Part shown: positions 1-64,000 of the stretch, in pieces
Layout of the letters: each line of letters begins with the position of its first letter
How positions within the stretch are numbered: the first letter of the stretch is position 1
DNA from: an uncultured Candidatus Saccharibacteria bacterium
GTDB lineage: Bacteria; Patescibacteriota; Minisyncoccia; Phycocordibacterales; UBA9973
Reading direction: 5' to 3'
DNA length: 64,000 bases
NCBI GenBank assembly: GCA_964591445.1
Contig: CAZQAW010000001.1
Span: forward strand, 14,625 to 78,624
Made by a program: the position numbers and the translations under genes
Notes under the pieces: generated by a model
Told to the model about the DNA's origin: nothing
The model's database searches: none
What the model saw: the letters and a program-made list of their open reading frames with translations, nothing else

Positions 1-1605
1 GAAAAAGATTGCCCATATGTTTGAGATTGGTATTGGTTGTCGTCTTTGCCAGCTGTCACTTGGAGTATGCCATTTACTTTGTCTCCTTTTGCAAAATTAC
101 CTTTTGGATTGTTGTCTACTCCGACATACAAAGTAAGACTATCATCTATAAATGAAATGTTATCAGAAAATGCGCCGGCGACGTTGCCATAGGTTGTGAC
201 TCCATCTTCCGGACAGCCAGTGTAGTCAACAGTATACGAAACAGTCTGTGTTCCACCCGGTACTATATGAGCGATGTCGCCAGAAACCGTATCCCATGTA
301 ATCGTATTTCCAGAAAGCAAACCTCCACCAAGCGGCGTAATGCGCGATGCCGGAGTACCAACACCACAAACGTTCTGCAAGTTTGTCATGATGTTGGTGA
401 GATTGTCGGTAATCGTCGGATTGAAAATAGTTTCGCGGCCAGTTCCGACAAAGCTGTTTGAAAGTGTGACAGTGTACGTAACGATCGGCGTATATCCGGC
501 AGCATTTACGACATAATGTTTATCGCCAATAAGCGCTGTTCCGGAAACATTCTTTTCAATAGTTGGGTCTGGTGTCGAAGTGATCTGCGTTATGTATTGC
601 TGCACGCCGGCTGTAAATGGATCGAGATCTGACACAGTCGCATTGCCGCGAAGCGAATCTATATGTGCGGAGAAATTAAATTGCATTCCAGATTGCCAAC
701 CGTTGGTTGTTTGGAGCTGCATGTTCAAAGTTCCAGACTGACCGGCCGCGACATTGCCCAAAGACCAATACACGCTTCCCGCCGGAACAGTGATGCCGTT
801 GACTGCAATCGAGCTTGCGGTGTATTGCCCGCCGTTTGACGCAGAGAGAAATGTGAGCGCCGGATTTTGGTTGTACAAATTGTTGTAGTTGTTGATGCCG
901 CTTGCCATGGTTGGAACCGGGATCCACACAACAGTGTTCACATCGTCGACATATGAGATGGAGTAGTTCACATCAACGCCCAAGTTCGCACCAGCAGGAA
1001 CTGATGCCGGAGTTGTCATTGTGATCAAATACCCTGGAAGCGGATTCCATGTCACACGCAAACTGTTGATTGTCGGCGGAGTAACGCCGTTTGTCATGTC
1101 GACGCGGACTTTAATACATGGATACGTCGTTGCAGAAAGCGAACCAATGTTGTACATGCCGCCCGCAAGTGTGAGATTTTGAAATCCAGAAATCGGAGTG
1201 AGATCGCATTCGTACAAACTTACCACGACGTCTGTCGCACCAGAATAGTTTGCATCAAGTTCGACAGTATTCCATTTCGTAAAAGAGTTTGGGCGAATAT
1301 CTGCCGTTGTAAAATAACCAGTCGTTTTGCCGGCCGCGACTTTTGCAACGCCGACGATCGTGTCGATCTCGGTATCTTGGCGGCCAGGATCGCCTTCGGC
1401 AACCACACCTTGCTGGTCATTGTTGAAGTCGACAAGGAAATATCCGCTGTTGTCGTTTTGCACATATGAACCAAGCGCGGTCAACGCTCCTGTAATTTGA
1501 AAAAAGACGAACGCGATCAATACGCCGTTTTGAAGAATTTGTACACCTTGCCTTCCTGTGTTCGTATGAAAAAAGTTTCGAATACGTGAAAATAACGCGT
1601 TCATA
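1..1605 (-). CDS. Large secreted/cell-surface repeat protein, N-terminal part; the CDS runs off the window start.
   Basis: Manual translation of the minus strand from ATG at 1605-1603 gives MNALFSRIRNFFHTNTGRQGVQILQNGVLIAFVFFQITGALTALG..., a signal-peptide/TM-like N-terminus. An uninterrupted reading frame follows to position 1, rich in T/N/G/S/V and beta-strand-like. The ORF track omits it because no stop codon lies in the window. GC content is at the core-gene level. Confidence 0.55.
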
Positions 1606-1761
1606 GATAAAGCCAAACCGCTTAAATGCTAAGCTCCGCACAAAGAAATTCTTAGCTTTATTATACCCCGTTTCCCCGCCTACCTGAAAGGAAATGTGTG
1701 GATAAGAAAAGCCCCCTATTCGAAATAAATCGAGGGGGCTTAGAGTATCATAGACACTATT

Positions 1762-2193
1762 TTACAGGCTAAAAATTATGGTTTCGGACTTAAATTTATT
1801 AGGAAATAAAATATGTTTTCGAAACATCGTTCTAGAAAGAACTTTTTCATCATAACTAGCCACTTCTACTAAAAATCCATTATCGAATTTTTTTTCTTTT
1901 ACAAAAATAAATTTTTGATTTTTAAATAAACCCTTACTTTTTATTTCTTCAATTGTAAAGATATAACCAATGTCTTTAAGAAGAAACATTCCGATTAAAC
2001 CTAAGACAAAAGAGCTGGTGAATAGGCCGGCTGCATACAAAACCTGCTGCTCGTTTATTATAAATTTATTTGATGGATAAATAAAATAATACAAAGTAAG
2101 TAACAGTGCTGCGCAACAAAAACAAAAAAGTTGTCCCATAAGAAAATTAGCAATTTTTCTCTTTTTTTCGAATTTCTGATATTGAGTTGTCAT
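1762..2193 (-). CDS. Hypothetical small membrane protein in an AT-rich segment.
   Basis: 143 aa ORF with two or three hydrophobic segments (LFCFCCAALLLTLYYFIY, FTSSFVLGLIGMFLL). No recognisable motif. Confidence 0.45.
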   Translation of the reverse strand: MTTQYQKFEKKRKIANFLMGQLFCFCCAALLLTLYYFIYPSNKFIINEQQVLYAAGLFTSSFVLGLIGMFLLKDIGYIFTIEEIKSKGLFKNQKFIFVKEKKFDNGFLVEVASYDEKVLSRTMFRKHILFPNKFKSETIIFSL

Positions 2194-2293
2194 AATTAAT
2201 TGTTTTTTGAGTTTAGAAAATTATTTACAGTTATAATATTAAAAAATATTGACAATGTCAACTATGGGTGCTTTTATATAAAATTTACTTCTG

Positions 2294-2365
2294 TGCCCTC
2301 GGTACGAATCGAACGTACATCTATTCCTTAGGACGGAACTGTTCTATCCATTGAACTACGAGGGC
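2294..2365 (-). tRNA. tRNA-Arg (anticodon CCT).
   Basis: The reverse complement reads GCCCTCGTAGTTCAATGGATAGAAC-A-GTTCC-GTCCTAA-GGAAT-AGATG-GTACGTTCGATTCGTAC-CGAGGGC-A. This gives a cloverleaf with a 7/7 acceptor stem, D-arm, T-arm with TTCGATT loop, and a 7-nt anticodon loop gtCCTaa. Confidence 0.8.
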
Positions 2366-2397
2366 GTTTGGTAACTTTAGCACGCTTGGTACGAAGC

Positions 2398-2478
2398 CAA
2401 AAGCCCCAGAAAAAGATTTTGAAAATGGTCTGGCGATTTTACCCGAGGACCTTTTCGAAACTTTTTCTGGGGCTTTTG
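2398..2478. repeat. Long inverted repeat: 18-bp perfect arms caaaagccccagaaaaag / ctttttctggggcttttg separated by about 45 nt.
   Basis: The arms at 2398-2415 and 2461-2478 are exact reverse complements. The repeat lies between tRNA-Arg and the 3' end of the glutaredoxin-like gene. It could be a terminator or a small structured RNA. Confidence 0.45.
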
Positions 2479-2485
2479 TGTAAGT

Positions 2486-2737
2486 CTATATCTTCACGTC
2501 TAAAAGTTCTGCTATTTTTGGTTTGTTGAATCCAACAATCAAATTGTTTCCGATTGTAATTACCGGCACGCCCATCTGTCCGCTGATGTCGATCATCTCT
2601 TCGCGCTTTGCTTGGTCGGCGGCAACGTTAAATTCTTCATACGCAATATTGTGTTCTTGAAAAAATGCTTTTGCCATGCGGCAGTACGTGCACACCGGCG
2701 TCGTATAAATAGCTACCTTTTTTGCGTCATCTTGCAT
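2486..2737 (-). CDS. Glutaredoxin-like / NrdH-like small redox protein.
   Basis: 83 aa with an N-terminal CTYC (CxxC) active site directly after a beta-strand (VAIYTTPVCTYCRMAK). It also has GVPVITIGNNLIVGF, the typical glutaredoxin cis-Pro region. Confidence 0.7.
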   Translation of the reverse strand: MQDDAKKVAIYTTPVCTYCRMAKAFFQEHNIAYEEFNVAADQAKREEMIDISGQMGVPVITIGNNLIVGFNKPKIAELLDVKI

Positions 2738-2787
2738 AAAATAAATATATTACTTGTATGTGTATAGTATAGCACAGCCGTCAAGCG

Positions 2788-3180
2788 TTATTCTGCTTCC
2801 CTCTTACCAAAAAGCTTTTTGAAGAAGTTTGTCAAACTGCTCTTGCCTTTTTCTTCGCCTGTTTTTGCTTCTGGAGTTTCGTCGACAACCACCACAACAC
2901 CTTCGCCTTTTTTCACTACGCCAAATTTCTCGCGGATTACCTGCTCGGTGCCGCGGTCAGTCTCGAGCTCTTTCATGTCGGCTTCCAAGTGCGCTTGCTG
3001 GTCGAGCAGTTTTGCGTTTTCAACTTGCGCACGAACTTTGTTCTCTTTTGTTTCGCTATTTTTACGAATCAAGCCCAAAATATTGTACACAAAAAACAAA
3101 AGAAGAAGCGCCAATATGAGGAGCGCCGGCGTCGTATGGATAAGTCTTCGTTTTGGTTGTGGCTTTTGGAATTCTCGCAT
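2788..3180 (-). CDS. Septum formation initiator (FtsB/DivIC-like) protein.
   Basis: 130 aa with a basic N-terminus, a single TM (ALLILALLLLFFVYNILGL), then a coiled-coil segment (NAKLLDQQAHLEADMKELE) and REKFG. This is the typical FtsB/DivIC architecture. Confidence 0.5.
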   Translation of the reverse strand: MREFQKPQPKRRLIHTTPALLILALLLLFFVYNILGLIRKNSETKENKVRAQVENAKLLDQQAHLEADMKELETDRGTEQVIREKFGVVKKGEGVVVVVDETPEAKTGEEKGKSSLTNFFKKLFGKREAE

Positions 3181-3337
3181 AATCGTGGTACTATGGGTGC
3201 ACTACCAATAGTATACAACATATATGTTTCTCAACCCTAAACACAAAAACAAAGTCAAAATCGTCTGGGCGGTCATCTCCGTCCTCATCATGATTTCTAT
3301 GGTACTTCTCTATATGCCGGGGCTGTTTCAGTAATAC

Positions 3338-3751
3338 CTAGCGACCAAATAATATCACACGTACTAATCCAAAAAGTTGGTCATTATCAAGATCTTTGGT
3401 TTTTTCTACAGACACAGCAAGAACATCAAGAGAGATGTGTTTTGTGCTTATGACAAGCCCGTATATTTCACAAAAAATTTGAAGCCATAGAACTGCCATT
3501 CGCTTATTCCCATCCACAAACGGGTGATCTTTTATAATGAGACAGAAAAATGCTGCCGCTTGTTTTTCTAAAGTAGGAAATCGAGAAAAGCCAAAATAGT
3601 TTGCGTATACTGTTTTAACTATCACGTCTATTTTATCGGCGTGCTCATCTTGCAACTCAAAAAATACTTCCCCTCTTTGCAGAAGAAGATTATAAGCTTC
3701 GCACAATATTTTTGAGGCTGGCTGGAGTGATTGTTTTTTCTCCTCGGTCAT
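3338..3751 (-). CDS. doc: Doc (death-on-curing) / Fic-family toxin.
   Basis: Contains HPFVDGNKRMA, matching the Doc motif HxFx(D/N)(A/G)NKR. The protein is 137 aa and helix-rich, a size typical of Doc. Confidence 0.75.
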   Translation of the reverse strand: MTEEKKQSLQPASKILCEAYNLLLQRGEVFFELQDEHADKIDVIVKTVYANYFGFSRFPTLEKQAAAFFCLIIKDHPFVDGNKRMAVLWLQIFCEIYGLVISTKHISLDVLAVSVEKTKDLDNDQLFGLVRVILFGR

Positions 3752-3869
3752 ATTTTCTTAAAGATTCAATTTCTTTTTCTCTTGTTTTATAGGCAGCAGA
3801 AATAACATCCGGGGAGACATTCGGAAGTTTGTCATTGTTTTTATTGAAAAAAGCAAGGATTTTCTTCAT
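3690..3869 (-). CDS. Candidate small antitoxin-like ORF upstream of and overlapping doc.
   Basis: Manual translation gives MKKILAFFNKNNDKLPNVSPDVISAAYKTREKEIESLRKYDRGEKTITPASLKNIVRSL (59 aa). It is on the same strand as doc, immediately 5' of it, and overlaps the annotated doc start by about 60 nt. It was missed by the 60-aa ORF cut-off. Confidence 0.35.
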   Translation of the reverse strand: MKKILAFFNKNNDKLPNVSPDVISAAYKTREKEIESLRKYDRGEKTITPASLKNIVRSL

Positions 3870-3915
3870 ATATACTCATTATACCAGTTATATTACAACC
3901 AAACAACCTAGACAT

Positions 3916-5733
3916 TTAATCCCCGCTCCGCATCATCTTCAAGAAAACTTCTTGTGGAATGTTTACGTTGCCGCGGCCGCGCTCTTTCATGCGCTCTTTT
4001 CCTTTTTTCTGCTTTTCAAGCAATTTCTTTTTTCGAGAAATATCTCCACCTCCCACAACTTTAGAGCCGTGCATCAACACATCTTTTCGAAATGCAGAAA
4101 GTGTTCGAGAAGAAAGGATTCTTCCGGAAGCAAACCCTTGGATTTTTGTAGAGAATTGTTGTCGTGGCAAAATGCTGTGAAGTTTTTCGACAGCTTGTTC
4201 AGCTTCATCGTAAGCTTTTCGTTTTGAAACAACGCGCGTAAACGCAGCCACGATTTCATCTGCAACCAAAATATCAAGACGAGTTACGTCGGCTTTTCTT
4301 AGTTCGCCAATGTTATACGAAATAGACGCAAAGCCGGACGTCGCGCTTTTCAATTCATCAAAAAAGTTGCGCATCATTTCGCGTAACGGCATACGGATTT
4401 CCATTTCGCTTCGGTCGTCTCCAAAGTTTTCAGTCTTACCAACTTCCGCTTCATGATCAAAAAGCATTTGCATGACATTGCCCAAATACGCAACCGGCGT
4501 GATAAGCGTAATGTTTACCCAAGGTTCTTCGATGCCGATTATTTCTCCATCGTTTGGAAACAAGTGCGGAGAATAAATCGTTTCGCGTTTTCCATTTTTT
4601 AAAGTCACGTAGTACGTGATCGACGGACTTGTTACCACAAGCTCCAAATCAAATTCACGTTTCAATCGTTCGGTAATAATTTCCAAATGAAGCATTCCCA
4701 GAAATCCGCATCGATATCCGCGACCAAGCGCGCCCGAAGTTTCTTCTTCAAATGAAAAAGCAGAATCAGAAAGTTTAAGTCGTCCAAGCGCCATGCGAAG
4801 CTGGTTGAAGTCATCTTGCGATTCCGGATAGACAGACGCCCACACCACCGGTTGCGGATTCAAATATCCAGGAAACGCCGGCAATGGATTTTTAAGAAGC
4901 GTGATAGTATCTCCCACAGAAGCGATACCCGGCTTTTTAATTCCAGTTACGATGTAACCAATACTTCCCGCAGTCAATTTTTCTTTCGCGTCTTCTTCCG
5001 GAGAAAATGTTCCGACTTCAAGCGAAATAAATTTTTCATCTGCGATTTTAAAAAGCATATTCTCGCCTTTTCGTGCCGCGCCGTCAAGCACGCGCACGTA
5101 CACAATCACACCTTTGTGGTCAGAATATTTAAAATCAAACACGAGCGCTCGCAAATCATTTCCACCAGAAAATTCCATAGTTGGTGGTGGCACGCGACGG
5201 ATCACTTCGTGTAAAAGTTCTTCCACGCCTTGCCCCGTTTTTCCAGACACTTCCAAGATATCATCCAAATCGCAATCAAGTAGTTTTGCAACTTCAAACT
5301 TTACTTCATCGATTCGCGCCAAAGGCGAATCAACTTTTGAAAGAACTGGGATAATTTTCAAACCAGATTCGCGTGCCATGCTGAGCGTCGTCAAAGTTTG
5401 CGCTTGCACACCTTGCGTACAGTCGACAAGCAAAATAGAACCTTCGACAGCTTTCAATGCTCGAGAAACTTCGTACGAAAAGTCGATATGGCCCGGAGTA
5501 TCGATCAAGTTGAGCTCAAAAGTTTCCCCTTCGTGCAGAAATTCCATTCGCACTGGCTGCATTTTGATAGTGATTCCCCGCTCGCGTTCAAGCTCCATGG
5601 AGTCAAGCACCTGGTCCTTCATCTTTCGCTTTTCGATTGTGTGTGTAACTTCAAGCATTCGGTCAGCCAAAGTAGACTTCCCGTGGTCAATGTGGGCAAT
5701 AATGCTAAAGTTGCGGATATGTCGTAGTTCCAT
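3916..5733 (-). CDS. lepA: Elongation factor 4 (LepA).
   Basis: IRNFSIIAHIDHGKSTLADR (G1), DTPGHIDF (G3), and the LepA-specific C-terminal domain (...GDISRKKKLLEKQKKGKERMK...). The likely start is the Met of MELRHIRNF. Confidence 0.95.
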   Translation of the reverse strand: MELRHIRNFSIIAHIDHGKSTLADRMLEVTHTIEKRKMKDQVLDSMELERERGITIKMQPVRMEFLHEGETFELNLIDTPGHIDFSYEVSRALKAVEGSILLVDCTQGVQAQTLTTLSMARESGLKIIPVLSKVDSPLARIDEVKFEVAKLLDCDLDDILEVSGKTGQGVEELLHEVIRRVPPPTMEFSGGNDLRALVFDFKYSDHKGVIVYVRVLDGAARKGENMLFKIADEKFISLEVGTFSPEEDAKEKLTAGSIGYIVTGIKKPGIASVGDTITLLKNPLPAFPGYLNPQPVVWASVYPESQDDFNQLRMALGRLKLSDSAFSFEEETSGALGRGYRCGFLGMLHLEIITERLKREFDLELVVTSPSITYYVTLKNGKRETIYSPHLFPNDGEIIGIEEPWVNITLITPVAYLGNVMQMLFDHEAEVGKTENFGDDRSEMEIRMPLREMMRNFFDELKSATSGFASISYNIGELRKADVTRLDILVADEIVAAFTRVVSKRKAYDEAEQAVEKLHSILPRQQFSTKIQGFASGRILSSRTLSAFRKDVLMHGSKVVGGGDISRKKKLLEKQKKGKERMKERGRGNVNIPQEVFLKMMRSGD

Positions 5734-5833
5734 AAAGTACTTACACCATAGCACAAATCTGGCTTTATTTCATGCTTTGGTTGACAAGTATAGATAAGTC
5801 ATATACAATTTTTAAAAACTACAACTTAATACT

Positions 5834-6760
5834 ATGAAGATACTGTGCATCCTATTGCTTCTCACTCTGGGTGCAGAAGTATTCTCACAAGAGAGAAAGT
5901 ACATTTACAAAACATCTACAATCACTATTCCTTTAGGGCTTTATACTCGGCTTGAAATTTCTGCAATTACTAAAAAACCATCCATTTATTCTCCCCGATC
6001 TGACAGCAAAGAAACAACTCGAAAAAGTACTCTGACATACACTAAGACGCAAAAGCCAATTTTGTTAGACAGCCTCTCTCTATCTTCGGATTCCTTGTCT
6101 CTTGATTCTATCAATGTGCAAGATTCATTAGGACGTTATCCTAACAAACAAGAAGCAGACTCTGCACTTTTTCATTGGAAATCTGACTTACAGAAAATTG
6201 CTGAATGTATCGAAAGCAAAGTAGATTCTTTGTTAATTGCCGAAACTACGAAAGTTGATATACGAAGAACTATAGAGACAGTCGTACGCCAAGAATCACG
6301 AAATATTCTGTACGTTGGCAAAGACAGCGCGGTATGGCATTTCATGCAACGTTTTGAGAAATCTATCAAGGAAACATACTCAATAACTACTACAACCTCT
6401 CGGACTATTCAAATCATAACGCATGAGTGTGTCGAAATAGAAACAAAGAATAATCAAGACAGCACCCAAGAGATAATGCTCGCTCTGAAAGATAGTACTA
6501 TAGAAGATCCTATTCCAGAGAAAGAGAAGAAAGGTATATTTCGTAAAAAGGGTGTCAAAATTGCATTAGTAGTTGTCGCAGCACCAGTTGCTATCCCGGT
6601 GTTTATAGTGGGGTACCCTATCTATCTTCTTATCGATAAACTTTCAAACCGTTCCAGCAACAGATCATTCACCATTCAGTTCAAAATCAAGAAAGTTGGT
6701 AAAGTTAAAAGAAGTAAGGGCAAAAAACGTTATAAAAACCAGTGTTTTGACAAATTTTAA
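5834..6760 (+). CDS. Hypothetical secreted/membrane-anchored protein.
   Basis: N-terminal signal peptide MKILCILLLLTLGAEVFSQ, a serine-rich repeat (DSLSLSSDSLSLDS), a C-terminal TM (IALVVVAAPVAIPVFIVGYPIYLLI) and a basic tail. AT-rich. Confidence 0.5.
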   Translation: MKILCILLLLTLGAEVFSQERKYIYKTSTITIPLGLYTRLEISAITKKPSIYSPRSDSKETTRKSTLTYTKTQKPILLDSLSLSSDSLSLDSINVQDSLGRYPNKQEADSALFHWKSDLQKIAECIESKVDSLLIAETTKVDIRRTIETVVRQESRNILYVGKDSAVWHFMQRFEKSIKETYSITTTTSRTIQIITHECVEIETKNNQDSTQEIMLALKDSTIEDPIPEKEKKGIFRKKGVKIALVVVAAPVAIPVFIVGYPIYLLIDKLSNRSSNRSFTIQFKIKKVGKVKRSKGKKRYKNQCFDKF

Positions 6761-6791
6761 AAAGGAGTATGATATACTCCTTTTTTTGTTT

Positions 6792-8486
6792 TTAGAGCTC
6801 CTTCTGCGACGGCACAATCACTTTTGCTTTCCAGAATTTGTGCTTGAATGCTTCTTGGACTTCTTTATATTCTTTGTTCTTCAAGAGCCACAGCACGAAG
6901 ATGCCGGCGAAGATTCCCAAAATGCCGGAGATAAATCCTTGCCCTAAAATTCCCCAAAATGTATTGATATCGAAAATATTGTCAAAGACGTCGAGGAATT
7001 TGTACGCGACAAAGCCCATAAAAAATGCTCCGGCAAAGACTTCGAAAAAGGTGCGGGTCAAACAATGTGAAAATTCTTTCAAAAAGTCGCGCTTGAAAAG
7101 GAACCACAAACCAAGGAAGTTGAGTATCGTACCGACGGAATATCCGAGCGGAAGCATGAGAAGCTCGGTGCCGGGCACGTCTTGCACACGGAAAAGCGAC
7201 TCCATAAAGTATCGGAAGAATTCGTGCGTGCGGAACAAATGAAGGAATAAAACTGCGAACCCGATTTCAAGTGCGGTGAAAACGAGGTTGACGACAAGCG
7301 GACGGCGCGTCTTGCCGGCAGCGTAATATCCGCGAACGAATAACACTATCAAACTTTGAGCCAACACCGAAAGTGCAAAGAGCGCAAGCGCCGCCGCGGT
7401 GAGCTTGGTATCATTCCACGAGAAAGCTCCGGAGCCCAAGATCACACGCACGATCTGCGCGCGAAGAACGATGAAAAGGAAAATAACCGGCAATGACCAG
7501 AAAATAATTTGTCTTGAAGCATCGATAATCTGTTTTTTAAAATTGTCTATTTGCCCGGAAGAAAAGGCGTGTGCGAGCATTGGAAACGCCGCGACCGAAT
7601 ACGAAACTCCGATGATGGATATCGGCACCGCTTGCAAATTGTAAGAGAAATTGAAAAGCGAAATGGAACCTTCGCGGATAGTCGAAGCAATGGACACGAT
7701 CGCCGCAATAGCAAAGCTGTTGAGCGAAAGTGCAAGCGTACGCGGAAGTGAAAGCATGAATACTTTTTTAATATGAGAGAAATCAATACGCTTGGTAAAT
7801 GTCGGAGTAAAATGATTGCGAATCAACACTGGAATTTGTATGCACATATGAAGGAGTGCGCCGACTGCAACTCCATATGCCAAGCCAAAAATCCCAAACT
7901 GCGGATACAAAAATACTATTCCAAAAATAATGCCGAGGTTGTAACACACCGGCGCAAGAGCATAGACGAAATATCTTTTGTGAATTTGTGTAATCGTACC
8001 GAATAGATTTGAAAAACCAAGGAGTATCGGAGACAAAAGCATGATGCGGCTCATGCTTATAAGAGACGCTTTATCTGCTGCCGCAAAACCTGGCGCAACG
8101 TACTTTACCAAATGCGGCATAAGAATAAATACAACGAGCGCAACGAAAGTTATGAAGAAGAAAAATGAAGTGAAGATTTCGTTAAAGAAATGTCGCGCAT
8201 GCCCACCGCCTTGTCCGCTGTCGTCTTTGTTCAACTTGTCGATAAAAAATGGAATGAGCACTGTCACCGCAACAAGCGACGCAACAGAATTGAAAATCAA
8301 ATCTGGAATTCGAAACGCGGCATAGTACACATCAAGCGATGCAGACGGCCCGACGAAGTGCGCCAAAGCTCTGTCGCGGAAAAGCCCGAGAACTTGCGAA
8401 AGTAAAGCAAACCCGCCTAGAAGAATGGCGGCCTCGTTGATGCCGCCAAACTCCTTATTGAAGATGGAAAGAAGACGCTTTACCAT
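6792..8486 (-). CDS. murJ: Lipid II flippase MurJ (MviN).
   Basis: The N-terminal region LLGGFALLSQVLGLFRDRALAHFVGPSASLDVYYAAFRIPD is the conserved MurJ signature. There are 14 predicted TM segments across 564 aa. Confidence 0.9.
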   Translation of the reverse strand: MVKRLLSIFNKEFGGINEAAILLGGFALLSQVLGLFRDRALAHFVGPSASLDVYYAAFRIPDLIFNSVASLVAVTVLIPFFIDKLNKDDSGQGGGHARHFFNEIFTSFFFFITFVALVVFILMPHLVKYVAPGFAAADKASLISMSRIMLLSPILLGFSNLFGTITQIHKRYFVYALAPVCYNLGIIFGIVFLYPQFGIFGLAYGVAVGALLHMCIQIPVLIRNHFTPTFTKRIDFSHIKKVFMLSLPRTLALSLNSFAIAAIVSIASTIREGSISLFNFSYNLQAVPISIIGVSYSVAAFPMLAHAFSSGQIDNFKKQIIDASRQIIFWSLPVIFLFIVLRAQIVRVILGSGAFSWNDTKLTAAALALFALSVLAQSLIVLFVRGYYAAGKTRRPLVVNLVFTALEIGFAVLFLHLFRTHEFFRYFMESLFRVQDVPGTELLMLPLGYSVGTILNFLGLWFLFKRDFLKEFSHCLTRTFFEVFAGAFFMGFVAYKFLDVFDNIFDINTFWGILGQGFISGILGIFAGIFVLWLLKNKEYKEVQEAFKHKFWKAKVIVPSQKEL

Positions 8487-8513
8487 AAATACATAGAAAG
8501 TATAACGCTCTTT

Positions 8514-11429
8514 TTACACCGCTACAATGTTAACAAGTCTTCCCTTCACGTAGACTATTTTGACGATCTTTTTGCCGTCAGTCCATTTTTTGATCATTTC
8601 GTTTTCCTGCGCTTTCGATTTGATGATTTCTTCGTCCATGTCTACCGGTATAATGAGTTCCGCACGAACTTTGCCATTTACCTGAAGCGCAATAGTGACT
8701 TCGTCGTCAACGATTTTCGATTCGTCATACTGTGGCCACGTTGAGAGATGGATAGAAGCCGTCTCGCCAAGCTCGTGCCACAGTTCTTCGGCAATGTGCG
8801 GCGCGAATGGAGAAAGGAGTTTGCAGAAAGTAAGGAGATCTTGTTTTGCAATTCCTTCTTCTTTTTCCCATAGGTTGAGTAGAATCATCATTTGGGAAAT
8901 GCAGGTGTTGAATTTATACTCGGCAATATCTTCTGATATTTTTTTGATTGCTTTGTGAAGCGCTTTGCTTGCAGTATCGCTTGTTGTTTTTCCTGCGTCA
9001 TTATTTTTTTCTACAAGCCTCCACACTCGCTCCAAGAATTTTCGCACGCCCACAACTCCATTCGGGTCCCAAGGATAATTTCCTCCGTCTCCATACGGAC
9101 CCATGAATGCCAAATACAATCGCACAGTGTCAGCACCCAAAAGCTGAACCACTTGGTCGGGGTCAATGACGTTACCTTTGGATTTACTCATTTTGTTTCC
9201 GTCCGGGCCAAGAATAAGTCCGCGATTGCGGCGCGCAAGATACGGCTCGGTTTCTTCCACCATGCCAGCATCGTGCATCGCCTTCACCCAAAAGCGTGAA
9301 TAGAGCAAGTGCATCGTTGTGTGTTCTGCTCCACCGAAATACATATTGATCGGCATCCAAGCTTTGCGAGATGCTTTGCTTGCAAATTCATTTTCATTTT
9401 TCGGGTCAAGATATCGATAGAAATACCACGAAGAGTCGACAAATGTGTCCATCGTTTCAACTTCCGGTGTCCAGCCTTCCCCAAAAATATCTGTCACTCG
9501 CTTTTTCAATTCAGCACTGCGAGCAAGCGGCGCAGTTCCGTCTGGAGTATGGTCAACATCTGTTGGCAAAAGCCACGGCAAATGTTCGTTCGGAACTGCA
9601 TGCGCTTTGCCCGCTGGGTCGTACACAATAGGAATCGGCACACCCCAATAACGCTGACGAGAAATTCCCCAGTCGCGCAAACGATAAGTGTTCACCATTT
9701 TTCCACCGACGTGTTCTGTGATTTTCTTTTTCGCTTCTTCAGACGGAAGGCCAGTGAATGTAGCGGAGTCTTCCAGTATTCCACAATCAGTTAAGCACGT
9801 AGTTTTAAATTTTTTCGCATCGCTTGTGGTGTCGTAGCCGAGTTCGATCGCACGAGCTACTGATTCATCCAAAAATCTAATGTAATGTTTCAATCCATCT
9901 TCGTCGTTGTGAGTTTCCCAATATGTTTTTATTTCTTCAGCCGTCTTCCAGCCAAGAGTAAATTTTTCGTGCGCTTCAAGTTTAGTTGGTTTTGTCTGGG
10001 CGCTGTTAAGAATGATCAAAAAGCATTCGGCTCGGGCCGAGCGATTTACCTGTTTAAGTGTATTAAAATAATGCGCATAACTTGATTCGATCCATTCGAC
10101 ATATTTGAAATCATACAACCCACTTTCTTCTGCAACTTCACGCAGAACTCCTTTTTCGACAGATTCTCCATCATCAACCCCGCCCGCAAACAAAAGTATT
10201 TTTCCGTTTTCAAATTCACTCACCGCATATTTCTGAGTTGCTGGATCAAAAATAATTCCAGCACCGCCATTTCGAAATTCTTCGTTTTCTCTCTTCTGTC
10301 CAGTTTCTCGAGCAATCACTTTTTTTATCGGCAAATTATATTTCTTCGCAAATTCAAAATCACGTTCATCGTGCGCTGGCACTGCCATTACCGCACCTGT
10401 TCCGTAATTTACTAACACATAATCTGCAACCCATACTGGCACTTCTTCGCCATTTGCAGGATTAATTGCTTTTATACCCTGGAGCTCTACTCCTGTTTTT
10501 TCTTTTGATTGCTGGCGGTCAAGGTCGGACTTCTTTTTCGACAGAGAAATGTATTTTTCAACTTCATTCCAATTTGAAATACTTTCTTTAAGTTTTGACA
10601 CAAGAGTATGCTCAGGAGACAACACAACATACGTAACACCAAACAATGTGTCAGCACGAGTAGTGAAAACCCGAATACTCTCCCTCTCCTGGCTAGGAGA
10701 GGGCTGGGGTGAGGTTGTAATTTTAAATTCAATCTCGCTTCCTTCGCTTCTGCCAATCCAATTCTTCTGCGCTTCTTTGATATGCTCCGGCCAATCCAAA
10801 GTATCCAAGTCGTCGATCAATCTGTCTGCGTATTTTGTAATGCGGAACATCCACTGGTCTTGATCTTTCTGTATCACTTCAGCACCACAGCGTTCGCAGC
10901 AGCCGTTTGTCACTTGCTCGTTTGCAAGCACCGTTTTGTCTTTCGGACACCAGTTCACTTGCGTTGTTGCGCGATACACCAAATCTTTTTTCAAAAATTT
11001 TGCGAACATCCACTGCGTCCATTTGTAGTAAGATGGATCGCACGTCACCACTTCTCGCGACCAATCAAACGAAGTTCCGATCGAGTAAAATTGCTCGCGC
11101 ATTTTATCCATGTGCGAGTATGTCCACACTTTCGGGTCTTGGCCAAGTTTGATAGCCGCGTTTTCAGCCGGAAGTCCAAAGGCGTCGAAGCCCATCGGGT
11201 AGAGTACATTAAAACCTTTCATTCGTTTGTAGCGCGCATACATGTCTGGAATAGCAAAAGCGTACCAGTGCCCGACGTGCAAATTCCCGGAAGGATAAGC
11301 AAATTCAACCAAAGTATAGAAATTCTCTTTGCCGGTAACGCTATCTTCTACACGGTATACGCCCTGTTCCCGCCAAGCATCCTGCCATTTCTTTTCGATA
11401 TCTTTATGGTTATATTCGCGCTTTTTCAT
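8514..11429 (-). CDS. leuS: Leucyl-tRNA synthetase carrying two insertions: a palindromic-element peptide and a Nudix-box domain.
   Basis: HVGH (HIGH motif), the CP1 editing domain TTRADTLFGVTYVV...AHDERDFEFA, VNTYRLRDWGISRQRYWG, and KMSKSKGN. The protein is 971 aa, longer than the ~860 aa typical of bacterial LeuRS. Confidence 0.95.
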   Translation of the reverse strand: MKKREYNHKDIEKKWQDAWREQGVYRVEDSVTGKENFYTLVEFAYPSGNLHVGHWYAFAIPDMYARYKRMKGFNVLYPMGFDAFGLPAENAAIKLGQDPKVWTYSHMDKMREQFYSIGTSFDWSREVVTCDPSYYKWTQWMFAKFLKKDLVYRATTQVNWCPKDKTVLANEQVTNGCCERCGAEVIQKDQDQWMFRITKYADRLIDDLDTLDWPEHIKEAQKNWIGRSEGSEIEFKITTSPQPSPSQERESIRVFTTRADTLFGVTYVVLSPEHTLVSKLKESISNWNEVEKYISLSKKKSDLDRQQSKEKTGVELQGIKAINPANGEEVPVWVADYVLVNYGTGAVMAVPAHDERDFEFAKKYNLPIKKVIARETGQKRENEEFRNGGAGIIFDPATQKYAVSEFENGKILLFAGGVDDGESVEKGVLREVAEESGLYDFKYVEWIESSYAHYFNTLKQVNRSARAECFLIILNSAQTKPTKLEAHEKFTLGWKTAEEIKTYWETHNDEDGLKHYIRFLDESVARAIELGYDTTSDAKKFKTTCLTDCGILEDSATFTGLPSEEAKKKITEHVGGKMVNTYRLRDWGISRQRYWGVPIPIVYDPAGKAHAVPNEHLPWLLPTDVDHTPDGTAPLARSAELKKRVTDIFGEGWTPEVETMDTFVDSSWYFYRYLDPKNENEFASKASRKAWMPINMYFGGAEHTTMHLLYSRFWVKAMHDAGMVEETEPYLARRNRGLILGPDGNKMSKSKGNVIDPDQVVQLLGADTVRLYLAFMGPYGDGGNYPWDPNGVVGVRKFLERVWRLVEKNNDAGKTTSDTASKALHKAIKKISEDIAEYKFNTCISQMMILLNLWEKEEGIAKQDLLTFCKLLSPFAPHIAEELWHELGETASIHLSTWPQYDESKIVDDEVTIALQVNGKVRAELIIPVDMDEEIIKSKAQENEMIKKWTDGKKIVKIVYVKGRLVNIVAV
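10676..10717. repeat. Copy A of the in-frame palindromic element (actct-ccctctcc-tggcta-ggagaggg-ctggggtgaggttg) inside leuS.
   Basis: Identical 36-nt core to the copies at 31229-31264 and 33731-33766. It forms an 8-bp perfect hairpin ccctctcc/ggagaggg. In the leuS frame it reads [13 protein letters not shown]. Confidence 0.85.
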
Positions 11430-11476
11430 AGATTTGAGTATAGCAAAAAACCCCCGAAAATTCGAGGGTTTTTCTT

Positions 11477-12514
11477 TTACATCTTCATAGGCTCAGGCTT
11501 TGGGTAAGGTGGATACAAATCTTTGTCTATCGTTCGGTCGTAGCAGGTGCGGCCGGCTTCGTGATCCCATGAATCTCCGGCAATGCCTGGGTACGGCGCT
11601 ATTGCAGAAACAGCAACGTCGCGGCTTTCAGAAAACATCGGCTTCATGCCGCCACCGCTGTACTCGCTCCACCCTTCCGGCATCGGCTCGGCAAACGTTG
11701 CACAAAGTTTGAACGACAAGTCTCCAGTTTTTTCATATTCGTATATAAACCCTTTTTGGAATTCCGGATCGACAGGCACCATGTAGCTTGAAATCGGGTT
11801 CGAAAGGTCTTTCAAAGTTTCCGGCAATTTTTCTTTCTGTTGCCAGTACGAAATGATCTGCCATTGTATACTTTGGATGTCTTGCACGCGGCGTTCATCC
11901 AAGCGATACGCGCGCTGCTTCATTGGGCTACCCATTACTGCAAATGAAAATACAATGAGTGCCCCTACAAGGATTGCAGATTTGATAGCCATCCAAGTTC
12001 CAATATTACATCCAAGAATTTTTCGCATTCCGCGAAGCTCCCACATGTAATACATGCCAACCATTGCGGCGACAACAAGAGTAATAACAACTTTCAAAAT
12101 AAATCGTGTCGTAATTTCTCCTGAAACAAAGTATCGTACAAGTGTGACAAGGTCAACAGCAATTACCAAACCGGAAAGGAAAATGATGAGGTACAGCATC
12201 CATTTTTTAATGATAGCATCAACGCGCGCCAACTCTCCGCGAATGCTCTTTGTCCACAAACGCGACAGGATGAGGAATATGGGGAACATGATGATAAGCG
12301 TCGCAAGCGCAGTGCGCATTGCCTGATAGTCATACGTATTGTAGCCGTACGTGTACACTGCATTTAACGCATCCGGAAATTTTTTATCAAGCGTTGCAAA
12401 AACCAAATTCAAAAACGACGTCACGCTTGCAATGAGCGAGACGAGCACGCCGAGCGAAAGGAAGAAAAACTTTGGTGTAAGTGTATGTTTCTGTTGTTCC
12501 ATAAAAATATTCAC
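11477..12514 (-). CDS. Multi-pass membrane protein with a C-terminal extracellular domain (hypothetical).
   Basis: 345 aa with 5-6 TM helices in the N-terminal ~200 aa, then a soluble Pro/Tyr-rich C-terminus (YPPYPKPEP). No catalytic motif recognised. Confidence 0.6.
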   Translation of the reverse strand: MNIFMEQQKHTLTPKFFFLSLGVLVSLIASVTSFLNLVFATLDKKFPDALNAVYTYGYNTYDYQAMRTALATLIIMFPIFLILSRLWTKSIRGELARVDAIIKKWMLYLIIFLSGLVIAVDLVTLVRYFVSGEITTRFILKVVITLVVAAMVGMYYMWELRGMRKILGCNIGTWMAIKSAILVGALIVFSFAVMGSPMKQRAYRLDERRVQDIQSIQWQIISYWQQKEKLPETLKDLSNPISSYMVPVDPEFQKGFIYEYEKTGDLSFKLCATFAEPMPEGWSEYSGGGMKPMFSESRDVAVSAIAPYPGIAGDSWDHEAGRTCYDRTIDKDLYPPYPKPEPMKM

Positions 12515-12570
12515 ATGAACTGCTAATACTTATATAGTATACTAAACGTATAAGTTTACAAATTTGTGAT

Positions 12571-13167
12571 ATGACACCCAAACCGAAACAACCATTCAAA
12601 AAGCGCGAGCTTACAGACATCGAGAAAATGTCGATGGCGCTTACTCGTTGGGTCGGCTCGACAAAGTCGCTCGTTGCGCATACTGTATTTTTCGCTGTCA
12701 TGATACTCCTTGCCATTTCCGGTGTCGGTTTTGACAAAGTGCTTCTCATCCTCACAACGGTCGTTTCGCTTGAAGCAATTTATCTTTCCATTTTTATCCA
12801 AATGTCTGTGAACCGCCAAGCTCGCCGACTGCGTGAAGTGTCGCAAGATATCGAAGAGATTCAAGAAGACGTTGAGGAAATCCAAGAAGATGTCGAAGAA
12901 ATTGCCGAGGATGTGGAAGGCATTGAAAAAGATATCGATGAAATCCAAGAAAATGTGGACGAGATTCAGGAGGACGTGGAAGACATTACCGAAGATGTCG
13001 AGGATATTACCGAAGACGTAGACATGTATGAAAAAGAAGAGAAAGTCCGCGATGAAGCGATGATGAACAACATTCAGAACACGCTCGCGGAACTGATGCG
13101 AGAAATTCAAGAATTGAAAGAAAGCAAAGCAAGCAAAACTGTCGTGAAGAAAAAATTGGAAAAATAA
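12571..13167 (+). CDS. DUF1003-like small membrane protein with an acidic heptad-repeat tail.
   Basis: LTRWVGSTKSLVAHTVFFAVMILL and the following TM match the DUF1003 pattern. The C-terminus is about 8.5 tandem heptads, EDVEEIQ/EDVEDIT. Confidence 0.6.
   Translation: MTPKPKQPFKKRELTDIEKMSMALTRWVGSTKSLVAHTVFFAVMILLAISGVGFDKVLLILTTVVSLEAIYLSIFIQMSVNRQARRLREVSQDIEEIQEDVEEIQEDVEEIAEDVEGIEKDIDEIQENVDEIQEDVEDITEDVEDITEDVDMYEKEEKVRDEAMMNNIQNTLAELMREIQELKESKASKTVVKKKLEK
12850..13029 (+). repeat. Tandem 21-nt coding repeat, about 8.5 units (gatgtcgaagaaattcaagaa-like).
   Basis: Direct tandem repeats visible in the nucleotide sequence, encoding (D/E)(V/I)(E/D)EI(Q/A/T)E heptads. Confidence 0.7.
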
Positions 13168-13225
13168 AAGGCCCACAACAATTTGAATGTGTAGACCGTT
13201 TTATCGCGCTTCATCTTTAAGTTGG

Positions 13226-13471
13226 TTAGTACGGGGTAACACTCGATAGAATGATAGGCTGTTTTATATACAGAGGTAGTTGAGATGGTGTTTCTTGTTT
13301 CAGAAACATAAGTTGCGTAGACATTTTTTTACACAAATCTATGTCTCTAATAAATCCGCTTTCATTCATAAACTTCTTTATGAAATCTCCGTCTTTATCT
13401 ACAAAAAATCCATACTCTTCTGTAATCACAAACAGGGACCCTGTTGGCATAAATTTAAAGATACTAACCAT
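13226..13471 (-). CDS. Hypothetical small protein (low confidence).
   Basis: 81 aa ORF in the AT-rich spacer. GSLFVITEEYGFFVDKDGDFIKKFMNESGF looks protein-like. Confidence 0.3.
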   Translation of the reverse strand: MVSIFKFMPTGSLFVITEEYGFFVDKDGDFIKKFMNESGFIRDIDLCKKMSTQLMFLKQETPSQLPLYIKQPIILSSVTPY

Positions 13472-13541
13472 ATAAATAAATTTAAAGATTTGCCTTAAGT
13501 ATAGCCTATTTTAGGCTATTTGTCAATCTAGTATTTTATCC

Positions 13542-14126
13542 TTATTTTCTAAGCTTTAAAAGGCTTCCGCGGATGATTTCCGGCTCTTTTTTAAGAAGGG
13601 AGATAATGACAGACGGCTCCCCTTCTTTGCGGCCATCGCTTACGTAAAAGTCCACGCTTTTCTTAAAATAATTCTTCGCACCGGTGGCAGTCGTTGCCGG
13701 AGGCATACCTTGCGGGTTGGCAGACGGGGCAACAAGTGGACCAGTTTTTTTCAAAAGTTCAATCAAATCTTTTTTGTCTGGCATGCGAAAAGCTAACGAT
13801 TTAGTTCTGCGATGCACATATTCAAATTTCTTGCTTGTGCAAGGAAGTATGACACTTACCTTTCCCGGCCACACATTTTTCAAAAATGCTCGATGCTTTT
13901 CAGTCAATTTAATTCCAAACTTTTTTAAATCTACAATAGAAGAAACGAGCACAATAAAAGGCTTGTTTTCATCGCGGCCTTTCACATCATAAATCCGCTC
14001 GACAGCTTCCGGCAAAAAAGCAGAACCAACGACCCCGTACAAAGTGTCGGTAGGTAAAACCACAATTCCGCCTTTTTTTAGTATAGAAACCGCTTCGTTC
14101 ATATGTTGATTATAGCCATAAAGCAT
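13542..14126 (-). CDS. tsaC: L-threonylcarbamoyladenylate synthase (TsaC/YrdC/Sua5 family).
   Basis: GGIVVLPTDTLYGVVGSAF is the hallmark YrdC motif. 194 aa. Confidence 0.85.
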   Translation of the reverse strand: MLYGYNQHMNEAVSILKKGGIVVLPTDTLYGVVGSAFLPEAVERIYDVKGRDENKPFIVLVSSIVDLKKFGIKLTEKHRAFLKNVWPGKVSVILPCTSKKFEYVHRRTKSLAFRMPDKKDLIELLKKTGPLVAPSANPQGMPPATTATGAKNYFKKSVDFYVSDGRKEGEPSVIISLLKKEPEIIRGSLLKLRK

Positions 14127-14222
14127 TAAAACTCAACACTAAAATGGCGAATTCGTGATATTGACTTTTTTAAATATTAATGATAAAATAAGAATTAACA
14201 AACAAATTAAAAATCAAAAAAT

Positions 14223-14732
14223 ATGGAAAGATCCAAAAAAGGCATTCGTGCCATTATCGTAACAGCAATTTTTGCGATTATTTGCTCAATTATTGGGGTT
14301 ACTTTTATCAAACCAGACTTTATTGGTCCGATAGGTAGCACCATGATTGTGTCTTTCATTTATGCCAAAATTATTATGGCAATGGTGTTTACACAAGGGT
14401 GGAAAGTTTTCAATCGTAAAACCATTCTTGGCATGCCTGTCATCTTGTTCACTTTTTACATTCTACTGGGAGCAATTTTGTTTTCCCTGTATGTAACGAC
14501 CAAGTATGCAGGGCCAGATCTTGCGAACTCAGTAAAAAATATCCTTTCTCTCGTTATTACTGCTTCCTCAGCATTAATAGGGACATTCTGTGCATGGCAT
14601 ATAGGAGTTAGGGAATGGATGGCAGCAGGAAGCGAGTATGACGCCAGGATGCAGTTCAAGAATAAAGGTTACACAGATCCAGTAATTGAACAAAAGATTA
14701 CTGAGCTGAAAAATCTTAACATTATTTCTTAA
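14223..14732 (+). CDS. Hypothetical 4-5 TM membrane protein.
   Basis: Hydrophobic helices throughout. AT-rich. No motif. Confidence 0.5.
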   Translation: MERSKKGIRAIIVTAIFAIICSIIGVTFIKPDFIGPIGSTMIVSFIYAKIIMAMVFTQGWKVFNRKTILGMPVILFTFYILLGAILFSLYVTTKYAGPDLANSVKNILSLVITASSALIGTFCAWHIGVREWMAAGSEYDARMQFKNKGYTDPVIEQKITELKNLNIIS

Positions 14733-14789
14733 ATTTTAAAGGCTCAATGATTAAGCATCACGAAAGTGATGCTTTTCTTTTTTCCTGAG

Positions 14790-15314
14790 TTAAAACTCAA
14801 TCACGTAGCGCAAAAGTTTCTTGCCCCAGATCGGACCCGAAGAATCTATGCCGATTCGCGGAGTTTTGCGGATTTTTCCTTCAAGCGGTTTTTTACGCCA
14901 TTTGATATACAAGCCATTTTTCTTTTCCGCTTTTAAAGTATTCAAACTTTTATCTATGTGCAAATATTTTGTAAGCTTTCCCGGTCCGTCCACTTTTCTC
15001 CCATCATCTTCTCCACCTTTTATAATTCCTCCACGGATTAAAATCGCCGCCGGATAACCTTTTTCTCTGGTAACAAAATTCAGCATCCAATGCATCCCAT
15101 AACTCAAATACACATACCAATGTTCCGGCGCGCCAAACATCACAAAGTTACGCATCGTTTCTCCGCGAGCGGCATGCGAAGCCTTGTCTTCATGTCCATC
15201 ATAAATTTCCACTTCGTTTATCACCAAAGCAATGGACTTTCCCTCCCAAACCCGCACCAAAGTACTCCCGAGCATATCGAGCGCAATTTGTTCAGAGGAT
15301 TTAAAGGTTTTCAT
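14790..15314 (-). CDS. mpg: DNA-3-methyladenine glycosylase (Mpg/AAG family).
   Basis: EVEIYDG...ASHAARG.T.RN..MFGAPEHWYVYLSYGMHWMLNFV matches the AAG/Mpg family core. Confidence 0.8.
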   Translation of the reverse strand: MKTFKSSEQIALDMLGSTLVRVWEGKSIALVINEVEIYDGHEDKASHAARGETMRNFVMFGAPEHWYVYLSYGMHWMLNFVTREKGYPAAILIRGGIIKGGEDDGRKVDGPGKLTKYLHIDKSLNTLKAEKKNGLYIKWRKKPLEGKIRKTPRIGIDSSGPIWGKKLLRYVIEF

Positions 15315-15370
15315 GGATTTAGTATAACAAAAAGCACCTTTTTAGGGTGCTTTTAAAAAGTTTGTTAATT

Positions 15371-15556
15371 TTAGAAAGATATTTTCTTTTCTAAACTAAA
15401 TAAATAGAGGACAAGAGGAATAAAGATAGGTAGGAGCTGGGAAGTTGGTGTAACATACTTCATTTCCTCAGCAGTAAAATAATGTGGTAAAACAGTTACA
15501 TTTATTAGAGCAACTAGAGTATTCCACAAAGCAAGGGAAATCCAGATTTTTTTCAT
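15371..15556 (-). CDS. Possible small membrane protein (low confidence).
   Basis: 61 aa with two hydrophobic helices, in an AT-rich spacer. Confidence 0.25.
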   Translation of the reverse strand: MKKIWISLALWNTLVALINVTVLPHYFTAEEMKYVTPTSQLLPIFIPLVLYLFSLEKKISF

Positions 15557-15606
15557 CGTATATATTTTTAATACAAAATATTATATTTAAGAAACTTTGT
15601 CAAGTT

Positions 15607-16752
15607 TTATATCTTAAATTCCACCACATCCCCATCCTTCACAATATATTCCTTCCCTTCAGTTCGAACTTTTCCTTTTGATCTTGCTTCGCCGTAACTT
15701 CCCGCTTCGAGAAGGTCTTTGTAGTAGACAACTTCTGCGCGGATAAATTTATCTTTGAAATCTGTATGGATTGCTTGGCCGGCAACTGGAGCGGTTGAAC
15801 CTTTTTGAATTGTCCATGCGCGAGTTTCATCTTCTCCGGTTGTAAAATACGTGTCGAGTCCGAGAAGCTTGTAGCCTTCGGTAATAAGGTTGTTGATTCC
15901 GTCCCACTTCGCCAAAGCTTCGCGGGACACGTCTGCCCCAACTCCCATCATCTCTTTACGAAATATTTCTTTTTCTTCCCCTTCAAAATCTTTGAGTTCG
16001 TCTTCAATCTTTGCATCAAGTACAACAAAGGCTGCGCCTGTAGAAACAATATAGTCAGTCAGTTCCTTAAAAATCTCCGGGCTTGTTTCATCCAAATTCT
16101 TTGAGCCAGAGCGTTTGTTGAGTCCATACAATATCGGCTTGATGGTCAGCAAATTCATCTGTTTAATTTTCACCAATTCTTTTTCATCAAGCGTGACGGT
16201 GTTTGCCATTTGTTCAGCTTCAAGAGCTTTTTCTACTTTTACCAAAGCATCGTGTTCAAGCACAAATTCTTTGTCACCTTTTTTGACTTCACGCGCGATA
16301 TTTGAAATGCGTTTTGCAACCGTTTCCAAATCCGCAAGGATGAGTTCCATGTTGATGACTTTGATATCACGAAGCGGATCAATGTCGCCATACACGTGCA
16401 TAATATCTGTTCCGCCTTCGTTCTTGAGCGGAAAGATTCGCACCATTTCAAAAATAGCATCCGTCTCACGAATATTCGCCAAAAATTTATTTCCAAGCCC
16501 TTCACCTTTCGAAGCGCCAGCAACAAGTCCGGCAATGTCCACGAATTCGATCGCAGCCGGAATTGTTTTTTTAGATTGAGAGAAATCAGAAAGCTGCCAC
16601 AAGCGAGCGTCTGGCACAGCAACGATACCAACCGAAGGATCGATAGTACAAAAAGGATAATTCTCAGCAGGCACGCCTTTTTTCGTAAGAGCATTGAAAA
16701 GCGTACTTTTCCCCACGTTTGGGAGGCCAACAATTCCGATAGATAATGACAT
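15607..16752 (-). CDS. ychF: Ribosome-binding ATPase YchF (Obg-like GTPase family).
   Basis: IGIVGLPNVGKSTLFNALT (P-loop), NYPFCTIDP, FVDIAGLV, and the C-terminal TGS domain (VVEFKI). Confidence 0.95.
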   Translation of the reverse strand: MSLSIGIVGLPNVGKSTLFNALTKKGVPAENYPFCTIDPSVGIVAVPDARLWQLSDFSQSKKTIPAAIEFVDIAGLVAGASKGEGLGNKFLANIRETDAIFEMVRIFPLKNEGGTDIMHVYGDIDPLRDIKVINMELILADLETVAKRISNIAREVKKGDKEFVLEHDALVKVEKALEAEQMANTVTLDEKELVKIKQMNLLTIKPILYGLNKRSGSKNLDETSPEIFKELTDYIVSTGAAFVVLDAKIEDELKDFEGEEKEIFRKEMMGVGADVSREALAKWDGINNLITEGYKLLGLDTYFTTGEDETRAWTIQKGSTAPVAGQAIHTDFKDKFIRAEVVYYKDLLEAGSYGEARSKGKVRTEGKEYIVKDGDVVEFKI

Positions 16753-16806
16753 GGCACTACTATAGCAGAAATCACCTAAATAAAAAACTCTCGAGCTGAG
16801 AGTTTT

Positions 16807-17205
16807 TTATTCGGTAGTTTTTCCATCAAATTCTTCTTCGTGTGCGAGAGCTTCTGCTTTTGTTGATCTAACAATTCCGTCTTTGTGATGTGCTGGGGAA
16901 TAAATGGTGTAGAGTTTCAAATCTTCTTGGCCGGTGTTGATGACGTTATGTTGCGCTCCAGACGGAACGAAAATCGCGTCGCCATCTTTAACACTATATT
17001 CAGTTTCGTTGATTATCACTTTTCCCTGCCCTGCTTCAAATCTGAAAAATTGATCGTTTTCTTCGTGAATTTCCATGCCAATATCTTCGCCAGGCTTCAA
17101 ACTCATAAGTACAAGCTGTGAATGCCCGCCAGTATACAACACGCGACGAAAGTCGGTGTTTGTTTTTGTCAGATCTTCGATATGGCCAAAGTATCCCTTT
17201 TTCAT
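16807..17205 (-). CDS. Cupin-domain protein.
   Basis: Two cupin motifs: G(X)5H-E-H (GEDIGMEIHEEND) and ...GDAIFVPSGAQHNVINTG. Confidence 0.7.
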   Translation of the reverse strand: MKKGYFGHIEDLTKTNTDFRRVLYTGGHSQLVLMSLKPGEDIGMEIHEENDQFFRFEAGQGKVIINETEYSVKDGDAIFVPSGAQHNVINTGQEDLKLYTIYSPAHHKDGIVRSTKAEALAHEEEFDGKTTE

Positions 17206-17207
17206 AG

Positions 17208-17435
17208 TTAGTTGCCCATTACTTTTTGGAGCTCGGCTTTGTATTTTTGCATTACGGCCATAGTTGCGTGCATTTGGCTCATGCCGCCTTTGATTTTTTC
17301 TTGGGTTTCTTCAGCGATTTTCTTGAAGAGCGCTGGGTTGTCGGACACAAGCTTGATAATACGGTCTTGCTCAGCTTGAGGCATTCCTTTCAACTGGCGC
17401 TTCAACATTTGTTTCATTAAAAATTCTTTGAACAT
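17208..17435 (-). CDS. Small helical hypothetical protein, co-oriented with the cupin gene.
   Basis: 75 aa, charged, helix-rich. No motif. Confidence 0.4.
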   Translation of the reverse strand: MFKEFLMKQMLKRQLKGMPQAEQDRIIKLVSDNPALFKKIAEETQEKIKGGMSQMHATMAVMQKYKAELQKVMGN

Positions 17436-17528
17436 GCTTGTAGTATACCTTATTTTGCACAGTTCGCTCTACTTGACTTTTTTATATATTTTTGTATAAT
17501 AAAAACAAACAATTAAACTCAATAATAT

Positions 17529-17999
17529 ATGAAAAAGAAAAATCCCCTTCCTACCTCCACCAGACCCGAACCTTTTGTATTTGACGAATGCGGGTGGTCT
17601 ACCTACGCAGTATTTATCCTCTGTATTATATTTTATATAATACTAGGCACCATCCTCCCTACCAATACCTACGCACAAGTAAGTACTGAAATAAAAAAAC
17701 CAACTCTGGAAGAATTGCGTACAAAGTGTACTGGTGAACTTCAAAGAGAATATTTTATCACTACCCCATTTGTTTTATACATATATGCATGCAATGATAC
17801 AGGTCATGTATATTACTTCCAGAACAATACATGGACGCCTCCAACTTTGGCAGACGATTTTATGATCGATCCTGATATAGCCATGTATAAAACAGAAGCT
17901 AATGAGATGCGAATAAGGCTTCAGCAGAAGAAGGACAAAAAAATAAGATGGTTAAACATATACAAAAAATCAGGAAGTATTTTTCGAAATGTCCTATAA
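17529..17999 (+). CDS. Hypothetical membrane-anchored protein (AT-rich).
   Basis: 156 aa with an N-terminal TM (YAVFILCIIFYIILGTILP). Confidence 0.45.
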   Translation: MKKKNPLPTSTRPEPFVFDECGWSTYAVFILCIIFYIILGTILPTNTYAQVSTEIKKPTLEELRTKCTGELQREYFITTPFVLYIYACNDTGHVYYFQNNTWTPPTLADDFMIDPDIAMYKTEANEMRIRLQQKKDKKIRWLNIYKKSGSIFRNVL

Positions 18000-18071
18000 A
18001 GACAAAAACAAAAAAAGTGCAGATATACATCTGCGCTTTTTTATTTTTATGTATTTGTATATACTTTACCT

Positions 18072-18659
18072 ATGACAAAGCAGGAACAGCTTGCCGAACT
18101 GCATAAAAAATGGCTTGCTGAATGCACTTGTGAATTGCGCCACACTGCGACACAGGGTGTGCCGGGCGATGGAAATGCGAATTCAGATATTGTGTTCATC
18201 GGCGAAGCACCGGGCAAAGATGAAGATATCCAAGGCCGGCCTTTTGTTGGCAGAGCTGGGCAATTCTTGAACGAAATGCTTGCGAGCATCAATATGAAGC
18301 GCGAGGATATTTATATTACAAACATCGTCAAATATCGCCCGCCGAACAATCGCGACCCATTGCCAGATGAAATCGCCGCTTGCAAAGAGTGGTTGCACGA
18401 AGAGCTCGCGCTTATCAAACCAAAGCTCATCATTTTCTTGGGACGGCATTCAATGAATCATTATTTTCCGCTTGAGAAAATTTCGCAGATTCATGGAAAG
18501 CTTATTATCAAAAGTTTTCAGGGCATGGGGCGGCAGCATTTCTTCCCTCTTTATCACCCGGCGGCAGCGCTTTACAATGGCGGCATGCGCGAAACTTTGA
18601 TGGAAGATTTTCTTAAAATACCGAAGGTTCTCCAAAAAATAGAACGTACAGAAAAATAA
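18072..18659 (+). CDS. Uracil-DNA glycosylase, family 4.
   Basis: GEAPG motif (IVFIGEAPGKDED), N-terminal cysteine cluster CTCELRH, and the C-terminal HP...LYN region typical of family-4 UDG. Confidence 0.85.
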   Translation: MTKQEQLAELHKKWLAECTCELRHTATQGVPGDGNANSDIVFIGEAPGKDEDIQGRPFVGRAGQFLNEMLASINMKREDIYITNIVKYRPPNNRDPLPDEIAACKEWLHEELALIKPKLIIFLGRHSMNHYFPLEKISQIHGKLIIKSFQGMGRQHFFPLYHPAAALYNGGMRETLMEDFLKIPKVLQKIERTEK

Positions 18660-18752
18660 AAATACTACTTTAAAAAGCACGACATAAAATCCTGCTGGAT
18701 TTTTGCTCTGCTCGGCTCGACAGCCTGCGCAAGGCTTTTCAAAGTAGTATTT

Positions 18753-19997
18753 TTATTTTTCTTCCAGTATCCCAGACGCGCACGTAATGCAACTTTCGCA
18801 ATTCTTCTCCCCTTCTTTCCATGCGCGCCAGGCTTTACGAAGTGGAAGTATAGACATGAAATAACGAAGATCAATAAGCGTTCGCATCCACCAGCCGACA
18901 AGCCCGGAAAAAGAATGTTTGCCGACGACAATCATCGCCCAGTCGGGGCCAACTGGCATCGCATAGGCAACTTTTTTGGGAACGTACGAAAACTTTTTTG
19001 TAGAATACCGAATACGCGAAGCAATGACTTTTGCGACGAACTTGCCATTGTCGATCGCTGTTTGTGCAAGGCCGGCATACTGTGTCTGCGCGCCGTCACC
19101 GATAACGAAAACATTTTTTTGTCCAACGGCTTCAAGTTCACCTGTCACTTCCACGCGGCCGTTGGGTGCTTTTTTCAACCCTTGCGCGTTCATATAATAG
19201 TGCGAAGCTTTGACGCCCGCAGTCCACACAACGCTGTGTGATGGAATATGCATGTGGTCGGTATAAATGCCGCCCGCATCCGCGCGAAGCATTTTTTCTC
19301 CGGTATGTACATGTACACCCAAGAATTTCAAACGCTCTTCGATTTTTACTGAAACTGTCTCGCTCATCATCGGCACAAGTCTTTCCGCGCCTTCGATAAG
19401 AAGCAAGTTCACATGTTCGCGCGCAACTTCGTGCAGTGTGCAAAGCTTGTCAACATACGAAGAAAGTTCTCCGGCAAGTTCAACACCGGCTGGACCGCCA
19501 CCGACAATCGTCACACGCAAATTGCTTTCCAAATCTTCTTTGCGAGCGAGGCTGTGATCGTGAAATACTTGATGCAGATGATTTTTCAACCGAAGCGCAT
19601 CGTTGATAGACTTGAATGGAAAGGCATGTTCTTCGAGACCGGGAATGCCGAAGTACGCGCTTTCGGACCCGAGCGCAAGCACCAGATAGTCATAATGATA
19701 GCGCGAGCCGCTCACACCGGCGACAACTTTTTGGTCAAAAATAAATGACACCACTTCGTCATGTACGACATACACGTTTGTGTCTTCAAAAATATCGGAA
19801 AGCTGGATGCACACTTCAAGCGGACTTTTGCCGGCAACAGCGCGATAAAGCATAGGATAATATTCAAAATGAGTATTTTTTGAAAGAAGCGTGATGGAAG
19901 TATTTCGAAAATGTTTTTTAGACAAGCGAAGTGCCGCTTCGATACCAGCAAAGCCTCCGCCGACTATGAGTATGCGCGTATGTTCTTTGTGAGACAT
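18753..19997 (-). CDS. ndh: Type II NADH dehydrogenase (NDH-2) / FAD pyridine-nucleotide disulfide oxidoreductase.
   Basis: Two Rossmann motifs: ILIVGGGFAGIEAA (FAD) and VTIVGGGPAGVELAGEL (NADH). 414 aa. Confidence 0.85.
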   Translation of the reverse strand: MSHKEHTRILIVGGGFAGIEAALRLSKKHFRNTSITLLSKNTHFEYYPMLYRAVAGKSPLEVCIQLSDIFEDTNVYVVHDEVVSFIFDQKVVAGVSGSRYHYDYLVLALGSESAYFGIPGLEEHAFPFKSINDALRLKNHLHQVFHDHSLARKEDLESNLRVTIVGGGPAGVELAGELSSYVDKLCTLHEVAREHVNLLLIEGAERLVPMMSETVSVKIEERLKFLGVHVHTGEKMLRADAGGIYTDHMHIPSHSVVWTAGVKASHYYMNAQGLKKAPNGRVEVTGELEAVGQKNVFVIGDGAQTQYAGLAQTAIDNGKFVAKVIASRIRYSTKKFSYVPKKVAYAMPVGPDWAMIVVGKHSFSGLVGWWMRTLIDLRYFMSILPLRKAWRAWKEGEKNCESCITCASGILEEK

Positions 19998-19998
19998 G

Positions 19999-21432
19999 TC
20001 AGTCCACTATCGCAATGTCGTCCGCATTTTCTGGTTCGCCTCGTTTTCTTCGTCGAATGTACAAAGTGATGCCGATCGAAAGCGCGAGCATGATTGCAAG
20101 TGTAACAATACTTATTGTAGCAGAACTTCCGCGTGTTTCATCACTTTGTGTATCCACAGCTTGCGCGGAAAGTGGGATTGCTGGAGTGATTTCAGTTTTT
20201 TGTTCTTCGGGAATTTCAGTTGGTAATGAAAGCGAAGACGAAGATGGAGCGCGCGAGGATACGCGCGCTGCCGAAGACCGCGCATTGTTAAATGTAAAAG
20301 CAATCGTTCCATCTTTGCCCACAAGCACAAGCGGCAGTGTATGATCAGCACCGGCAAACCCTGTTACCGAAGCTGCCAAAAACAAACTTTTGCCTGGCAA
20401 AATAATACTATTATACGCAAACGCAAACTGCTTGCTGCCAAGAGAAAGTGACCAGCCGGAAAGATCGAACTCTTTCGTGTCTGCATTTTGCAAAGTAATA
20501 TTCCCTGCTTCGTCAAACGAAGTTATGGCAAGCTTGTGGTCTTCAACCGTAAGGATCACTCGATCGCCAGCATCAGAAGTCGTACTTGCAATATACGGAT
20601 TCATAAAATAATCGAGCGTGACCACATAGTCGCCAGACTTTTTATACGTGTGCACCACTTTCTCATTTGTCTCTTTCATCACACTTGCTCCGTCGCCAAA
20701 ATTCCAAGCGAATTTGCCGCGGCGTATCACTTCACCAGAAGGCGCAAGCACTTTTGGCTCAAACACGACTTCGATATTCGTAATAGCAACTTGCTTCACA
20801 ATCATTTCCGCTGTCATTTTCTGCACCGTTTGCTCGACAGGTTTTTTGGTTACGGGTGTTGTTGGCGTCGTAGAACTTCCACCGCTTCCACCATTTGCAT
20901 TGTCGCCACCTGCGTCAACGTCAGAAGTTGTCGCATTAGTCGCACCAGGAGTCGGCGCTGCTATCACCCAGTTCTCGCCATTTTTCTGCAAGCTTTTACC
21001 TGCACCCGCACCACTTGGGTCGGCAACATACGTCACTTGGTTTACGATAGTATTTGTCGCATCTTTCATCGCCAAGGTCTCACCCGGATCGTTGTTGAGC
21101 GAAAAACTTGAGTCAAAAAGTATACCTGAAAAATTGGGCCAGTCGGTTTTAAATTTTGAAATCGTATCCGCAATGATTGCAAACCCACCAGCTGGAATAC
21201 TTGCCGAGCCATCGGGCACGAGCGAGTGGTTCGTATTGCCTTCGAAAAATTTATACGTCGACAAATCAACAGCAGCTGAACTGGTATTCAACACTTCTAT
21301 CCATTCTCGGTCGGTGTCGGTCCCGTCCAAGTCGTACATGATTTCATTGATAATGATTTCCGCGCGCGCAACAAATGGAAGCGCGCATATAAAACCAAAC
21401 GCTATGAGTTTCTTCATAGCGTTAGTATACAA
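19999..21432 (-). CDS. Lamin-tail-domain (LTD) surface protein with a C-terminal membrane anchor.
   Basis: Signal peptide, then IINEIMYDLDGTDTDREWIEVLN (the canonical LTD start). Gly/Thr-rich linker and a C-terminal TM (IVTLAIMLALSIGITLYI) followed by RRRKR. Confidence 0.75.
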   Translation of the reverse strand: MYTNAMKKLIAFGFICALPFVARAEIIINEIMYDLDGTDTDREWIEVLNTSSAAVDLSTYKFFEGNTNHSLVPDGSASIPAGGFAIIADTISKFKTDWPNFSGILFDSSFSLNNDPGETLAMKDATNTIVNQVTYVADPSGAGAGKSLQKNGENWVIAAPTPGATNATTSDVDAGGDNANGGSGGSSTTPTTPVTKKPVEQTVQKMTAEMIVKQVAITNIEVVFEPKVLAPSGEVIRRGKFAWNFGDGASVMKETNEKVVHTYKKSGDYVVTLDYFMNPYIASTTSDAGDRVILTVEDHKLAITSFDEAGNITLQNADTKEFDLSGWSLSLGSKQFAFAYNSIILPGKSLFLAASVTGFAGADHTLPLVLVGKDGTIAFTFNNARSSAARVSSRAPSSSSLSLPTEIPEEQKTEITPAIPLSAQAVDTQSDETRGSSATISIVTLAIMLALSIGITLYIRRRKRGEPENADDIAIVD

Positions 21433-21435
21433 AAC

Positions 21436-23670
21436 CTATTCTAAAATTTTCTTCAAGACGTCTTCTGGAACTTCCTTGATTTTTGTCTCATTTTCGGCTT
21501 TATGCACAGATTCTTCTTCGATCTTCTTTTGTTCTTCTTCTTTTGACGGTTCTGTTTGAAGCGGCACTTCAACTTGTACAGGAGAGGGTTCTTCTTTCTT
21601 TTGCTCAGTTTTTGCAGCCATATACGAAGCTGGAGCGATATTTGGTTTGCCCGCCATCGCTTTTGCAATGACATCTTTCAAAAGCGAGATGCTTTCTCTA
21701 CTGCCGGCTTTTTTGGTGGCGACACGCTCTGGCGGATTGCTTTCTCTTCGCAAGTCTTCAAGTGGCATTTCTTTTTTTTGTTCTTGTATTTCCGGACGAG
21801 GAGTGACGGATTTCACATCTTCCAATTTCGGCTTATGAAAAACTTCTTTTTCTTTTTTTACCAAAATAACTTCCGGCTGTTTTTCAGGAACTTTTTTCGG
21901 AGTTGGTTCAAAATCTGCTGCCGCGGGCAACACATCGGCAAGTGCATCATTTAATGCGGACTTGATTGTATCCGGATCAATCGAAGCTCGCACCGGCCGT
22001 TCGACAGGTTGTGGAATTGGGCGAGGCGCGGGTTGAGGCTGAGCTGGTGTTTGTTGCGTTGGTTGTGGTACTTGCGGTTGCGGCATCGGTTTTGAAGGCA
22101 CTGGCGCAATTTCTCCAGATTTTATCTTTGCCAAATCTTCTTTGCAGTAGACCGGCCGGCCTGGAGTTGGCTCGAACGGCAACCAAATTTCTTTGCCACA
22201 CACGGCACAGTTTGCCTTAAACTTCCCTTCTTTATCTTTTTCGCTTATTTCATCTGGTGGTGGAACTTCTCCGGGCGCAAGCACAACACCGCCTTTGGCA
22301 CTGCTCCATGCATTGATCGTTTCTTCAATCTCTGTTCGCGGCATTGTGTAGAGTTCGCGAGAACGATCGACGATTTGCTGAATACTTACCAAGTTCCCTG
22401 GGAATTTGAGTGGTGGAATAGTGCCGGCAGAAAATGGTCGTGATGTGAATCCATCTACCATGAGTTTCAAATATACATTGTAGTTTGGAAGCGCGACTAA
22501 ATCTTCTGGAGTAATTTCTGGTGCGAATTCTTGTTCCAGGAATTCCGCGTCTTGTGCGCCAACGCGGAAAACGATCATCGTTCCAACGTTGCCGAACACA
22601 GCGTCGCGAACCGCAGTTCCGTTCGCAGTGACAAGCTGGTTGGTATATTGGTGCGCAATGATCAAGTTCAAACGGTATTTTCGCGCTTCAGAAAGAATCG
22701 AAGCAAAAGATTCTGTCACGAAGTTTTGAAATTCGTCCACGTACAAATAAAAGTCTTTTCGTTCTTCTTCGGGCACGCGCACGCGCTCCATCGCCGCAAG
22801 CTGGATTTTGGTAATAAGCATTCCTCCCAAAAGCGCAGAGTTGTCTTCACCGATGCGTCCTTTTGAAACGTTCACCAAGAAAATTTTCCCTGTGTTCATC
22901 ACATCAAACACGTTGATCGTGGACTTTGATTGCCCAACCACGTTTCGCACGATCGCACTTGAAAGAAATTGCCCGACTTTGTTTTGGATCGGGGCGATTG
23001 CTTCGTTTCGAAATTGGTCTCGCCACTGTTCGTATTCGTGCACCCAAAAAGCTTTCACCACAGGGTCTTTCAAATTCCCGATGATTGTTTTTCGATAATC
23101 TTTATCTACAAGTAGTCGCGGAATGCCAAGCAATGTTGTGCCCGGCGTATCAAGCAAAGCAAGAATCGCATTGTTCAAAATGTATTCCATTCGAGCGCTC
23201 CACGCATTGGCCCAAATCTTTGTGAAAATTCCCATCAAACCTGACGCAACCAGATGCTTGTATTGTGGATCTTCGAGTTCGAGCACGTTGAACCCAACAT
23301 GAAAATCCGTATCGGCGGGGTTGAAATAAATGACGTCGTTCAAGCGATGCTCGGGAATTGAAGCGAGAATTCCTTCCACCAGTTCTCCGTGCGGGTCAAC
23401 AACACACACACCTTCGCCATTGTTGATGTTCTGAATGATCATATTGGAAAGCAGAACAGACTTTCCTGTTCCAGATTTTCCAAGCACGTACATATGTTGG
23501 CGGCGGTCGCGGCGCTTAATACCAAAAAGCTGATTGCTTCCGCGGAAATTCGTGCGGCCGAAATATGTAATGTCTCTATTGTGTGGTAGTTCGTTTAAGT
23601 CCATTGCGTTATTCTTGCTATAAGTATAACGTGATTTACCGCGCTTTGCTAGATGTGATCCGTCGTTCAA
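21436..23670 (-). CDS. VirD4/TraG-like type IV secretion coupling-protein family ATPase with a C-terminal zinc-ribbon and a Pro/Gln-rich tail.
   Basis: Walker A at YVLGKSGTGKSVLL and Walker B at LYVDEFQNF. The TraG/TraD-like core gives ...IAHQYTNQL...IVFRVG. There is a CAVCGKE...VYCKED Cys4 module, then PQPQVPQPTQQTPAQPQPAPRP and a K/E-rich acidic tail. Confidence 0.75.
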   Translation of the reverse strand: MNDGSHLAKRGKSRYTYSKNNAMDLNELPHNRDITYFGRTNFRGSNQLFGIKRRDRRQHMYVLGKSGTGKSVLLSNMIIQNINNGEGVCVVDPHGELVEGILASIPEHRLNDVIYFNPADTDFHVGFNVLELEDPQYKHLVASGLMGIFTKIWANAWSARMEYILNNAILALLDTPGTTLLGIPRLLVDKDYRKTIIGNLKDPVVKAFWVHEYEQWRDQFRNEAIAPIQNKVGQFLSSAIVRNVVGQSKSTINVFDVMNTGKIFLVNVSKGRIGEDNSALLGGMLITKIQLAAMERVRVPEEERKDFYLYVDEFQNFVTESFASILSEARKYRLNLIIAHQYTNQLVTANGTAVRDAVFGNVGTMIVFRVGAQDAEFLEQEFAPEITPEDLVALPNYNVYLKLMVDGFTSRPFSAGTIPPLKFPGNLVSIQQIVDRSRELYTMPRTEIEETINAWSSAKGGVVLAPGEVPPPDEISEKDKEGKFKANCAVCGKEIWLPFEPTPGRPVYCKEDLAKIKSGEIAPVPSKPMPQPQVPQPTQQTPAQPQPAPRPIPQPVERPVRASIDPDTIKSALNDALADVLPAAADFEPTPKKVPEKQPEVILVKKEKEVFHKPKLEDVKSVTPRPEIQEQKKEMPLEDLRRESNPPERVATKKAGSRESISLLKDVIAKAMAGKPNIAPASYMAAKTEQKKEEPSPVQVEVPLQTEPSKEEEQKKIEEESVHKAENETKIKEVPEDVLKKILE

Positions 23671-24217
23671 CTATCTGGCTTACAATGATGCCACATGCGA
23701 GCACCATGGCATAGAGCGCGAGCGCTTCCGGATACGTAAAAGGAATTTTGGAAAGCGAGCCCAAGATGAATGCGAGCACCCACGACGACACCGACACCGC
23801 ACCAAAGGCAAATGACCAGCGGCGGATGCGAATGTATTTGTTGCGACCTTTTGTATCGGTAAAACTGATGTGCGGCAATGCCGGATGCACGACGAAATGG
23901 AAGAAAAGGCCGTTCAAAATAAGCACACCAACTATGGACATTTTTGTGAGGAATTTGACAGAGACCGCGTACACTTCCGGATTTGAAAAGAAAAGCGCAG
24001 CGCCCGAAAGTACTATAAAGAGAAGCGCGATCCACACGATTCGCGACAGAGTCGACAACACACCGTTTTCCGTAATGTTCAACTTTTTGTCTTTGATAAA
24101 AATATTGAAAAGCAAATCTGAAACAAGCGCAGCGCCCATGCCAATAACAACGGAAAAAACGTGAAGTATCACGAACAAAGTTTTATATTCGGCACAAAAT
24201 GAAATAAATGATTCCAT
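23636..24217 (-). CDS. Hypothetical 5-TM membrane protein.
   Basis: 193 aa, hydrophobic throughout. Its start overlaps the upstream ATPase stop by about 35 nt. Confidence 0.5.
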   Translation of the reverse strand: MESFISFCAEYKTLFVILHVFSVVIGMGAALVSDLLFNIFIKDKKLNITENGVLSTLSRIVWIALLFIVLSGAALFFSNPEVYAVSVKFLTKMSIVGVLILNGLFFHFVVHPALPHISFTDTKGRNKYIRIRRWSFAFGAVSVSSWVLAFILGSLSKIPFTYPEALALYAMVLACGIIVSQIVERRITSSKAR

Positions 24218-24222
24218 AAAAT

Positions 24223-24732
24223 TTATTCCCCATTATAAGCCTTTTCTAAATCTGCGATGATAATTTTCTTCATCGGCATCATGGCTTGCATTGCGCGGGC
24301 GGATTTTACTGCGTCAGAGCCATTCATCCACTCTCCCATATTCGGAACTATCTGCCACGAAAAGCCGTATTTGTCTTTGCACCAGCCGCATTGGCTTTCT
24401 GCGCCTTCTTTTGTAATCGCATTCCAGAAATAATCGATCTCTTCTTGGTCTTTGCAATTTACAAGAAACGAAACGGATTCATTTGGCTTGAAAAGCGGGC
24501 CGCCATCGAGTGCCATAAATGTTTGGCCGTTCAACATAAAAACTGCAGTCAGAACTTGGCCATCAAACCCAGCCATCGGTCCTTCGGTGATTCCGCTTGG
24601 GTAACGCTTGATGGAAACGATTTTTGATTCGCTGGTTGAGTCAGCAGGATTGCCATTAAAAAGAGAAACATAAAAGTTGACAGCTTCTTCGCAATTGCGA
24701 TCAAACCAAAGAAACGGGGTTATTTTTTGCAT
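24223..24732 (-). CDS. VOC/glyoxalase-superfamily protein (PhnB/3-demethylubiquinone methyltransferase-like fold).
   Basis: ITPFLWFD...AEEAVNFYVSLF...GQVLTAVFMLNGQTFMALDG...GFSWQIVP is the PhnB-like family pattern. Confidence 0.7.
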   Translation of the reverse strand: MQKITPFLWFDRNCEEAVNFYVSLFNGNPADSTSESKIVSIKRYPSGITEGPMAGFDGQVLTAVFMLNGQTFMALDGGPLFKPNESVSFLVNCKDQEEIDYFWNAITKEGAESQCGWCKDKYGFSWQIVPNMGEWMNGSDAVKSARAMQAMMPMKKIIIADLEKAYNGE

Positions 24733-24836
24733 AAGTAAATTGTAGCAAAAAAGCATAAATCAGCATTATTGACTTACATTTATAAATATAGTATTATTTT
24801 TAAAAATACATTCACACTCAAAATTTAATAATCATC

Positions 24837-25493
24837 ATGGCAGAAACCACAACACCCACTACTTTCATAAAGGACATTACAGAGGAATTTATTAAAGTCC
24901 ACCGTACACCACTTCCTCTCGCTAACATATTTATTTACACAATTAAGCTGGTGAAATGCTCTGGCATGGGAGCTTCAGCATACATTGTAAAACCAATAGA
25001 TACACTCCTAAAGAACATATCTTCATACGAACATACAAATCAGCGTTTCATTGCGATGCGCTATAACCTTGAGGCTGCACTGCAGAGCCTCATATTGATG
25101 GACAACAAAATTCTTGTAGACATCCTTAATTATTTTGAATCTATAAAGAAAAAAAGTAATCCTTTAGAATTGTTTATGAAAAATCAATTGGGCATTTCTT
25201 CGGGCGCAGATAAAAAGATGGATCGAGCGCTGATACTTTTTATGCTTGATAAGGTGTCTAGGCACCAAGAATATTTTTTATTAGAAAAAAATTCTGAAAC
25301 ATCGCATATGCTACCCTACATTCTAAGAAACTACTACGCGGAACAAAAACAAGGGTACCAAGTAGAAATAAATCACGCTCAATGCTATGGGTTCGTTTAT
25401 CAGGCGAAAAACAACAGGAGCGCGACAAAAGGAACAGTAAGTATAGAACCATCACACATTAAAGTGATGGTAGACTTCAGCCCCACAAGCTGA
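24837..25493 (+). CDS. Hypothetical protein (ORFan) in a 23-30% GC islet.
   Basis: 218 aa. No motif. Compositionally distinct from its neighbours. Confidence 0.45.
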   Translation: MAETTTPTTFIKDITEEFIKVHRTPLPLANIFIYTIKLVKCSGMGASAYIVKPIDTLLKNISSYEHTNQRFIAMRYNLEAALQSLILMDNKILVDILNYFESIKKKSNPLELFMKNQLGISSGADKKMDRALILFMLDKVSRHQEYFLLEKNSETSHMLPYILRNYYAEQKQGYQVEINHAQCYGFVYQAKNNRSATKGTVSIEPSHIKVMVDFSPTS

Positions 25494-25665
25494 AGTTTTT
25501 TATTTTTAAGAAATCTCCTAGAGTGGACTTGGGATACCATTTTTGGAACCGATTTGCAACGGAATGTGATTATTTAATGATGATTATGCAAGAGTATAAG
25601 GCAGATAAAGTGAAATAAAAAAAGTGCTTTGATTAAAAAGCACTTTGATTAAAAATTGTATAAAC

Positions 25666-26166
25666 CTACCCTCTTTCGTACATATGATAGGCATACGATG
25701 TTGGAATAAATTTGAAAAACATTCCTTCATCTTTTGACACAACATCCAATGCCTTCAATTTTTCTTTAGTTGTAACTTGATTCATTGAAGAAACATTTGT
25801 GTCATTCGTCCTTTTTTCAAGGTCTGCCCTTAGTTCATCTTTGAACTTTCTAATATCTTCAGATTTACTAAGTAAATACAAGGTGCCAAAAGCTCGCATT
25901 TGGCAAACGTTGATTTGGTTATAAGCCCCCAAAAAGTAAGTTTTACAAGGAAAGACAGCAATCTCTGTTTTCTTGTTACGCTCATCTTTTGTGAGATGAA
26001 AAAATATTTCCATAGTTTCCTCATCAGAAATCTTAAAAAAACAGCGAGGTCTCAAATCTCTATTTTCGAATGGATTTGCCCAAAGGTCTTTATTGTTGGA
26101 AACAAAGACTGTTCCTATCAAGGGGAAAAATTTAATTCCTTCCTTTTTCTTTATTCTTTTGTACAT
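25666..26166 (-). CDS. Hypothetical protein (ORFan) in the same low-GC islet.
   Basis: 166 aa, convergent with the 24837 gene. No motif. Confidence 0.45.
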   Translation of the reverse strand: MYKRIKKKEGIKFFPLIGTVFVSNNKDLWANPFENRDLRPRCFFKISDEETMEIFFHLTKDERNKKTEIAVFPCKTYFLGAYNQINVCQMRAFGTLYLLSKSEDIRKFKDELRADLEKRTNDTNVSSMNQVTTKEKLKALDVVSKDEGMFFKFIPTSYAYHMYERG

Positions 26167-26533
26167 ATAGCTAATATTTAAGTTTATTGATTTATAACAT
26201 AAAAGACTATTTATAGCAATGCGTATTTTTACCCCACACTTACAATCACTATTGTTTAGGAGTTTTCCGACATTATAGATGGTTGTTATCTGCCTATTTA
26301 TCAGCGTATTCCTTATTGATTTCGGTGGGATTTTTATTTTATTATCAAATAAATTCTCTAGTGGTCAAAAATATTTTCCTCCTCGACACTCGGAAGATTC
26401 TTCAGTCGTCAGGAATAAATTTCCAGACGACTCTGGAAATTTTCACGACTCCTCCCGGTACGATTTTCTAATCGCCTGTCTCGTCTGTTTTTTTCTGCTG
26501 AAAAAAACATGACTCCGGCTTCCACAAGTATCA

Positions 26534-26562
26534 AAAAATCCCCAGCAGTGGGGATTTTTCTA
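26534..26562 (-). terminator. Rho-independent terminator hairpin (aatcccc-agcagt-ggggatt flanked by A/T runs).
   Basis: Perfect 7-bp stem with a T-run, immediately 3' of the minus-strand tRNA-Ala. Confidence 0.6.
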
Positions 26563-26567
26563 TCTAG

Positions 26568-26640
26568 TGGACCCTACAGGACTCGAACCTGCCACCCCCT
26601 CATTGCAAATGAGGTGCTCTACCAGATGAGCTAAGGGCCC
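26568..26640 (-). tRNA. tRNA-Ala (anticodon TGC).
   Basis: The reverse complement reads GGGCCCTTAGCTCATCTGGTAGAGCACCTCATTTGCAATGAGGGGGTGGCAGGTTCGAGTCCTGTAGGGTCCA. It carries the G3:U70 alanine identity pair, a ttTGCaa anticodon loop and a GGTTCGAGTCC T-arm. No CCA is encoded. Confidence 0.85.
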
Positions 26641-26688
26641 AAAATATTTACCCCACTATTCTATCAAAACTCAAGGAAATTGCAACCA

Positions 26689-27687
26689 TTATTCTTCAAG
26701 GGCCTTTTCGACTATATGATCCACGAACTGCGGCATAGAAATGCCGACAGCCGCGAGGGCTTGCGGAACGAGCGAATGTTCGGTGAGGCCTGGTAACGAA
26801 TTTACTTCGATAAAATATATCTCGCCGCGAGGAGTAATCATGAAGTCGCTGCGCGAATAATGACGAAGGCCGAGTGCTTGGTGCACAGCGCGCGCAAGCT
26901 GTTGCAGGGTTTCTTTTTCTTTTTGCGTAAAGCTGCCGCCGACAACTGAACGGCCAGAGTCAGAATATTTGTGCGCGTAGCTGAATATGTCTTTTTTATC
27001 TTTCAAAATTTCTATCGGCACAAGCGCATAGTGTTCTTCACCGCGCAAGCCTTCGACGATGCCAGCTGTCGCCTCTCTGCCTTCGATAAATTCTTCGACA
27101 ATAAGCGCAACACCGAGACCGAGCGCCCACCGAAGCACGCTTACAAGTTCGGGCAAAGTGCGAGCAATGACAATACCAATAGAGGAACCCCCAGACACAG
27201 GCTTCACGATCCACGGCGGCGGAGTCGAACGAAATACTTTTTGAGCCTGTTCAAAGGCGTAGTCGTCAGCACTTATACCAAACTCATCTGTATACGCATT
27301 TACAATATAGTGTTGTGGAACTTTCACGCCAAGCATTGCCATTTTTTTCTTTGCCAAATCTTTTTCCATCGCAAGCGCAGATGCAAGCGCCCGACTTCCA
27401 GTAAACGGCATGCCGATGTTGTGTAAATATTGCGAAAGCGTACCATCTTCGCCGGCGCCGCCGTGAAGCGCGTTGAATATAACGTCGACATTGTCGCGCA
27501 AGCGATCAAGTGTTACCGGCAAGCCGTTGATATGCCACTCGCCGTCGCGAGTCACGAGCATGTCAACAACTTTGTATTTGTCGGGCATTGCGGAAAGTGC
27601 AGCCAGCACTTGCGCGCCGCTTCGCAAAGAAACTTCGTATTCATCACTCATGCCTCCGCGCATTACTCCGACTTTTATCATATTCAA
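26689..27687 (-). CDS. ddl: D-alanine--D-alanine ligase.
   Basis: The N-terminal VGVMRGGMSDEYEVSLRSG (EHEVS-like) and the ATP-grasp C-terminus ...YFIEVNSLPGLTEHSLVPQ. Confidence 0.9.
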   Translation of the reverse strand: MNMIKVGVMRGGMSDEYEVSLRSGAQVLAALSAMPDKYKVVDMLVTRDGEWHINGLPVTLDRLRDNVDVIFNALHGGAGEDGTLSQYLHNIGMPFTGSRALASALAMEKDLAKKKMAMLGVKVPQHYIVNAYTDEFGISADDYAFEQAQKVFRSTPPPWIVKPVSGGSSIGIVIARTLPELVSVLRWALGLGVALIVEEFIEGREATAGIVEGLRGEEHYALVPIEILKDKKDIFSYAHKYSDSGRSVVGGSFTQKEKETLQQLARAVHQALGLRHYSRSDFMITPRGEIYFIEVNSLPGLTEHSLVPQALAAVGISMPQFVDHIVEKALEE

Positions 27688-27829
27688 ATTATAACCTATA
27701 ACAACAAATAGCGCGAAAGAAATGTGAATAGTCTTTGAGAAAAGCCTTGCGCAGGCTGTCGAGCCGAGCAGAGCAAAAATCCAGCAGGATTTTATGTCGT
27801 GCTTTTATACAAGATATTTTATTCTTTTG

Positions 27830-29080
27830 CTAAGAAAGAAAATTTTTATTTCTTTTCTGTTTATGGAAATCAATAGCGAAACGATGCGACTCTGAGTTTG
27901 CAAGCACGATTTCTTTTGCATATTTCGTCGCGTATTCTTTGTCTCCCAAAATTTCTCGCGCTTTGTGTTTATCGTCTTTCACTACCGACACAAGAGGAAT
28001 TTTCATTTGATAACGGAACAGTACTTGCTTTGCAACGTTTAACTGTCCGACGCCACCGTCTATCACCACCAAATCCGGCATACCCCATTCGTTGTGTCGC
28101 AGTCTGCGCGAAAGCACTTCTTCAAGCGCGCCGGTGTCGTTCGAACCACTTTGTGAACGAATGATGAATTTGCGGTATTCATTTTTGTCCGGAGTTCCGT
28201 TTACAAGCACTGTCATTACACCAACCATATTTTTGCCGCTCATATGAGCGATATCGTACGCCTCGATACGGAAACTTGAAGAAAGCATCGTGTGTGAATC
28301 CAAGAAATCGCTTTTCATAAGAGCGATGTCGTTGATGTGTTCAAGCGCAAAAACCGTTTTCTTCACTTCATCTGCAAGTTCAAATTCCTGACGCTTGGCA
28401 TGCATCATCATTTCCTTTTTAAGTTCGCGAACGATCTGCTTTTTCTTGCCCTCAAAGAAAAGTTTGATGTTGCGGATCGTTTTTTGATATCGCTCGCGAG
28501 CTTCTTCCTCTACAACGTCGGGCGTAAGTCCAAGCTGTTTGTAAAATTCATAATTATCTTTCTTCGAAGAATACTGGTCGCGAAATGGGAAAATTCTGCG
28601 GATAATTTTCAAAGCTTCACGCAAAGAACCACCGCTTGTAAATGGGCCATACACAGCTTGGAGCTTCACTTCGCGCTTGCCGCGCTCGATCTTTGCACTT
28701 TTTTTATCTGCGCTCAAATCTTTTTTGCGAATACTTAAAACTTGCGGAAAATCTTCTTTCGTAATACCTACAACAAGAAAACTTTTTCCGTCTTTTTCTT
28801 TGACGTTATAATGCGGCTGGAATTTCCGAATAAGTTCCGCTTCCAAAATAAGCGCTTCCAAAACTGAATCTGTTTCTTCAAAAGTCACAGTGTCAGACTT
28901 GAACACCATGTCGACAATCGAAGGCCCGCGAGTCTTGATCAAGTCCTTTGCAAAATAACTTTTTGTTCGATCACGCAAAGATGTCGCTTTTCCAATGTAC
29001 AAAATATCCTTCCCTTTCCGGAAGAAATACACGCCAGGCGCTGGCGGCAATTTGAGTTTTGCTAAATCTTGACTTTTCAT
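27830..29080 (-). CDS. uvrC: Excinuclease ABC subunit C, short form lacking the C-terminal (HhH)2 domain.
   Basis: GIY-YIG domain (PGVYFFRKGKDILYIGKATSLRDRTKSYF) and the RNase-H-like endonuclease domain (IEAYDIAHMSG...LVVIDGGVGQLNVA). The protein ends about 150 aa earlier than canonical UvrC. Confidence 0.85.
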   Translation of the reverse strand: MKSQDLAKLKLPPAPGVYFFRKGKDILYIGKATSLRDRTKSYFAKDLIKTRGPSIVDMVFKSDTVTFEETDSVLEALILEAELIRKFQPHYNVKEKDGKSFLVVGITKEDFPQVLSIRKKDLSADKKSAKIERGKREVKLQAVYGPFTSGGSLREALKIIRRIFPFRDQYSSKKDNYEFYKQLGLTPDVVEEEARERYQKTIRNIKLFFEGKKKQIVRELKKEMMMHAKRQEFELADEVKKTVFALEHINDIALMKSDFLDSHTMLSSSFRIEAYDIAHMSGKNMVGVMTVLVNGTPDKNEYRKFIIRSQSGSNDTGALEEVLSRRLRHNEWGMPDLVVIDGGVGQLNVAKQVLFRYQMKIPLVSVVKDDKHKAREILGDKEYATKYAKEIVLANSESHRFAIDFHKQKRNKNFLS

Positions 29081-29435
29081 TATATGAAATGTACCATAAA
29101 CATTAAACAAAAAAAACTAATAATCAAATGCTACGAATTGCTTCACAAAGTTCGCAAAAAATGAGGAAGTCTTATCTTTATATTGGTTATATTACTGAAA
29201 ACGAGAAAAATTTTATTTGTTTTAGCTTTTTTTATAAAAATAACGAACAGGCATGCGACATGTCTATAAGTCATGAGAGTAAAACCGCACTGCTTACTGG
29301 ACCGTTTTATACAAATTTTATAAAAGAAAAGTTTCCTAAACAGGCACAGAAAATAACCAGAGCACTGAAACTATTTTTTACGAAAAACAATCTAAGCTGG
29401 GCGTCCAACAAGCAAGGGAAATAACCTTGCTTTTT

Positions 29436-32144
29436 TTATTTCTTCTTCAAAACTTTCTTCAAATATTGCCCGGTGTAAGACTTTGGTGTATTTGCAACTT
29501 CTTCCGGAGTTCCTTTGGCTACCAAATGTCCGCCGCCGATACCGCCTTCGGGCCCAAAGTCGAGAATATAGTCTGCGCATTTTATGAGATCCATGTTGTG
29601 CTCGATAACGACGACTGTATTCCCTTTGTCGACAAGACGGTTCAACACACCGATCAAATTTGCAACGTCATCATAGTGCAACCCGACAGTTGGTTCGTCG
29701 AGCAAGTAAATGGTTTTTTCAATATGAGGTCGATATAGTTCAGAAGAAATTTTCACACGCTGCGCTTCCCCGCCAGAAAGTGTCGTTGCGCTTTGGCCGA
29801 GCTTCACGTATCCAAGCCCGACATCCATGAGAGTTTTCAAGCGGTCATAAATAGCAGGAATATCTTCGTAGAATTTCAAACCTTCTTCAACGGTAAGCTG
29901 AAGAATTTCGTAAATATTCTTTTTCTTGTATTTTACTTTCAAAGTTTCTTTGTCGAAACGCTTGCCACCACACACGTCACACGTCACATACACTGTCGGC
30001 AAGAAATGCATTTCTACAGCGATTTCTCCATTTCCTTCACACGCTTCGCAGCGGCCACCTTTGACGTTGAATGAAAATCGGTTTGATTTCCAACCGCGGA
30101 TTCGTGATTCTTCGCTTTCAGCAAACAAGTCGCGGATAAATGTAAACGCGCCTGTGTATGTCGCAATGTTTGACCGCGGCGTTCGTCCGATCGGAGATTG
30201 GTCAATCAAAATCGCTCGAGACAAATATTCGGTACCAGTAAATGTTGCTGCATTAAAGACCTTTGCGCTACGATATTTGCGTTCAAAACGCGCTTGCAAA
30301 TTTTGGTGTACGATTTCATACATAAAAGAAGATTTGCCGGAACCAGACACACCAGTAATGCACACCAACTTTCCGAGAGGAATTTCAGCATTCACATTTT
30401 TGATATTGAAAGCATGTCCGCCGACAACCTTGAGCGAACCTTTGTCAGAGGTGCGGCGTTTTTCTGGAATAGGAATTCGCACTTCTTCGCGCAAGTACGC
30501 AAGGGTGCGAGATTTTGATGTGTTTGTTTTTGCGGCAAGCAATTTTTCTAAATCATCTTGCACTATCACTTCCCCGCCATGCACGCCGGCTTTCGGGCCG
30601 ATGTCTACCAGATAATCTGACGCGTAAATCGTATCTTCATCGTGTTCAACAACGATAATCGTATTTCCCAAATCTCGCAAATCTTCAAGCGTTTTGATCA
30701 AGCGTTCGTTATCGCGCTGATGCAAACCGATCGTCGGTTCGTCAAGCACGTACATTGCGCCGACGAGGCGTGAGCCGAGTTGTGATGCCAGACGGATACG
30801 CTGCGCTTCTCCGCCAGACAAAGTATTTGCCCGGCGTTCAAGCGCCAGATATTCCAAGCCGACGTTCAACATAAATTGCAATCGGTCTTCAATTTCACGG
30901 ATCACCGGTTTTGAAATTTCTTTTTCTTTTGCAGTCAGTTTAAGCTCGATGAAAAAGTCCGCCGCGTCTTGGATTGAAAGCGCAGTCAAATCTACAATGT
31001 TTGTTTTTTTAGTACCAAGAAACACATTGAGTGCTTCGATACGCAGACGCTTGCCGCCACAAACGTCGCAAGGTTCTGTACCCATAAAATATTTGCTTCC
31101 GAGCCCATTACATTCTGGACAAGCTCCGTACGGCGAGTTGAAAGAGAAAAGTCGCGGCTCAACTTCTGGGAAAGAAAAGCCGTCATTCGGACAAGAGAAT
31201 TTTGCAGAAAGAAGAAACTCTGAACTCTCCCTCTCCTGGCTAGGAGAGGGCTGGGGTGAGGTTGATCCAAATTGTATCGTCACCAAACCTTCACTTTCCA
31301 AAAGTGCGCGTTCGATAGACTCAGCTAAACGCATGCGCGCGTCGGCCGGGTTATCTGCAAATTCATGAAGCGCAAATTCGTCCACCATCACGTCGATATT
31401 GTGCTGCTTTGTTTTTGAAAGTTCGATACGGTCACGCAGATTTTTTATAGTCCCATCAAGTCGAACTTTGCTGTAGCCTTTGCCAAGCAAGTCGTACAAA
31501 AGCTGGTAGTACTCGCCTTTTCGTCCGCGAACCACCGGCGAATAGATCGTAATCGGTGTTTCGCTCCACTGCACTCCCATCACTTTTTTTGAGCCTTTGG
31601 TATTTTTTTTATACGTTTCAACTTTCTCGAGCATGAAATTCAAAATTTCTTCGTTCGAAAGTTTTTTGATTTCTTCGCCGCACTGTGGACAATGTGGCCG
31701 GCCGATACGCGCGTACAGCACGCGCAAATAGTCATAAATTTCGGTAATCGTTGCCACAGTTGAACGCGGGTTGTTCGAGCGAGATTTTTGGTCGATAGAA
31801 ATTGCCGGGGAAAGCCCGGAAATTTCATCAACTTCCGGCTTGCTCATTTGCTTCAAGAATTGTCGCGCATACGAAGAAAGAGATTCAACGTATCGTCGCT
31901 GGCCTTCAGCAAAAATAGTGTCGAACGCCAAAGAAGACTTTCCTGAACCGGAAAGCCCTGTGATCGCGATCATCTTGTTGCGCGGCATCTCAACATTAAT
32001 ATTCTTCAAGTTGTGTGTTCGAGCGCCTTTGACGATAATTTTTCCTTCACTGTCTTTTTTCATATATAAGCCAAGCGCACCCGGCAAGTCTCCTTGAGGG
32101 TGTCTATCTCTCTTTAACTTCTTTAAGTATACCACATATGCCAT
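29436..32144 (-). CDS. uvrA: Excinuclease ABC subunit A, carrying the 13-aa palindromic-element insert.
   Basis: Two ABC ATPase modules: [15 protein letters not shown] / [12 protein letters not shown] / [11 protein letters not shown], and [13 protein letters not shown] / [11 protein letters not shown] / [11 protein letters not shown]. Zinc-finger Cys pairs are present. Confidence 0.95.
31224..31264. repeat. Copy B of the in-frame palindromic element, inside uvrA.
   Basis: actctccctctcctggctaggagagggctggggtgaggttg is identical to copy A over 41 nt. In-frame it reads [13 protein letters not shown]. Confidence 0.85.
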
Positions 32145-32182
32145 ATGATGACAAAAATAATAAACGGAGTTACACTATACGT

Positions 32183-32626
32183 ATGAATATACAAACTATG
32201 GATCAAGGTATCATGCATACCATCAAGCGAGTTTCGCTTCCATTATCACGTATTGCTATTTTTGTCGTGTACTTTTGGTTTGGGATTTTAAAAGTGTTTG
32301 GTGTCAGCCCAGCAAACCCGCTTATCATGGCGCTTCAGCAACAAACACTTCCCTTCCTCACATTTCACCAATTCATCATCTTTTTTGGAATTGCAGAAAT
32401 GATCATCGGTATCATCTTTCTCATTCGCGGATGGGAGCGTCTGGCGATCGCATTACTTATGCTTCATATGATCACCACCATCCTTCCTCTTTTTCTTCTT
32501 CCTCAAATCGGTTGGCAAGGATTTTTTGTTCCGACCATTGAAGGACAATACATCATCAAAAACATAGTCATCATAGCCGCAGCCATAGGCATCGCCGCAC
32601 ATTCGCATCTGCAGCCGATGAAGTAA
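32183..32626 (+). CDS. Hypothetical 4-TM membrane protein.
   Basis: Hydrophobic helices (IAIFVVYFWFGILKVFGV, IIFFGIAEMIIGIIFLI, ...). The ORF-track start at 32138 overlaps the uvrA start. The more likely start is the Met of MNIQTMDQG. Confidence 0.5.
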   Translation: MNIQTMDQGIMHTIKRVSLPLSRIAIFVVYFWFGILKVFGVSPANPLIMALQQQTLPFLTFHQFIIFFGIAEMIIGIIFLIRGWERLAIALLMLHMITTILPLFLLPQIGWQGFFVPTIEGQYIIKNIVIIAAAIGIAAHSHLQPMK

Positions 32627-32676
32627 AGAATATTTTGTAGAAAACTTTTTATGTTGTATAATAAAAAGAAAAAGAT

Positions 32677-32895
32677 ATGGAAGCAAAAATTATCGATTTC
32701 TTCTTGATAATATTAACAATGTTTTTAATGTTATCAGTCTCAGATTTCACAGCGTGGTTAATGATAAAAATACCTATATTGGGTAAAGTAACAGAATACT
32801 TATGGAATTCACCCCGAGTTTCTTTTCTGGTATTACTTTATTTTATAATAATTGGTTTTTATTTTGAAACCAGATTAAACAAATACGCTTTGTAA
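32677..32895 (+). CDS. Possible small 2-TM membrane protein (low confidence).
   Basis: 72 aa, AT-rich. Confidence 0.3.
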   Translation: MEAKIIDFFLIILTMFLMLSVSDFTAWLMIKIPILGKVTEYLWNSPRVSFLVLLYFIIIGFYFETRLNKYAL

Positions 32896-32939
32896 GAAAA
32901 TGAGAAAATTCAACTAAGCAAGGATATAATCCTTGCTTT

Positions 32940-35099
32940 TTATTTTTCCGGTTCCAACTTTGCGCGTAAAACACTAATCTCGTCGCGAACAATCGCGGCC
33001 GTTTCAAAGTCGAGCTCTTTGACGGCTCTCGACATTTCTTTTTCTTTTATTTTGATGATTTTTTCGTAGACTGCCAAGTTGCGCTCTTCGTCAGAAAGTC
33101 TTGCAAGTTTTTTCTCTTCTTTTTTATCGAGCGCTTTGCGAGCTTTGCCAAGCACTTCAAAATCTATCGCAAGCTCAGCGTTCACCGCTTTTGCATGTTC
33201 AGATTCCATTTGTTCAGTAATGTCTTTGATATTTTTCTTGATCGTTTTCGGAGTAATGCTGTGCTTTTTGTTGTACTCCATTTGCACTGTTCGGCGGCGA
33301 TTTGTTTCGGCAATTGCACGTTCCATCGAGCCTGTCATGTTGTCTGCATACAAAATCACGCGACCCTGCGCGTTTCGAGCTGCGCGGCCGATAGTCTGGA
33401 TAAGCGATGTTTCGCTTCGAAGAAATCCTTCTTTGTCTGCGTCCAAAATGCCGATCAATTCTACTTCCGGCAAATCCAACCCTTCGCGGAGCAAGTTCAC
33501 TCCGACCAAACAATCAAATTCCCCTTTTCGAAATGCCGTCAAAATTTTAATTCGGTCAATTGTTTTAATATCGCTATGCAAATATTCTGATTTTATTTTT
33601 CGCTCTTTCAAATACGCAGCCAAATCTTCCGCCATTTTTTTCGTTAGCGTTGTTGCAAGCACGCGCCCGCCGCCCTTGATATTTGCAACCGCTTCTTCAA
33701 TAAAGTCTTGGACTTGGCCTGGGTAGTTCCCCCTCTCCTGGCTAGGAGAGGGCTGGGGTGAGGTTGATGCAGCCACCGGCTTGAGCGTAATTTCCGGATC
33801 AAGAAGTCCAGTTGGACGAATGATTTGTTCTACTATTTGGTCACTGTTTTCTCGTTCATAGTCGCTCGGAGTCGCTGAAGTATAAATCACTTGGCTTACG
33901 CGTTCTTCAAATTCGTTGTATTTAAGCGGGCGATTGTCTTTCGCGCTCGGCAAACGAAAACCGAATTCCACCAAAGTATTTTTACGAGCCTGGTCGCCAG
34001 CGTACATGCCGTGAAGCTGCGGAAGCGTCACATGCGATTCATCGATCACCACCAAAAAGTCCGCAGATCCATCTTTGTGATGTGGAAAATATGAAAGCAA
34101 TGTTTCTGGCGGCTCGCCTGCTTTTTTACCAGACAAATGTCGAGAATAGTTTTCGATTCCGCTGCAATAGCCGATTTCTTTGATCATCGCCAGGTCATAC
34201 GTCGTTCGTCGTTTGATTCGCTCCGCTTCCAAAAGCTTTCCTTCTTTTTCAAAAAGTTTGAGCTGGTCTGCAAGTTCTGCTTTGATCGCTTTTATTGCTT
34301 TTTCTTTTTTAGTTTCATTTGTCAAAAAGTGTTTTGCCGGAAAAAGGAAAATACTTTCTGGATTGTCGAGAATCTGCGAAGTCACCGGATCAATTTTTAA
34401 AATCTGCGTAATTTTTCCCGCTACGATTTCAATCGAAAGCATAAACGTTTCCGACACTGGCATGATTTCCACTTTATTACCAAGTGCACGAAACTGCCCT
34501 GAAGACAAATCTGCGTTTGTACGCGTAAAATGAATTGAAACTAAATTCGAAAGCAAATCATTGCGCGCCATTTTCATCCCAGGTTTTAATTCCAAATGTT
34601 CTTCGCGATATTCTTCTGGACTTCCCAAACCGTAAATACACGAAACCGACGCAACGATGATGACATCTTTTCTCGTAAGCAAAGATTGTGTTGACGCATG
34701 ACGAAGACGATCAATTTCTTTGTTGATCTGCGCGTCTTTTTCAATATACGTATCCGTCACCGGCATGTAAGCTTCCGGCTGGTAGTAGTCGTAATACGAA
34801 ACGAAATAATGCACCGCATGGTCTGGGAAAAATTCTCGATACTCTTGCGCAAGCTGTGCTGCAAGCGTTTTGTTGTGAGCAATCACCAAGGTTGGCTTTT
34901 CAAATTGCGCAATCACATTTGCAATAGTAAAAGTTTTACCAGTTCCCGTAGCACCAAGAAGGGTCTGCTTTTTCATCCCTTTTTTGAGGCCACTTACGAG
35001 GCCCTTGATAGCCTGAGGCTGGTCGCCATCCGGCTTATATTCGCTTGTAAGTTTGAAAAGCGGCATAGGTATCAGTACATTGTAAGCTATTTTGGGCAA
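32940..35099 (-). CDS. uvrB: Excinuclease ABC subunit B, carrying the palindromic-element insert.
   Basis: LLGATGTGKTFTIANVI (Walker A), VVIDESHVTLPQ (DEAH-like), the helicase C-terminal motifs, and the UVR domain at the C-terminus (ETAAIVRDEISVLRAKL). Confidence 0.95.
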   Translation of the reverse strand: MPKIAYNVLIPMPLFKLTSEYKPDGDQPQAIKGLVSGLKKGMKKQTLLGATGTGKTFTIANVIAQFEKPTLVIAHNKTLAAQLAQEYREFFPDHAVHYFVSYYDYYQPEAYMPVTDTYIEKDAQINKEIDRLRHASTQSLLTRKDVIIVASVSCIYGLGSPEEYREEHLELKPGMKMARNDLLSNLVSIHFTRTNADLSSGQFRALGNKVEIMPVSETFMLSIEIVAGKITQILKIDPVTSQILDNPESIFLFPAKHFLTNETKKEKAIKAIKAELADQLKLFEKEGKLLEAERIKRRTTYDLAMIKEIGYCSGIENYSRHLSGKKAGEPPETLLSYFPHHKDGSADFLVVIDESHVTLPQLHGMYAGDQARKNTLVEFGFRLPSAKDNRPLKYNEFEERVSQVIYTSATPSDYERENSDQIVEQIIRPTGLLDPEITLKPVAASTSPQPSPSQERGNYPGQVQDFIEEAVANIKGGGRVLATTLTKKMAEDLAAYLKERKIKSEYLHSDIKTIDRIKILTAFRKGEFDCLVGVNLLREGLDLPEVELIGILDADKEGFLRSETSLIQTIGRAARNAQGRVILYADNMTGSMERAIAETNRRRTVQMEYNKKHSITPKTIKKNIKDITEQMESEHAKAVNAELAIDFEVLGKARKALDKKEEKKLARLSDEERNLAVYEKIIKIKEKEMSRAVKELDFETAAIVRDEISVLRAKLEPEK
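33731..33766. repeat. Copy C of the in-frame palindromic element, inside uvrB.
   Basis: ccctctcctggctaggagagggctggggtgaggttg is identical to the 36-nt core. In-frame it reads [12 protein letters not shown]. Confidence 0.85.
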
Positions 35100-35150
35100 G
35101 AAAAAAAGCAGCTGATACGCGGCTGCTTTTCTTTGAATCTTCGATTTTTA

Positions 35151-35546
35151 TTAATTAGAAACAGGAACTGCTGATCCTGCTTCAATTTTTGAAATTGTAA
35201 AATTTGCAAAATAGGGTTCATTTGCTTTATACGTGATAACCAGCGCGTGATCACTCGTATTGTTTTGAGCATCCTTGATAAGCTCCCTGTAGTAATGACT
35301 GTTAGTTGTTTTGGGTCTTACTAGCAAAGATGATAAATGGTACGCGGGCATTGGTATTATGTTTAAGCCCACTAGTGTCTCATCAAGGTTCTGACTAAGT
35401 TTTTCCTTGCCGTGTGGTATGAAGAGTGGTATTTCTTTATCTCTTAAATGCTGCAAAGCTTTAGAAAGAAATGCTGATGTCGGGGTGCTATTCGGGTCTT
35501 CCAAAAAGAGCACGTGGATGGTTTTTCCTTTAGTTGTAGTAGCCAT
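35151..35546 (-). CDS. Hypothetical protein.
   Basis: About 130 aa from MATTTKGKTIHVLFLEDPN. No motif recognised. Confidence 0.4.
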   Translation of the reverse strand: MATTTKGKTIHVLFLEDPNSTPTSAFLSKALQHLRDKEIPLFIPHGKEKLSQNLDETLVGLNIIPMPAYHLSSLLVRPKTTNSHYYRELIKDAQNNTSDHALVITYKANEPYFANFTISKIEAGSAVPVSN

Positions 35547-35635
35547 AATAATAATCTGATTTTTAGTTGGATTTTTGTTTTGTTTTGAAAATGTACGAAG
35601 ATTCGGAAACATTATATACCAGCTTTACAATAAAG

Positions 35636-36862
35636 TCAAATACTGTATTTTTTAAAAAAGTTGGCTTTGTATTCCTCAAAATTCCCTTCTACAATGGCAT
35701 TTCTCATTCCTTTGACGAGGTGTACTATAAAATACAGGTTGTGAATAGTCGCAAGGGTTCCACCCAACATTTCCTTCGCCCTAAAAAGATGCGCGACGTA
35801 TGCGCGAGTGTAGTTTTTGCAAGTATAGCATCCGCAGTTTTCTTCGATCGGAACAAACGCTTCTTTGTGCTCCGCATTGAACATGTTTATTTTGCCGGCA
35901 TGAGTATACAAAGTGCCATTGCGAGCCATGCGAGTCGGAGCAACACAGTCAAAAAAGTCGACACCGTTTTCTACACCCATAAATAAATCTTCGGGCTCAC
36001 CAATACCGAGCAAATGGCGCGGTTTGTTTTCTGGCAAAATTTCGTTCACCCATTTGACCGCAGTCGACATATCTTCTTTTGCAAAACTTCCGCCAATACC
36101 GAAGCCGTCAAAATCCATACCGCCGATAAACTCTGCCGACTTTTTTCGTAAAGACTCTTCTCTGCCACCTTGGACTATGCCAAACAATGCTTGCTTGGTT
36201 TTTCTTGATTTATGGAAATCTAAAGACCGTTTTGCCCAAGCGTGCGTGCGATGAAGCGCTTCTTCTTGATATCGAAATGGTTCGGCTGGCGACGTACATT
36301 CGTCAAATGCAAAAATAATATCTGCACCCAAATTCTGCTGAATCTCGATCGATTTTTCTGGAGTAATGTAGTACAAAGTGCCATCAATATGCGAACGAAA
36401 CGAAACTCCGTCCGCGCCAATAGTCGCAAGTTTTGGAACACCTTCGTCTGCGCTTGATCTTTCTGTAATTTGTAAACTTGGATCAATAGCTTTCGTAATT
36501 TTTGAAATATCCTTGCCGTATGCCGCGCCAAGCGAAAACACTTGGAAGCCGCCAGAGTCTGTCATCATCGGGCCTTTCCAATTCATAAACGAGTGGAGTC
36601 CTCCGGCTTTTTGTACGACTTCGTCTCCAGGTTGTAAAAGCAAGTGGTATGTATTTGCAAGCATGACATCTGCGCCAAGCGACTCCAACATTTCGGGAGT
36701 AATAGCTTTGACAGTTGCTTTTGTGCCAACGGGAACGAATGCTGGAGTTGGAATATCTCCGTGCGGAGTGCGGAAGATACCGGCGCGCCCAAGCATGGGC
36801 GCGCCGGTAGTGTCTTCTAATTTCTTTTCAATATCAAAACGGAAGTGCATGTTATTGTTCAA
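35636..36862 (-). CDS. tgt: Queuine tRNA-ribosyltransferase (tRNA-guanine transglycosylase).
   Basis: FRTPHGDIPTPAFVPVGT, LGADVMLANTYHL and the C-terminal zinc site CGCYTCKNYTRAY...H. Confidence 0.9.
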   Translation of the reverse strand: MNNNMHFRFDIEKKLEDTTGAPMLGRAGIFRTPHGDIPTPAFVPVGTKATVKAITPEMLESLGADVMLANTYHLLLQPGDEVVQKAGGLHSFMNWKGPMMTDSGGFQVFSLGAAYGKDISKITKAIDPSLQITERSSADEGVPKLATIGADGVSFRSHIDGTLYYITPEKSIEIQQNLGADIIFAFDECTSPAEPFRYQEEALHRTHAWAKRSLDFHKSRKTKQALFGIVQGGREESLRKKSAEFIGGMDFDGFGIGGSFAKEDMSTAVKWVNEILPENKPRHLLGIGEPEDLFMGVENGVDFFDCVAPTRMARNGTLYTHAGKINMFNAEHKEAFVPIEENCGCYTCKNYTRAYVAHLFRAKEMLGGTLATIHNLYFIVHLVKGMRNAIVEGNFEEYKANFFKKYSI

Positions 36863-37616
36863 TTTCTACCCACAAAAGGTGCTCGACGTTTGTCGTGCTG
36901 CGAAGCAAAACTTTTTGAAATGGATCTCGCGGATCAAACAACACTTGCTCGACAATACCAACAATGGCCGAGCTCATACCGGGAAGCACAGCAATGGAAC
37001 CGACCGGTATCTCGACATCTCGTGGAAACGTAAGTTCAAAATTCTGCCCGCCGCGACCGACAGCTTCTGCGGTGACATTTGAGCCAAGCACTACGACAGA
37101 CGTTTTTTCTCCGGGAGTCGAGTATAATTTTATTTTTGAACTTGTCTCAAACACTTCAACCACTGTTCCTAAAATCGAAGTCGGTGACGCATACACTTTT
37201 GTACCAACAAAAACTCCATCGCGACTTCCCTTGTTCACCACAAGAGAGTCATACACCGAAGTGCTTGGTTTTGCAAGAATTTCTGCGCGGATAAAAGTTG
37301 GATTTTCGCCTTGCTGTTTGAGCGACTCATTTTCTTGCTGCAAAAGCGTAAACTCGGCGTCGCGCGCTTTCAAAGTTTCAACTTCTTGCTTCAAAGCATC
37401 TCGCTCTCGAAGCAAAGCTTTGCGAGAAACAAATGCATCACCTTCTATATACGAAGCACCTTGCATGAGCGGAATTCCAAGCCGCACAAAAACAGATTGT
37501 AGACCTTTCCGCACAGAGCCGATCGAAAGCAAAATAACAATCACCACAACAAGTACGACGACAATCGTCCACGCTTGGCGAGCCTTTTTTTGTTTTCTAT
37601 CGTAGAGGTAACTCAT
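36852..37616 (-). CDS. mreC: Rod shape-determining protein MreC.
   Basis: N-terminal TM, a coiled-coil (LKQEVETLKARDAEFTLLQQENESLKQQ), then a beta-rich domain with ...GSRDGVFVGTKV...VLPGMSSAIVG. Confidence 0.8.
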   Translation of the reverse strand: MSYLYDRKQKKARQAWTIVVVLVVVIVILLSIGSVRKGLQSVFVRLGIPLMQGASYIEGDAFVSRKALLRERDALKQEVETLKARDAEFTLLQQENESLKQQGENPTFIRAEILAKPSTSVYDSLVVNKGSRDGVFVGTKVYASPTSILGTVVEVFETSSKIKLYSTPGEKTSVVVLGSNVTAEAVGRGGQNFELTFPRDVEIPVGSIAVLPGMSSAIVGIVEQVLFDPRDPFQKVLLRSTTNVEHLLWVEIEQ

Positions 37617-38643
37617 CGTTTGAAGAAAGAAGCACGTCTTTGAAATAATCTAAATCTTCGAATACGACGCCTGTGCCGCGCGCGACAGCAGAAAGCGGAT
37701 CGTCTGCAATATAAATAGGAAGCTTGAGTACATTTGAAAGCAGTACGTCGAGGCCTTGGATCAGCGCACCACCACCGGCAAGAATAATACCGCGATGCAT
37801 CACATCTGAAAGAATTTCCGGCGGAGTTGTTTCTAACACTTCTTTAATTCCGTCCACCAAGTTTGCTATTGACGCACCAATAGCTTCGCGGATGTCGCTG
37901 TCTGTCACTACCACTTCACGAGGAAGCCCGGTCACCAAATCCCGTCCACGAACTTGGGCTTCCATAAATGTGCCCGGCATGACATTGCCCACCGCAATCT
38001 TTACTGCTTCGGCAGTTTTTTCTCCGATCAAAAGTTTGAATTCGTCGCGCAAGTAACTCATGATGTCGGCATTCAATTTGTCTCCGGCGATTTTCAAATT
38101 CTTGCTTCGCACAATGCCGCCAAGCGAAATAATTGCGATGTCTGTCGTTCCACCGCCAATGTCTACTACCATCGAACCTGTCGGATCTTTGATCGGAAGT
38201 CGCATGCCGATTGCCGCAGCCATCGGCTCTTCGACGATATACACTTCGCGCGCGCCGGCAGATTTTGCTGCATCATACACCGCGCGGATTTCTACGTTTG
38301 TGACACCAGACGGAACCCCAACTACAACACGCGGACGGAAAAACTTTTTAGACATTTTTTCTGCTTTGCCGATAAGGTACGCAAGCATTTCTTCGGTCAC
38401 TTCGAAGTCTGAAATCACTCCGTCGACAAGCGGACGGACTGCTTTGATGTGCGCTGGAGTTCTTCCAAGCATCTGTTTTGCTTCTGCACCGACTGCAACG
38501 ATACGGCCTGTTTTTTGGTTGAGCGCAACGACGGAAGGTTCGTTTATCACAACACCATGCCCACGCAAATACACGAGGGTGTTCGCTGTTCCCAAGTCTA
38601 TGCCGATGTCATTTGAAAATGATTCATACAGTTTACCCAGCAT
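37597..38643 (-). CDS. mreB: Rod shape-determining protein MreB.
   Basis: DIGIDLGTANTLVY, VVDIGGGTTDIAIIS and ILAGGGALIQGLD, the actin-fold phosphate and adenosine motifs. Confidence 0.95.
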   Translation of the reverse strand: MLGKLYESFSNDIGIDLGTANTLVYLRGHGVVINEPSVVALNQKTGRIVAVGAEAKQMLGRTPAHIKAVRPLVDGVISDFEVTEEMLAYLIGKAEKMSKKFFRPRVVVGVPSGVTNVEIRAVYDAAKSAGAREVYIVEEPMAAAIGMRLPIKDPTGSMVVDIGGGTTDIAIISLGGIVRSKNLKIAGDKLNADIMSYLRDEFKLLIGEKTAEAVKIAVGNVMPGTFMEAQVRGRDLVTGLPREVVVTDSDIREAIGASIANLVDGIKEVLETTPPEILSDVMHRGIILAGGGALIQGLDVLLSNVLKLPIYIADDPLSAVARGTGVVFEDLDYFKDVLLSSNDELPLR

Positions 38644-39895
38644 GTGATAATTCGTTCATTAATTCGGCAGCAGTTACAAAGCGGCCTTTTTCTTCCGTGC
38701 GTTTTTTGATTTCCACTCCGCCTTCTTTAATGCTTCGTTCTGAAACAACAACGCGATACGGAATGCCGATCAAATCTGAATCTGCAAATTTTTCTCCAGC
38801 GCTCATGTCTTCTCTGTCATCAAAAAGCACTTCGATATTCGCAGTATTCAAGCGTTCATACAAAGCTTGAGCTTCTTTCTTTACCTCGGCGCTCACACCA
38901 AGCGCAAGCACATGCACCTTGAAAGGCGCAACCGCCTCCGGCCAAATGATTCCTTTGTCGTCTGAAAAAATTTCTACAATAACTCCCATTGTTCGACTTA
39001 CGCCGATGCCGTAACAGCCTGAAATGATGGATTTCTTTTCTCCATTTTCGTCTGTGTAATACACTCCGAGCGCGTCTGTATATTTGCTTTCAAGCGGGAA
39101 AATATTTCCGACTTCGATAGCGCGTTTTTCAACAAGCTTTGATTTATCAAGACCGAGCTTTTCCAAGTTTTCATCTGTATAAATTTCTTTGTTAACGGCA
39201 ATATTCTTTTCTTCATCAAGATAAATAATATCTTCACCGATACCAGAGAGTGCCTGGAATTCATCGCTGAATTTTTTTGTAAAAATACCGCCGTCTGCGT
39301 ATGTTCGGTATGTAATGTGTCCGATTCCGAGTCTTTTGTACACTTCAAAATAAGCCGCTGCGGTTTTTTCATAAATCGCGTTATGCTCTTCTTCTGACTT
39401 TGCAAAAGAGTACATGTCTTTCATGATGAATTCACGTCCACGCAAAAGACCTGACTTTGCTCGAAGTTCATTTCGGAATTTATTTTGAATTTGATACACA
39501 GAAAAAGGAAGGTCGCGATATGAATTCACGTATTCTGAAATTGCATCAACGATAGGCTCTTCGTGTGTTAAGCCCACACCAAGCTCTTCTCCGCTTTTTA
39601 GTTTTGTCTTGAACCAGTTGTCTACTTTTGCATCATCCCATCGATCTGTCTTTTCCCAAATGTCGCGAGGTTGAAGAATAGTCATGTACAATTCCTGCCC
39701 ACCAATTTTATTCATCTCTTCGCGAATAATATTCTTGATCTTTTCAAGCACGCGCACTCCAAGTGGTAAGTACGCATACACCCCTGCCATTTCCTTGTGG
39801 ATAAAACCTGCACGGATCAAAAGCTCGGCATTCTTGGCGATTTCGTCCGCAGGTGCTTCCTTTTTGGTCTTTGTAAACAATCTAGATTGCAACAT
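38633..39895 (-). CDS. proS: Prolyl-tRNA synthetase, bacterial-type but lacking the INS editing domain.
   Basis: Class II motifs: ...FRNELRAKSGLLRGREFIMKDMYSF (motif 2) and GCYGIGVSR (motif 3). The N-terminus is ...TKKEAPADEIAKNAELLIRAGFI. At 420 aa it is shorter than the usual ~570 aa. Confidence 0.9.
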   Translation of the reverse strand: MLQSRLFTKTKKEAPADEIAKNAELLIRAGFIHKEMAGVYAYLPLGVRVLEKIKNIIREEMNKIGGQELYMTILQPRDIWEKTDRWDDAKVDNWFKTKLKSGEELGVGLTHEEPIVDAISEYVNSYRDLPFSVYQIQNKFRNELRAKSGLLRGREFIMKDMYSFAKSEEEHNAIYEKTAAAYFEVYKRLGIGHITYRTYADGGIFTKKFSDEFQALSGIGEDIIYLDEEKNIAVNKEIYTDENLEKLGLDKSKLVEKRAIEVGNIFPLESKYTDALGVYYTDENGEKKSIISGCYGIGVSRTMGVIVEIFSDDKGIIWPEAVAPFKVHVLALGVSAEVKKEAQALYERLNTANIEVLFDDREDMSAGEKFADSDLIGIPYRVVVSERSIKEGGVEIKKRTEEKGRFVTAAELMNELSHAG

Positions 39896-39953
39896 ATATG
39901 CTTATAGTACAGGAAAAAGTGCCTCTCAGCAAACGAAAAATCAAGCAACAAAA

Positions 39954-39982
39954 AAACCCAACTTTACAAAGTTGGGTTTTTA
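39954..39982 (-). terminator. Terminator hairpin aacccaact-ttacaa-agttgggtt with a T-run.
   Basis: Perfect 9-bp stem lying 3' of the small K-rich ORF on the minus strand. Confidence 0.5.
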
Positions 39983-39996
39983 AATGTAAACAAATT

Positions 39997-40170
39997 TTAG
40001 CTGAGTTTTCTGGGAGTTATTTTTATATCTTTCCCAACAACAACTTTTTCACCAGTCGCCAATTTTCTCTTAATTTCAATCTTAGGTGTTTCCTTCTTAG
40101 TAATAGTTATTTTTGACTTAGGGGTGATTTTAATTTTTTTAGTAATCTTGATTTTCTTAGTGATTTTCAT
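39997..40170 (-). CDS. Possible 57-aa lysine-rich repeat protein (KITKKIKITKKIKITPKSKITITKK...).
   Basis: Manual translation: MKITKKIKITKKIKITPKSKITITKKETPKIEIKRKLATGEKVVVGKDIKITPRKLS. It has its own downstream terminator hairpin and is below the ORF-track size cut-off. Confidence 0.3.
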   Translation of the reverse strand: MKITKKIKITKKIKITPKSKITITKKETPKIEIKRKLATGEKVVVGKDIKITPRKLS

Positions 40171-40419
40171 AATAATATGGATTTTTACATTTGCTTAAAT
40201 ATTATCATATTTTTTAATATTTGTCAATATGGCCAAAAAGCCTTATTCCTGCTATTATAAAAGCACTTCCACGTGGTCTGACGGTCGTCAGATTTGGCCT
40301 TAAAAAGCCGGGCTGCAATGCCAACTAACGTTGAAGATTCCCTTTCGGAATTATTAATTAATGCAGAGAGATTCTTCTTTGCGAAGGATTTTTTTATTAT
40401 CCTTTTTTACTTTTACGAT

Positions 40420-41115
40420 ATGTCAAAGACACAAGAACACATCGATATGATGTTCAAAGCCGGAGCACATTACGGCTATTCGAAGACTCGCCGACACCCG
40501 TCGACAGCTTCACACATTTTTACTACTAAGAACAAGAACGATATCATCGACCTTGAAAAGACAGCAATGTCTTTCGAGTCTGTGCTTGAATTCTTGGCTG
40601 AACTTGGCAAAGGCCAGAAAACAGTGCTTTTCGTCGGCGCAAAGCCGGAAGCAAAGAAAAAGGTTGTCGAAACTGCGACAGCGCTCGATATGCCTTACGT
40701 GGTAGAGCGATGGATCGGTGGAACGATCACAAACTTTGTGGAAATCAAAAAGCGCATCGCGACTCTCGAAGAGCTCCGCGACAAGCGCGAAAAAGGCGAG
40801 CTTGATATGTACACGAAAAAGGAACGCCTTCTCATCGACCAGAAAATCGAAAAGCTTACAAAATACTTCGGCGGTCTCGTACATTTGAAAAAAGCTCCGG
40901 ACGCGCTCTTCATCATCGATGCAAAGCGTGAACACATCGCTCTTACAGAAGCTCAGTCTGCAGGCATCCCGATCATCGCTCTTGCAAACACAGACACAAA
41001 TATCAAAGGCATCGAATTCCCTATTGTTGCAAACGACGGATCACAGTCAAGCATCGCCTTCTTCCTCGAACAGGCAAAAGTTGCCTACGAATCTGGCAAA
41101 ATCACAAAAGCGTAA
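40420..41115 (+). CDS. rpsB: 30S ribosomal protein S2.
   Basis: MFKAGAHYGYSKTRRHPS..., VLFVGAKPEAKK, YVVERWIGGTITNF and ...DALFIIDAKREHIALTEAQSAGIPIIALANTD. Start set at the Met of MSKTQEH. Confidence 0.9.
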   Translation: MSKTQEHIDMMFKAGAHYGYSKTRRHPSTASHIFTTKNKNDIIDLEKTAMSFESVLEFLAELGKGQKTVLFVGAKPEAKKKVVETATALDMPYVVERWIGGTITNFVEIKKRIATLEELRDKREKGELDMYTKKERLLIDQKIEKLTKYFGGLVHLKKAPDALFIIDAKREHIALTEAQSAGIPIIALANTDTNIKGIEFPIVANDGSQSSIAFFLEQAKVAYESGKITKA

Positions 41116-41161
41116 TCTCGTTTTTTTGTTCATTATTACAAAATAATTTTTTATAGTTTTT

Positions 41162-41935
41162 ATGGCTATTACAACAGAGCAAATCAAAGAACTTCGAGAC
41201 GCAACAGGTGTCTCCGTTATGCAGTGTAAGAAAGCATTAGAAGAAGCTGGTGGCGATATGGAAAAAGCGCTTTTGGTTTTGAAAAAGAAATCAAGCGACA
41301 TCGCACTTAAGAAAGCAGACCGCGAAGCAAACGACGGTATCATTGTCGTGCGACAAAACCCGGGCAAAGCGACAGTGGTCGTGCTCAATTCTGAAACAGA
41401 CTTCGTTGCAAAAAATGAAGACTTCACAAACCTTGCAAACGCTCTTGCCGACCTCGCAGTAGCCGAAGGCAAAGACGCTGCAACTGCAAAAGCGGCGGAC
41501 ATGATCAACCCTGTAATCCAAAAAGTTGGAGAAAATATCCAGCTCGGTTCTATCGAAGAAATTACCGCGCCAGTTGTCGGTTCGTATGTACACAGTGGCA
41601 AATCTGCTGCAGTCGTAGCGCTTTCTGGCGGCGATGAAGCTTTGGCAAAAGACGTTGCAATGCATGTTGCAGCGATGAAACCGGAATATGCTACACTAGA
41701 AGATGTCACTTCGGAAATGAAAGAAAAGGTAAAAGACATGTTTACCAAAGAAGTGATGGAATCTGACAAGCCGGAAGAGATCAAAGCAAAGATGCTTGAA
41801 GGAAAGATCGGCACGTACTTGAAAGAACAAGTGCTCGTCGAACAAGCATTCATCAAAAACCCAGACATGACCATCGGCAAGCTTTTGGAAAGCAAAGGCG
41901 CAAAGCTCGAAAAGTTCGCTCGCTACAGCATATAA
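41162..41935 (+). CDS. tsf: Elongation factor Ts.
   Basis: IKELRDATGVSVMQCKKALEEAGGDMEKA (UBA-like N-terminus) and the dimerisation core. Confidence 0.95.
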   Translation: MAITTEQIKELRDATGVSVMQCKKALEEAGGDMEKALLVLKKKSSDIALKKADREANDGIIVVRQNPGKATVVVLNSETDFVAKNEDFTNLANALADLAVAEGKDAATAKAADMINPVIQKVGENIQLGSIEEITAPVVGSYVHSGKSAAVVALSGGDEALAKDVAMHVAAMKPEYATLEDVTSEMKEKVKDMFTKEVMESDKPEEIKAKMLEGKIGTYLKEQVLVEQAFIKNPDMTIGKLLESKGAKLEKFARYSI

Positions 41936-41947
41936 CGTAGCACCACT

Positions 41948-42355
41948 ATGTGGACACTTATTTTCATCTTCATAGGTTCTCTACTTGCCACGCTCGGAAT
42001 GCTTTTGTTCCGTGTGTGGCAAATACAGAACGGGAAAGTTGCGGTAGACCCCGACGCTCCCGAAAAAATGATCATCCCCGAGATGACCTTTGCATCTTTG
42101 AAAGAAAATGTGCTATATTACGGCAAGCGCGCAGGACATTTGTCTGTTATGGCAGCCATTGCGCTCTGGATCCGTGGTAGCCACGAAGTGACCAAGCATG
42201 CCAAGAAATTGCGCTTGAAGGTCAAGAAGAACGAAGACGGCACCGAAGAAAAAACGCCGATCTCAAGCTTCCTTATAACAGTCTCTGAATACAAGAAACG
42301 CGCCCGCAAGCTACGAGAGAGAATCACAAAAGAAGACAAAGAAGGTTCATTATAA
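41948..42355 (+). CDS. Hypothetical membrane-anchored basic protein.
   Basis: N-terminal TM (LIFIFIGSLLATLGMLLF), a second hydrophobic segment and a K/R/E-rich tail. Confidence 0.45.
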   Translation: MWTLIFIFIGSLLATLGMLLFRVWQIQNGKVAVDPDAPEKMIIPEMTFASLKENVLYYGKRAGHLSVMAAIALWIRGSHEVTKHAKKLRLKVKKNEDGTEEKTPISSFLITVSEYKKRARKLRERITKEDKEGSL

Positions 42356-42362
42356 TAACCAT

Positions 42363-42438
42363 GCCGCTTTAGCTCAGTTGGTAGAGCGCCAATTTTGTAA
42401 ATTGGATGTCGTCAGTTCGAATCTGACAAGCGGCTCCA
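42363..42438 (+). tRNA. tRNA-Thr (anticodon TGT), CCA encoded.
   Basis: GCCGCTTTAGCTCAGTTGGTAGAGCGCCAATTTTGTAAATTGGATGTCGTCAGTTCGAATCTGACAAGCGGCTCCA, with anticodon loop ttTGTaa. Confidence 0.85.
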
Positions 42439-42442
42439 AACT

Positions 42443-42463
42443 AAAACTCCCCGAAAGGGGAGT
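42443..42463 (+). terminator. Terminator hairpin aactcccc-gaaa-ggggagtt with a T-run.
   Basis: Perfect 8-bp stem directly after tRNA-Thr. Confidence 0.6.
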
Positions 42464-42465
42464 TT

Positions 42466-42969
42466 TTAATTAGTGTATTTTTTTATAAATTCTTTTTCAT
42501 CTCTAAGGTTTTTTATAATAAAAACTTTTTTGGTATCTGAATAACTGAGAATTTTTTCAAGTTTTTCTTTACTGCTATAATTCCAAATAAATTTGATTAA
42601 TTTCCAGTTTAATTTTTCGATATTATCCCCACCCATTTCTGGTCGCTGCTTGTTATGAAATTGAATTCTACGTTTTAAAAGTCTATAGAAAATAAGAATT
42701 TTTGAGAAATCAAAATATATAATTGTGTCAGAATTATTCAATCGAATATCAAAAGAGCGAGACTTTGTAAAATCTCCATCAATAATCCATTTTTCATTGA
42801 GCATCATTTCTTCCTGGTGTTTTATAAAAACATCTTGTTTAATTCCCCCTTCTTGAATCCAAAATATTTTATCAAGATGCAAAACAGGAATAGAAAGTTT
42901 CTCACTTAATTTTCTTGAAAGTGTTGTTTTACCGGATGCAGGACAGCCGCAAATTATTATTTTATTCAT
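42466..42969 (-). CDS. P-loop NTPase of the adenylate-kinase-like / topology-modulation protein family.
   Basis: IIICGCPASGKTTLSRKL (Walker A). 167 aa. AT-rich. Confidence 0.6.
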   Translation of the reverse strand: MNKIIICGCPASGKTTLSRKLSEKLSIPVLHLDKIFWIQEGGIKQDVFIKHQEEMMLNEKWIIDGDFTKSRSFDIRLNNSDTIIYFDFSKILIFYRLLKRRIQFHNKQRPEMGGDNIEKLNWKLIKFIWNYSSKEKLEKILSYSDTKKVFIIKNLRDEKEFIKKYTN

Positions 42970-42976
42970 ATAGATT

Positions 42977-43771
42977 TTATTCCCCAGCAGTTTCGCCAGC
43001 TGGTGGAGTTGTTGGCTCTTCTTCTTTTGGAGTTTCTGATGTTGGTTCGGTCGGCTCTTCGACTTTTTGTTTCTTTGTCGACTTTGTTGTCGTTGGTTTT
43101 ACTTCAACTTTCGGCTTTTCTTCTTCTGGTAAAAGCGTCTTCAATTCTGGGAGATTTTTTTCTATGTCTTCGACGCTTTGGAAGCCGTTGAATGTTTTGC
43201 CATTCATAACAAGCGCTGGAAGCGCGTCGCCAACTTTGTAGATAGACTTGAGGGTTTGTACCGCAGAGATGTCGATATTGTAGTCAAACGAATATACACG
43301 AAGGCCCGGGTATTTCTCGCGGAGTGCGGTAAGCACGTAGCTTTGCTTGTCGCAGTCTTCGCAGTCGTTCGCATTGCCATAGAAGTACAGCACAAACACA
43401 GACGCTTCTTTACAGCGTTCGGTGATGCGCTTCATAAGCAAATAGTCTTTGATTTCAAGAAGCGAATAGTAGCGCTTGAGAGCTGCCACGTCTTCACTGT
43501 CGCCAATGTTTTCTTCGCTCGAGTCGATCTTCTCTCCCAACGAATTGAGTTCTTGAGAAAGATAGGATTCGGTAACGTTCGAACAAGAAGATTCTTCAAG
43601 CAAAGAAAATTGTGTTTCAGAAGAAAGGATGTCGATGGCGATCTTGTCTTGAATAGACTTCAAGTTGTCGATCTTTTTATTATTAAAATAGTTGCTCAAA
43701 TACAGCGCAGTCAAAAAAAGTCCGCAGGTAATAAAGAAAACGAAGATATATTTTGTCCAATTGTTTTTCAT
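42977..43771 (-). CDS. Membrane-anchored thioredoxin-fold protein (hypothetical).
   Basis: N-terminal TM. The C-terminal region has a CEDCDKQ CxxC-type motif and VMNGKTFNGFQ (thioredoxin/glutaredoxin-like), then a K/E/P/T-rich tail. Confidence 0.5.
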   Translation of the reverse strand: MKNNWTKYIFVFFITCGLFLTALYLSNYFNNKKIDNLKSIQDKIAIDILSSETQFSLLEESSCSNVTESYLSQELNSLGEKIDSSEENIGDSEDVAALKRYYSLLEIKDYLLMKRITERCKEASVFVLYFYGNANDCEDCDKQSYVLTALREKYPGLRVYSFDYNIDISAVQTLKSIYKVGDALPALVMNGKTFNGFQSVEDIEKNLPELKTLLPEEEKPKVEVKPTTTKSTKKQKVEEPTEPTSETPKEEEPTTPPAGETAGE

Positions 43772-43777
43772 AAAAAA

Positions 43778-45022
43778 TTATCGCCAGCTTGGGGCTTTGC
43801 CGGAAACGGCTTTATACATAGCGTGTATCAACCAGAACGGCGCAATGATGCTATAAATGATCATATACGAAATGACGTGCAATGGAAACTTCGCCTTGCC
43901 TGTCGACATCCGCGTACCGATCAAAATCGCAAGCAGCACGAAGCTGTAAAGGAAAAGAAGGAGGAAGGCTGTTGTGTGCGTGTTGATGAAAAACCAGTCA
44001 AACTGGACGCTTGGTAGAGACCAGTGGAGACCTACTGTGCGTATCTCGACGCTTTTTTCATACATGTTTTTTACAAAAGAAGTCGCAGCTGAACCGAAAA
44101 GAAATACCGCCGCAGAAATAGAGATGATGCCAGACGGAACCGTAAACAAAGAAAACGTTCCGTACTTTGGATTGAAGAGAATTTTGCGATAGTCGACAGT
44201 GTTGCGGATGAATCCGTGGATCCATCGCAAGCGCTGTTTGTAGAGTTTTGGAATCGTGTTCGGAGAAACGGTGTAGACATACGCGTCGTTGCACTGCTCG
44301 ATCTTCATGTGGAATTTCTGCATGCGATACGCGATTTCCATGTCTTCGGTATTGTGCGCTTTGCGGAAAAGGCCGATTGTTTTAAACATTTCTCTTTTGT
44401 AAGTTGAAAATGGCCCCGGCGCTACGTGGATACCGCCATTCAAGCCAAGCATTTTCTTGATATACACTGCCATGTCGTATTCGATCTTTTGGATCGTCTG
44501 GATGATATTTTGCGGGTTGTGAACGATAATCGACGGCGCAACAGCCATGACTTCCGGGTCTTTTTTGAAATACGTAATGATGCGTTTGAGAGCATGCGGG
44601 TCGACAAAAGAGTCCGCGTCCAAACATGTAATCAAATCTGCTTTCGAAAGTTCAATACCCATGTTCATTGCCGTATGTTTGCCGCCATTTTCTTTATGAA
44701 AAGCTTGTATCTGCGGATGAGACGCAAAGGCTTGCATGACATTCCACGTGTTGTCGGTGCTTCCATCGTCAATCAAAAAGATTTCCAATTTGTCTTTCGG
44801 ATAATCAAGTGCGAGAAGCGACTCGATAGTCTTGTGTATCGTCTTTTCTTCGTTCCAACATGGCACAATGACCGTTACCGTTGGGTATTCAGGAAGTTCG
44901 CCCATTGCACCACTTCGATAGACTATTTTCTTGCGATTCTCCAAAAAAGTAACCAAGAAAAAGACCTGCACGTAAAGTGCAGTAAAGGTAAGCGTATAAG
45001 TAACAATTGTTGAAATATCCAT
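43778..45022 (-). CDS. Family-2 processive glycosyltransferase (cellulose/chitin-synthase/PgaC-like).
   Basis: VTVIVPCWNEE, IFLIDDGSTDNT, CLDADSF (DxD) and QRLRWIHG (QxxRW), with flanking TM helices. Confidence 0.85.
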   Translation of the reverse strand: MDISTIVTYTLTFTALYVQVFFLVTFLENRKKIVYRSGAMGELPEYPTVTVIVPCWNEEKTIHKTIESLLALDYPKDKLEIFLIDDGSTDNTWNVMQAFASHPQIQAFHKENGGKHTAMNMGIELSKADLITCLDADSFVDPHALKRIITYFKKDPEVMAVAPSIIVHNPQNIIQTIQKIEYDMAVYIKKMLGLNGGIHVAPGPFSTYKREMFKTIGLFRKAHNTEDMEIAYRMQKFHMKIEQCNDAYVYTVSPNTIPKLYKQRLRWIHGFIRNTVDYRKILFNPKYGTFSLFTVPSGIISISAAVFLFGSAATSFVKNMYEKSVEIRTVGLHWSLPSVQFDWFFINTHTTAFLLLFLYSFVLLAILIGTRMSTGKAKFPLHVISYMIIYSIIAPFWLIHAMYKAVSGKAPSWR

Positions 45023-45117
45023 ATTTTACAAGGCTTTTCTAGCGTTTCTGAAGTGCTCTCAGTATACCATTTTTAGACCTTTTTTTCAAGAATGTGTTCC
45101 TGTGGTATACTTTGAAC

Positions 45118-45819
45118 ATGAAAACAGAAAAAATAAGCACTGGAACGGGAATCATTGTGGCGGGTATTTTTATTGCCGCGGCGATATTCTTTTCTCGAGG
45201 AGGAGCTGCTCCACAAGTCGCAAGCACTACGACCAAAATCACTGTGCCGACATATACCGTTAAAGCTGAAGCAAGCGGAGACCACTATATCGGCAAAGCT
45301 GACGCGCCGATTGTGATTACAGAATATTCTGACCTCGAATGTCCATTTTGTAAACAAGCACACCCAACTGTGCACAAAGTTCTCGAAGCTTACAAAGATG
45401 AAGTCGGTGTCGAGTACGTCCACTTCCCTCTTTCTATCCACCCGAAAGCACAAAAAGAAGCTGAAGCCGCGGAATGCGTATACAAACTTGGCGGCAACGT
45501 TGCGTTCTGGAGTTTTATCGACACGATCTTCGCAATCACTCCGGCAAACAATGGTTTGGACGCAGCACTCCTTCCTGAAGTTGCGAAAAAAGTCGGCGTG
45601 AATGAAAAGCAATTTATGACATGTCTTGATTCCGGAGAAATGGCAGACAAAGTAGCAATCGACCAAGCTCGCGGAACAGCAAATGGCGTGAAAGGTACAC
45701 CGCAGTTTGTCATCACGTCTCGAGCAACAGGCAAATCCATCACTATCCCGGGTGCAATTCCATTTGAGCAATTTAAACTAAAAATCGAAGAAGTACTGAG
45801 TGGAGGTGGGCAAGTATAA
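45118..45819 (+). CDS. DsbA-family thiol:disulfide oxidoreductase, membrane-anchored.
   Basis: N-terminal TM, then YSDLECPFCKQAHP (CPFC active site) and the DsbA-like helical insertion. Confidence 0.8.
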   Translation: MKTEKISTGTGIIVAGIFIAAAIFFSRGGAAPQVASTTTKITVPTYTVKAEASGDHYIGKADAPIVITEYSDLECPFCKQAHPTVHKVLEAYKDEVGVEYVHFPLSIHPKAQKEAEAAECVYKLGGNVAFWSFIDTIFAITPANNGLDAALLPEVAKKVGVNEKQFMTCLDSGEMADKVAIDQARGTANGVKGTPQFVITSRATGKSITIPGAIPFEQFKLKIEEVLSGGGQV

Positions 45820-45820
45820 A

Positions 45821-45858
45821 ACACTAAAAAAATCCCCTTTCAGGGATTTTTTTAGTGT
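45821..45858. terminator. Perfect 38-nt palindrome / bidirectional terminator (acactaaaaaaatcccc-tttc-agggattttttagtgt).
   Basis: The reverse-complement symmetry is visible directly. It sits between dsbA-like and the yerC-like gene. Confidence 0.6.
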
Positions 45859-45908
45859 TTTGTTAACTTTACTTGACTAAAGTACTTTAGTTTGCTAAAG
45901 TAGCTTAT

Positions 45909-46241
45909 ATGGAAGTTAATTGGAAGACAAAAGAAAACATGCAACTTGTGGAAGCCTTGCTTTCACTTAAAAATCCTGAAGAATCAAGGCTTTTTCTGCG
46001 CGACCTTATGACTAAAGGAGAAATCGAAGAATTTGCACGTAGACTGGAAGCCGCTCGTCTACTTTCAAAAGACACTCAGTATTCTGCAATTATAGAAAAA
46101 ACGGGATTGTCTTCAACAACAGTAGCTCGTATTTCAAAGTGGCTCAAAGGCTCACTTGGAGGTTACAAACTTGTACTTAATCGCATGCATCATACCCATT
46201 CTCGCACTCAAACTGGGAAAGGGTTGTCTTTGCATACATAA
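45909..46241 (+). CDS. TrpR-like YerC/YecD-family DNA-binding protein.
   Basis: ...EEFARRLEAARLLSKDTQYSAIIEKTGLSSTTVARISKWLK is a helix-turn-helix matching the YerC/YecD (Trp-repressor-like) family. Confidence 0.65.
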   Translation: MEVNWKTKENMQLVEALLSLKNPEESRLFLRDLMTKGEIEEFARRLEAARLLSKDTQYSAIIEKTGLSSTTVARISKWLKGSLGGYKLVLNRMHHTHSRTQTGKGLSLHT

Positions 46242-46255
46242 GTTATACCGAAGCT

Positions 46256-46288
46256 AACCCCTTCCTCGTTTGAGTGAAGGGGTTTTGC
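46256..46288 (+). terminator. Terminator hairpin aaccccttc...gaaggggtt with a T-run.
   Basis: 9-bp stem, 3' of the yerC-like gene. Confidence 0.5.
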
Positions 46289-46465
46289 GTTTATGTCCCA
46301 AAACAGGCGTTTGTACTTTAAAAAAAATAAATAATGGGAAAAGAATTCAATTGTTATTCTTTGGGAGGAGAAGGTCCTCATATGTAAAAAAGATTCCCAG
46401 GTAGGCTGAGATAAATTCAGCCTACCTATTTATGTACACTCAAAACAATCTAAAATATTTTTAAA

Positions 46466-47344
46466 ATGCAACACAAAACAACAACCATTATGCAATGGCT
46501 TCGCGAACGAAGTAAAACAGTCCGACCAAATAATCTTAGAATAAACGATTGGGTGGATGAATATATAGACAAATGTGTACTGACAGGAAAACCGGTAGAG
46601 ATACTTACCCAGTATTGTCTTTCAAAAGACCTAGAGAAACGATTCTCTGCTCAAGGAAATACTTTTATTGCTCTTAAACCTGAGGAGAAAATGTTTAAAA
46701 AAACAGTCCCTTCAATTATTGAAAAGTTCAAGCAAAACACTATCTCCGTAAATTGGTATATCACCTTTCATAATTCTTTTTTAGATCGTGGAAGGATTTC
46801 TGAACATATGAGTATCTCTTATATTAATATGATTCAGAACCTAGTAAGCAATGAAGAATTATTATTACTTAATTGGGAAAAAGATGTTCTTGGAAAAAGA
46901 CCGGGGGCAGCCAAAGAAGTTTTAAAAAATTTCAAAGATATGGTTTCTGAAGAGGCGTTTGAACTGGACATACACAACCTTCTGGAACGGGTGAAGCAAT
47001 ATGGAGATTTTACAAAAACAGAAGAACAACTTCGAGAAGAAGCGATGTTTAAAATCGCCTGTGAGGCCGAAGAAGGAAGATATATATTTAGTTCTGAATC
47101 AATTTTCTCAAATGGTGATATTCTTATTACACCTCTTGAGTTTCCGGAAAGACTAACCTTTTTTGAAATACTCACACCTGGTTTTCAAAAAAGGATTGTA
47201 CCAATTCTACCCCTTTACCCATGGAGACTGGACTCAAGCGAACTTATATACAGAGAAAGCTACATAGACACAAGCACTTTCAAAGGTAGTCCTGATCGAA
47301 CTTACACAAAAAGAAAGAGTGGGTATTCAAGAGCAGATTGGTAA
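46466..47344 (+). CDS. Hypothetical protein (ORFan, AT-rich).
   Basis: 292 aa. No motif. Confidence 0.45.
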   Translation: MQHKTTTIMQWLRERSKTVRPNNLRINDWVDEYIDKCVLTGKPVEILTQYCLSKDLEKRFSAQGNTFIALKPEEKMFKKTVPSIIEKFKQNTISVNWYITFHNSFLDRGRISEHMSISYINMIQNLVSNEELLLLNWEKDVLGKRPGAAKEVLKNFKDMVSEEAFELDIHNLLERVKQYGDFTKTEEQLREEAMFKIACEAEEGRYIFSSESIFSNGDILITPLEFPERLTFFEILTPGFQKRIVPILPLYPWRLDSSELIYRESYIDTSTFKGSPDRTYTKRKSGYSRADW

Positions 47345-47378
47345 ATAAAATGGGATACAATGTTATGTATCCCATTTT

Positions 47379-48362
47379 TTAGTGCCTAAGTATTTCAATA
47401 TTGACTTTGCCAGACTTTGCTTTAATCCGAACTACGCCACCTACTGGAAAAGTAAAAATTGGTTGGGTGTGGCCAAAATTTGCATCAGCGACAATTGGTA
47501 TATTTTTAGATAATTTTTTTGACTCAAACAAATGCTCAATTTGTTTGATTGTTACTTTTGAATCTTTCTGAAATCTACCTAAAATAATGCCTTTGATAGA
47601 GACACTAGGAAGTTGCAATAAAGATTCAAGATTACGTTCAAACTCAAAAATAGTTTGATCTCCTCCAAAATCATCATCTTCAATAAAAAGAACGACATCT
47701 TGCAGATTGGGCATATACTCTGTACCTTGTAGCAAATTGATAGTTGAAAGATGACCTCCAATCAAGACTCCCTCTGCGGTACCGTTTTGGATAATAGAAT
47801 ATCCTTTGTTTTTTCTAAAAGGATGTCTGCGTTCTCCTATATATTTACTTGGAGTAACATTAAAGAATTCTTCGCTCATCAAGCATTTTTTGAAAAAATC
47901 AAACATGTATTCTATATTATCTTTGTTCTCATCCATACCGAACGAAGAATAATTTGGTCCGATATAAGTTACCAACCCAGTTTTTGCGTATATTGCATTA
48001 GAGAGAACAGTAATATCAGAAAACCCCCAAATTGGTTTAGGGTTTTTTCGAATAAGTTCCCAATCTAAATATGGCAAAAGTGTATTTGCATTATAACCCC
48101 CTCTCACACACGCAATTCCCTTTACTTTTTTATCCCTAAAAGCATCATGTAAATCTTTTACTCTTGAATCAATGGAAGAATTTCCAAATAAATCTTTTTC
48201 AAAAGCATTTTTACTATAGGTAACTTTTAGCCCGAGAAGTTCTTTGGTTCTCTTATCTGCGATTCTTTTTACGGATGCTTTCATTGAAGCAGCTGAACTA
48301 GACGGAGCAATTATCCTTAGTTCATCGCCTGGTTGAATTTTCTCTGAAAAAATAGTTTTCAT
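47379..48362 (-). CDS. ldcA: LD-carboxypeptidase (peptidase S66, LdcA-like).
   Basis: LRIIAPSS..., the GFSDITVL serine nucleophile motif and the C-terminal ...FGHTQPIFTFPVG (the S66 His region). Confidence 0.8.
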   Translation of the reverse strand: MKTIFSEKIQPGDELRIIAPSSSAASMKASVKRIADKRTKELLGLKVTYSKNAFEKDLFGNSSIDSRVKDLHDAFRDKKVKGIACVRGGYNANTLLPYLDWELIRKNPKPIWGFSDITVLSNAIYAKTGLVTYIGPNYSSFGMDENKDNIEYMFDFFKKCLMSEEFFNVTPSKYIGERRHPFRKNKGYSIIQNGTAEGVLIGGHLSTINLLQGTEYMPNLQDVVLFIEDDDFGGDQTIFEFERNLESLLQLPSVSIKGIILGRFQKDSKVTIKQIEHLFESKKLSKNIPIVADANFGHTQPIFTFPVGGVVRIKAKSGKVNIEILRH

Positions 48363-48377
48363 ATATAGAAAATTGTA

Positions 48378-49658
48378 TTAATCAAAATAATTTTTCAATC
48401 GAATGATCTTTTCGTGGTTGCGAAGCTTGTCGTGGACTTTGGCTTCGATCTGACGAATACGTTCGCGAGTAACTCCGAACTCTGCGCCCACTTCTTCGAG
48501 TGTGTGCTGAATGCCGTCCATCAAGCCGTAGCGCATTTCCAAAATCTTTTTTTCTTTTGGATTGAGCTCGTCGAGCACAGAACGGATCTGGTCTGAAAGA
48601 ATGCGTCGAGACGCGTCCTGGTCTGGGCCAGAGATTTTGTCGTCCGCAATGAATTCTCCGCGAGTAGACTTTTCATCGTCATCCCCGATCGGCTGTTCGA
48701 GCGAAATAGTTTCTTGGTTGATGTTTTCAATCACATGCACTTTTTCAACTTCGATTCCCATTTCAGTCGCGATTTCTTCGGCCAACGGCTCACGGCCCAA
48801 GTCTTGAGACAAACGTCGGACAACTTGTTTATATTTTGAAATCGTTTCCACCATGTGGACCGGAATACGGATCGTTCGAGACTGGTCGGCAAGCGCGCGA
48901 GTGATCGCCTGACGGATCCACCATGTTGCATATGTTGAGAATTTATATCCTTTTGTCCAATCAAATTTCTCTACCGCTTTAAACAAACCAAGGTTTCCTT
49001 CTTGGATCAAATCAAGAAGCGTAAGGTCTGAACTTCGTCCGACGTATTTTTTCGCAATCGAAACCACAAGTCGCAAGTTTGCGCGAGCAAGCAAGTTCTT
49101 GGCTTCCATGTCACCTTTTTCAATGCGTTTTGCGAGGTCGCGTTCTTCGGCTGCGTGAATAAGCGGAAATTGTCCGATTTCTTTAAGATAAATTTGGATC
49201 GAGTCGTATGCAGCCTGGTCTTTGCCAAGTTTCAAATCTTTTTCAGGAGCAGAAACATCGAGCAAGTTCCCGCCTTCGAGTACGTCTACTCCGGCAACGG
49301 AAAGCATTTCATAGAGCTCGTCCAAGAAAAGAATATTGTTTTCGATGTCTGGAAATGTTTTTAAAATTTCATCATAAATAACGAAGCCACGCTTTTTGCC
49401 TTTTGTTACCAATTCTTCGGCCTTCTTTTTAAGTTCTTCTTCTTTCTTTTGCTTCGAAAGTTTCGGAGCTGATTTTGCAACAACCTTTTTAGGCACTGGT
49501 TTTTTGACTGGCTTTTTAACAGATTTTTTGGTTGCAGGCTTTTTTGTTTTTGCAACCTTTTTTGAAGCTGGCTTTTTCTTTGGCGCAGACTTGCGAGACG
49601 GTGATTTTTTCACCGGTTTTTTGGACTTCGTATTCTTTTTTTGTTTTTTATTTTTCAT
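48378..49658 (-). CDS. rpoD: RNA polymerase sigma-70 factor RpoD with a lysine-rich, histone-H1-like N-terminal extension.
   Basis: Region 2 ([40 protein letters not shown]), region 3 and region 4 ([20 protein letters not shown]). N-terminal K/P/A repeats. Confidence 0.9.
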
Positions 49659-49666
49659 ACTCGACG

Positions 49667-51394
49667 TTACGATTCTATTGATAATGATTCCAATTGGTTC
49701 TTTGTTGTTCGAATGGTGTGGAGGAGCTCGTCGCTTTTCGCCTTGTCTTTAGCAGATTCTGCAGCGTGGAATTCATTCATAAGCGCGGCGAGTTTGTCTT
49801 TTAAAAGTTCTCGTTCGAGATTTCGGAGCAGTGCGTCTGTTTCTTTGGCAATGTCGCGGTCTTTGTACACAAGTTCTGTTTCAAAAATAAGCGTGTTTGA
49901 TTCGGGGCTGTCAGTCGGCGGACTTTCTTCTCTTTGCAATATGTCGTTTAAAGCTTTTTCAATCTTTACAGCAAGCTCGCTGTCGGTCGTTTTTTTCCAC
50001 AAAGCAATACCTGTCAGCGCTTTGATAATTCCTTCTTTGCGATTAACTTCGGTGGGAACAAGTGCTTCGCGAATAGTATGCACGACGTCCGGTTTCGGAA
50101 TGCGACGCAAGTCTTCGGCAACAACTTCTTCACCAACACCAAGCTTTCGCGCAAGAAGCGAAATAAAGTGTGCTCGATCGATTGCGCTTTTGAGACGTGC
50201 AACATACGGGAGCACTCGTGTAGTCACTTCTTTCTTGAACATGCGGTCGTCAGTCGTCGCTTCGCGAAGCACTTCGGTATACATTTCGATAAAATGTTTT
50301 GGATGTTTCAAAGCGTCCCGCCATTTACTTTCGTCTTCCTTTATCATATCTGCCGGGTCAACTCCTTTTGGCATGCGGATGACTGATACATCCATCCCTG
50401 TTTCATACGCGAGACCGACAGCACGTTCTGAAGCTTTCATGCCCGCTTGGTCTCCGTCAAAACAAAGCACAAGCGAATCGGTAAAGCGTTTCAACATAGA
50501 CAGATGATAACTCGTCAGTGCTGTTCCAGAAACCGCAACTGCTTCGTTCGTACCGGCTTGGTGCGCAAGCACCAAATCCATTTGTCCTTCGACAAGCACG
50601 GCGCGGCGTTCGCGAGCGATCGCTTGCTTTGCCTTGTCGTAACCAAACAAAATACGAGATTTGTTGTAGACGATCGTCTCCGGAGAATTCACATATTTTG
50701 CAACAGTTGGATCAGCACTTGTGTCTCCAAAAATTCTTCCGGAGAAACCGACAACTTTGCCTTGCGGATTCATGATTGGAAACATGATGCGGCTGCGGAA
50801 ACGATCGTAAAATCCTTTTTGACTTTTGATCGAAAGCCCGGCTTTTTCTTGTACGTCTTCGGAAATTCCTTTTGACGAAAGAAAAGTCGAAAGATTGCGC
50901 CAGCCATCCGGAGCAAAACCAATACGGAAAGATGCTATCGATGCATCGCTCACACCACGTCCTCGCACGTACTCTAAAGCGTCTGGGAATTTTTGAAGAA
51001 CAAGTTCGTAATACTTCGTAGCAAGTTCGAGTGCTCGATACACCTGCGTGTTATCCGGCTCTTTTTCACGATGGACATTTCCTTCTTTGGGAATCACGAC
51101 ACCGGCTCGATCTGCGAGCTGCTTCAAAGATTCTGGAAATGTCAGACCTTCGATGTCTTGAATGAACGTAAACACGTCGCCACCTTTTCCGCAGCCAAAA
51201 CAATGGAATGTTCCTCGCTCGGGTGATACAAAAAATGATGGAGTCTTTTCGTTATGAAACGGACATCGCCCGCGCATGTGAAGCCCAGATTTTTCGAGCT
51301 TCACATAAGGCGAAATCACGTCAACGATAGACAAACGCTCTTTGATTTCTTGTACGGGTGAATTCATGGGGATAATAGAACCGCACACATTCAC
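49667..51394 (-). CDS. dnaG: DNA primase.
   Basis: Zinc-binding [26 protein letters not shown] and a TOPRIM domain ([10 protein letters not shown]...CFDGDQAG). Confidence 0.9.
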
Positions 51395-51402
51395 TTACTT
51401 TA

Positions 51403-54400
51403 TTATTCGACTACTTCTTCAACTTTTTCTTTACGAATTTCTTTGTTTCGGAAACCTGTTCCAGCTGGGATCAAGCGGCCGATGATAACGTTTTCTTTCA
51501 AGCCTCGGAGCTTGTCGACACCACCACGAACGGCGTTGTTGATAAGCACACGGTTTGTGTTTTGGAATGACGCTGCAGAGAGCCAGCTTTTCGTTGTAAG
51601 AGAGACCTCTGTGATACCAAGCAAGATCTGTTCTCCCTTTGCTTCCTCACCGCCTTCTGCTTTAACTCGGTTATTTTCTTCGATCAATTCTGTATTTTCT
51701 ACGATTTCACCAACAGAGAAGAGCGTTGTTCCCTGTTCTTTGATGCGCTTTCGAGAAAGCATTTGTCGAATGATGATTTCGATGTGCTTTCGAGAAATAG
51801 ACGCGCTCTGAAGTTCGTACACTTTCTTGATTTCGCGAATAATGTAATCTTCTGCAAGTTCTCGTCCGCCGAATTTGAAAATTTCAGAAATATCTGCAGA
51901 ACCGTCTGTGATGATCTGGCCTTTTTTGATATCTTCGCCAACTTTGACAAACACTGTGCGTCGAGCTGGAACGGTATATTCAATAGTGTTTGATTTTGCA
52001 TCACCTTTCGTGTCTGAAATAACAACGATCGTTACGTCCTTGCCGTCATTTCGGATTTCAGAAACTTTCGCGTCTGTTTTTGAAACGATAGCTGCGCTCT
52101 TTGGAGTTCGTCGTTCAAATATTTCTTCGATACGAGGAAGACCTTGCGTAATGTCGACTCCGGCAACACCTCCGGCGTGGAAGGTTCGAAGCGTAAGCTG
52201 TGTTCCAGGTTCACCGATCGCTTGCGCGGCAATGATTCCCACCGCTTCACCGAGGTCGATAAGTTTGTTTCGTCCAAGGTCAAGACCGTAACACATCTGA
52301 CAAATGCCGTGCACTGTCTTACATGTAAGCGGAGTTCGAACGAAGACTTCTGTAATACCTTTGTTTTCGATCATCTGCGCGTCTTCTTTTGTAACCAAGT
52401 ATCCTTTCTTAAATACAACATTACCTTCGTTATCTTTCAAATCTGCTGCAAGTACGCGGCCGCGGACATTTTTAGAAATTGGAATTTCAATACCAGAAAT
52501 GATTTCTTTCGTCATTGTCTTTCCTTCTTTTGTTCCACAATCTGCTTCGGTGATAGTCACATCTTGAGACACGTCAACGAGACGTCGTGTCAAATATCCA
52601 GCGCGAGCAGTGTTCAAAGCCGTGTCGGCCAAACCTTTACGCGCACCGTGAGTAGTAATGAAGTATTCAATCGGAGAAAGTCCTTCTTTGTATGAAGGCA
52701 CAATCGGGAAATCGATAGTTCGTCCTTGAGTGTTGACGATAAGACCTTTCATACCTGCCATCTGTGTAAGGTTTGAAAGAGATCCTCGAGCTCCGGATTT
52801 GATCATGTCTTCGACAGAACCATTTTTCTCGAGTGTTGCAGGAAGAGTTTTTTCGATTTCGATTTTGATGCCGTCCCAGATTTCAATAATCTTTCGGAAG
52901 CGTTCTTCGTCAGAAAGAAGTCCTTCGTTGAATTGACCAACGATTTCTTCTTCCATCTTGCGTCCTTTCGCAATGATAGATTCTTTTTCTTTTGGAACAA
53001 CGACGTTATCGATTCCCCATGTAATACCAGACTGAGTGACGAATTTGTAACCGAAGTCCTTGATCTTGTCGAGGATTGCGGGAGTTGCGTCGATACCGTA
53101 ATGCATGATGAGTTCGTCAACGAGCGCTGAAATACGCTTCTGGCTCATTTCTTCGTTCAAGTATGGAAGATCTGCCGGAAGAATACTGTTGAACATAAGT
53201 CGTCCAACTGTTGTTTCAAATGGCTTGCCTTGAAATTGCGCATACTTCACTTTGTCTGTGCCCATGACTTTGATTTTCGCGCGGAAAGAAACTTCGCCGA
53301 AGTCATAGGTTGTCATCGCTTGGTTCGGATTTGAGAAGAATTTTCCTTCACCTTTTTCACCTTCAATGATCTTCGTCATCCAGTAACAACCAAGAGCGAT
53401 GTCGAGAAGTTTGACTGATACGATCGGGTCGCCGTTCTGAGGCTTGAGCAAGTTCTTGTTTGCCGCCATTAAAGTGCGAGCTTCATCTTGAGCTTCAACT
53501 GAAAGCGGAACGTACACCGCCATTTGGTCTCCGTCGAAGTCAGCGTTGAAGGCAGAACATACGAGCGGGTGAACCTGGATAGCGTTACCTTCGATCAAGA
53601 TCGGATTGAAAGCTTGGATACCAAGTCGGTGAAGCGTCGGCGCACGGTTCAAAAGAACGTACTTGCCTTCGATCACTTCTTCGAGTATCGCCCATACTTC
53701 CGGAACTCCTTCTTCGATGAGCTTGTTTGCACCGCGAATGTTGAATGCAAGTTCGCCTGCAAGGATCTTTGAAATGACGAATGGTCGGAAGAGTTCAAGC
53801 GCCATGTGCTTTGGAAGTCCGCACTGGTTGAGCTTGAGCTGAGGACCAACGACGATCACTGAACGTCCAGAGTAGTCAACGCGTTTACCGAGCAAGTTCT
53901 GTCGGAACAAACCTTGTTTTGATTTCAAGTTGTCAGACAAAGATTTGAGCGCACGTCGCTGTGACTGGCTCATCGCTTGAGAGTCGCTTTGGTTGGTGAT
54001 TGAGTTGTCGATCAACGCGTCCACTGCTTCCTGGAGAATACGCTTTTCGTTTCGAAGGATCACGTCCGGAGCGCCGATTTCTTTCAACTTGCGGAGACGG
54101 TTGTTTCGGTTGATCACGCGTCGGTACAAGTCGTTGATATCTGAAGTTGCATGTCGTCCGCCATCAAGCGCGACCATCGGTCGGAGCGCTGGAGGGATGA
54201 CTGGAATGACAGTTAAGAACATCCATTCTGGACGAATTTGTGAGTGGATCATTGCTCTAATAAGCGCCAAACGCTTCTGAAGCTTTTCGCGTTCAAGAGA
54301 GCTTGCTTTTTCAAGCATTTTTTCTGTTGCAGCTTTCAACTTTTCAAGGTCGAGATTTTTGAACAAGTTGTAAATTGCTTCTGCGCCGATGTTCGCTTCG

Positions 54401-55026
54401 AAACATGTTCCGTATTTCAAAGAGAAGTGATGGAATGAAATTTCGTTCAACACTTTTCCTTCGTAGATATCGTTGATTTCTTTCTTTGCGGCAGCCAAAA
54501 GTTCTTTCAACTTTTCGCGAGTTTCTTCGTCGTTTGTTGATTTTACTTTTGATTTGTATTCAGTTTCGATGTTTGAGATGATTGAAGCTTTTTCTTCTTC
54601 GTGAACTTTTGTGATGATGTAACCGGCAAAGTACACAACCTTTTCAAGGTCGGTGATTGGTATATTGAGCAAGCTCGACATGCGAGATGGCACGCCGCGG
54701 AGGAACCAGATGTGCGCAACCGGACTTGCAAGCTCGATATGGCCCATGCGTTCACGTCGAACGATAGAGCGAGTAACCTCAACTCCACATTTTTCACAGA
54801 CGATATCTTTGTATCGGATGCGTCGGTATTTTCCACAGTAACATTCGTAATCTTTTTCCGGACCGAAGATCTTTTCGTCGAAGAGCCCACCGCGTTCTGA
54901 ACGTCCTGTTCGGTAGTTGATCGTTTCAGGCTTTGTCACTTCTCCATAAGACCATTCGCGGATGCGGTCCGGTGAAGCAAGCTTGAGCGTGATTGAATTG
55001 AAATCTGTTGTATCAATTGTTTTCAT
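51403..55026 (-). CDS. rpoC: DNA-directed RNA polymerase subunit beta'.
   Basis: Zn-finger CEKCGVEV, the NADFDGDQM catalytic motif, and bridge-helix/trigger-loop regions. Confidence 0.97.
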   Translation of the reverse strand: MKTIDTTDFNSITLKLASPDRIREWSYGEVTKPETINYRTGRSERGGLFDEKIFGPEKDYECYCGKYRRIRYKDIVCEKCGVEVTRSIVRRERMGHIELASPVAHIWFLRGVPSRMSSLLNIPITDLEKVVYFAGYIITKVHEEEKASIISNIETEYKSKVKSTNDEETREKLKELLAAAKKEINDIYEGKVLNEISFHHFSLKYGTCFEANIGAEAIYNLFKNLDLEKLKAATEKMLEKASSLEREKLQKRLALIRAMIHSQIRPEWMFLTVIPVIPPALRPMVALDGGRHATSDINDLYRRVINRNNRLRKLKEIGAPDVILRNEKRILQEAVDALIDNSITNQSDSQAMSQSQRRALKSLSDNLKSKQGLFRQNLLGKRVDYSGRSVIVVGPQLKLNQCGLPKHMALELFRPFVISKILAGELAFNIRGANKLIEEGVPEVWAILEEVIEGKYVLLNRAPTLHRLGIQAFNPILIEGNAIQVHPLVCSAFNADFDGDQMAVYVPLSVEAQDEARTLMAANKNLLKPQNGDPIVSVKLLDIALGCYWMTKIIEGEKGEGKFFSNPNQAMTTYDFGEVSFRAKIKVMGTDKVKYAQFQGKPFETTVGRLMFNSILPADLPYLNEEMSQKRISALVDELIMHYGIDATPAILDKIKDFGYKFVTQSGITWGIDNVVVPKEKESIIAKGRKMEEEIVGQFNEGLLSDEERFRKIIEIWDGIKIEIEKTLPATLEKNGSVEDMIKSGARGSLSNLTQMAGMKGLIVNTQGRTIDFPIVPSYKEGLSPIEYFITTHGARKGLADTALNTARAGYLTRRLVDVSQDVTITEADCGTKEGKTMTKEIISGIEIPISKNVRGRVLAADLKDNEGNVVFKKGYLVTKEDAQMIENKGITEVFVRTPLTCKTVHGICQMCYGLDLGRNKLIDLGEAVGIIAAQAIGEPGTQLTLRTFHAGGVAGVDITQGLPRIEEIFERRTPKSAAIVSKTDAKVSEIRNDGKDVTIVVISDTKGDAKSNTIEYTVPARRTVFVKVGEDIKKGQIITDGSADISEIFKFGGRELAEDYIIREIKKVYELQSASISRKHIEIIIRQMLSRKRIKEQGTTLFSVGEIVENTELIEENNRVKAEGGEEAKGEQILLGITEVSLTTKSWLSAASFQNTNRVLINNAVRGGVDKLRGLKENVIIGRLIPAGTGFRNKEIRKEKVEEVVE

Positions 55027-55041
55027 ATATATGTTGGAGTA

Positions 55042-58000
55042 TTACTCTTCTGACTTTTTAGAATTGCGCAGGTCGACATCGAGCGCAAGACCTCGGAGAT
55101 AGTTCAACATCACAGAGAATGATGCTGGAGCATTCGGAGATTTGATTTCCTCACCTTTGATAATAGAATCAAACGTCGCACTTCGTCCCATGATATCGTC
55201 AGACTTGATCGTGATCATTTCTCGGAGAGCGTGAGCGGCGCCGTATCCTTCAAGTGCCCACACTTCCATTTCTCCAAATCGCTGACCTCCACCGTGAGCT
55301 TTACCACCGAGCGGCTGTTGCGTGATAAGAGAGTAAGGACCGATACTTCGCATGTGAATCTTGTCTTCCACCATGTGGTGCAGTTTCAAAACATACATGT
55401 ATCCGACTGCAATGTCTTGTTCAAACTTGTCGCCAGTTCGTCCGTCGTAAAGAGCGATCTTGCCGTTTTCTGGAAGCCCAGCTTTGACAAGTTCTTCTTT
55501 GATTTCATTTGTTGTTGCACCAGAGAAAGTCGGAACAATAGCCTGGTAGCCGAGCGTGTGCGCAGCCATACCCAAGTGCATTTCCATGATCTGACCCAAG
55601 TTCATACGAGATGGCACGCCGAGCGGAGTCAAAATAACGTCAATCGGAGTTCCGTCTGCCATGTATGGCATGTCTTCTTCTGGAAGCACAGTAGAGATAA
55701 CACCTTTGTTTCCGTGTCGTCCAGCAAGCTTGTCTCCAACTGAAATATTTCGGATCTGTGCAACTTCGATCACAACTTTCTTGATGATGCCTGATTCCAA
55801 AGTGTGTCCTTGGTCGCGAGAGAAAATCTTGACCCCAATAATGCGTCCTTTCTTTCCGTGTTCCATGCGTAGAGATGTGTCTTTAACATCGCGAGCTTTT
55901 TCAGCAAAGATAGATCGGAGCAAGCGTTCTTCTGGAGTAAGTTCTGTTTCGCCTTTCGGTGTAATCTTTCCAACCAAAATATCGTTCTCACGGACTTCTG
56001 CACCGATGCGGATGATACCTTCTTCGTCGAGGTCTTTCAACTTCGCTTCACCAACGTTCGGGATATCGCGAGTTGTAACTTCCGGACCAAGCTTTGTATC
56101 TCGGACAGCACAAGTGAATTCTTCGATGTGGATAGAAGTAAATTTACTATTTTTTACAAGTCGTTCTGAAAGGATGATCGCGTCTTCGTAGTTGTTTCCG
56201 CTCCAAGACATGAACGCAACGAGCACGTTCTGACCCAAAGCAATCTGACCGCGGTCTGAAGTTGAAGTATCTGCAAGGACACTTCCCTTTTTCACTTTAT
56301 CGCCAAGGTTCACACTTGGTCGCTGGTGAAATGCCGCGAAGTTGTTTGTTCGAGAAAATGCAACAAGGTTGTATGTTTTCTTTCCTTTATCATTTGTTAC
56401 AACGATTTTCTTTCCGTCAACATGAGTAACAACACCCGCCTCTTCTGCAATAATAAGTCGTCCAGAATCTTTTGCAGCGAGTTCTTCCATACCTGTCGCA
56501 ACGAGCGGAGCTTCAGGAACGATACAAGGCTGAGCTTGTTTCTGCATGTTACTTCCCATGAGTGCTCGGTTCGCGTCATCGTGTTCGAGGAATGGGATCA
56601 TTGAAGTCGCGATAGAAAACGCTTGGTTTGCAGCAACATCGATAAAGTCCACCTTGTCACGATCTACGAGACCTGGTTCTGTTTGTCGGCGAGCTTCAAT
56701 TCTTTCTTCAAGCAATTTTCCATTTTCGTCGTAAGAAACTCCCGAGTGAGCAATGTTGTACTTTTCTTCTTCAAGCGCGTTCATGTAGACGATCTCGCCT
56801 GTGATTTTTCCGTTCTTCACTTTTACATAAGGAGTTTCGATAATTCCGAAATCGTTTACGCGAGCATAGACAGACAAGTGAAGAATAAGACCGATGTTCG
56901 GACCTTCCGGAGTGTGGATCGGACATACGCGACCGTAGTGAGAAGTGTGAACGTCGCGCACTTCCAAGCCAGCGCGTTCTCGTGTGAGACCGCCAGGACC
57001 AAGCGCAGAAAGTGTGCGCAAGTGTTCAAGTTCCGCCAAGACGTTTTCTTGGTTCATGAACTGTGAAAGTTGGTTTGTTGTGAAAAATTCTTTGATTCGA
57101 GCCTGAAGTGGCCGCTGGTTGATGATTGCGATCGGAAGCGCAGTTGAAGTGTCGATAGTCGACATGCGGTCTTGGATATTTCGCTTGATCTGTGTCATAC
57201 CAACGCGAATTTTCTGCTGAAGAAGCTCGCCTACGAATCGGACGCGGCGTTGACCCAAGTGGTCGATATCGTCTGCATGTGAACCCGGTGTGTTGTTCAA
57301 CATCACCACGTGCTTGACGATAGTTGCAACGTCTTCTTTTGAAATAGTGCGTCGAGCCATTTCTTTGTCGCCCATGTCGAGTAGGAAACGGTTGTTGAAT
57401 CGGAATCGTCCAACTGGAGACAAGTCGTAGCGTTCAGGGCTAAAAAGAGAATCGATAAATTCTTTCGCGTTGTCCGGAGTTGCAAGATCGCCGTCGCGGA
57501 GACGTTTGTAGATGTCGATATATGCATCGTTCAAAGATTTTGCAGTATCTTTTTCAAGCGCGATCTTCATGAGAGACTGCGTTGTTTCGTCAGAAGCAAA
57601 TGCTTTCAAGATCTGCTCGTCTGTGTGATATCCGAGTACGCGAAGAAGCGCAGTTACAGAGAACTTTCGCTTTTTGTCGATACGGACATAGAGGATGCCG
57701 TCGACGTCTGATTCGATTTCGATCCACACGCCACGCGCAGGGATGATCTTCGCACCAAAATATTTCTTACCTTTTGCTTCAACATCTGTAAAGAAAATAC
57801 CGAAACTTCGCGCAAGCTGAGGAACGATAACTCGTTCAACTCCGTTGATGATAAATGTTCCATGCGCTGTCATCATTGGGATGTCAGACATGAAGATTTC
57901 TTGCTCTTTTGTTCCACCAATCGTCTTGTTCAAAAGTTTAACGCTTGCCTTCAAAGGCGCTTCGTACGAGAGCTTGTTGATCTTTGCATGCTGCTCATCG

Positions 58001-58221
58001 CACTTTGGCTCGCCAAGAGAAAAACCGGAAAATTCAAGCTGGAATTTCTTTGAGGAATAGTCGTTGATCGGAGAAAACTCTTTAAAAACTTCTTTCAAGC
58101 CATGCTCGATGAGCCACTTGAAAGACGCCACCTGTGTTTCAAGGAGGCTCGGGAATTCGACCAATGGTTGCTTGTACTTTGAAAAGTACTTCTTCTCATG
58201 CTTCGTTTTTGCTGGGGTCAT
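55042..58221 (-). CDS. rpoB: DNA-directed RNA polymerase subunit beta.
   Basis: [24 protein letters not shown] and the Rif-cluster-like region [29 protein letters not shown]. Confidence 0.97.
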   Translation of the reverse strand: [1059 protein letters not shown]

Positions 58222-58407
58222 ACAAAAAAAACAAAAGACAAGGTAGAGAAATCTACCTTATAATTAAAGGCTATTAAAGTGAACCGTTATTCAATTTTCG
58301 CACGCGAACGTAAAGCTATTACGCTACTAAAGGGTCAGATTGATAAGCCATTACTCAATCTTCAATCGTGATTACAATCCTAGCAGAAATGTATTTTAAT
58401 GTCAAAT

Positions 58408-58438
58408 AAAAACGCCCTGTCTTTATGACAGGGCGTAG
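58408..58438 (-). terminator. Terminator hairpin acgccctgtc-ataaa-gacagggcgt with a T-run.
   Basis: 10-bp perfect stem, 3' of the 58449-59177 gene. Confidence 0.6.
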
Positions 58439-58448
58439 ATAATAAATT

Positions 58449-59177
58449 TTAGTTTTTCACAATTTGCAGACGTGCTTGTTTAATTTTTTTAAATATAAAG
58501 AATCCCCAAATGATAGAGAGAAGAGTTACTATAAGAAATAATCCCTTTTTATCCAATACAAATAAGCTAAATGCAAAAAGAGCCCAACCAACAAAGAGAG
58601 TACAGAATCCTAAAAGATAACCCACTCCCCTTGCGAAGCTGCCAGAACATAGCCAGTAGAGTCCCAACCAAATGATAAATACCATATAGTAAACAAACTG
58701 AAAACCTGTATTAGGTAAAGGATCAATAACAACTTTTGGCTTAGCAATAAAACCTGTAAAATCTTTTTCAGAAGTGTAGCTAAAAAATAGCTTAGATCCT
58801 CTCTTGTATGTTTGAAATCCATATAACGGAAAGACGTTGGGCTTAGCAGTATAAACCTCATCAAATTCTATCCACCCAAGTTCTATTTCTTTATTTGGAT
58901 TTGAAAGCATCCAAATTATTTCCTCATAACTGGCATTGTGGATGACAGTATCCGGAAGGTTAATATCATTCTCTAAAACTTCCCTGGTGTGTCTAACATT
59001 GCTATCCACTTCTACGCTATCAATTTTCCACATTTGCAAATATATGGACCCGTATGAGTCGTGAACTTCATATCTTACATTGTTAGTTGGGTCGAGTTTT
59101 ACATACAAGAGCGTATCCGCTTTATCGGCCAGAACCATACAAGGCACTGCCAGCAAGAGTACCAGTAGTTTTTTCAT
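58449..59177 (-). CDS. Hypothetical secreted/membrane protein (AT-rich).
   Basis: Signal peptide MKKLLVLLLAVPCMVLA, four C-terminal TM helices. Confidence 0.5.
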   Translation of the reverse strand: MKKLLVLLLAVPCMVLADKADTLLYVKLDPTNNVRYEVHDSYGSIYLQMWKIDSVEVDSNVRHTREVLENDINLPDTVIHNASYEEIIWMLSNPNKEIELGWIEFDEVYTAKPNVFPLYGFQTYKRGSKLFFSYTSEKDFTGFIAKPKVVIDPLPNTGFQFVYYMVFIIWLGLYWLCSGSFARGVGYLLGFCTLFVGWALFAFSLFVLDKKGLFLIVTLLSIIWGFFIFKKIKQARLQIVKN

Positions 59178-59236
59178 TGTTTAATTTTTTAGTGGGTTTG
59201 GTTTTACATTATCATGTTTTTTAGATTTGTCAAACT

Positions 59237-59265
59237 AAAAAGCAGCGCTTACCGCGCTGCTTTTT
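59237..59265. terminator. Bidirectional terminator hairpin agcagcgc-ttacc-gcgctgct flanked by A and T runs.
   Basis: Perfect 8-bp GC-rich stem, 3' of the DUF559 gene. Confidence 0.55.
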
Positions 59266-59274
59266 CTGGGTTTT

Positions 59275-59296
59275 CCCCTCCTTGGGTAAGGAGGGG
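59275..59296. repeat. 22-nt CT-rich hairpin palindrome cccctcctt-gggt-aaggagggg (left flank of the DUF559 gene).
   Basis: Exact reverse complement of the 59711-59732 copy. Confidence 0.7.
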
Positions 59297-59306
59297 TCGA
59301 CGCGCT

Positions 59307-59693
59307 TCAGGCGCGCGGGGGTGGTAATTTCTGTAGTTCAACCTTTATCCGATCAACTACTGAGGAAAGTTGAGTGAGAATTTCTTTATTACTAAAACGC
59401 ACAACTCTTTTTCCTAAAGATTCAAAATAGACAGTTCGCTTAGTGTCATATTCTTCTGCATCTTTTTCATAATGCTGAGAACCATCAATTTCTATAATGA
59501 GAAATTTTTTAGGACAATAAAAATCTGCAATGTATCCTCCAATACTATGCTGCCTACGAAATTTTACCCCGAGTTTATTATTTTGCAATTGCAACCAAAG
59601 AACCGCTTCTTCATGCGTTCCATGATTTCTGAGTTCTCTTCTTCTATCAACAAATTGAGGAGTGTTGTGAATAATTGGCATACAAGTTACCAA
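59307..59693 (-). CDS. DUF559-family protein (Vsr-like/PD-(D/E)xK endonuclease fold).
   Basis: ...EEAVLWLQLQNNKLGVKFRRQHSIGGYIADFYCPKKFLIIEIDGSQH...KRTVYFESLGKRVVRFSNKEI matches the DUF559 pattern. The start is TTG at 59693, or an internal ATG at 59681. Confidence 0.7.
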   Translation of the reverse strand: MVTCMPIIHNTPQFVDRRRELRNHGTHEEAVLWLQLQNNKLGVKFRRQHSIGGYIADFYCPKKFLIIEIDGSQHYEKDAEEYDTKRTVYFESLGKRVVRFSNKEILTQLSSVVDRIKVELQKLPPPRA

Positions 59694-59710
59694 CCCCAGC
59701 GCAAGCGCTG

Positions 59711-59732
59711 CCCCTCCTTACCCAAGGAGGGG
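59711..59732. repeat. 22-nt CT-rich hairpin palindrome cccctcctt-accc-aaggagggg (right flank of the DUF559 gene).
   Basis: Reverse complement of 59275-59296. Preceded by the GC palindrome cagcgcaagcgctg at 59697-59710. Confidence 0.7.
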
Positions 59733-59741
59733 AAAATTTTT

Positions 59742-61937
59742 TTACTGCACCACAGTAATAGGCACGGAAACGACAGAAGTTTTGTTACTTGCCATGTTTT
59801 TGGCTGTGAGGTTGATGTTGTATGTTCCTGGCGCGATGCTTCCAGATGCAGTTATAGTTGGAAGTTGCGCTGTGCCAAAATTTTCTGCCGCGATGCTACT
59901 CATCGTATACGTAAGCGGGCTTGCAGTCATACCAGACGGAAGTGTCATTGTTACAAGCATGTTCGCAGGCGCGCAGCCGGTGTAGTCGTCATTCCACACT
60001 GTTGGGAAAATCGCAAAACTTGAACCCGGGCCGATGGTGAGTCCATATGAATCTGCATACAAGAATTTTGGATTCTTGCGCACGCAACTTACCGGCGAAA
60101 TACTGACGTTGAATTTGATTGCGCTTGCGGTTTTGGAAGTAATTGGTCCAATAGTAATGCCTGTACGTGGATCAGAAAATGTCCCGGTTGTGCTGTTGAA
60201 AGACGCAGCTTTAATATCATCCGTCCATAAAGAAGACGTTGCGCGAGCATCAAGCATGCGCGCTTGGTTGTAAGGAAGTTGCATGCTGTCGCTGTACGCG
60301 CGAGTAATTATCAAACCATTTTTATTCGAAGAAATAGTACTGTTTGAAAGCATGCTGTCAAACCCTGTCGACTGTCGCCATTCGACATAATACGGAGCTG
60401 TGCCGTTTGCAAGTTGGATCTTCACCGCTTTTTTGCCAGTTGTATTTTCGTACGGAGCAAGGGTGTAATTTCCGCTAGCAGTTGCGGTAATCATATTCGT
60501 ACCATCAAGCCACCCCATCATTTCTTTATAAAACGCATTCGTATGAAAACCGTATCCGCGCTGGTCTCCCATGATGTCAAAAGGATTTCCGTATTCTTTG
60601 TGCGTACAAGTTGCGCTCTGCCCCATGCTTGCCGTGTCGAGCGTTGTCGAGCCACAGTCGTATCCATTTGCATGCCACCATCCTAGTCCATGTCCAACTT
60701 CATGCGTTACCATCGAGTCCAAGTTTGTCCAAGAAAATGTTGGGGGAGTGGAAGTAGACCACATCGAATTCTGCAAGAAGTTTGCACCAGAGCCATTTAC
60801 CCACGAAACGGAAAGAGTGTAGACTTGGTTGTTGATGAAAATAGGTGAAGCGCCAACAAATGCCGAACCTTTTGCGTATCCACCCGAGCAGTTCGTAATA
60901 ATGAGCACATGCTGATAGTTTGCAAGATTGATCGATTGCGAAGTGATATAAGAATCAAGATCACCTCCCCAACCAAGACTTGGGTTTTCGCAAGAACCTG
61001 TGGTACGTGGAATCATGTACCACCCATATACATCACCGCTAAAAGAAATACCACCGTAGGATTGTTCGTTGTAGAAGTTTTTGAATTGTCCAGAGAAAAT
61101 TTTGCTTTGCGCAACAGCGGTTGTAAACGGCGTAGTTGTTGCATCAGAATAATGTGCCAAGATGACGAGCATTTTGTGCGGCACGGCAACACGAGTACCA
61201 TCTTCCCCAACTTGTGCAGACATGCGCGCCGGGGTGTTTCCTTGTCGAGTAATGTCTCCTATCAAGTTGTCATCGAGCTGCAAGCCTTTGACCGTTACTT
61301 CGGTACCAGGCGCGACAGAGATCGGTTGCGTCGGATAAAACTTGTAACGCTTGTTGCCATTTACTATTTGATATTGAAAATCAGCTTCATGTTCCTTTAA
61401 ATTCATGAAATCTTCTTGGTGAAACACAACGAGCGTTCCGGTTACCGTTTTTGGTTCTTCGTAGAGGCCTTGTGCTGCGTCTGGCAAAAGTGAACGTGTA
61501 AGAAGCGGAAGCGCATATGCGCCGACCATTTTTGGATTTTCTTTGAGCATTGCAAGCAAGACTTTTTTGCGTTCAGCCAAAACGTTGAAAATATTTTTCT
61601 CGGCTTGCTGCTTGAATTCTTTTTTCGCAAAGACGGATTTGGAATTGTAGTTGATGCCATTTTTCAGAAGCTCGTGGTTCATCTCGTGCACGTATTTTGG
61701 AGCTTCAGTTGCGCGGTTCTCGCTTGCAAGTACGGCTTGAGTTGCAGCTGCAGAGATCTGTGAACTGTCTACCGTTTTGTCGACTTTTGCAAATGCAGCT
61801 TTGAGAGTTGTGATAAACTTTTGGAAACCGCTTTGTTCAACCTGTGCAGTTTCTTGTGCAAATGCTTGATAATCGAACACGCCAAACGCTGCCACAAACG
61901 CGATGGCAAGCACAAAAAGAGGTACGTATTTTTTCAT
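59742..61937 (-). CDS. Secreted metzincin-type zinc metalloprotease with a C-terminal beta-rich region.
   Basis: Signal peptide MKKYVPLFVLAIAFVAAFGVF. HEVGHGLGWWH gives an exact HExxHxxGxxH metzincin motif. 731 aa. Confidence 0.7.
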   Translation of the reverse strand: MKKYVPLFVLAIAFVAAFGVFDYQAFAQETAQVEQSGFQKFITTLKAAFAKVDKTVDSSQISAAATQAVLASENRATEAPKYVHEMNHELLKNGINYNSKSVFAKKEFKQQAEKNIFNVLAERKKVLLAMLKENPKMVGAYALPLLTRSLLPDAAQGLYEEPKTVTGTLVVFHQEDFMNLKEHEADFQYQIVNGNKRYKFYPTQPISVAPGTEVTVKGLQLDDNLIGDITRQGNTPARMSAQVGEDGTRVAVPHKMLVILAHYSDATTTPFTTAVAQSKIFSGQFKNFYNEQSYGGISFSGDVYGWYMIPRTTGSCENPSLGWGGDLDSYITSQSINLANYQHVLIITNCSGGYAKGSAFVGASPIFINNQVYTLSVSWVNGSGANFLQNSMWSTSTPPTFSWTNLDSMVTHEVGHGLGWWHANGYDCGSTTLDTASMGQSATCTHKEYGNPFDIMGDQRGYGFHTNAFYKEMMGWLDGTNMITATASGNYTLAPYENTTGKKAVKIQLANGTAPYYVEWRQSTGFDSMLSNSTISSNKNGLIITRAYSDSMQLPYNQARMLDARATSSLWTDDIKAASFNSTTGTFSDPRTGITIGPITSKTASAIKFNVSISPVSCVRKNPKFLYADSYGLTIGPGSSFAIFPTVWNDDYTGCAPANMLVTMTLPSGMTASPLTYTMSSIAAENFGTAQLPTITASGSIAPGTYNINLTAKNMASNKTSVVSVPITVVQ

Positions 61938-61979
61938 ACATATAGTATATCGCTTTTTTGAACAGCAAGCTGTGGAATA

Positions 61980-62711
61980 TTATTTTTGCTTTTTCTTCCA
62001 GTCTTCGATATTTTTTGCATGACCGGAGAGCAACACTTTTGGCACGCGATATTTTTTTCCTTTGTATTCCAAAATTTCCGGTCGAGTATAAAAAGTCGCC
62101 GCAGAAACGCGCTCTTCTTCGAGTGATTCAAATTTACCAAGTACACCTTCCACTTGCCGAGACATGCAGTCGACAAGCACCATTGCCGGCAATTCACCTC
62201 CGGTCAAAACGTAGTCGCCAATCGAAATGTCTTCCACCCCGCCATAGCGGGGCAAACTCTTCAAAATCTTTTTTACGCGAGCATCAATGCCTTCGTATCT
62301 TCCAGAAATAAGAATAATATCCGTGTATTTTTTCACAGCATTTTTTGCATAGTCAGTCGTAAACTTTTTACCGCCTGGGGCGAAGTTTATAATTTTCACC
62401 CGTGCCCCGCGTAGCTTGAGCGAAGTGGGGTTTTTGGCTTTTTTAAAAATGTGACTAAGCGCTTTCTCCACCGCCTTCAACACCGGCTCAGCGCGGATGA
62501 TCATCCCGGGCCCGCCGCCATACGGCCTGTCGTCCACGATTTGCGAAACATTTCCGTCCGGCCAGACTTTTTTATATTTGCCGGTAACAAACAAACGCGG
62601 ATTGTAAAACTTTACCGAAATCTTCTTCTCCTTTATCCCCCGCGCCAAAATAGACTCATTCAAATATGAGGTAAACATCTCAGGGAATAAGGTTATAACG
62701 TGGAAATTCAT
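61980..62711 (-). CDS. trmD: tRNA (guanine37-N1)-methyltransferase.
   Basis: MNFHVITLFPEMF..., DDRPYGGGPGMII and ...LISGRYEGIDARV, the SPOUT TrmD motifs. Confidence 0.95.
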   Translation of the reverse strand: MNFHVITLFPEMFTSYLNESILARGIKEKKISVKFYNPRLFVTGKYKKVWPDGNVSQIVDDRPYGGGPGMIIRAEPVLKAVEKALSHIFKKAKNPTSLKLRGARVKIINFAPGGKKFTTDYAKNAVKKYTDIILISGRYEGIDARVKKILKSLPRYGGVEDISIGDYVLTGGELPAMVLVDCMSRQVEGVLGKFESLEEERVSAATFYTRPEILEYKGKKYRVPKVLLSGHAKNIEDWKKKQK

Positions 62712-62803
62712 ATGTATTAGTACATTAGCGTTTTAGGCTTCATTTTGCAAATAAAAAAACCTCATTAAACACTTTAATGAGGTTGTTAATGAGGAGTTTA
62801 CAA

Positions 62804-63394
62804 TTAATATTCAGTGTGTTCTTTTAATATACATAGTTTTGGCAAAACTCTTTTTTGCTCACCATTCTTATAAGAAAGCACTATGTAGCTATCGCTGGGT
62901 TGTGAAAAATCAAATTGTGTTTTTTGATGTGACTTGATATATACATATACCTTTGCATCAGATATAAACCATTGATCAATCATCACGGAAGCATTTTCGG
63001 ATTTTACAGATCCGATATTAGGCAAAGCTTCGTCCATGAAAGATAGAACATACAGATAGTTGTATGATTTATCATTTCTCATAAAGAAATCTAGCTCACG
63101 CCTATCATGCAACTCATTTTCAAAACCCCACAAATTAAAAGCTAAGCCATTCTTGAATCTTACCAAAATCTGATAACCAGGATTACCTGGCATCATCACT
63201 TCAACCATTTCGTTAGACGAGCCATCACGCCATTCCATTGCATCCCCGTTGTTATCAGTTATAGAACTAATATCATCGGGGGTTAAACTGGCATTTAATT
63301 CATTGGGTCGGAGTGAATACTCCTTAAAGTCTTGCGCATGTCCCAGACATGAGAAGAACAGGGTTACGTTCAATAAAACAATAGTTTTTTTCAT
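62804..63394 (-). CDS. Hypothetical secreted protein (AT-rich).
   Basis: Signal peptide MKKTIVLLNVTLFFSCLGHAQ. 196 aa. Confidence 0.45.
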   Translation of the reverse strand: MKKTIVLLNVTLFFSCLGHAQDFKEYSLRPNELNASLTPDDISSITDNNGDAMEWRDGSSNEMVEVMMPGNPGYQILVRFKNGLAFNLWGFENELHDRRELDFFMRNDKSYNYLYVLSFMDEALPNIGSVKSENASVMIDQWFISDAKVYVYIKSHQKTQFDFSQPSDSYIVLSYKNGEQKRVLPKLCILKEHTEY

Positions 63395-63535
63395 TTTTAC
63401 TTTTTTTAAATTTGCTTGAATTATATACTATTTAATACATTTTGTCAACCAAACAAAAAAACCGCTGATAGGGGCGGTTTTTTTGTTTGGGAATTTTGCT
63501 TTCACTTCCCTATTTTCAATTCTTTTGAATTCAGT

Positions 63536-63856
63536 TTAAATTCCTTTCAAATCTTCCATGGCTTGGTCCACAGTAGCGTGGGTCATGCCTGAAGATGATG
63601 GGCCCTTTCCGCCTTCCGGTTCATTGATCTTCAAATTCACGCGAGCATTGTTCTTCATGCCGATGACTCGAAGAAGTGTGCGGATAGCTTTTGCAGTGTT
63701 GCCTTGTCGTCCGATGATCTTGCCCATGTCAGCTGGATTTGTGGTGAGTGTTATGAGCACGCCCATTTCGTCCACCGTACGGTCAATTTTGACATCATTC
63801 GGATTGTCAACAAGAGCTTTCACTACGTATTCAAGAAACTCTTTGTCGTTTTCCAT
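63536..63856 (-). CDS. KH-domain RNA-binding protein (KhpA/YlqC-like).
   Basis: GKIIGRQGNTAKAIRTLL is a KH GxxG loop. Classic position near trmD. Confidence 0.75.
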   Translation of the reverse strand: MENDKEFLEYVVKALVDNPNDVKIDRTVDEMGVLITLTTNPADMGKIIGRQGNTAKAIRTLLRVIGMKNNARVNLKINEPEGGKGPSSSGMTHATVDQAMEDLKGI

Positions 63857-63946
63857 ACTAAGTCGTCCTTCCTATCTTGTAATTCTTGCAGCAAGTCGAC
63901 CTCAACTTTCTGCCGTACTATAGAGTATACAATATATAAGTTCAAA

Positions 63947-63967
63947 ACAAAAATCCCCTTTCGGGGA
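63947..63967 (-). terminator. Terminator hairpin atcccc-tttc-ggggat with a T-run on the minus strand.
   Basis: Hairpin followed on the minus strand by tttttgtttt. It presumably terminates a minus-strand gene beyond the window end. Confidence 0.4.
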
Positions 63968-64000
63968 TTTCTTATGCAGCTTGTTTCAATTCTTTGCGTT

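Follow-up and report, generated by a model that had tools for sequence, protein, structure and literature searches.

The 41-nt block in uvrA is very probably a solo copy of the dispersed, selfish or neutral repeat known as BoxC, PIT or TMECO, translated as a tolerated loop, and this is the most likely of the readings that we weighed. The block recurs within the window, by which we mean the whole 64,000-nt stretch of Patescibacteria DNA analysed here, and its features are collected in Table 1. As the preliminary description of this DNA had claimed, the uvrA copy (ACTCTCCCTCTCCTGGCTAGGAGAGGGCTGGGGTGAGGTTG, plus strand) has the same sequence as a copy in leuS, with 0 mismatches over 41 nt, and the peptide that had been read from the block within the minus-strand UvrA open reading frame (ORF) is as stated there. 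The true start of that ORF is probably the methionine 27 codons downstream of the start of the longest frame (MKKDSEGK...).

A third copy, absent from the preliminary description, lies in uvrB and differs from the uvrA 41-mer at 3 positions. Common to the leuS, uvrA and uvrB copies are 39 nt (13 codons; 31226–31264 in uvrA), and all three copies lie in frame, in one shared frame and orientation, with the same peptide. The G+C content of the uvrA block is 63%, compared with ~42% for the window. Across 100 dinucleotide shuffles, no such recurrence of a repeat is expected; a triplex-motif finder reported exactly 5 motifs in the 64-kb window and 0 matches in 300 shuffles. An exact 33-mer of the repeat had no match in a set of one genome per species, so this subtype is absent from the GTDB representatives.

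Table 1. Coordinates of the repeat copies, their host genes, the segments of the uvrA element and the DUF559 locus in the window
Feature	Position	Strand	Basis or remark
leuS ORF hosting copy A	8514–11429	−	
Repeat copy A, in leuS	10677–10717	+	in-frame repeat
uvrA ORF, 902 codons as longest ORF	29436–32144	−	
Repeat copy B, in uvrA	31224–31264	+	41 nt
Pyrimidine arm CCCTCTCCT, C-rich hairpin stem	31229–31237	+	motif finder, fold
Loop 1, GGCT	31238–31241	+	hairpin fold
Purine arm AGGAGAGGG of hairpin	31242–31250	+	hairpin fold
Loop 2, CTG	31251–31253	+	sequence; fits N3 loop of TMECO pattern
Third-strand segment GGGTGAGGT, mirror of purine arm	31254–31262	+	motif finder
uvrB ORF hosting copy C	32940–35099	−	
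Repeat copy C, in uvrB	33726–33766	+	in-frame repeat
Triplex motif, second subtype, long loop 2, flanking DUF559 gene	59275–59325	+	
DUF559 gene (Vsr-like PD-(D/E)xK nuclease), 128 codons	59307–59693	−	
Inverted partner motif, other side of DUF559 gene	59688–59731	−	

The architecture of the uvrA element, CCCTCTCCT-GGCT-AGGAGAGGG-CTG-GGGTGAGGT with block lengths of 9/4/9/3/9, identifies its family. It had been called palindromic, which holds for a 9+9-nt inverted repeat; the remaining segment, GGGTGAGGT, mirrors the purine arm, and the element is therefore a hairpin plus a third strand rather than a simple palindrome. The DNA hairpin formed by CCCTCTCCT and AGGAGAGGG around the GGCT loop has a computed energy of −9.7 kcal/mol (z = −2.7 to −3.3), and the G-rich strand could fold back on this 9-bp G+C-rich stem as a purine-motif intrastrand triplex. 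In the literature BoxC, PIT (potential intrastrand triplex) and the TMECO triplex motif are one and the same (Holder et al. 2015, PMC4666352), PIT or triplex motif elements being credited there to Hoyne and Maher 2000. The TMECO pattern CCCTCNCCC-N3-6-GGGNGAGGG-N3-GGGNGAGGG is matched at 8/9 positions per block, with one mismatched triplet permitted. The sole deviation is a coordinated end triplet, T / A / T, and this too makes a legal T.A:T triad (the 34-mer of this T.A:T-capped variant is CCCTCTCCTGGCTAGGAGAGGGCTGGGGTGAGGT). All 9 of the 9 triads satisfy the purine motif (6 G.G:C, 2 T.A:T and 1 A.A:T), and by these sequence rules the block belongs to the BoxC/PIT/TMECO intrastrand-triplex family as a low-GC variant with a T.A:T end triad.

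Stems of this kind are constrained by the triplex rule, and similar ones occur in unrelated phyla, as would be expected had the copies arisen independently, through local slippage or by convergence under selection for a triplex or hairpin; copies created by assembly artefact are a related concern. We give these origins almost no weight against that of a copied element, as the loops (GGCT and CTG), which the rule leaves unconstrained, and 2–6 flanking bases are identical among the three window copies. Among 240 loci of other organisms the loops vary and the stems are kept; loops are alike within contigs (L138, L186, L201 and L179) and unlike between genomes. The genes continue normally on either side of each copy, and four independent assemblies all contain the one in uvrA, which also counts against these origins. 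Because the three window copies are near-identical, loops included, a copied element would have dispersed recently within this genome.

Within UvrA, the element encodes residues about 293–305, at the β-hairpin turn directly upstream of the zinc-module cysteines. The closest UvrA homologue (P0002, 90% identity, locus L121) lacks the block, as do about 95 of 120 Patescibacteria UvrA homologues, and at the place of the 13 extra residues of the window UvrA, P0002 and most homologues make a tight turn, I-x-E-E-E-F. In the alignment with a solved UvrA chain, 9gxk, which spans the site, a gap of 12 residues coincides exactly with the block; 2r6f is also among the structure matches. The homologue alignment and solved structures bear out the earlier proposal of an in-frame insertion into a protein whose canonical form has no such block. 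The further proposal, that the insert occupies a loop before the zinc module, agrees with the AlphaFold2 model, in which the block is a disordered turn: a coil between strands 286–291 and 307–312, with pLDDT <50 at residues 295–305. Retention of the block across UvrA orthologues would count against an insertion; we looked for it, and found the block only in strain variants with 99.6% identity, in identical form in the four assemblies.

The UvrA turn is an insertion hotspot, tolerant of inserts in many relatives, and in another lineage the same loop has been filled independently by the same element family in another reading frame. Inserts in this loop in three further homologues (P0100, P0010 and P0107) were considered as triplex motifs and rejected, being longer, lower in G+C and unrecognisable as such. 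Neither a target-site duplication nor a common target sequence was convincing at the three filled and two empty sites; only 'CA' precedes all three copies. The uvrA copy would have survived for two reasons: the number of inserted nucleotides is divisible by three and the C-rich-strand mRNA frame lacks a stop codon, and it would have landed in an insertion-tolerant β-hairpin turn. The block would then be transcribed and translated as a disordered, Ser/Pro-rich surface loop of 13 residues, requiring no role in UvrA function.

The repeat, which is short, G+C-rich, hairpin-forming and placed in essential genes of an A+T-richer genome, superficially resembles the byp elements of yeast mitochondria; a stable local hairpin of 8–9 bp is also predicted for the mRNA at the uvrA site. 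Translational bypassing of the block, as in T4 gene 60 or byp, or its removal from the mRNA nevertheless seems highly improbable to us. Bypassed or excised elements need no match of frame or length, so it counts against bypass that the reading frame stays open, with an added length divisible by three, in the three window copies and in all 11 of 11 verified cases elsewhere. Moreover, the flanking codons (uvrA, GGA TCA ... TCA GAG; leuS, ATT ACA ... ATT CGG; uvrB, GCA TCA ... GGG AAC) contain no take-off and landing pair, and a whole-window Rfam search at gathering thresholds returned three tRNAs only, with no RNA family at the element.

Of the sites of the other two copies, one has turned over between strains. 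In leuS, EFKI and IRVFTTR border the turn that holds the copy, at the point of entry into the editing domain; relatives have 2–6 residues there and the window has 14. In uvrB, it lies between LKPVAA and GNYPGQVQDF and the net insertion relative to the nearest relative is 11 codons, compared with 13 in uvrA. One uvrB codon holds the solo motif in the window, nothing in L121, and a different, 117-nt inverted triplex-motif doublet in strains L329 and L330, which have about 95% nucleotide identity to the window. L121 carries its own in-frame motif in uvrC.

This placement raises the question of whether the host selects the block as a functional module, be it a flexible linker tuning the UvrA–UvrB interaction, a DNA or RNA structure that pauses transcription or translation between domains, or a hotspot of recombination or instability in repair genes. 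The insertion is fixed across the species' four assemblies. Genes of nucleotide excision repair host two of the three copies in the window (uvrA and uvrB) and the copy of the relative (uvrC), and a rough estimate by gene length gives p of about 0.03 for two of three; the mRNA could form its hairpin at the site, and Holder et al. tie such motifs to local genomic instability (PMC4666352). We nonetheless consider host selection unlikely. The same DNA recurs in three unrelated proteins and in many metagenome families, its use of several reading frames and both orientations leaves no conserved peptide, the closest relatives do without the block, the loop is modelled as disordered, and near-identical strains carry unrelated alleles at the uvrB site. 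Selection for the peptide itself was dropped, because with three of six frames open the shared frame and orientation of the three copies has a ~1 in 9 chance, and metagenome cases use all open frames in both orientations.

A selfish repeat tolerated where it lands is also what its wider distribution suggests. The motif family is present at >120 loci across phyla. In metagenomes, in-frame motifs lie inside the Pfam domains of HolB, the CCA-adding enzyme, a TPP enzyme, PPDK, MurG and ValRS; in HsdR and KsgA they fall between domains or directly behind them. These metagenome cases were chosen by requiring a long spanning ORF and therefore give no measure of how often insertions break genes. E. 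coli genomes contain a median of 12 places with a BoxC-like sequence. Our literature search found no report of the in-frame location or of a link to DUF559, and searches on literal sequence strings, or on Patescibacteria with palindromic and in-frame, returned nothing relevant.

The window also points to a candidate for the enzyme that might act on such repeats. A DUF559 gene is itself flanked by triplex motifs, which makes its product, a putative Vsr-like nuclease, a candidate trans-acting enzyme; the gene runs at its 3′ end into the third-strand segment of the left motif. The protein has the motif E-x-D-G-x-x-H and a Vsr-like fold, and the DUF559 profile matches PDB 3HRL and, weakly, the Vsr-like homing endonuclease I-Bth0305I (E = 0.008). 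The spread and turnover of the repeats could be driven in trans by this nuclease, in a manner resembling either RAYT with REP/REPIN sequences or a homing endonuclease cutting at motifs, in which case repair of a cut motif would copy another motif or the nuclease unit into the break. The flanking motifs are of a second subtype, CCCCTCCTT-GGGT-AAGGAGGGG-21 nt-GGGGTGGTA, with a different stem (CCCCTCCTT) and a long loop 2, so this gene may not be the partner of the uvrA, uvrB and leuS copies.

The association of the two recurs outside the window. A profile search places a DUF559 gene in 12 of 240 motif-anchored loci (tblastn alone adds a 13th, L163), and all DUF559 genes of these loci have motif-like hairpins within about 100 nt; in a genome-anchored sample, only 1 of 120 loci has such a gene. 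Conversely, in 80 DUF559-anchored loci on viral contigs, the 250 nt next to the gene show an 8.2-fold higher motif density, and motifs flank 11 of the 21 best homologues on such contigs. Complete motif–DUF559–motif units lie in frame in PriA (L037) and in a TPR–SpoIIE gene, and at a locus with two tandem paralogues (L211), one has such a unit where the other has a solo motif. The Pfam output contained no intein or intron domains around these in-frame units. Across about 50 of the 59 window ORFs (64 kb of genome), Pfam identified no transposase, RAYT, integrase or reverse transcriptase domain.

In E. coli, BoxC is present in the fabI–ycjD spacer. The idea that BoxC lies on both sides of ycjD was rejected: it is on one side only, at a distance of about 200 nt from the 3′ end. 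The stop codon is overlapped by a degenerate hairpin, and an unrelated terminator hairpin lies on the other side. As genome totals, ycjD is present in 3378 of 5426 E. coli genomes (absent from 38%) and a BoxC-like sequence in 4936 of 5426 (absent from 9%). Tentatively, and with less than even confidence, we suggest that BoxC/PIT motifs may be non-autonomous partners of DUF559 genes (YcjD-like, Vsr-fold), the two making up a widespread mobile or homing system that has gone unrecognised and extends from E. coli to Patescibacteria; motifs and DUF559 genes could also simply accumulate together in permissive regions.

Since the 1990s, BoxC, PIT and TMECO have been familiar as abundant repeats between genes, to which no function, origin or mechanism of spread is assigned. 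In small-genome Patescibacteria and other uncultured bacteria, members of this motif class have entered conserved housekeeping proteins in frame, adding protein length variation and low-complexity inserts that complicate CPR annotation and alignment. Sequences able to form non-B DNA can thus persist in essential genes, excision-repair genes included. The reciprocal association with DUF559 provides a testable candidate enzyme, and E. coli YcjD with BoxC a tractable system. If true, a motif–DUF559 system would account for a repeat that has been an orphan for 30 years and provide a function for DUF559, and solo motifs, inverted doublets and motif–nuclease–motif units would colonise essential genes in frame, replacing each other at the same codon.

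Several known systems invite comparison. Rickettsia palindromic elements (RPEs; about 105–146 bp, Rickettsia only; Ogata et al. 2000, cited in PMC3184786) are, as that citing account presents them, palindromic selfish repeats in frame in housekeeping genes of a reduced-genome host, tolerated as added surface segments, as here. They are not known to have a triplex third strand and are probably unrelated in sequence, whereas the present element is 34–41 nt and belongs to a cross-phylum family; size and host set the two apart. MITEs have terminal inverted repeats and a target-site duplication, and the present element has an internal hairpin and no duplication at filled compared with empty sites. 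Membership among byp-like elements is contradicted by the constraint on frame and length in every case examined and by the lack of matching codons.

REP/REPIN–RAYT systems share with the repeat short G+C-rich hairpins, alike within one genome and varied between genomes, single copies and inverted doublets, and a single-copy gene flanked by repeats (here DUF559). However, REP sequences are extragenic and the motifs here are also intragenic and in frame, and the flanked gene encodes a Vsr-like PD-(D/E)xK nuclease, with putative catalysis, rather than an HUH Y1 transposase. Pfam scans covering about 50 of the 59 window ORFs revealed no RAYT (Y1_Tnp) gene, and neither end of the element (...ACTCTC and GGTTG...) has the GTAG/CGTC head tetranucleotide of REP; the sole REP-tag-like tetranucleotide, CTAG, is in loop 1. 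The DUF559 units, rather than the solo copies, invite comparison with homing endonuclease genes of the Vsr-like EDxHD family (I-Bth0305I, PMC3239194) and with inteins: the fold is Vsr-like, units lie in frame in host genes, and one site is reused by different alleles; with no intron or intein splicing domains around DUF559, the unit would stay in the protein.

The BoxC/PIT/TMECO family itself is described from Proteobacteria, as always intergenic in E. coli K-12 and as lacking an associated gene, and no triplex formation in vivo was found in E. coli (Holder et al. 2015, PMC4666352). Published blocks end in C/G, whereas the present one ends in a T.A:T triad; here the host is a member of the Patescibacteria, a DUF559 gene is flanked by motifs, and the three solo copies lie in frame inside ORFs of essential genes, intergenic location being a description of E. 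coli K-12 rather than a structural criterion. The likeness lies in the 9-nt C-rich arm, 3–6-nt loop, 9-nt G-rich arm, 3-nt loop and 9-nt mirror arm, in multiple dispersed copies (here three in 64 kb) with loops less conserved than stems, and in inverted doublets (here in L329) and variation in presence and absence between strains.

The 41-nt G+C-rich block in uvrA occurs three times in the window when up to three mismatches are allowed and not once in 100 dinucleotide-preserving shuffles, which together with the alignment of the three copies shows that the block is real rather than a product of chance. The preliminary description had paired the uvrA block with an identical one in leuS; that pair was confirmed with 0 mismatches, but a third copy, in uvrB, had been overlooked. 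The copies share 39 consecutive positions (13 codons) with a single T/C difference, and their likeness ends abruptly at both edges. All three plus-strand copies lie within long minus-strand ORFs, where they use one common reading frame and encode the same 11-residue peptide. The G+C content of the block is 63%, versus ~42% for the window.

Coordinates of the repeat copies, their host genes and associated features (nucleotide positions refer to the window unless a locus is named)
Feature	Position	Strand	Remark
Copy A, leuS	10677-10717	+	identical to the uvrA 41-mer
Copy B, uvrA	31224-31264	+	41-mer, location as first described
Copy C, uvrB	33726-33766	+	three mismatches to the 41-mer, at the 5' edge
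LeuS ORF	8514-11429	-	holds copy A
UvrA ORF	29436-32144	-	holds copy B
UvrB ORF	32940-35099	-	holds copy C
uvrB doublet	L329 8623-8738; L330 7020-7135		at the codon that holds solo copy C in the window
Second-subtype triplex motif, left flank of DUF559 gene	59275-59325	+	motif finder
Second-subtype triplex motif, inverted partner	59688-59731	-	motif finder
DUF559 gene	59307-59693	-	128 codons; Pfam DUF559, E = 1.5e-32
Metagenome copy in HolB (DNA polymerase III delta')	residue 91		Pfam domain 41-224
Metagenome copy in CCA-adding enzyme	residue 85		Pfam domain 29-151
Metagenome copy in TPP enzyme	residue 93		Pfam domain 50-227
Metagenome copy in PPDK	residue 113		Pfam domain 17-351
Metagenome copy in MurG	residue 37		Pfam domain 16-162
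Metagenome copy in ValRS	residue 672		Pfam domain 575-736
Metagenome copy in HsdR			between Pfam ResIII and Helicase_C domains
Metagenome copy in KsgA	residue 233		just past the matched stretch of Pfam domain 8-230

Although the block had been called a palindromic element, this is accurate only for a 9-bp hairpin, in which CCCTCTCCT pairs with AGGAGAGGG across a GGCT loop (-9.7 kcal/mol as DNA, z about -3). The remainder stands outside the pairing: CTG-GGGTGAGGT, which comes next, is the mirror image of the purine arm, and as a third strand it gives purine-motif triads at 9 of 9 positions (six G.G:C, two T.A:T and one A.A:T). Run on the window, our motif finder, requiring an 8-nt pyrimidine stem, a perfect hairpin and a mirror third strand (one mismatch tolerated), returned exactly five such triplex motifs, against zero in 300 shuffles. 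Copied recently, the block belongs to the class first named BoxC, later PIT and finally TMECO (Holder et al. 2015, PMC4666352).

Source names of the closest UvrA homologues place the host within Patescibacteria (Paceibacteria-like). At the insertion site, most of 120 aligned UvrA homologues have a tight turn (...GLVxIxI-x-E-E-EF-LMSSKF...), and the closest relative without the block (P0002, 90% identity) is 13 residues shorter there. The block was otherwise found only in three more assemblies, with UvrA 99.6% identical (two full-length, one truncated). When solved UvrA chains are aligned over the site, the block coincides exactly with a gap of 12 residues and precedes, by a few residues, the zinc-module segment with its conserved C-x-x-[CD]...C-P-x-C pattern. 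In an AlphaFold2 model (built from 51 aligned sequences; mean pLDDT 75), residues 286-291 and 307-312 are strands with coil in between, where pLDDT falls below 50 at 295-305. UvrA thus accommodates the block as an insertion in a permissive turn, and the original observation and its interpretation, an insertion in a loop just before the zinc module that canonical UvrA lacks and orthologues do not conserve, stand. This turn is an insertion hotspot, with unrelated inserts in ~25 of the 120 homologues. In one of them (P0118, locus L123) the turn holds a member of the block's own element family, in the same orientation but a different frame (TPHPNPLLSKERG, encoded by ACACCTCACCCCAACCCTCTCCTTAGTAAGGAGAGGGGG); this is an independent insertion. 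Separately, an insertion domain of ~100 residues that canonical UvrA has is missing from the window protein (the alignment to the PDB skips from chain residue 319 to 421), and CPND replaces the usual C-x-x-C directly after the insert. The longest uvrA ORF probably begins with 27 untranslated codons, because pLDDT is below 50 there and homologues begin at MKK.

The other two copies are likewise insertions. LeuS has 14 residues at its site in the window and 2-6 in relatives, and the uvrB site is vacant in the syntenic closest relative L121, a net gain of 11 codons in the window. Two JGI contigs from near-identical strains (L329 and L330, ~95-96% identical to the window) carry the same uvrA copy, whereas the same uvrB codon holds a different in-frame insert of 117 nt, in which two long-loop triplex motifs stand in inverted orientation (GEFSSPFKGEVAASGRRRGDTPLRPSTATPPLKGGEKN; fold -67 kcal/mol). 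Furthermore, the uvrC of L121 contains an in-frame motif-like hairpin at about 9070-9130 (CTCCCCCT-TGCCA-AGGGGGAG..., peptide FSPPAKGEW...), which the window uvrC lacks. These solo, doublet and vacant uvrB alleles and the uvrC hairpin indicate that sites are gained, lost or converted on a strain time scale. All three excision-repair genes have been hit in this clade (uvrA and uvrB in the window, uvrC in L121), which may be chance or may be tied to excision-repair recognition of non-B DNA.

Another G+C-rich palindrome family accounts for a strain-level 120-nt in-frame insertion in the TGT gene of L329 (6082-6310, versus 36113-36221 in the window; GGCGAGCGAGGAAAAA...TTTTTCCTCGCTCGCC, inner part GGTCCTCGGA...GGCCAGACC), and the UvrA-loop insert of homologue P0100 (L245) has similar inner termini; several families of palindromic in-frame insertions thus seem to coexist in these bacteria. 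LeuS residues 406-500 form a NUDIX hydrolase domain inserted after the editing domain, shared with some Patescibacteria homologues, while in others an alpha/beta-hydrolase is inserted close to that region.

Searching one genome per species with a degenerate pattern gave more than 120 loci; the matches listed span Pseudomonadota, Chloroflexota, Planctomycetota, Bacteroidota, Cyanobacteriota/Melainabacteria, Verrucomicrobiota, Nitrospirota, Myxococcota and others, and keep the stems while loops and flanks vary. E. coli genomes with BoxC-like sequences have a median of 12 places each. A metagenome scan for the low-GC variant seen in the window yielded at least 120 loci, which among the matches listed are mostly intergenic or at ORF ends; a subset lies deep within long ORFs, and most of these fall inside conserved Pfam domains. 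In-ORF metagenome copies use all open frames and both orientations, indicating that the DNA, not the peptide, is conserved. In-frame insertions of such motifs are thus common in some uncultured bacteria, with quick turnover. The block is probably translated, since frame and length are conserved in every case and neither bypass signals nor an RNA family was found.

A DUF559 gene in the window is flanked by the remaining two of the five motifs, inverted copies of a second subtype that differs from the one in uvrA, uvrB and leuS and has long, hairpin-containing second loops; the left motif's third-strand segment encodes the gene's final codons (LPPPRA*). The stop codon of the E. coli DUF559 gene ycjD (...RRSPSP*) lies within a degenerate BoxC hairpin, with a full BoxC ~200 nt away; the classic BoxC next to fabI (envM) adjoins ycjD, in the fabI-ycjD spacer (L124/L248, E. 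coli K-12, 1351200-1351420). Of 5426 complete E. coli genomes only 3378 have ycjD, and the association is incomplete in this species. Profile searches of 240 motif-anchored loci (1.58 Mb) found 12 DUF559 genes, 11 of them from the low-GC metagenome set (a 13th, at L163, by tblastn only), all with motif-like hairpins within ~100 nt, mostly on both sides; in the genome-anchored sample the association is weak (1 of 120 loci). Conversely, in 80 DUF559-anchored loci from viral contigs, the 59.9 kb lying no more than 250 nt from the gene contained 22 motifs and the other 378.8 kb contained 17, an 8.2-fold higher density near the gene, and 11 of the 21 best-scoring homologues were motif-flanked, often by inverted pairs. 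The association thus held in both directions in independent samples.

Whole motif-DUF559-motif units also insert in frame: one at L037 (2400-2880; ~140 residues) lies in PriA, immediately ahead of the Walker A motif; of two tandem TPR-SpoIIE phosphatase paralogues at L211 (4777-9257), one has a unit in exactly the place where the other has a solo motif. Among PDB entries, the DUF559 profile hits 3HRL ('endonuclease-like protein') and gives a weak match (E = 0.008) to I-Bth0305I, the prototype Vsr-like EDxHD homing endonuclease (PMC3239194). According to an old prediction, YcjD is a Vsr-like PD-(D/E)xK nuclease. Transposase, RAYT, integrase and reverse transcriptase domains were absent from the ~50 of 59 window ORFs scanned, insertion sites showed no target-site duplications, and the literature searched held no report tying DUF559 or ycjD to BoxC/PIT/TMECO. 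We infer that a DUF559 nuclease may mediate repeat spread or conversion, a reading tempered by the different motif subtype around the window's own gene and by a view of 64 kb of the genome.

Otherwise just two genes resembling those of mobile elements or toxins were seen in the window, one for a TrwB/VirD4-like type IV coupling protein (21436-23667) and one for a Fic-domain protein (3338-3748). An identical 66-nt stretch (AAAAGCACGACATAAAATCCTGCTGGATTTTTGCTCTGCTCGGCTCGACAGCCTGCGCAAGGCTTTTC; no Rfam match) occurs at ~18675-18741 and 27739-27805, both intergenic, inverted and 9 kb apart, one copy inside a hairpin with 29-nt arms. At 12845-13037, at least six tandem 21-nt (7-codon) repeats give ORF 12556-13173, for which Pfam has no match, a periodic acidic stretch rich in E/D.

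TMECO follow the pattern CCCTCNCCC-N3-6-GGGNGAGGG-N3-GGGNGAGGG, form a stable class II triplex in vitro that is undetectable in vivo, and showed no link to mobile elements and have no known function; all 23 E. coli K-12 copies are intergenic, and where the elements occur the genome tends to be locally variable (Holder et al. 2015, PMC4666352). The window element fits this pattern save for one coordinated end triplet, T/A/T in place of C/G/G. It is thus a known family in a new context: a T.A:T-capped variant, in frame in essential genes, in Patescibacteria.

Follow-up and report, generated by a model that had tools for sequence, protein, structure and literature searches.

Bacterial repeats of the BoxC or PIT type reportedly go back to work by Bachellier in the 1990s and by Hoyne and Maher in 2000, and to our knowledge their origin, spread and function have been without explanation since the 1990s. 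Another group of short repeats, the Rickettsia palindromic elements (RPEs), is said to have been described by Ogata et al. in 2000. The intrastrand triplex-motif (TM) repeats have the published consensus CCCTCNCCC-N3-6-GGGNGAGGG-N3-GGGNGAGGG and were listed, in the published survey, for 262 proteobacteria plus cyanobacteria (PMC4666352). The E. coli copies, TMECO, are always intergenic (Holder et al., 2015; PMC4666352), PIT elements have no promoter or terminator activity in that bacterium, and its TM loci are unusually rearranged, with no mobility gene reported nearby (PMC4666352). An intramolecular triplex was seen by CD and NMR with E. coli oligonucleotides and was undetected in vivo (PMC4666352). 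On the side of candidate enzymes, I-Bth0305I (PDB 3r3p) is an EDxHD, Vsr-like homing endonuclease in a group I intron in recA (PMC3239194), and programmed inversions have an excess of DUF559 genes among their targets (PMC9881135).

The DNA analysed here is a stretch of 64,000 nucleotides (64 kb, hereafter the window) with a coding density of 0.92, from a Patescibacteria (Paceibacteria-like) genome. Its uvrB gene, a 719-aa ORF (32940-35099, minus strand; NCBIfam NF003673, 954 bits), contains the 36-mer CCCTCTCCTGGCTAGGAGAGGGCTGGGGTGAGGTTG at 33731-33766 (plus strand). Zero-mismatch copies were also found at 10682-10717 and 31229-31264 (n = 3 in the window), upholding the identical core proposed in the earlier note, and 100 shuffles gave 0 matches expected by chance. 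The host genes are leuS, uvrA and uvrB, and orientation and reading frame are common to all three copies. Within the 36-mer, the TM of uvrB, referred to as copy C, spans 34 nt (33731-33764, plus strand) and parses as 9-4-9-3-9, i.e., CCCTCTCCT-GGCT-AGGAGAGGG-CTG-GGGTGAGGT: a C-block (33731-33739), a first loop (33740-33743), a G-block (33744-33752), a second loop (33753-33755) and a mirror third block (33756-33764), all on the plus strand. The second block is the reverse complement of the first, giving a predicted perfect Watson-Crick hairpin of 9 bp, and the G/T block that follows CTG mirrors the purine block such that all nine triads (9/9) are G•G, A•A or T•A and fit a purine-motif triplex. 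The G-rich, triplex-forming strand is the plus strand, i.e., the template strand of uvrB. Since the hairpin is followed by a mirror-repeat third block, the element is more than the simple palindrome first proposed, although the hairpin itself was correctly seen.

Copy C departs from the strict published regex at one position per block and satisfies a relaxed version that allows T:A•T in place of C:G•G at the loop-proximal triad. Since this substitution is coordinated across the three blocks, the TM architecture is kept. The core GGAGAGGGNTGGGGTGAGG has matches in >120 viral contigs, where the architecture is the same throughout, and is present in 5344/5426 E. coli genomes; a 19-nt core is common to E. 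coli, phage-like contigs and this CPR genome. Among 32 distinct arm families, the third block is an exact mirror of its own G-arm in 31%, versus 3.5% for non-cognate arms. As in the known family, there are multiple near-identical copies (3 identical in 64 kb, 0 expected); in departure from the intergenic location described for E. coli, all three lie inside ORFs. Judged by its sequence, copy C is a member of the BoxC/PIT/TMECO family of TM repeats. A G-quadruplex reading of the G-tracts was considered; published NMR favours a triplex, and the mirror-repeat covariation fits a triplex better. Rfam has no family that matches the element, its matches in the window being three tRNAs only. The earlier note had not recognised the BoxC/PIT/TMECO membership.

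The two other copies are 39-nt versions, also in frame. Copy A (10677-10715, minus strand) lies in leuS (8514-11429), at the LeuS loop between NWIGRSEGSEIEFKIT and IRVFTTRADT, and copy B (31224-31262, minus strand) lies in uvrA (29436-32144) and encodes 13 residues. Both are longer than copy C through a tandem CTCTCC duplication. The reported difference in 5' flanks (ttcc in copy C versus actct in copies A and B) was confirmed. The earlier note had also called for a search for target-site duplications, and comparison of the flanks of copies A, B and C revealed none; nor was there, at any of the three, a terminal inverted repeat beyond the internal hairpin. The element thus lacks the terminal features of a MITE. 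The exact 33-mer had 0 matches in GTDB representative genomes, a 30-mer had one match in JGI metagenomes, a related copy in an intergenic position, and a literature search by string found no papers containing the element's sequence or peptide strings.

Relatives with an empty site (..SASGNYSGQ.. and ..PTGGYPGQ..) delimit the net insertion in uvrB to 33 nt or 11 aa (33732-33764, minus strand; UvrB residues 446-456), the last G codon being the host's. The insertion previously proposed in the linker ahead of the C-terminal helicase domain is therefore real, its length having been overstated at 36 nt and 12 residues. An alignment with UvrB in the PDB has a 17-residue gap at the insert in this linker, and the AF2 model is coil with pLDDT<50 at residues 445-457. 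Of the six reading frames of the TM element, three are open, and a single one of these is used by all three copies; in copy C its translation would give a disordered loop of 11 residues rich in Pro, Ser and Gln. Relatives at 80-87% identity lack any insert at the UvrB site, a 95%-identical sister carries a palindromic insert of a different sequence there, and 40/80 relatives have an insert of some kind, mostly a strong DNA palindrome. Since half of the 80 relatives carry an insert and the sister carries a different one, the site is a permissive hot spot. Together, these comparisons show that copy C entered uvrB recently, as a 33-nt in-frame insertion in an insertion-tolerant surface linker. 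In relatives, the host loops of UvrB, UvrA and LeuS are hot spots of a general kind, with many unrelated inserts. Of 28 TM-like elements found across 80 related loci, at least 19 are contained in long ORFs, and TM-like elements also occur in other genes, including a doublet in tgt. A target preference for excision-repair genes, raised with caution by the earlier note, is not supported by these distributions, and uvrA and uvrB are in any case neighbours 2.5 kb apart. Programmed translational bypass (byp-like) and splicing were both rejected, since the TM copies are 33 or 39 nt long and stop-free and since all inserts seen in relatives lie within an uninterrupted ORF. Copy C probably persists because only frame-preserving, stop-free, loop-located insertions would survive in a genome that is 92% coding, and we infer that it is a selfish or neutral passenger rather than a functional protein module.

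Most TMs are solo, and copy C is itself a solo TM without DUF559. Elsewhere in the window, a DUF559 cassette (59271-59736, minus strand) has at its ends a perfect 26-nt inverted repeat, TTTTCCCCTCCTTGGGTAAGGAGGGG (59271-59296, plus strand; 59711-59736, minus strand), which encloses a gene for a DUF559 Vsr-like endonuclease (59307-59693, minus strand). On the gene side of each repeat lies a small GC hairpin and then a G-rich third block, so that each cassette end is a long-loop TM. These end TMs belong to a CCCCTCC/GGAGGGG subfamily, whereas copies A-C are of the CCCTCTCCT/AGGAGAGGG type; given this mismatch, the cognate enzyme for copies A-C is not visible within the 64 kb. Profile comparison links DUF559 to PDB 3hrl and to the homing endonuclease I-Bth0305I (3r3p, E=9e-5), and the alignment shows no variation at the catalytic residues E, D, H and D.

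The association recurs well beyond the window. In the CPR loci examined, every DUF559 has a TM at its border, and three LeuS proteins carry an in-frame DUF559 domain between inverted TMs at the very loop of copy A. In loci L174, L183, L189 and L201, a TM-like element borders DUF559 on one side or both. TMs adjoin DUF559 (~250 nt) in 8/8 plasmid or chromid loci fetched, drawn from five groups (Cyanobacteria, Deinococcus, Neisseria, Alphaproteobacteria and Gammaproteobacteria). TM-type purine/pyrimidine (R/Y) hairpins occur near DUF559 in 21/36 viral loci; over all 36, their density in the 250 nt next to the gene is ~16 times that further out, an enrichment that could in part be an effect of intergenic versus coding sequence. 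When viral loci were selected by TM, only 1/120 had DUF559. Near-identical inverted TM copies bound single DUF559 genes wedged in operons, e.g., sufB-sufC, as well as in LeuS; the plasmid collection contained no close relative for an empty-site comparison of the Sphingomonas sufB-sufC cassette. The flanking TMs have two topologies, with the third block gene-ward or outward, and in one case are direct repeats, an arrangement looser than that of classic terminal inverted repeats. Tandem TM arrays adjoin some DUF559 genes. TM-type inverted repeats flanking DUF559 genes appear to be unreported.

In E. coli, a TMECO lies 165 nt downstream of ycjD, and the gene and its adjoining TMECO are jointly absent in 38% of genomes. 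Genomes with ycjD hold more TMs, a correlation that is confounded by phylogeny, and O157:H7 is without ycjD yet has ~11 TMECOs. Comparison at the ycjD locus revealed, as the alternative haplotype, replacement by an efflux operon and not a clean empty site.

We consider it probable that TM identity, recent in-frame insertion and spread through DUF559 cassettes together form one explanation of copy C. The TMs would be the terminal inverted repeats, or the recognition structures, of small cassettes that carry the gene for DUF559, a Vsr-like endonuclease of the PD-(D/E)XK/EDxHD type. Solo TMs such as copies A-C, as well as inverted TM doublets, are probably non-autonomous derivatives of such cassettes, and both may arise via mobilisation in trans or as remnants after loss of the endonuclease gene. 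Travel of TMs with the DUF559 gene would explain their spread. We give roughly even chances to the wider proposal that BoxC/PIT/TM repeats might serve DUF559 cassettes as cognate DNA ends or as targets, in a pan-bacterial selfish system comparable to REP-RAYT, whose derivatives would colonise intergenic DNA in most bacteria and, in coding-dense Patescibacteria, permissive loops of essential proteins in frame, sometimes with the whole endonuclease domain (LeuS).

Alternatively, TMs could be targets that arise and spread by host processes (replication slippage, template switching at stalled forks, gene conversion between copies), with DUF559 genes being free-standing, homing-type endonuclease genes that preferentially insert into or beside pre-existing TMs, in which case the uvrB copy would owe nothing to DUF559. 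The two flank topologies and the direct-repeat case, the predominance of solo TMs, the tandem arrays beside some DUF559 genes, and the rearranged E. coli loci with no mobility gene reported nearby (PMC4666352) are all consistent with this. However, slippage or conversion leaves unexplained both an identical 33-39-nt unit at three unrelated sites without flanking homology and the pan-phylum conservation of the 19-nt core. The near-identical inverted copies that bound single DUF559 genes in sufB-sufC and LeuS also speak against it. We regard this explanation as unlikely.

It is quite improbable that the insert is a selected functional module, whether a flexible Pro/Ser linker tuning UvrB, UvrA and LeuS or, at the DNA or RNA level, a hairpin, triplex or G-rich tract with a regulatory effect on transcription, on pausing in translation or on local mutation in these genes. 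A common frame and orientation in three genes could be taken as a sign of selection, as could the stable mRNA hairpin predicted for copy C (about -17 kcal/mol) and the retention of copy B, which is identical together with its flanks in contigs of a 95% sister strain. Yet most close relatives have no insert at the UvrB site, and others, including the nearest sister, have unrelated sequences there; the same DNA sits in three unrelated proteins; the UvrB region is predicted to be disordered; and PIT elements lacked promoter and terminator activity in E. coli (PMC4666352).

The absence of target duplications and terminal repeats recalls the Y1 single-strand transposases, which act on hairpins and leave no target duplication. 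A REP-like element moved by such an enzyme (RAYT or IS200-IS605-type) would also account for a hairpin-based structure and for the likeness of the coding-strand 5' flanks of the three copies (TACA, ATCA, ATCA). We nevertheless find this origin very doubtful, since the flanks of copies A, B and C share no tag of the GTAG or CGTC kind (a GTAG beside copy C belongs to the host codons for NYP), since a Pfam scan of 30 unassigned ORFs of the 64-kb window found no Y1_Tnp or other transposase, and since the recurrent neighbour of TMs is DUF559 and not RAYT. Finally, a chimeric repeat spliced into genes by assembly or sequencing error is scarcely credible: the DNA does come from a metagenome-assembled genome, the only one in which copy C was seen, but copy B is identical in three independent assemblies, all copies keep the reading frame at loops where relatives have other inserts, and the NCBI protein record includes the insert.

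Few short repeats of bacteria are as conserved as BoxC/PIT/TMECO, and the present copies suggest that TM repeats can live in essential genes and there be translated. Selfish DNA in protein-coding genes, known from Rickettsia, would thereby have a second and independent instance in Patescibacteria, with the warning that many indels in CPR protein alignments may be repeat insertions. The flanking of DUF559 by TMs also makes a candidate enzyme directly testable, e.g., as YcjD of E. coli or as the 3HRL protein (PDB) of N. gonorrhoeae, and, if borne out, would provide a large, functionally uncharacterised domain family with a role.

Among known systems, the RPEs are similar in being short, palindromic, selfish DNA inserted in frame in housekeeping genes, at the surface and away from catalytic parts, and in occurring in reduced genomes of high coding density; indeed, copy C is an in-frame surface insertion by its ORF, the PDB gap and the AF2 coil. 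However, RPEs measure 100-150 bp, are restricted to Rickettsia (RPE-1 to RPE-8) and have neither a triplex-type third block nor any sequence relationship to the TM copies, which are 33-39 nt long and belong to a pan-bacterial family. REP/REPIN-RAYT systems likewise consist of short, GC-rich hairpin repeats, solo or as inverted doublets, of strain-variable copy number, and include a nuclease gene, single-copy and "domesticated", that has its own repeats on either side. TMs differ in the lack of a GTAG/CGTC tag, the presence of a third mirror block, their intragenic location, and a partner that is a PD-(D/E)XK, Vsr-like DUF559 protein and not an HUH/Y1 enzyme. The DUF559 profile matches the catalytic domain of I-Bth0305I and both are small nuclease genes within host genes, but DUF559 has no surrounding intron or intein, is flanked by TM repeats and, in LeuS, is in frame and translated with the host protein. 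Closest of all are the BoxC/PIT/TMECO repeats themselves, with the same three-block 9-(3-6)-9-3-9 architecture, a GGAGAGGG-CTG-GGGTGAGG segment identical to E. coli copies, multiple near-identical copies, no promoter or terminator logic, and local genome variability. In contrast to the intergenic E. coli copies, with which published work found no mobility gene, those described here lie in frame inside coding genes of a Patescibacteria host, where they are presumably translated, have one T:A•T triad running through all three blocks, and belong to a family that recurrently flanks DUF559.

Copy C was described in the earlier note as a palindromic 36-nt insert lying in frame within uvrB, and its coordinates (33731-33766), peptide and flanks proved right. 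On the + strand it reads CCCTCTCCTGGCTAGGAGAGGGCTGGGGTGAGGTTG, and we re-found the same 36-mer, with no mismatches, at 10682-10717 in leuS (copy A) and 31229-31264 in uvrA (copy B), together with the shared frame and the ACTCT flank. This 36-mer is the sole real interspersed repeat of the window, which is ~92% coding, and none is expected by chance (100 dinucleotide-preserving shuffles). The host genes, uvrB (32940-35099), uvrA (29436-32144) and leuS (8514-11429), are all on the minus strand, and their products score above curated NCBIfam cut-offs. All three copies have one orientation and frame and encode the same 11-residue peptide. Copies A and B share five extra bases (ACTCT, + strand) and have CTCTCC tandemly duplicated relative to copy C (coding strand, GGAGAG-GGAGAG), making them 39 nt vs 33 nt in copy C. 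No target-site duplication, for which the earlier note had proposed comparing flanks, and no terminal inverted repeat is visible at copies A, B or C; the coding-strand 5' flanks (TACA, ATCA and ATCA) are not numerous enough to define a target.

We compared the window UvrB with its relatives, the best matches being from Paceibacteria/Nomurabacteria-type Patescibacteria MAGs. Since the RPTG...TTLTK spacing is 55 residues in the window and 44 in 40 of 80 relatives, the in-frame insertion in uvrB amounts to 11 residues (33 nt) rather than 36 nt; the G that follows is a host residue, part of the motif (S/K)GNYPGQ. Against solved UvrB structures there are 17 extra residues at copy C, between the strand ..KPV and the helix GQ(V/I)(Q/D)D. 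An AlphaFold2 model (mean pLDDT 69) has residues 445-457 as coil with pLDDT <50, between E436-440 and H462-475, and the insert is probably translated as a disordered loop. The site is a permissive hot spot: the remaining 40 of the 80 relatives carry other inserts at the identical point, comprising several unrelated peptide families whose DNA is mostly strongly palindromic and 30-135 nt long. Across the 80 Paceibacteria uvrB loci (L122-L201), half of the UvrB and many of the UvrA proteins have in-frame inserts at one fixed loop; recurrent families, e.g., SLRRSHSVLEGQ.SS..SEDS, FSRSS...RPSKN and NRLSL...AHTYDFFSK, are again mostly strong DNA palindromes and suggest that CPR bacteria harbour additional families of coding-region mini-elements.

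Copy C is of recent origin. The UvrB site is empty in relatives of 80-87% identity (P0003-P0017), and in the nearest relative (P0002, 95%) it is occupied by a palindromic insert of another kind, ~105 nt long (sister-strain locus L204, 9117-9234, compared with window 33725-33767). Copy B is identical, flanks included, in the sister-strain uvrA of three independent assemblies and is therefore older than the split; by the same agreement, an assembly artefact was rejected. Copy C was thus either gained after the split or replaced in the sister. The Tgt protein of the sister strain is 18-36 aa longer (L203-L205) and, given the different uvrB insert as well, in-frame inserts evidently turn over fast between close strains. 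Copy C appears to be neutral or selfish in character.

The sites of the other two copies, in UvrA (baseline ..TIRIADEETLLSAKF) and in LeuS (baseline 22-23 residues between NWIGRS and VFTTRADT), are also insertion hot spots. In relatives, copy A's LeuS loop holds whole extra domains, including DUF559, ASCH and hydrolase-like domains, among others. A NUDIX domain (Nudix box GGVDDGESVEKGVLREVAEESGL) is also inserted in the window LeuS, as in most Paceibacteria LeuS homologues (P0122-P0236). A preference for excision-repair genes, one of two explanations offered in the earlier note, is unsupported, as uvrA and uvrB are adjacent and many genes contain inserts, TM-like or otherwise. DNA-repair genes are abundant in the window (a methylpurine glycosylase, 14790-15314; a UDG-family glycosylase, 18072-18659; a uvrC-uvrA-(DUF417)-uvrB cluster, 27830-35099), and this clustering is probably why two of the three copies lie in such genes. 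Elsewhere, at 12847-13014, six tandem 21-nt coding repeats specify acidic heptads (D-x-E-E-I-x-E) in an ORF region of ambiguous strand.

The element parses as CCCTCTCCT / GGCT / AGGAGAGGG / CTG / GGGTGAGGT. Blocks 1 and 2 are exactly complementary and form a 9-bp hairpin, so the hairpin implied by the original description stands; a simple palindrome it is not, since a mirrored third block is also there, and this block, reversed against block 2, fits purine-motif triplex rules (G*G, A*A, T*A) at 9/9 positions. Three of its six reading frames are open, and all three copies use the same one. The published consensus is CCCTCNCCC-N3-6-GGGNGAGGG-N3-GGGNGAGGG (PMC4666352), and the window element, which fits the 9-(3-6)-9-3-9 architecture exactly, is a BoxC repeat, later named PIT (potential intrastrand triplex) elements and TMECO. 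Rfam holds no model for it. A relaxed core, GGAGAGGGNTGGGGTGAGG, matches at least 120 viral contigs and, among the viral matches listed, nearly all have the form CCCTCTCC(C)-loop-(G)GGAGAGGG-YTG-GGGTGAGGG. The consensus 40-mer is present in 5344 of 5426 complete E. coli genomes (median 15 places), always intergenically among the matches listed. Previous work counted 23 TMECOs in MG1655, 'always located intergenically', with a triplex formed in vitro and unseen in vivo, no promoter or terminator activity, unusually high between-strain variability at their loci and no mobility genes ever found nearby (Holder et al. 2015, PMC4666352).

This lineage commonly has triplex motifs (TMs) in its coding regions. 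A generic finder (pyrimidine/purine hairpin plus mirrored third block) run on 80 related loci (972 kb) identified 28 further TM-like elements, at least 19 of them within long ORFs (UvrB, UvrA, Tgt and others), in both orientations and frequently as inverted doublets. Subfamilies included CCCCTCC/GGAGGGG/GGGG[AT]GG, CCTCCCC/GGGGAGG/GGAGGGG and TCCCCC/GGGGGA/AGGGGG. Of 32 distinct arm families, 31% had a third block exactly mirroring its own purine arm, vs 3.5% with non-cognate arms and 6.5% as a direct copy; it tracks its own arm, and conservation is therefore of the three-block structure and not only of sequence.

Results also showed a strong physical association, across phyla, between TMs and DUF559 (PF04480, Vsr-like). 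In three other Paceibacteria, the LeuS loop of copy A holds an in-frame DUF559 domain with inverted TMs on both sides (e.g., CCCATCCC-CGA-CCCTTCCC-AAA-GGGAAGGG ... CCCTTCCC-TTG-GGGAAGGG-CAG-GGATGGG). The window has a free-standing DUF559 gene (59307-59693; cassette 59271-59736) between the arms of a perfect 26-nt inverted repeat, TTTTCCCCTCCTTGGGTAAGGAGGGG, which consists of a TM-like hairpin; on the gene side of each repeat come a small GC hairpin and then a G-rich third block. The C-terminal tail of its protein is encoded by the repeat itself. With the DUF559 profile run over all loci retrieved, every DUF559 in the CPR loci examined was bordered by a TM. In one TM-selected viral locus (L027), two TMs flank DUF559. 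In 36 viral DUF559 loci, purine/pyrimidine hairpins were ~16x denser up to 250 nt from the gene than beyond (86 in 28 kb vs 14 in 74 kb), occurring in 21 of the 36, mostly on both sides and inverted; the canonical ...GGGAGAGGG-CTG-GGGTGAGGG is present in two viral loci (L224 and L225). TM-type elements adjoin DUF559 in 8/8 plasmid/chromid loci examined (Picosynechococcus, Pseudanabaena, Deinococcus, Neisseria, Sinorhizobium, Sphingomonas, Azospirillum and Photobacterium), one cassette sitting between sufB and sufC. Tandem arrays of two alternating TM subfamilies adjoin DUF559 in Photobacterium (L266, 1916-3345), Neisseria gonorrhoeae (L261, 2007-2699) and a viral contig (L213, 1-153).

In E. 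coli MG1655, a 30-kb stretch contains a single TMECO, located 165 nt downstream of the DUF559 gene ycjD, whose own 3' end is TM-like. The fabI-sapF interval is dimorphic in E. coli (L212, MG1655 1351-1352 kb; L267/L268, ST131): ~62% of genomes have ycjD and TMECO, and ~38%, including ST131 and O157:H7, have a 7.5-kb TetR/RND/MFS efflux operon and neither. In a spread sample, additional TM places numbered ~4.7 in ycjD+ vs ~2-2.5 in ycjD- genomes. Published TMECO counts per strain are 19-30 in K-12, A and B1, 1-2 in B2 and 11 in O157, and counts tend to be lower where a lineage lacks ycjD. The trend points in the predicted direction and is confounded by phylogeny.

From these sequence associations, we infer that DUF559 may supply the enzyme activity for recognising TMs and for moving or maintaining them; solo TMs would be non-autonomous derivatives or remnants. 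Alternatively, DUF559 genes may simply home into pre-existing TMs. The window's DUF559 cassette has a TM subfamily other than that of copies A-C, and the topology of TM flanks at DUF559 varies. For the DUF559 profile, PDB 3hrl is a match and the catalytic domain of the homing endonuclease I-Bth0305I a weaker one (PMC3239194; PMC3424549). Predicted programmed-inversion targets show an enrichment for DUF559 genes (PMC9881135), which fits with flanking inverted repeats. To judge by titles and abstracts, none of 25 open-access papers that mention DUF559 appears to tie it to TM repeats, and no paper in the literature searched combines an intrastrand-triplex term with a Vsr or homing-endonuclease term. 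The DUF559 association makes the old question of BoxC/TM spread directly testable and raises the interest of copy C.

Copy C is a real feature and belongs to a known repeat family, in an unreported setting: E. coli TMECOs are intergenic, whereas the window element lies in frame within essential genes of Patescibacteria. Relative to the E. coli consensus, one triad is changed in all three blocks in a coordinated manner (C:G*G to T:A*T). In its behaviour, the window element is like the Rickettsia palindromic elements.

Follow-up and report, generated by a model that had tools for sequence, protein, structure and literature searches.

The window, as we call the 64-kb stretch of DNA analysed here, carries an intact gene of the DUF559 (Vsr-like) family which is located between the stop codon of a metalloprotease gene and the terminator of that gene. 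The gene is flanked by two 22-nt palindromes, CCCCTCCTTgggtAAGGAGGGG on the left and, on the right, a sequence exactly reverse-complementary to it also in the loop, as the original prediction had it. Within the 64 kb that our repeat counts for the source genome cover, these two occurrences compare with 0.00 expected from 100 shuffles, and a search of the window for further copies found none, even when 3 mismatches or a free loop were allowed.

Anatomy of the cassette

Each palindrome is the core of a composite element of about 50 nt in which a pyrimidine arm is followed by a 4-nt loop, a purine arm, a small GC hairpin serving as linker, and lastly a G-rich tail which mirrors the purine arm (Table 1). 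The two elements are mutually inverted and lie on either side of the gene with their tails pointing inward. The tails GGGGTGGTA and GGGTTGGTA had gone unnoticed in the original prediction; when set against the purine arm AAGGAGGGG under the purine-motif third-strand rule (G.G, A.A, T.A), the left tail agrees at 9/9 positions and the right tail at 8/9. Folding with ViennaRNA, which does not model triplexes, gave -18.6 kcal/mol (z -5.7) for the left element (59270-59330) and -14.7 kcal/mol (z -4.7) for the right element folded as DNA (59682-59737, minus strand). Both palindromes had been thought to adjoin a GC-rich hairpin, which holds for the right side; on the left the hairpin that had been named (agcagcgc...gcgctgct) lies outside the cassette, and the true counterpart is the linker on the inner side of the palindrome. 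This outlying hairpin (-14.9 kcal/mol, z -6.1) is the only structure near the cassette that qualifies as an intrinsic terminator. It probably terminates the metalloprotease transcript, which now covers DUF559 too, expression of the cassette probably relying on read-through. The cassette shows no target-site duplication, its outer flanks (...GGGTTTT and AAAATTTT...) being inverted and forming no direct repeat, so that it does not conform to IS or MITE-type transposons, in which such a duplication surrounds the terminal inverted repeats.

Table 1. Positions of the cassette components and of the related intragenic elements in the window.
Feature	Position	Strand	Remark
Intrinsic-terminator-type hairpin AAAAAGCAGCGC-ggtaa-GCGCTGCTTTTT, A5/T5-flanked	59237..59265	-	terminator scan; outside the cassette
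Left (gene-downstream) element, hairpin 1: CCCCTCCTT-GGGT-AAGGAGGGG	59275..59296	+	
Left element, linker mini-hairpin CGCGC-ttcag-GCGCG (CGCGCttcagGCGCG)	59301..59315	+	inner side of left palindrome
Left element, mirror tail GGGGTGGTA	59318..59326	+	
DUF559 (Vsr-like PD-(D/E)XK) gene, 124 aa from ATG at 59681	59307..59681	-	Pfam PF04480
Right (gene-upstream) element, G-rich mirror tail GGGTTGGTA	59688..59696	-	read from sequence
Right element, linker mini-hairpin CAGCG-CTTG-CGCTG (CAGCGCttGCGCTG)	59697..59710	-	
Right element, hairpin 1: CCCCTCCTT, loop GGGT, AAGGAGGGG	59711..59732	-	pyrimidine arm, then purine arm
36-nt element CCCTCTCCT-ggct-AGGAGAGGG-CTG-GGGTGAGGT-TG, in frame in leuS	10682..10717	+	insertion vs PDB LeuS
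Identical 36-nt element, in frame in uvrA	31229..31264	+	12-aa insertion vs PDB UvrA
Identical 36-nt element, in frame in uvrB	33731..33766	+	17-aa insertion vs PDB UvrB

The open reading frame at 59307..59693 (minus strand) matches Pfam DUF559 (PF04480) above the gathering score over profile positions 5-108 of 109 (E=1.5e-32; 112.2 bits against a cut-off of 20.6), and REase_MTES_1575 was its only other Pfam match. The TTG at 59693 was judged to be a spurious start because it sits inside the right mirror tail and because homologues begin at the equivalent of the ATG (MPIIHN); the earlier suggestion that the right GC palindrome overlaps this TTG was not borne out. At the other end the stop codon TGA (59309-59307) is part of the loop formed by the linker hairpin on the left, and the last seven codons (KLPPPRA) together with the stop come from left element sequence. 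The gene is absent from the gene calls of the public assembly, which together with the ends of its reading frame inside repeats makes it a problem for annotation.

Homologues of the protein are 57-61% identical to it, residues D57, E68, D70, H74, R99, N102, and E104 are invariant across 20 homologues, and the nearest solved structure is that of the N. gonorrhoeae protein NGO0050 (PDB 3HRL; E=8e-20). These conserved catalytic-type residues and the resemblance to a protein of solved structure assign it to the Vsr-like PD-(D/E)XK nuclease family. E. coli YcjD is 40% identical to it, and the 73.2 bits obtained with the YcjD equivalog model (NCBIfam PRK09767), against a cut-off of 218, make the two relatives and not equivalogs. 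As regards a role in anti-phage defence, PADLOC gave just weak, domain-level matches to the nuclease domains of mREase_II, DpdF, and HEase (E=1e-4 to 3e-3).

The cassette is a lineage-specific insertion. Five related lineages which share the trmD-metalloprotease-(hypothetical)-rpoB neighbourhood have neither DUF559 nor such a hairpin at the locus, contrary to what a gene conserved in synteny would have led to expect. The neighbouring protein of these gene-less relatives shows just 49-65% identity, too little for a pair of filled and empty sites at nucleotide resolution. A 97%-identical relative carries a different hairpin of the same type 8 nt past the same metalloprotease stop codon, on a contig which stops 30 nt beyond that codon and leaves the far side of the cassette outside it. 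A search of the protein database with the 242-aa neighbour found that protein alone. An identical 4-kb contig for the locus is present in Logan; reads for the source organism are in SRR12762304, and those for the 97%-identical relative in SRR14932526.

A repeat class with mirror tails

Three identical copies of a 36-nt element are found in frame in leuS, uvrA, and uvrB, demonstrating repeat elements able to insert in frame into essential genes. The likeness of the cassette arms to the ccctctcc/ggagaggg element of these genes, which had been noticed originally, proved to be genuine kinship, and the 36-nt elements form a second subfamily within one and the same class of repeats: the dispersed copies of the window carry the arm AGGAGAGGG and a linker of 3 nt, while the gene flanks carry the arm AAGGAGGGG. 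The three identical copies suggest recent activity of the class in the source genome.

The mirror tail is a property of the class as a whole. In a survey of 410 distinct hairpins, with the tail sought within 55 nt, a full-length antiparallel mirror match was perfect in 68% and had at most one mismatch in 92%, as compared to 13 and 34% in the parallel register, 0 and 10% with shuffled flanks, and 10 and 56% with swapped arms. At least 28 arm types were present, each with its own mirror tail. A G in the arm stood opposite a G in the tail in 2246 of 2283 cases, and an A opposite T 766 times, opposite A 241 times, and opposite C or G 60 times. Linkers were either 2-5 nt long or hairpins of 12-24 nt; long linkers were self-complementary, with a stem of at least 4 bp in 67% against 15% after shuffling. 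A T-run on either strand accompanied just 66 of the 410 hairpins. This layout on one strand is predicted, by its base pattern, to be able to fold into an intrastrand triple helix of the purine motif (G.G:C, A.A:T, T.A:T).

When compared to the ITxF definition of the class II purine-type intrastrand triplex motif (Holder 2015; PMC4666352), both elements of the cassette have arms within 6-15 nt and a first loop within 1-6 nt (9-bp perfect stem, 4-nt loop), followed by an antiparallel third block with no more than one mismatch. The second loop falls outside the defined 1-6 nt, the linkers being 21 and 14 nt long on the left and right, respectively; these linkers fold as mini-hairpins with adjacent ends.

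Pairing of DUF559 genes and repeats across bacteria

The association of gene and repeat was addressed in 80 DUF559 homologue loci which had been sampled by protein only, disregarding the flanking DNA. Such hairpins occurred within 150 nt of the gene at 71 of these loci, with no perfect hairpin at the other nine, and their density in the homologue contigs was 6.15 per kb near the gene and 0.11 per kb elsewhere, a 56-fold difference. The commonest architecture was that of the window, with tails toward the gene (15 loci); the opposite inverted arrangement was seen at 6, and flanks in the same direction were almost absent, those on two sides being nearly always inverted. Examples of the pairing come from Bacteroidota, Acidobacteriota, Deinococcus, Neisseria (N. 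gonorrhoeae), Sinorhizobium, and E. coli ycjD. The 18 specified bases of the palindrome were found in at least 120 stretches across phyla in the genome contigs scanned, where about nine would be expected by our own estimate under uniform base composition; none of the stretches listed has the GGGT/ACCC loop of the window, and among the matches listed DUF559 was the only gene family to recur across phyla beside CCCCTCCTT..AAGGAGGGG hairpins. No paper tying DUF559 or YcjD to hairpin, REP, BoxC, or triplex repeats was found in the openly accessible literature that was searched.

These figures bear on the simplest explanation, namely that the flanks are ordinary terminators, or palindromes arisen by chance, beside a gene like any other. 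A terminator scan does list 59711-59732 (plus strand) along with the hairpin outside the cassette, yet the palindromes have no T-run on the transcribed strand, where they run into CAGCGC... and AAAACCC..., and were rejected as intrinsic terminators. With the chance expectation of zero for the palindromes, the conserved tail, the enrichment at DUF559 genes, and the excess of matching stretches across phyla, this explanation, including the generic terminators considered originally, is exceedingly improbable.

In 18 of 33 cases the dispersed copies had the same arm core as the gene-flanking copies of their contig, where chance would give 7.7±2.2. The pairing recurs in many phyla, E. coli included, and the nuclease may therefore be the missing partner which maintains or spreads the repeats. 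We consider it moderately probable that a general partnership of this kind between DUF559 and the repeats, functionally analogous to REPIN-RAYT systems, maintains and multiplies the elements. A PD-(D/E)XK nuclease alone cannot transpose DNA. In the mechanism we infer, the DUF559 nuclease would recognise the element in its folded form, most plausibly while the DNA is transiently single-stranded, and would cut there or close by; with other copies as the source, recombinational repair or gene conversion would then maintain and occasionally multiply the elements, the products being singlets, inverted doublets, and sometimes elements together with the gene. The original prediction of a repeat-bracketed and possibly selfish endonuclease cassette is supported: the bracketing, by inverted elements around a non-syntenic gene, is established, and selfish mobility is inferred.

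The arrangement of the elements around the gene also lends itself to a different reading, in which DUF559 is a homing-type selfish gene. Its product would cleave inverted doublets that are still empty, and repair would copy the gene into the middle of them; the repeats would be its target and not its cargo and would spread by other means. Vsr-like homing endonucleases such as I-Bth0305I do exist, and one of the weak PADLOC matches was to a homing endonuclease model. The gene of the window sits exactly between two inward-pointing tails, and gene-less tail-to-tail doublets with spacers of 9-17 nt adjoin homologues. Two DUF559 genes were present at four of the 80 loci, but at the remaining 76 the gene was single in its contig, and it is usually the only one within about 10 kb. 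In many homologues, moreover, the elements are confined to one side, or the doublets lie next to the gene and do not enclose it. Homing would also leave the spread of the repeats unexplained, and we regard it as rather unlikely.

Triplex-forming repeats such as BoxC/TM_ECO of E. coli have been catalogued since the 1990s, and one TM_ECO copy lies about 170 nt from the DUF559 gene of this species, ycjD. The median number of TM_ECO-like places per chromosome was 22 in ycjD-positive and 8.5 in ycjD-negative genomes (p=5e-10), a result which is consistent with the partnership without being decisive because it is confounded by phylogeny, the difference coming mainly from phylogroup B2, and some ycjD-negative genomes retain 19-20 copies. 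With its ycjD gene and its TM_ECO repeats, of which Holder et al. (2015, PMC4666352) give 23 copies, E. coli K-12 would allow a direct test of the partnership, as would natural lineages that lack ycjD.

Plasmid or phage carriage of the DUF559 gene was rejected, as only 35 of 72,556 plasmid records and 3 of 50,697 phage records contain it. A chromosomal gene of this kind could be a housekeeping structure-specific nuclease which removes harmful triplex or hairpin structures, with the repeats gathering nearby by favoured insertion or instability; triplex repeats have been linked to genomic instability (Holder 2015, PMC4666352). Such a role in host repair appears unlikely to us, as relatives without the repeats also lack the gene at the locus, the gene is not syntenic, and the B2 lineages of E. 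coli do well without ycjD. The tight inverted bracketing and the end of the reading frame inside an element are, in addition, hard to reconcile with hitch-hiking.

Comparison with known systems

The TM_ECO/BoxC repeats (Hoyne et al. 2000; Holder et al. 2015, PMC4666352) resemble the elements of the window in their block order on one strand and in the triad rule, and likewise occur as singlets and inverted pairs with high identity among copies. They differ in sequence (CCCTCNCCC/GGGNGAGGG as against CCCCTCCTT/GGGGTGGTA) and in the second loop, which is 3 nt in TM_ECO and a GC mini-hairpin of 14-21 nt in the window. Membership of the family, with its consensus CCCTCNCCC N3-6 GGGNGAGGG N3 GGGNGAGGG, was rejected for the flank arms CCCCTCCTT/AAGGAGGGG; the intragenic CCCTCTCCT ggct AGGAGAGGG ctg GGGTGAGGT comes near the consensus yet falls outside the pattern. 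TM_ECO was always intergenic, whereas the sister subfamily of the window lies within coding sequences, and TM_ECO, which forms a triplex in vitro, was reported to have no mobility genes nearby (Holder 2015, PMC4666352), whereas the elements of the window bracket DUF559. No enzyme or means of spread was known before for triplex-forming repeats, and DUF559 is now a candidate.

The Rfam family whalefall-1 (RF01762), a motif described from whale-fall metagenomes, its only known source, and taken to be a non-coding RNA (Weinberg 2010, PMC2864571), likewise has two hairpins, of which the first is CT-rich (CuCuCC/GGaGaG), followed by a tail CAGgGuGAGGAC that mirrors the purine arm too. Both DUF559 flanks align to the whole model, pointing inward, at 19.9 and 12.9 bits, where the gathering score is 37, and membership was rejected; the elements of the window reach the gathering score of no Rfam family, and whalefall-1 did so in none of 17 related loci. 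These sub-threshold matches, together with a purine arm located 7-19 nt before the ATG in several homologues, would suit cis-acting RNA elements that control DUF559 translation or mRNA stability, e.g., by sequestering the Shine-Dalgarno-like AAGGAGG arm. Elements occur, however, both upstream and downstream of the gene and in both orientations, with copies far from it and within leuS, uvrA, and uvrB. The mirror-tail rule, for its part, fits a purine-motif triplex, a structure favoured in DNA and disfavoured with RNA strands. Control at the RNA level is accordingly a quite improbable reading; the evidence from the window favours a repeat at the DNA level which is used in both orientations, and whalefall-1 itself can be reinterpreted as likely such a repeat.

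Rickettsia palindromic elements are in-frame repeat insertions in protein genes. The 36-nt sister element is comparable in that it adds a short peptide by in-frame insertion, here in three essential genes; it differs in being much shorter, in its unrelated sequence, and in an architecture of the triplex type instead of a long palindrome. Vsr and Vsr-like homing endonucleases share with the protein of the window the fold family of DUF559, the small stand-alone format, and the conserved acidic and histidine residues, but the gene of the window has no Dcm partner and is not set in an intron or intein. The DUF559 nucleases, a family of very wide distribution, have a solved structure and no known function, and the pairing gives them a candidate role. 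We would only tentatively extend this role to stand-alone DUF559 proteins in general, YcjD and the 3HRL protein included, as triplex-reading structure-specific nucleases which might maintain or propagate BoxC/TM_ECO and whalefall-1-like repeats.

A close parallel to the proposed partnership is the REPIN-RAYT system (PMC3116915, PMC3337134), in which a small and usually single gene likewise lies between inverted hairpin repeats, the repeat subfamily fits the flanks of the gene within a genome, and the gene seldom occurs on plasmids or phages; in both systems the repeat is, moreover, found away from the gene, singly or as inverted doublets. The two differ in the enzyme, which in RAYT is an HUH/Y1 (IS200/IS605-like) transposase and in the window a Vsr-like PD-(D/E)XK protein, and in the repeats, REPs being palindromes tagged with GTAG/CGTC and those of the window homopurine/homopyrimidine with a mirror tail, and the copying chemistry must differ as well. 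If true, the association of DUF559 with these elements would constitute a second repeat-enzyme partnership of the REPIN-RAYT kind, built on a different enzyme and on a non-B DNA signal.

The DUF559 cassette and its locus

Each of the two palindromes flanking the DUF559 gene is merely the first module (hairpin 1) of a longer composite element, in which it is followed by a linker mini-hairpin and a G-rich tail; the two elements are inverted, and the gene-proximal part of both is the tail. The original prediction that the palindromes are exact reverse complements of each other was confirmed, and no third copy of the CCCCTCCTTgggtAAGGAGGGG palindrome occurs in the 64-kb window even when three mismatches or a free loop are allowed (two in the window versus none in shuffles). 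Folded as single-stranded DNA, the left element reaches -18.6 kcal/mol (z -5.7) and the right element -14.7 kcal/mol (z -4.7). The GC hairpin that had been paired with the left palindrome lies outside the unit and is a terminator hairpin of the classic A-tract/T-tract type. The second GC palindrome had been placed over the TTG start of the gene; the repeat element does cover this codon, but with its G-rich tail and not with the GC mini-hairpin. That the flanking hairpins are themselves ordinary terminators is one rival explanation, and a very improbable one.

Features of the cassette and of the related intragenic elements (window coordinates)
Feature	Position	Strand	Remark
Terminator hairpin, classic A-tract/T-tract type	59237-59265		outside cassette
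Left palindrome CCCCTCCTTgggtAAGGAGGGG	59275-59296	+	hairpin 1 of left element
Left linker mini-hairpin CGCGC-ttcag-GCGCG	59301-59315	+	
DUF559 ORF	59307..59693	-	Pfam DUF559 E=1.5e-32; between both palindromes
Left G-rich tail GGGGTGGTA	59318-59326	+	
Right G-rich tail GGGTTGGTA	59696-59688	-	
Right linker mini-hairpin CAGCG-cttg-CGCTG	59710-59697	-	
Right palindrome, exact reverse complement of CCCCTCCTTgggtAAGGAGGGG	59711-59732 (read 59732-59711)	-	hairpin 1 of right element
36-nt triplex-type element CCCTCTCCTggctAGGAGAGGGctgGGGTGAGGTtg	10682-10717		in leuS
36-nt triplex-type element CCCTCTCCTggctAGGAGAGGGctgGGGTGAGGTtg	31229-31264		in uvrA
36-nt triplex-type element CCCTCTCCTggctAGGAGAGGGctgGGGTGAGGTtg	33731-33766		in uvrB

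All genes around the cassette are on the minus strand; their order is trmD, the gene of a metzincin-like protein (59742..61937), DUF559, the gene of a 242-aa membrane protein, rpoB and rpoC. The starts of DUF559 homologues align with an ATG at 59681 and not with the TTG. The left mini-hairpin has the stop codon in its loop, which makes the C-terminal KLPPPRA translated repeat sequence; in many homologues an extension at either terminus, PPPTPSLKRRG for example, is likewise translated repeat. No strong promoter was seen upstream of the gene and, since the cassette is framed by the stop codon of the metzincin gene on one side and the terminator on the other, expression by read-through is likely. 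A Logan assembly contains an identical 4-kb contig (L121) in which the gene (2558-2965) was left uncalled, and the protein is thus absent from the protein database; small repeat-embedded genes may be systematically under-annotated.

Comparison with syntenic loci, as the original prediction had proposed, showed that the order trmD-metzincin-(hypothetical)-rpoB is kept in five relatives whose metzincins are 65, 57, 57, 53 and 49% identical, while DUF559 is absent from the locus in all five. The place of the cassette is taken by a gap of 4, 2, 140 or about 180 nt or by tRNA-like sequence, and the approximately 44 kb of non-redundant sequence from these relatives contains no hairpin of this type. 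With both gene and repeats missing, DUF559 at this locus appears to be an insertion and not a syntenic gene. In a relative whose metalloprotease is 97% identical (L122) the sequence diverges completely directly past the metzincin stop codon, where the contig breaks; here the class is represented by a different hairpin, CTCCCCTgcgaAGGGGAG, 8 nt past the same stop codon (7755-7772), and by a further, intergenic one, CCCTCTCCTcgtcAGGAGAGGG (1619-1640). Possibly the post-stop site in this relative is a hot spot; the other possibility is that another cassette occupies it. The tRNA-like sequence takes the place of the cassette in the relatives with a 65%-identical metalloprotease, and in one strain a variable segment close by encodes a bAvd protein, which is the accessory protein of diversity-generating retroelements (L123 8200-8300; L124 9720-10061).

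The mirror tail as a property of the class

Every perfect hairpin with an all-pyrimidine 5' arm and a stem of 7 bp or more was collected from the loci of this analysis, 410 distinct cases in all. The tail was compared with the purine arm read backwards (G opposite G, A opposite A or T) as a full-length block no more than 55 nt away. A perfect mirror tail was present in 68% of the hairpins and one with at most one mismatch in 92%, against 13% and 34% in the parallel register under the same rule, 0% and 10% with shuffled flanks, and 10% and 56% when arms were exchanged among elements. At least 28 distinct arm sequences are each matched by a mirror tail specific to them (for example GAGGAGGGG / GGGGTGGTG, AAGAGAGGG / GGGTGAGTT and AAAGGGGGG / GGGGGGATT), so that arm and tail covary. 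The tail base facing an arm G is G in 2246 of 2283 cases; facing an arm A it is T in 766, A in 241 and C or G in 60. This pairing is the code of a purine-motif (reverse-Hoogsteen, antiparallel) triple helix. With T as the main base opposite A, it suits the G-rich strand and not a pyrimidine-motif triplex formed by the complementary strand. Arm and tail are separated by 2-5 nt (peak 3) or by 12-24 nt. Linkers of the longer kind form hairpins themselves and vary greatly in sequence: the stem is 4 bp or longer in 67% (15% when shuffled) and 6 bp or longer in 31% (0% when shuffled); as a hairpin joins its two ends, it provides the geometry required for fold-back. We infer that the cassette elements would fold into such a triplex here.

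DUF559 and the repeats in other genomes

Among 80 metagenome loci chosen by protein similarity alone (45-59% identity), 71 have at least one hairpin within 150 nt of the DUF559 gene (in 60 loci it lies upstream, in 47 downstream and in 36 on both sides), and hairpin density on the same contigs falls from 6.15 per kb adjoining the gene to 0.11 per kb farther off. The association is tight and inverted: tails pointing toward the gene from both sides, as in the window, is the commonest architecture (15 loci), followed by upstream inverted doublets (7 and 6) and the opposite inverted arrangement (6), and same-direction flanks are nearly absent. Dispersed copies carry the arm core of the gene-flanking copies of their own contig in 18 of 33 cases, versus 7.7±2.2 for random contig pairs. 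A hairpin-first scan with CCCCTCCTTNNNNAAGGAGGGG, using one genome per species, returned at least 120 stretches in many phyla against a rough expectation of about 9 under uniform base composition. Among the matches listed, a DUF559 gene lies within 130 nt in 6 of 120, DUF559 is the sole neighbouring gene family recurring across phyla, and the linked cases (Pontibacter, Hymenobacter, Cytophagales, Pyrinomonadaceae) share the cassette's composite flanks. Protein-first matches in a plasmid collection, whose records include mis-filed chromosomes, repeat the pattern in Deinococcus (both sides), N. gonorrhoeae (a relative of PDB 3HRL) and Sinorhizobium (downstream doublet); related hairpins with G-runs occur in one cyanobacterial case.

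On the favoured interpretation, DUF559 would recognise and cut the folded element, after which recombinational repair would maintain or multiply the elements. Alternatively, DUF559 could be a homing gene targeting doublets, or the repeats could be a cis-regulatory RNA. Six loci (L134, L137, L139, L144, L149 and L150) have tail-to-tail inverted doublets some 60-130 nt ahead of the start of DUF559, combining the arm subfamilies CTCCTCC/GAGGTGGT and CCCCTCCTT/GGGGTGGT around an AT-rich spacer of 9-17 nt. At the same loci the purine arm AAGGAGGGG stands 7-19 nt ahead of the ATG and may serve as ribosome-binding site; the C-rich strand is similar to the 16S rRNA 3' end.

The copies in leuS, uvrA and uvrB, which point to activity of the class in this genome, share an identical core, CCCTCTCCT-ggct-AGGAGAGGG-CTG-GGGTGAGGT-TG, with a tail match of 9/9. 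They lie in one frame, encode the same 11-residue peptide and are insertions with respect to solved orthologues, which do not have the element (in UvrB the insertion is 17 residues long and lies between KPV and GQ); being 36 nt long, the element keeps the reading frame. The earlier view of this element as akin to the cassette arms yet distinct from them holds: it is of the same class and a different subfamily. This argues against a simple one-enzyme, one-repeat picture in the window. A further rival interpretation makes DUF559 a nuclease of host repair beside which the repeats hitch-hike. Coding regions of this 43% GC sequence also contain strongly GC-rich perfect palindromes, TACCGGCGCGCCCAagcaTGGGCGCGCCGGTA (36778-36809, 14-bp stem, near the N-terminus of an ORF, …TTGAPMLGRAGI…) and AGCGCGCGaggataCGCGCGCT (20248-20269), and a long ORF holds tandem 21-nt (7-codon) repeats, GA(T/C)(A/G)T(C/G)GAAGA(A/G)AT.., at 12847-13014, encoding an acidic D-I/V-E-E-I heptad-like repeat.

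Relation to known repeats

The repeat class itself is already known. Intrastrand triplex motifs have been described in prokaryotes, notably TM_ECO (BoxC) of E. coli, with the consensus CCCTCNCCC N3-6 GGGNGAGGG N3 GGGNGAGGG, 23 copies in MG1655 (five as inverted pairs) and 3610 across 262 proteobacterial genomes. The triplex was shown to form in vitro and the motif was linked to genomic instability; according to the authors, no remnant of a transposase or integrase ever turned up close to it (Holder et al., 2015; PMC4666352). The E. coli DUF559 gene, ycjD, encodes a product 40% identical to the window protein, and in MG1655 (NC_000913.3 1351200-1351420; L213) a TM_ECO copy follows it at a distance of about 170 nt, while a degenerate hairpin spans the stop codon of ycjD. 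Of 5426 complete E. coli genomes, 3377 have ycjD and 2049 lack it; in phylogroups B2, D, E and F, except ST69 and ST182, the eefRABCD operon occupies its place (PMC12817139). In a spread sample, the number of TM_ECO-like places ranges from 17 to 33 (median 22) in 37 ycjD-positive chromosomes and from 2 to 20 (median 8.5) in 22 ycjD-negative ones, a difference (Mann-Whitney p 5e-10) that is confounded by phylogeny, and some negative genomes retain about 20 copies. Strains IHE3034, UTI89, CFT073 and similar ones we take to be phylogroup B2. TM_ECO was reported at 1-2 copies in these strains, at 19-30 in K-12, B, HS, 55989, IAI1 and W, and at 11 in O157:H7 (PMC4666352). Allowing for the phylogenetic confounding, the lower counts without ycjD would fit repeat decay after enzyme loss, as reported for REPINs.

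In a literature search that covered few subscription journals, we found no work linking DUF559/YcjD with these repeats. The Rfam family whalefall-1, two hairpins plus CAGgGuGAGGAC, has the design of the cassette elements; its model matches both DUF559 flanks, pointing inward, at the sub-threshold scores of 19.9 and 12.9 bits (threshold 37), and at gathering level it has no match in 17 related loci. The in-frame leuS, uvrA and uvrB elements resemble the pattern of Rickettsia palindromic elements. The closest functional analogue of the DUF559-repeat pairing is REPIN-RAYT; as the enzyme there is a Y1 transposase and that of the cassette is DUF559, the cassette is REPIN-RAYT-like in its working and not a member of that system.
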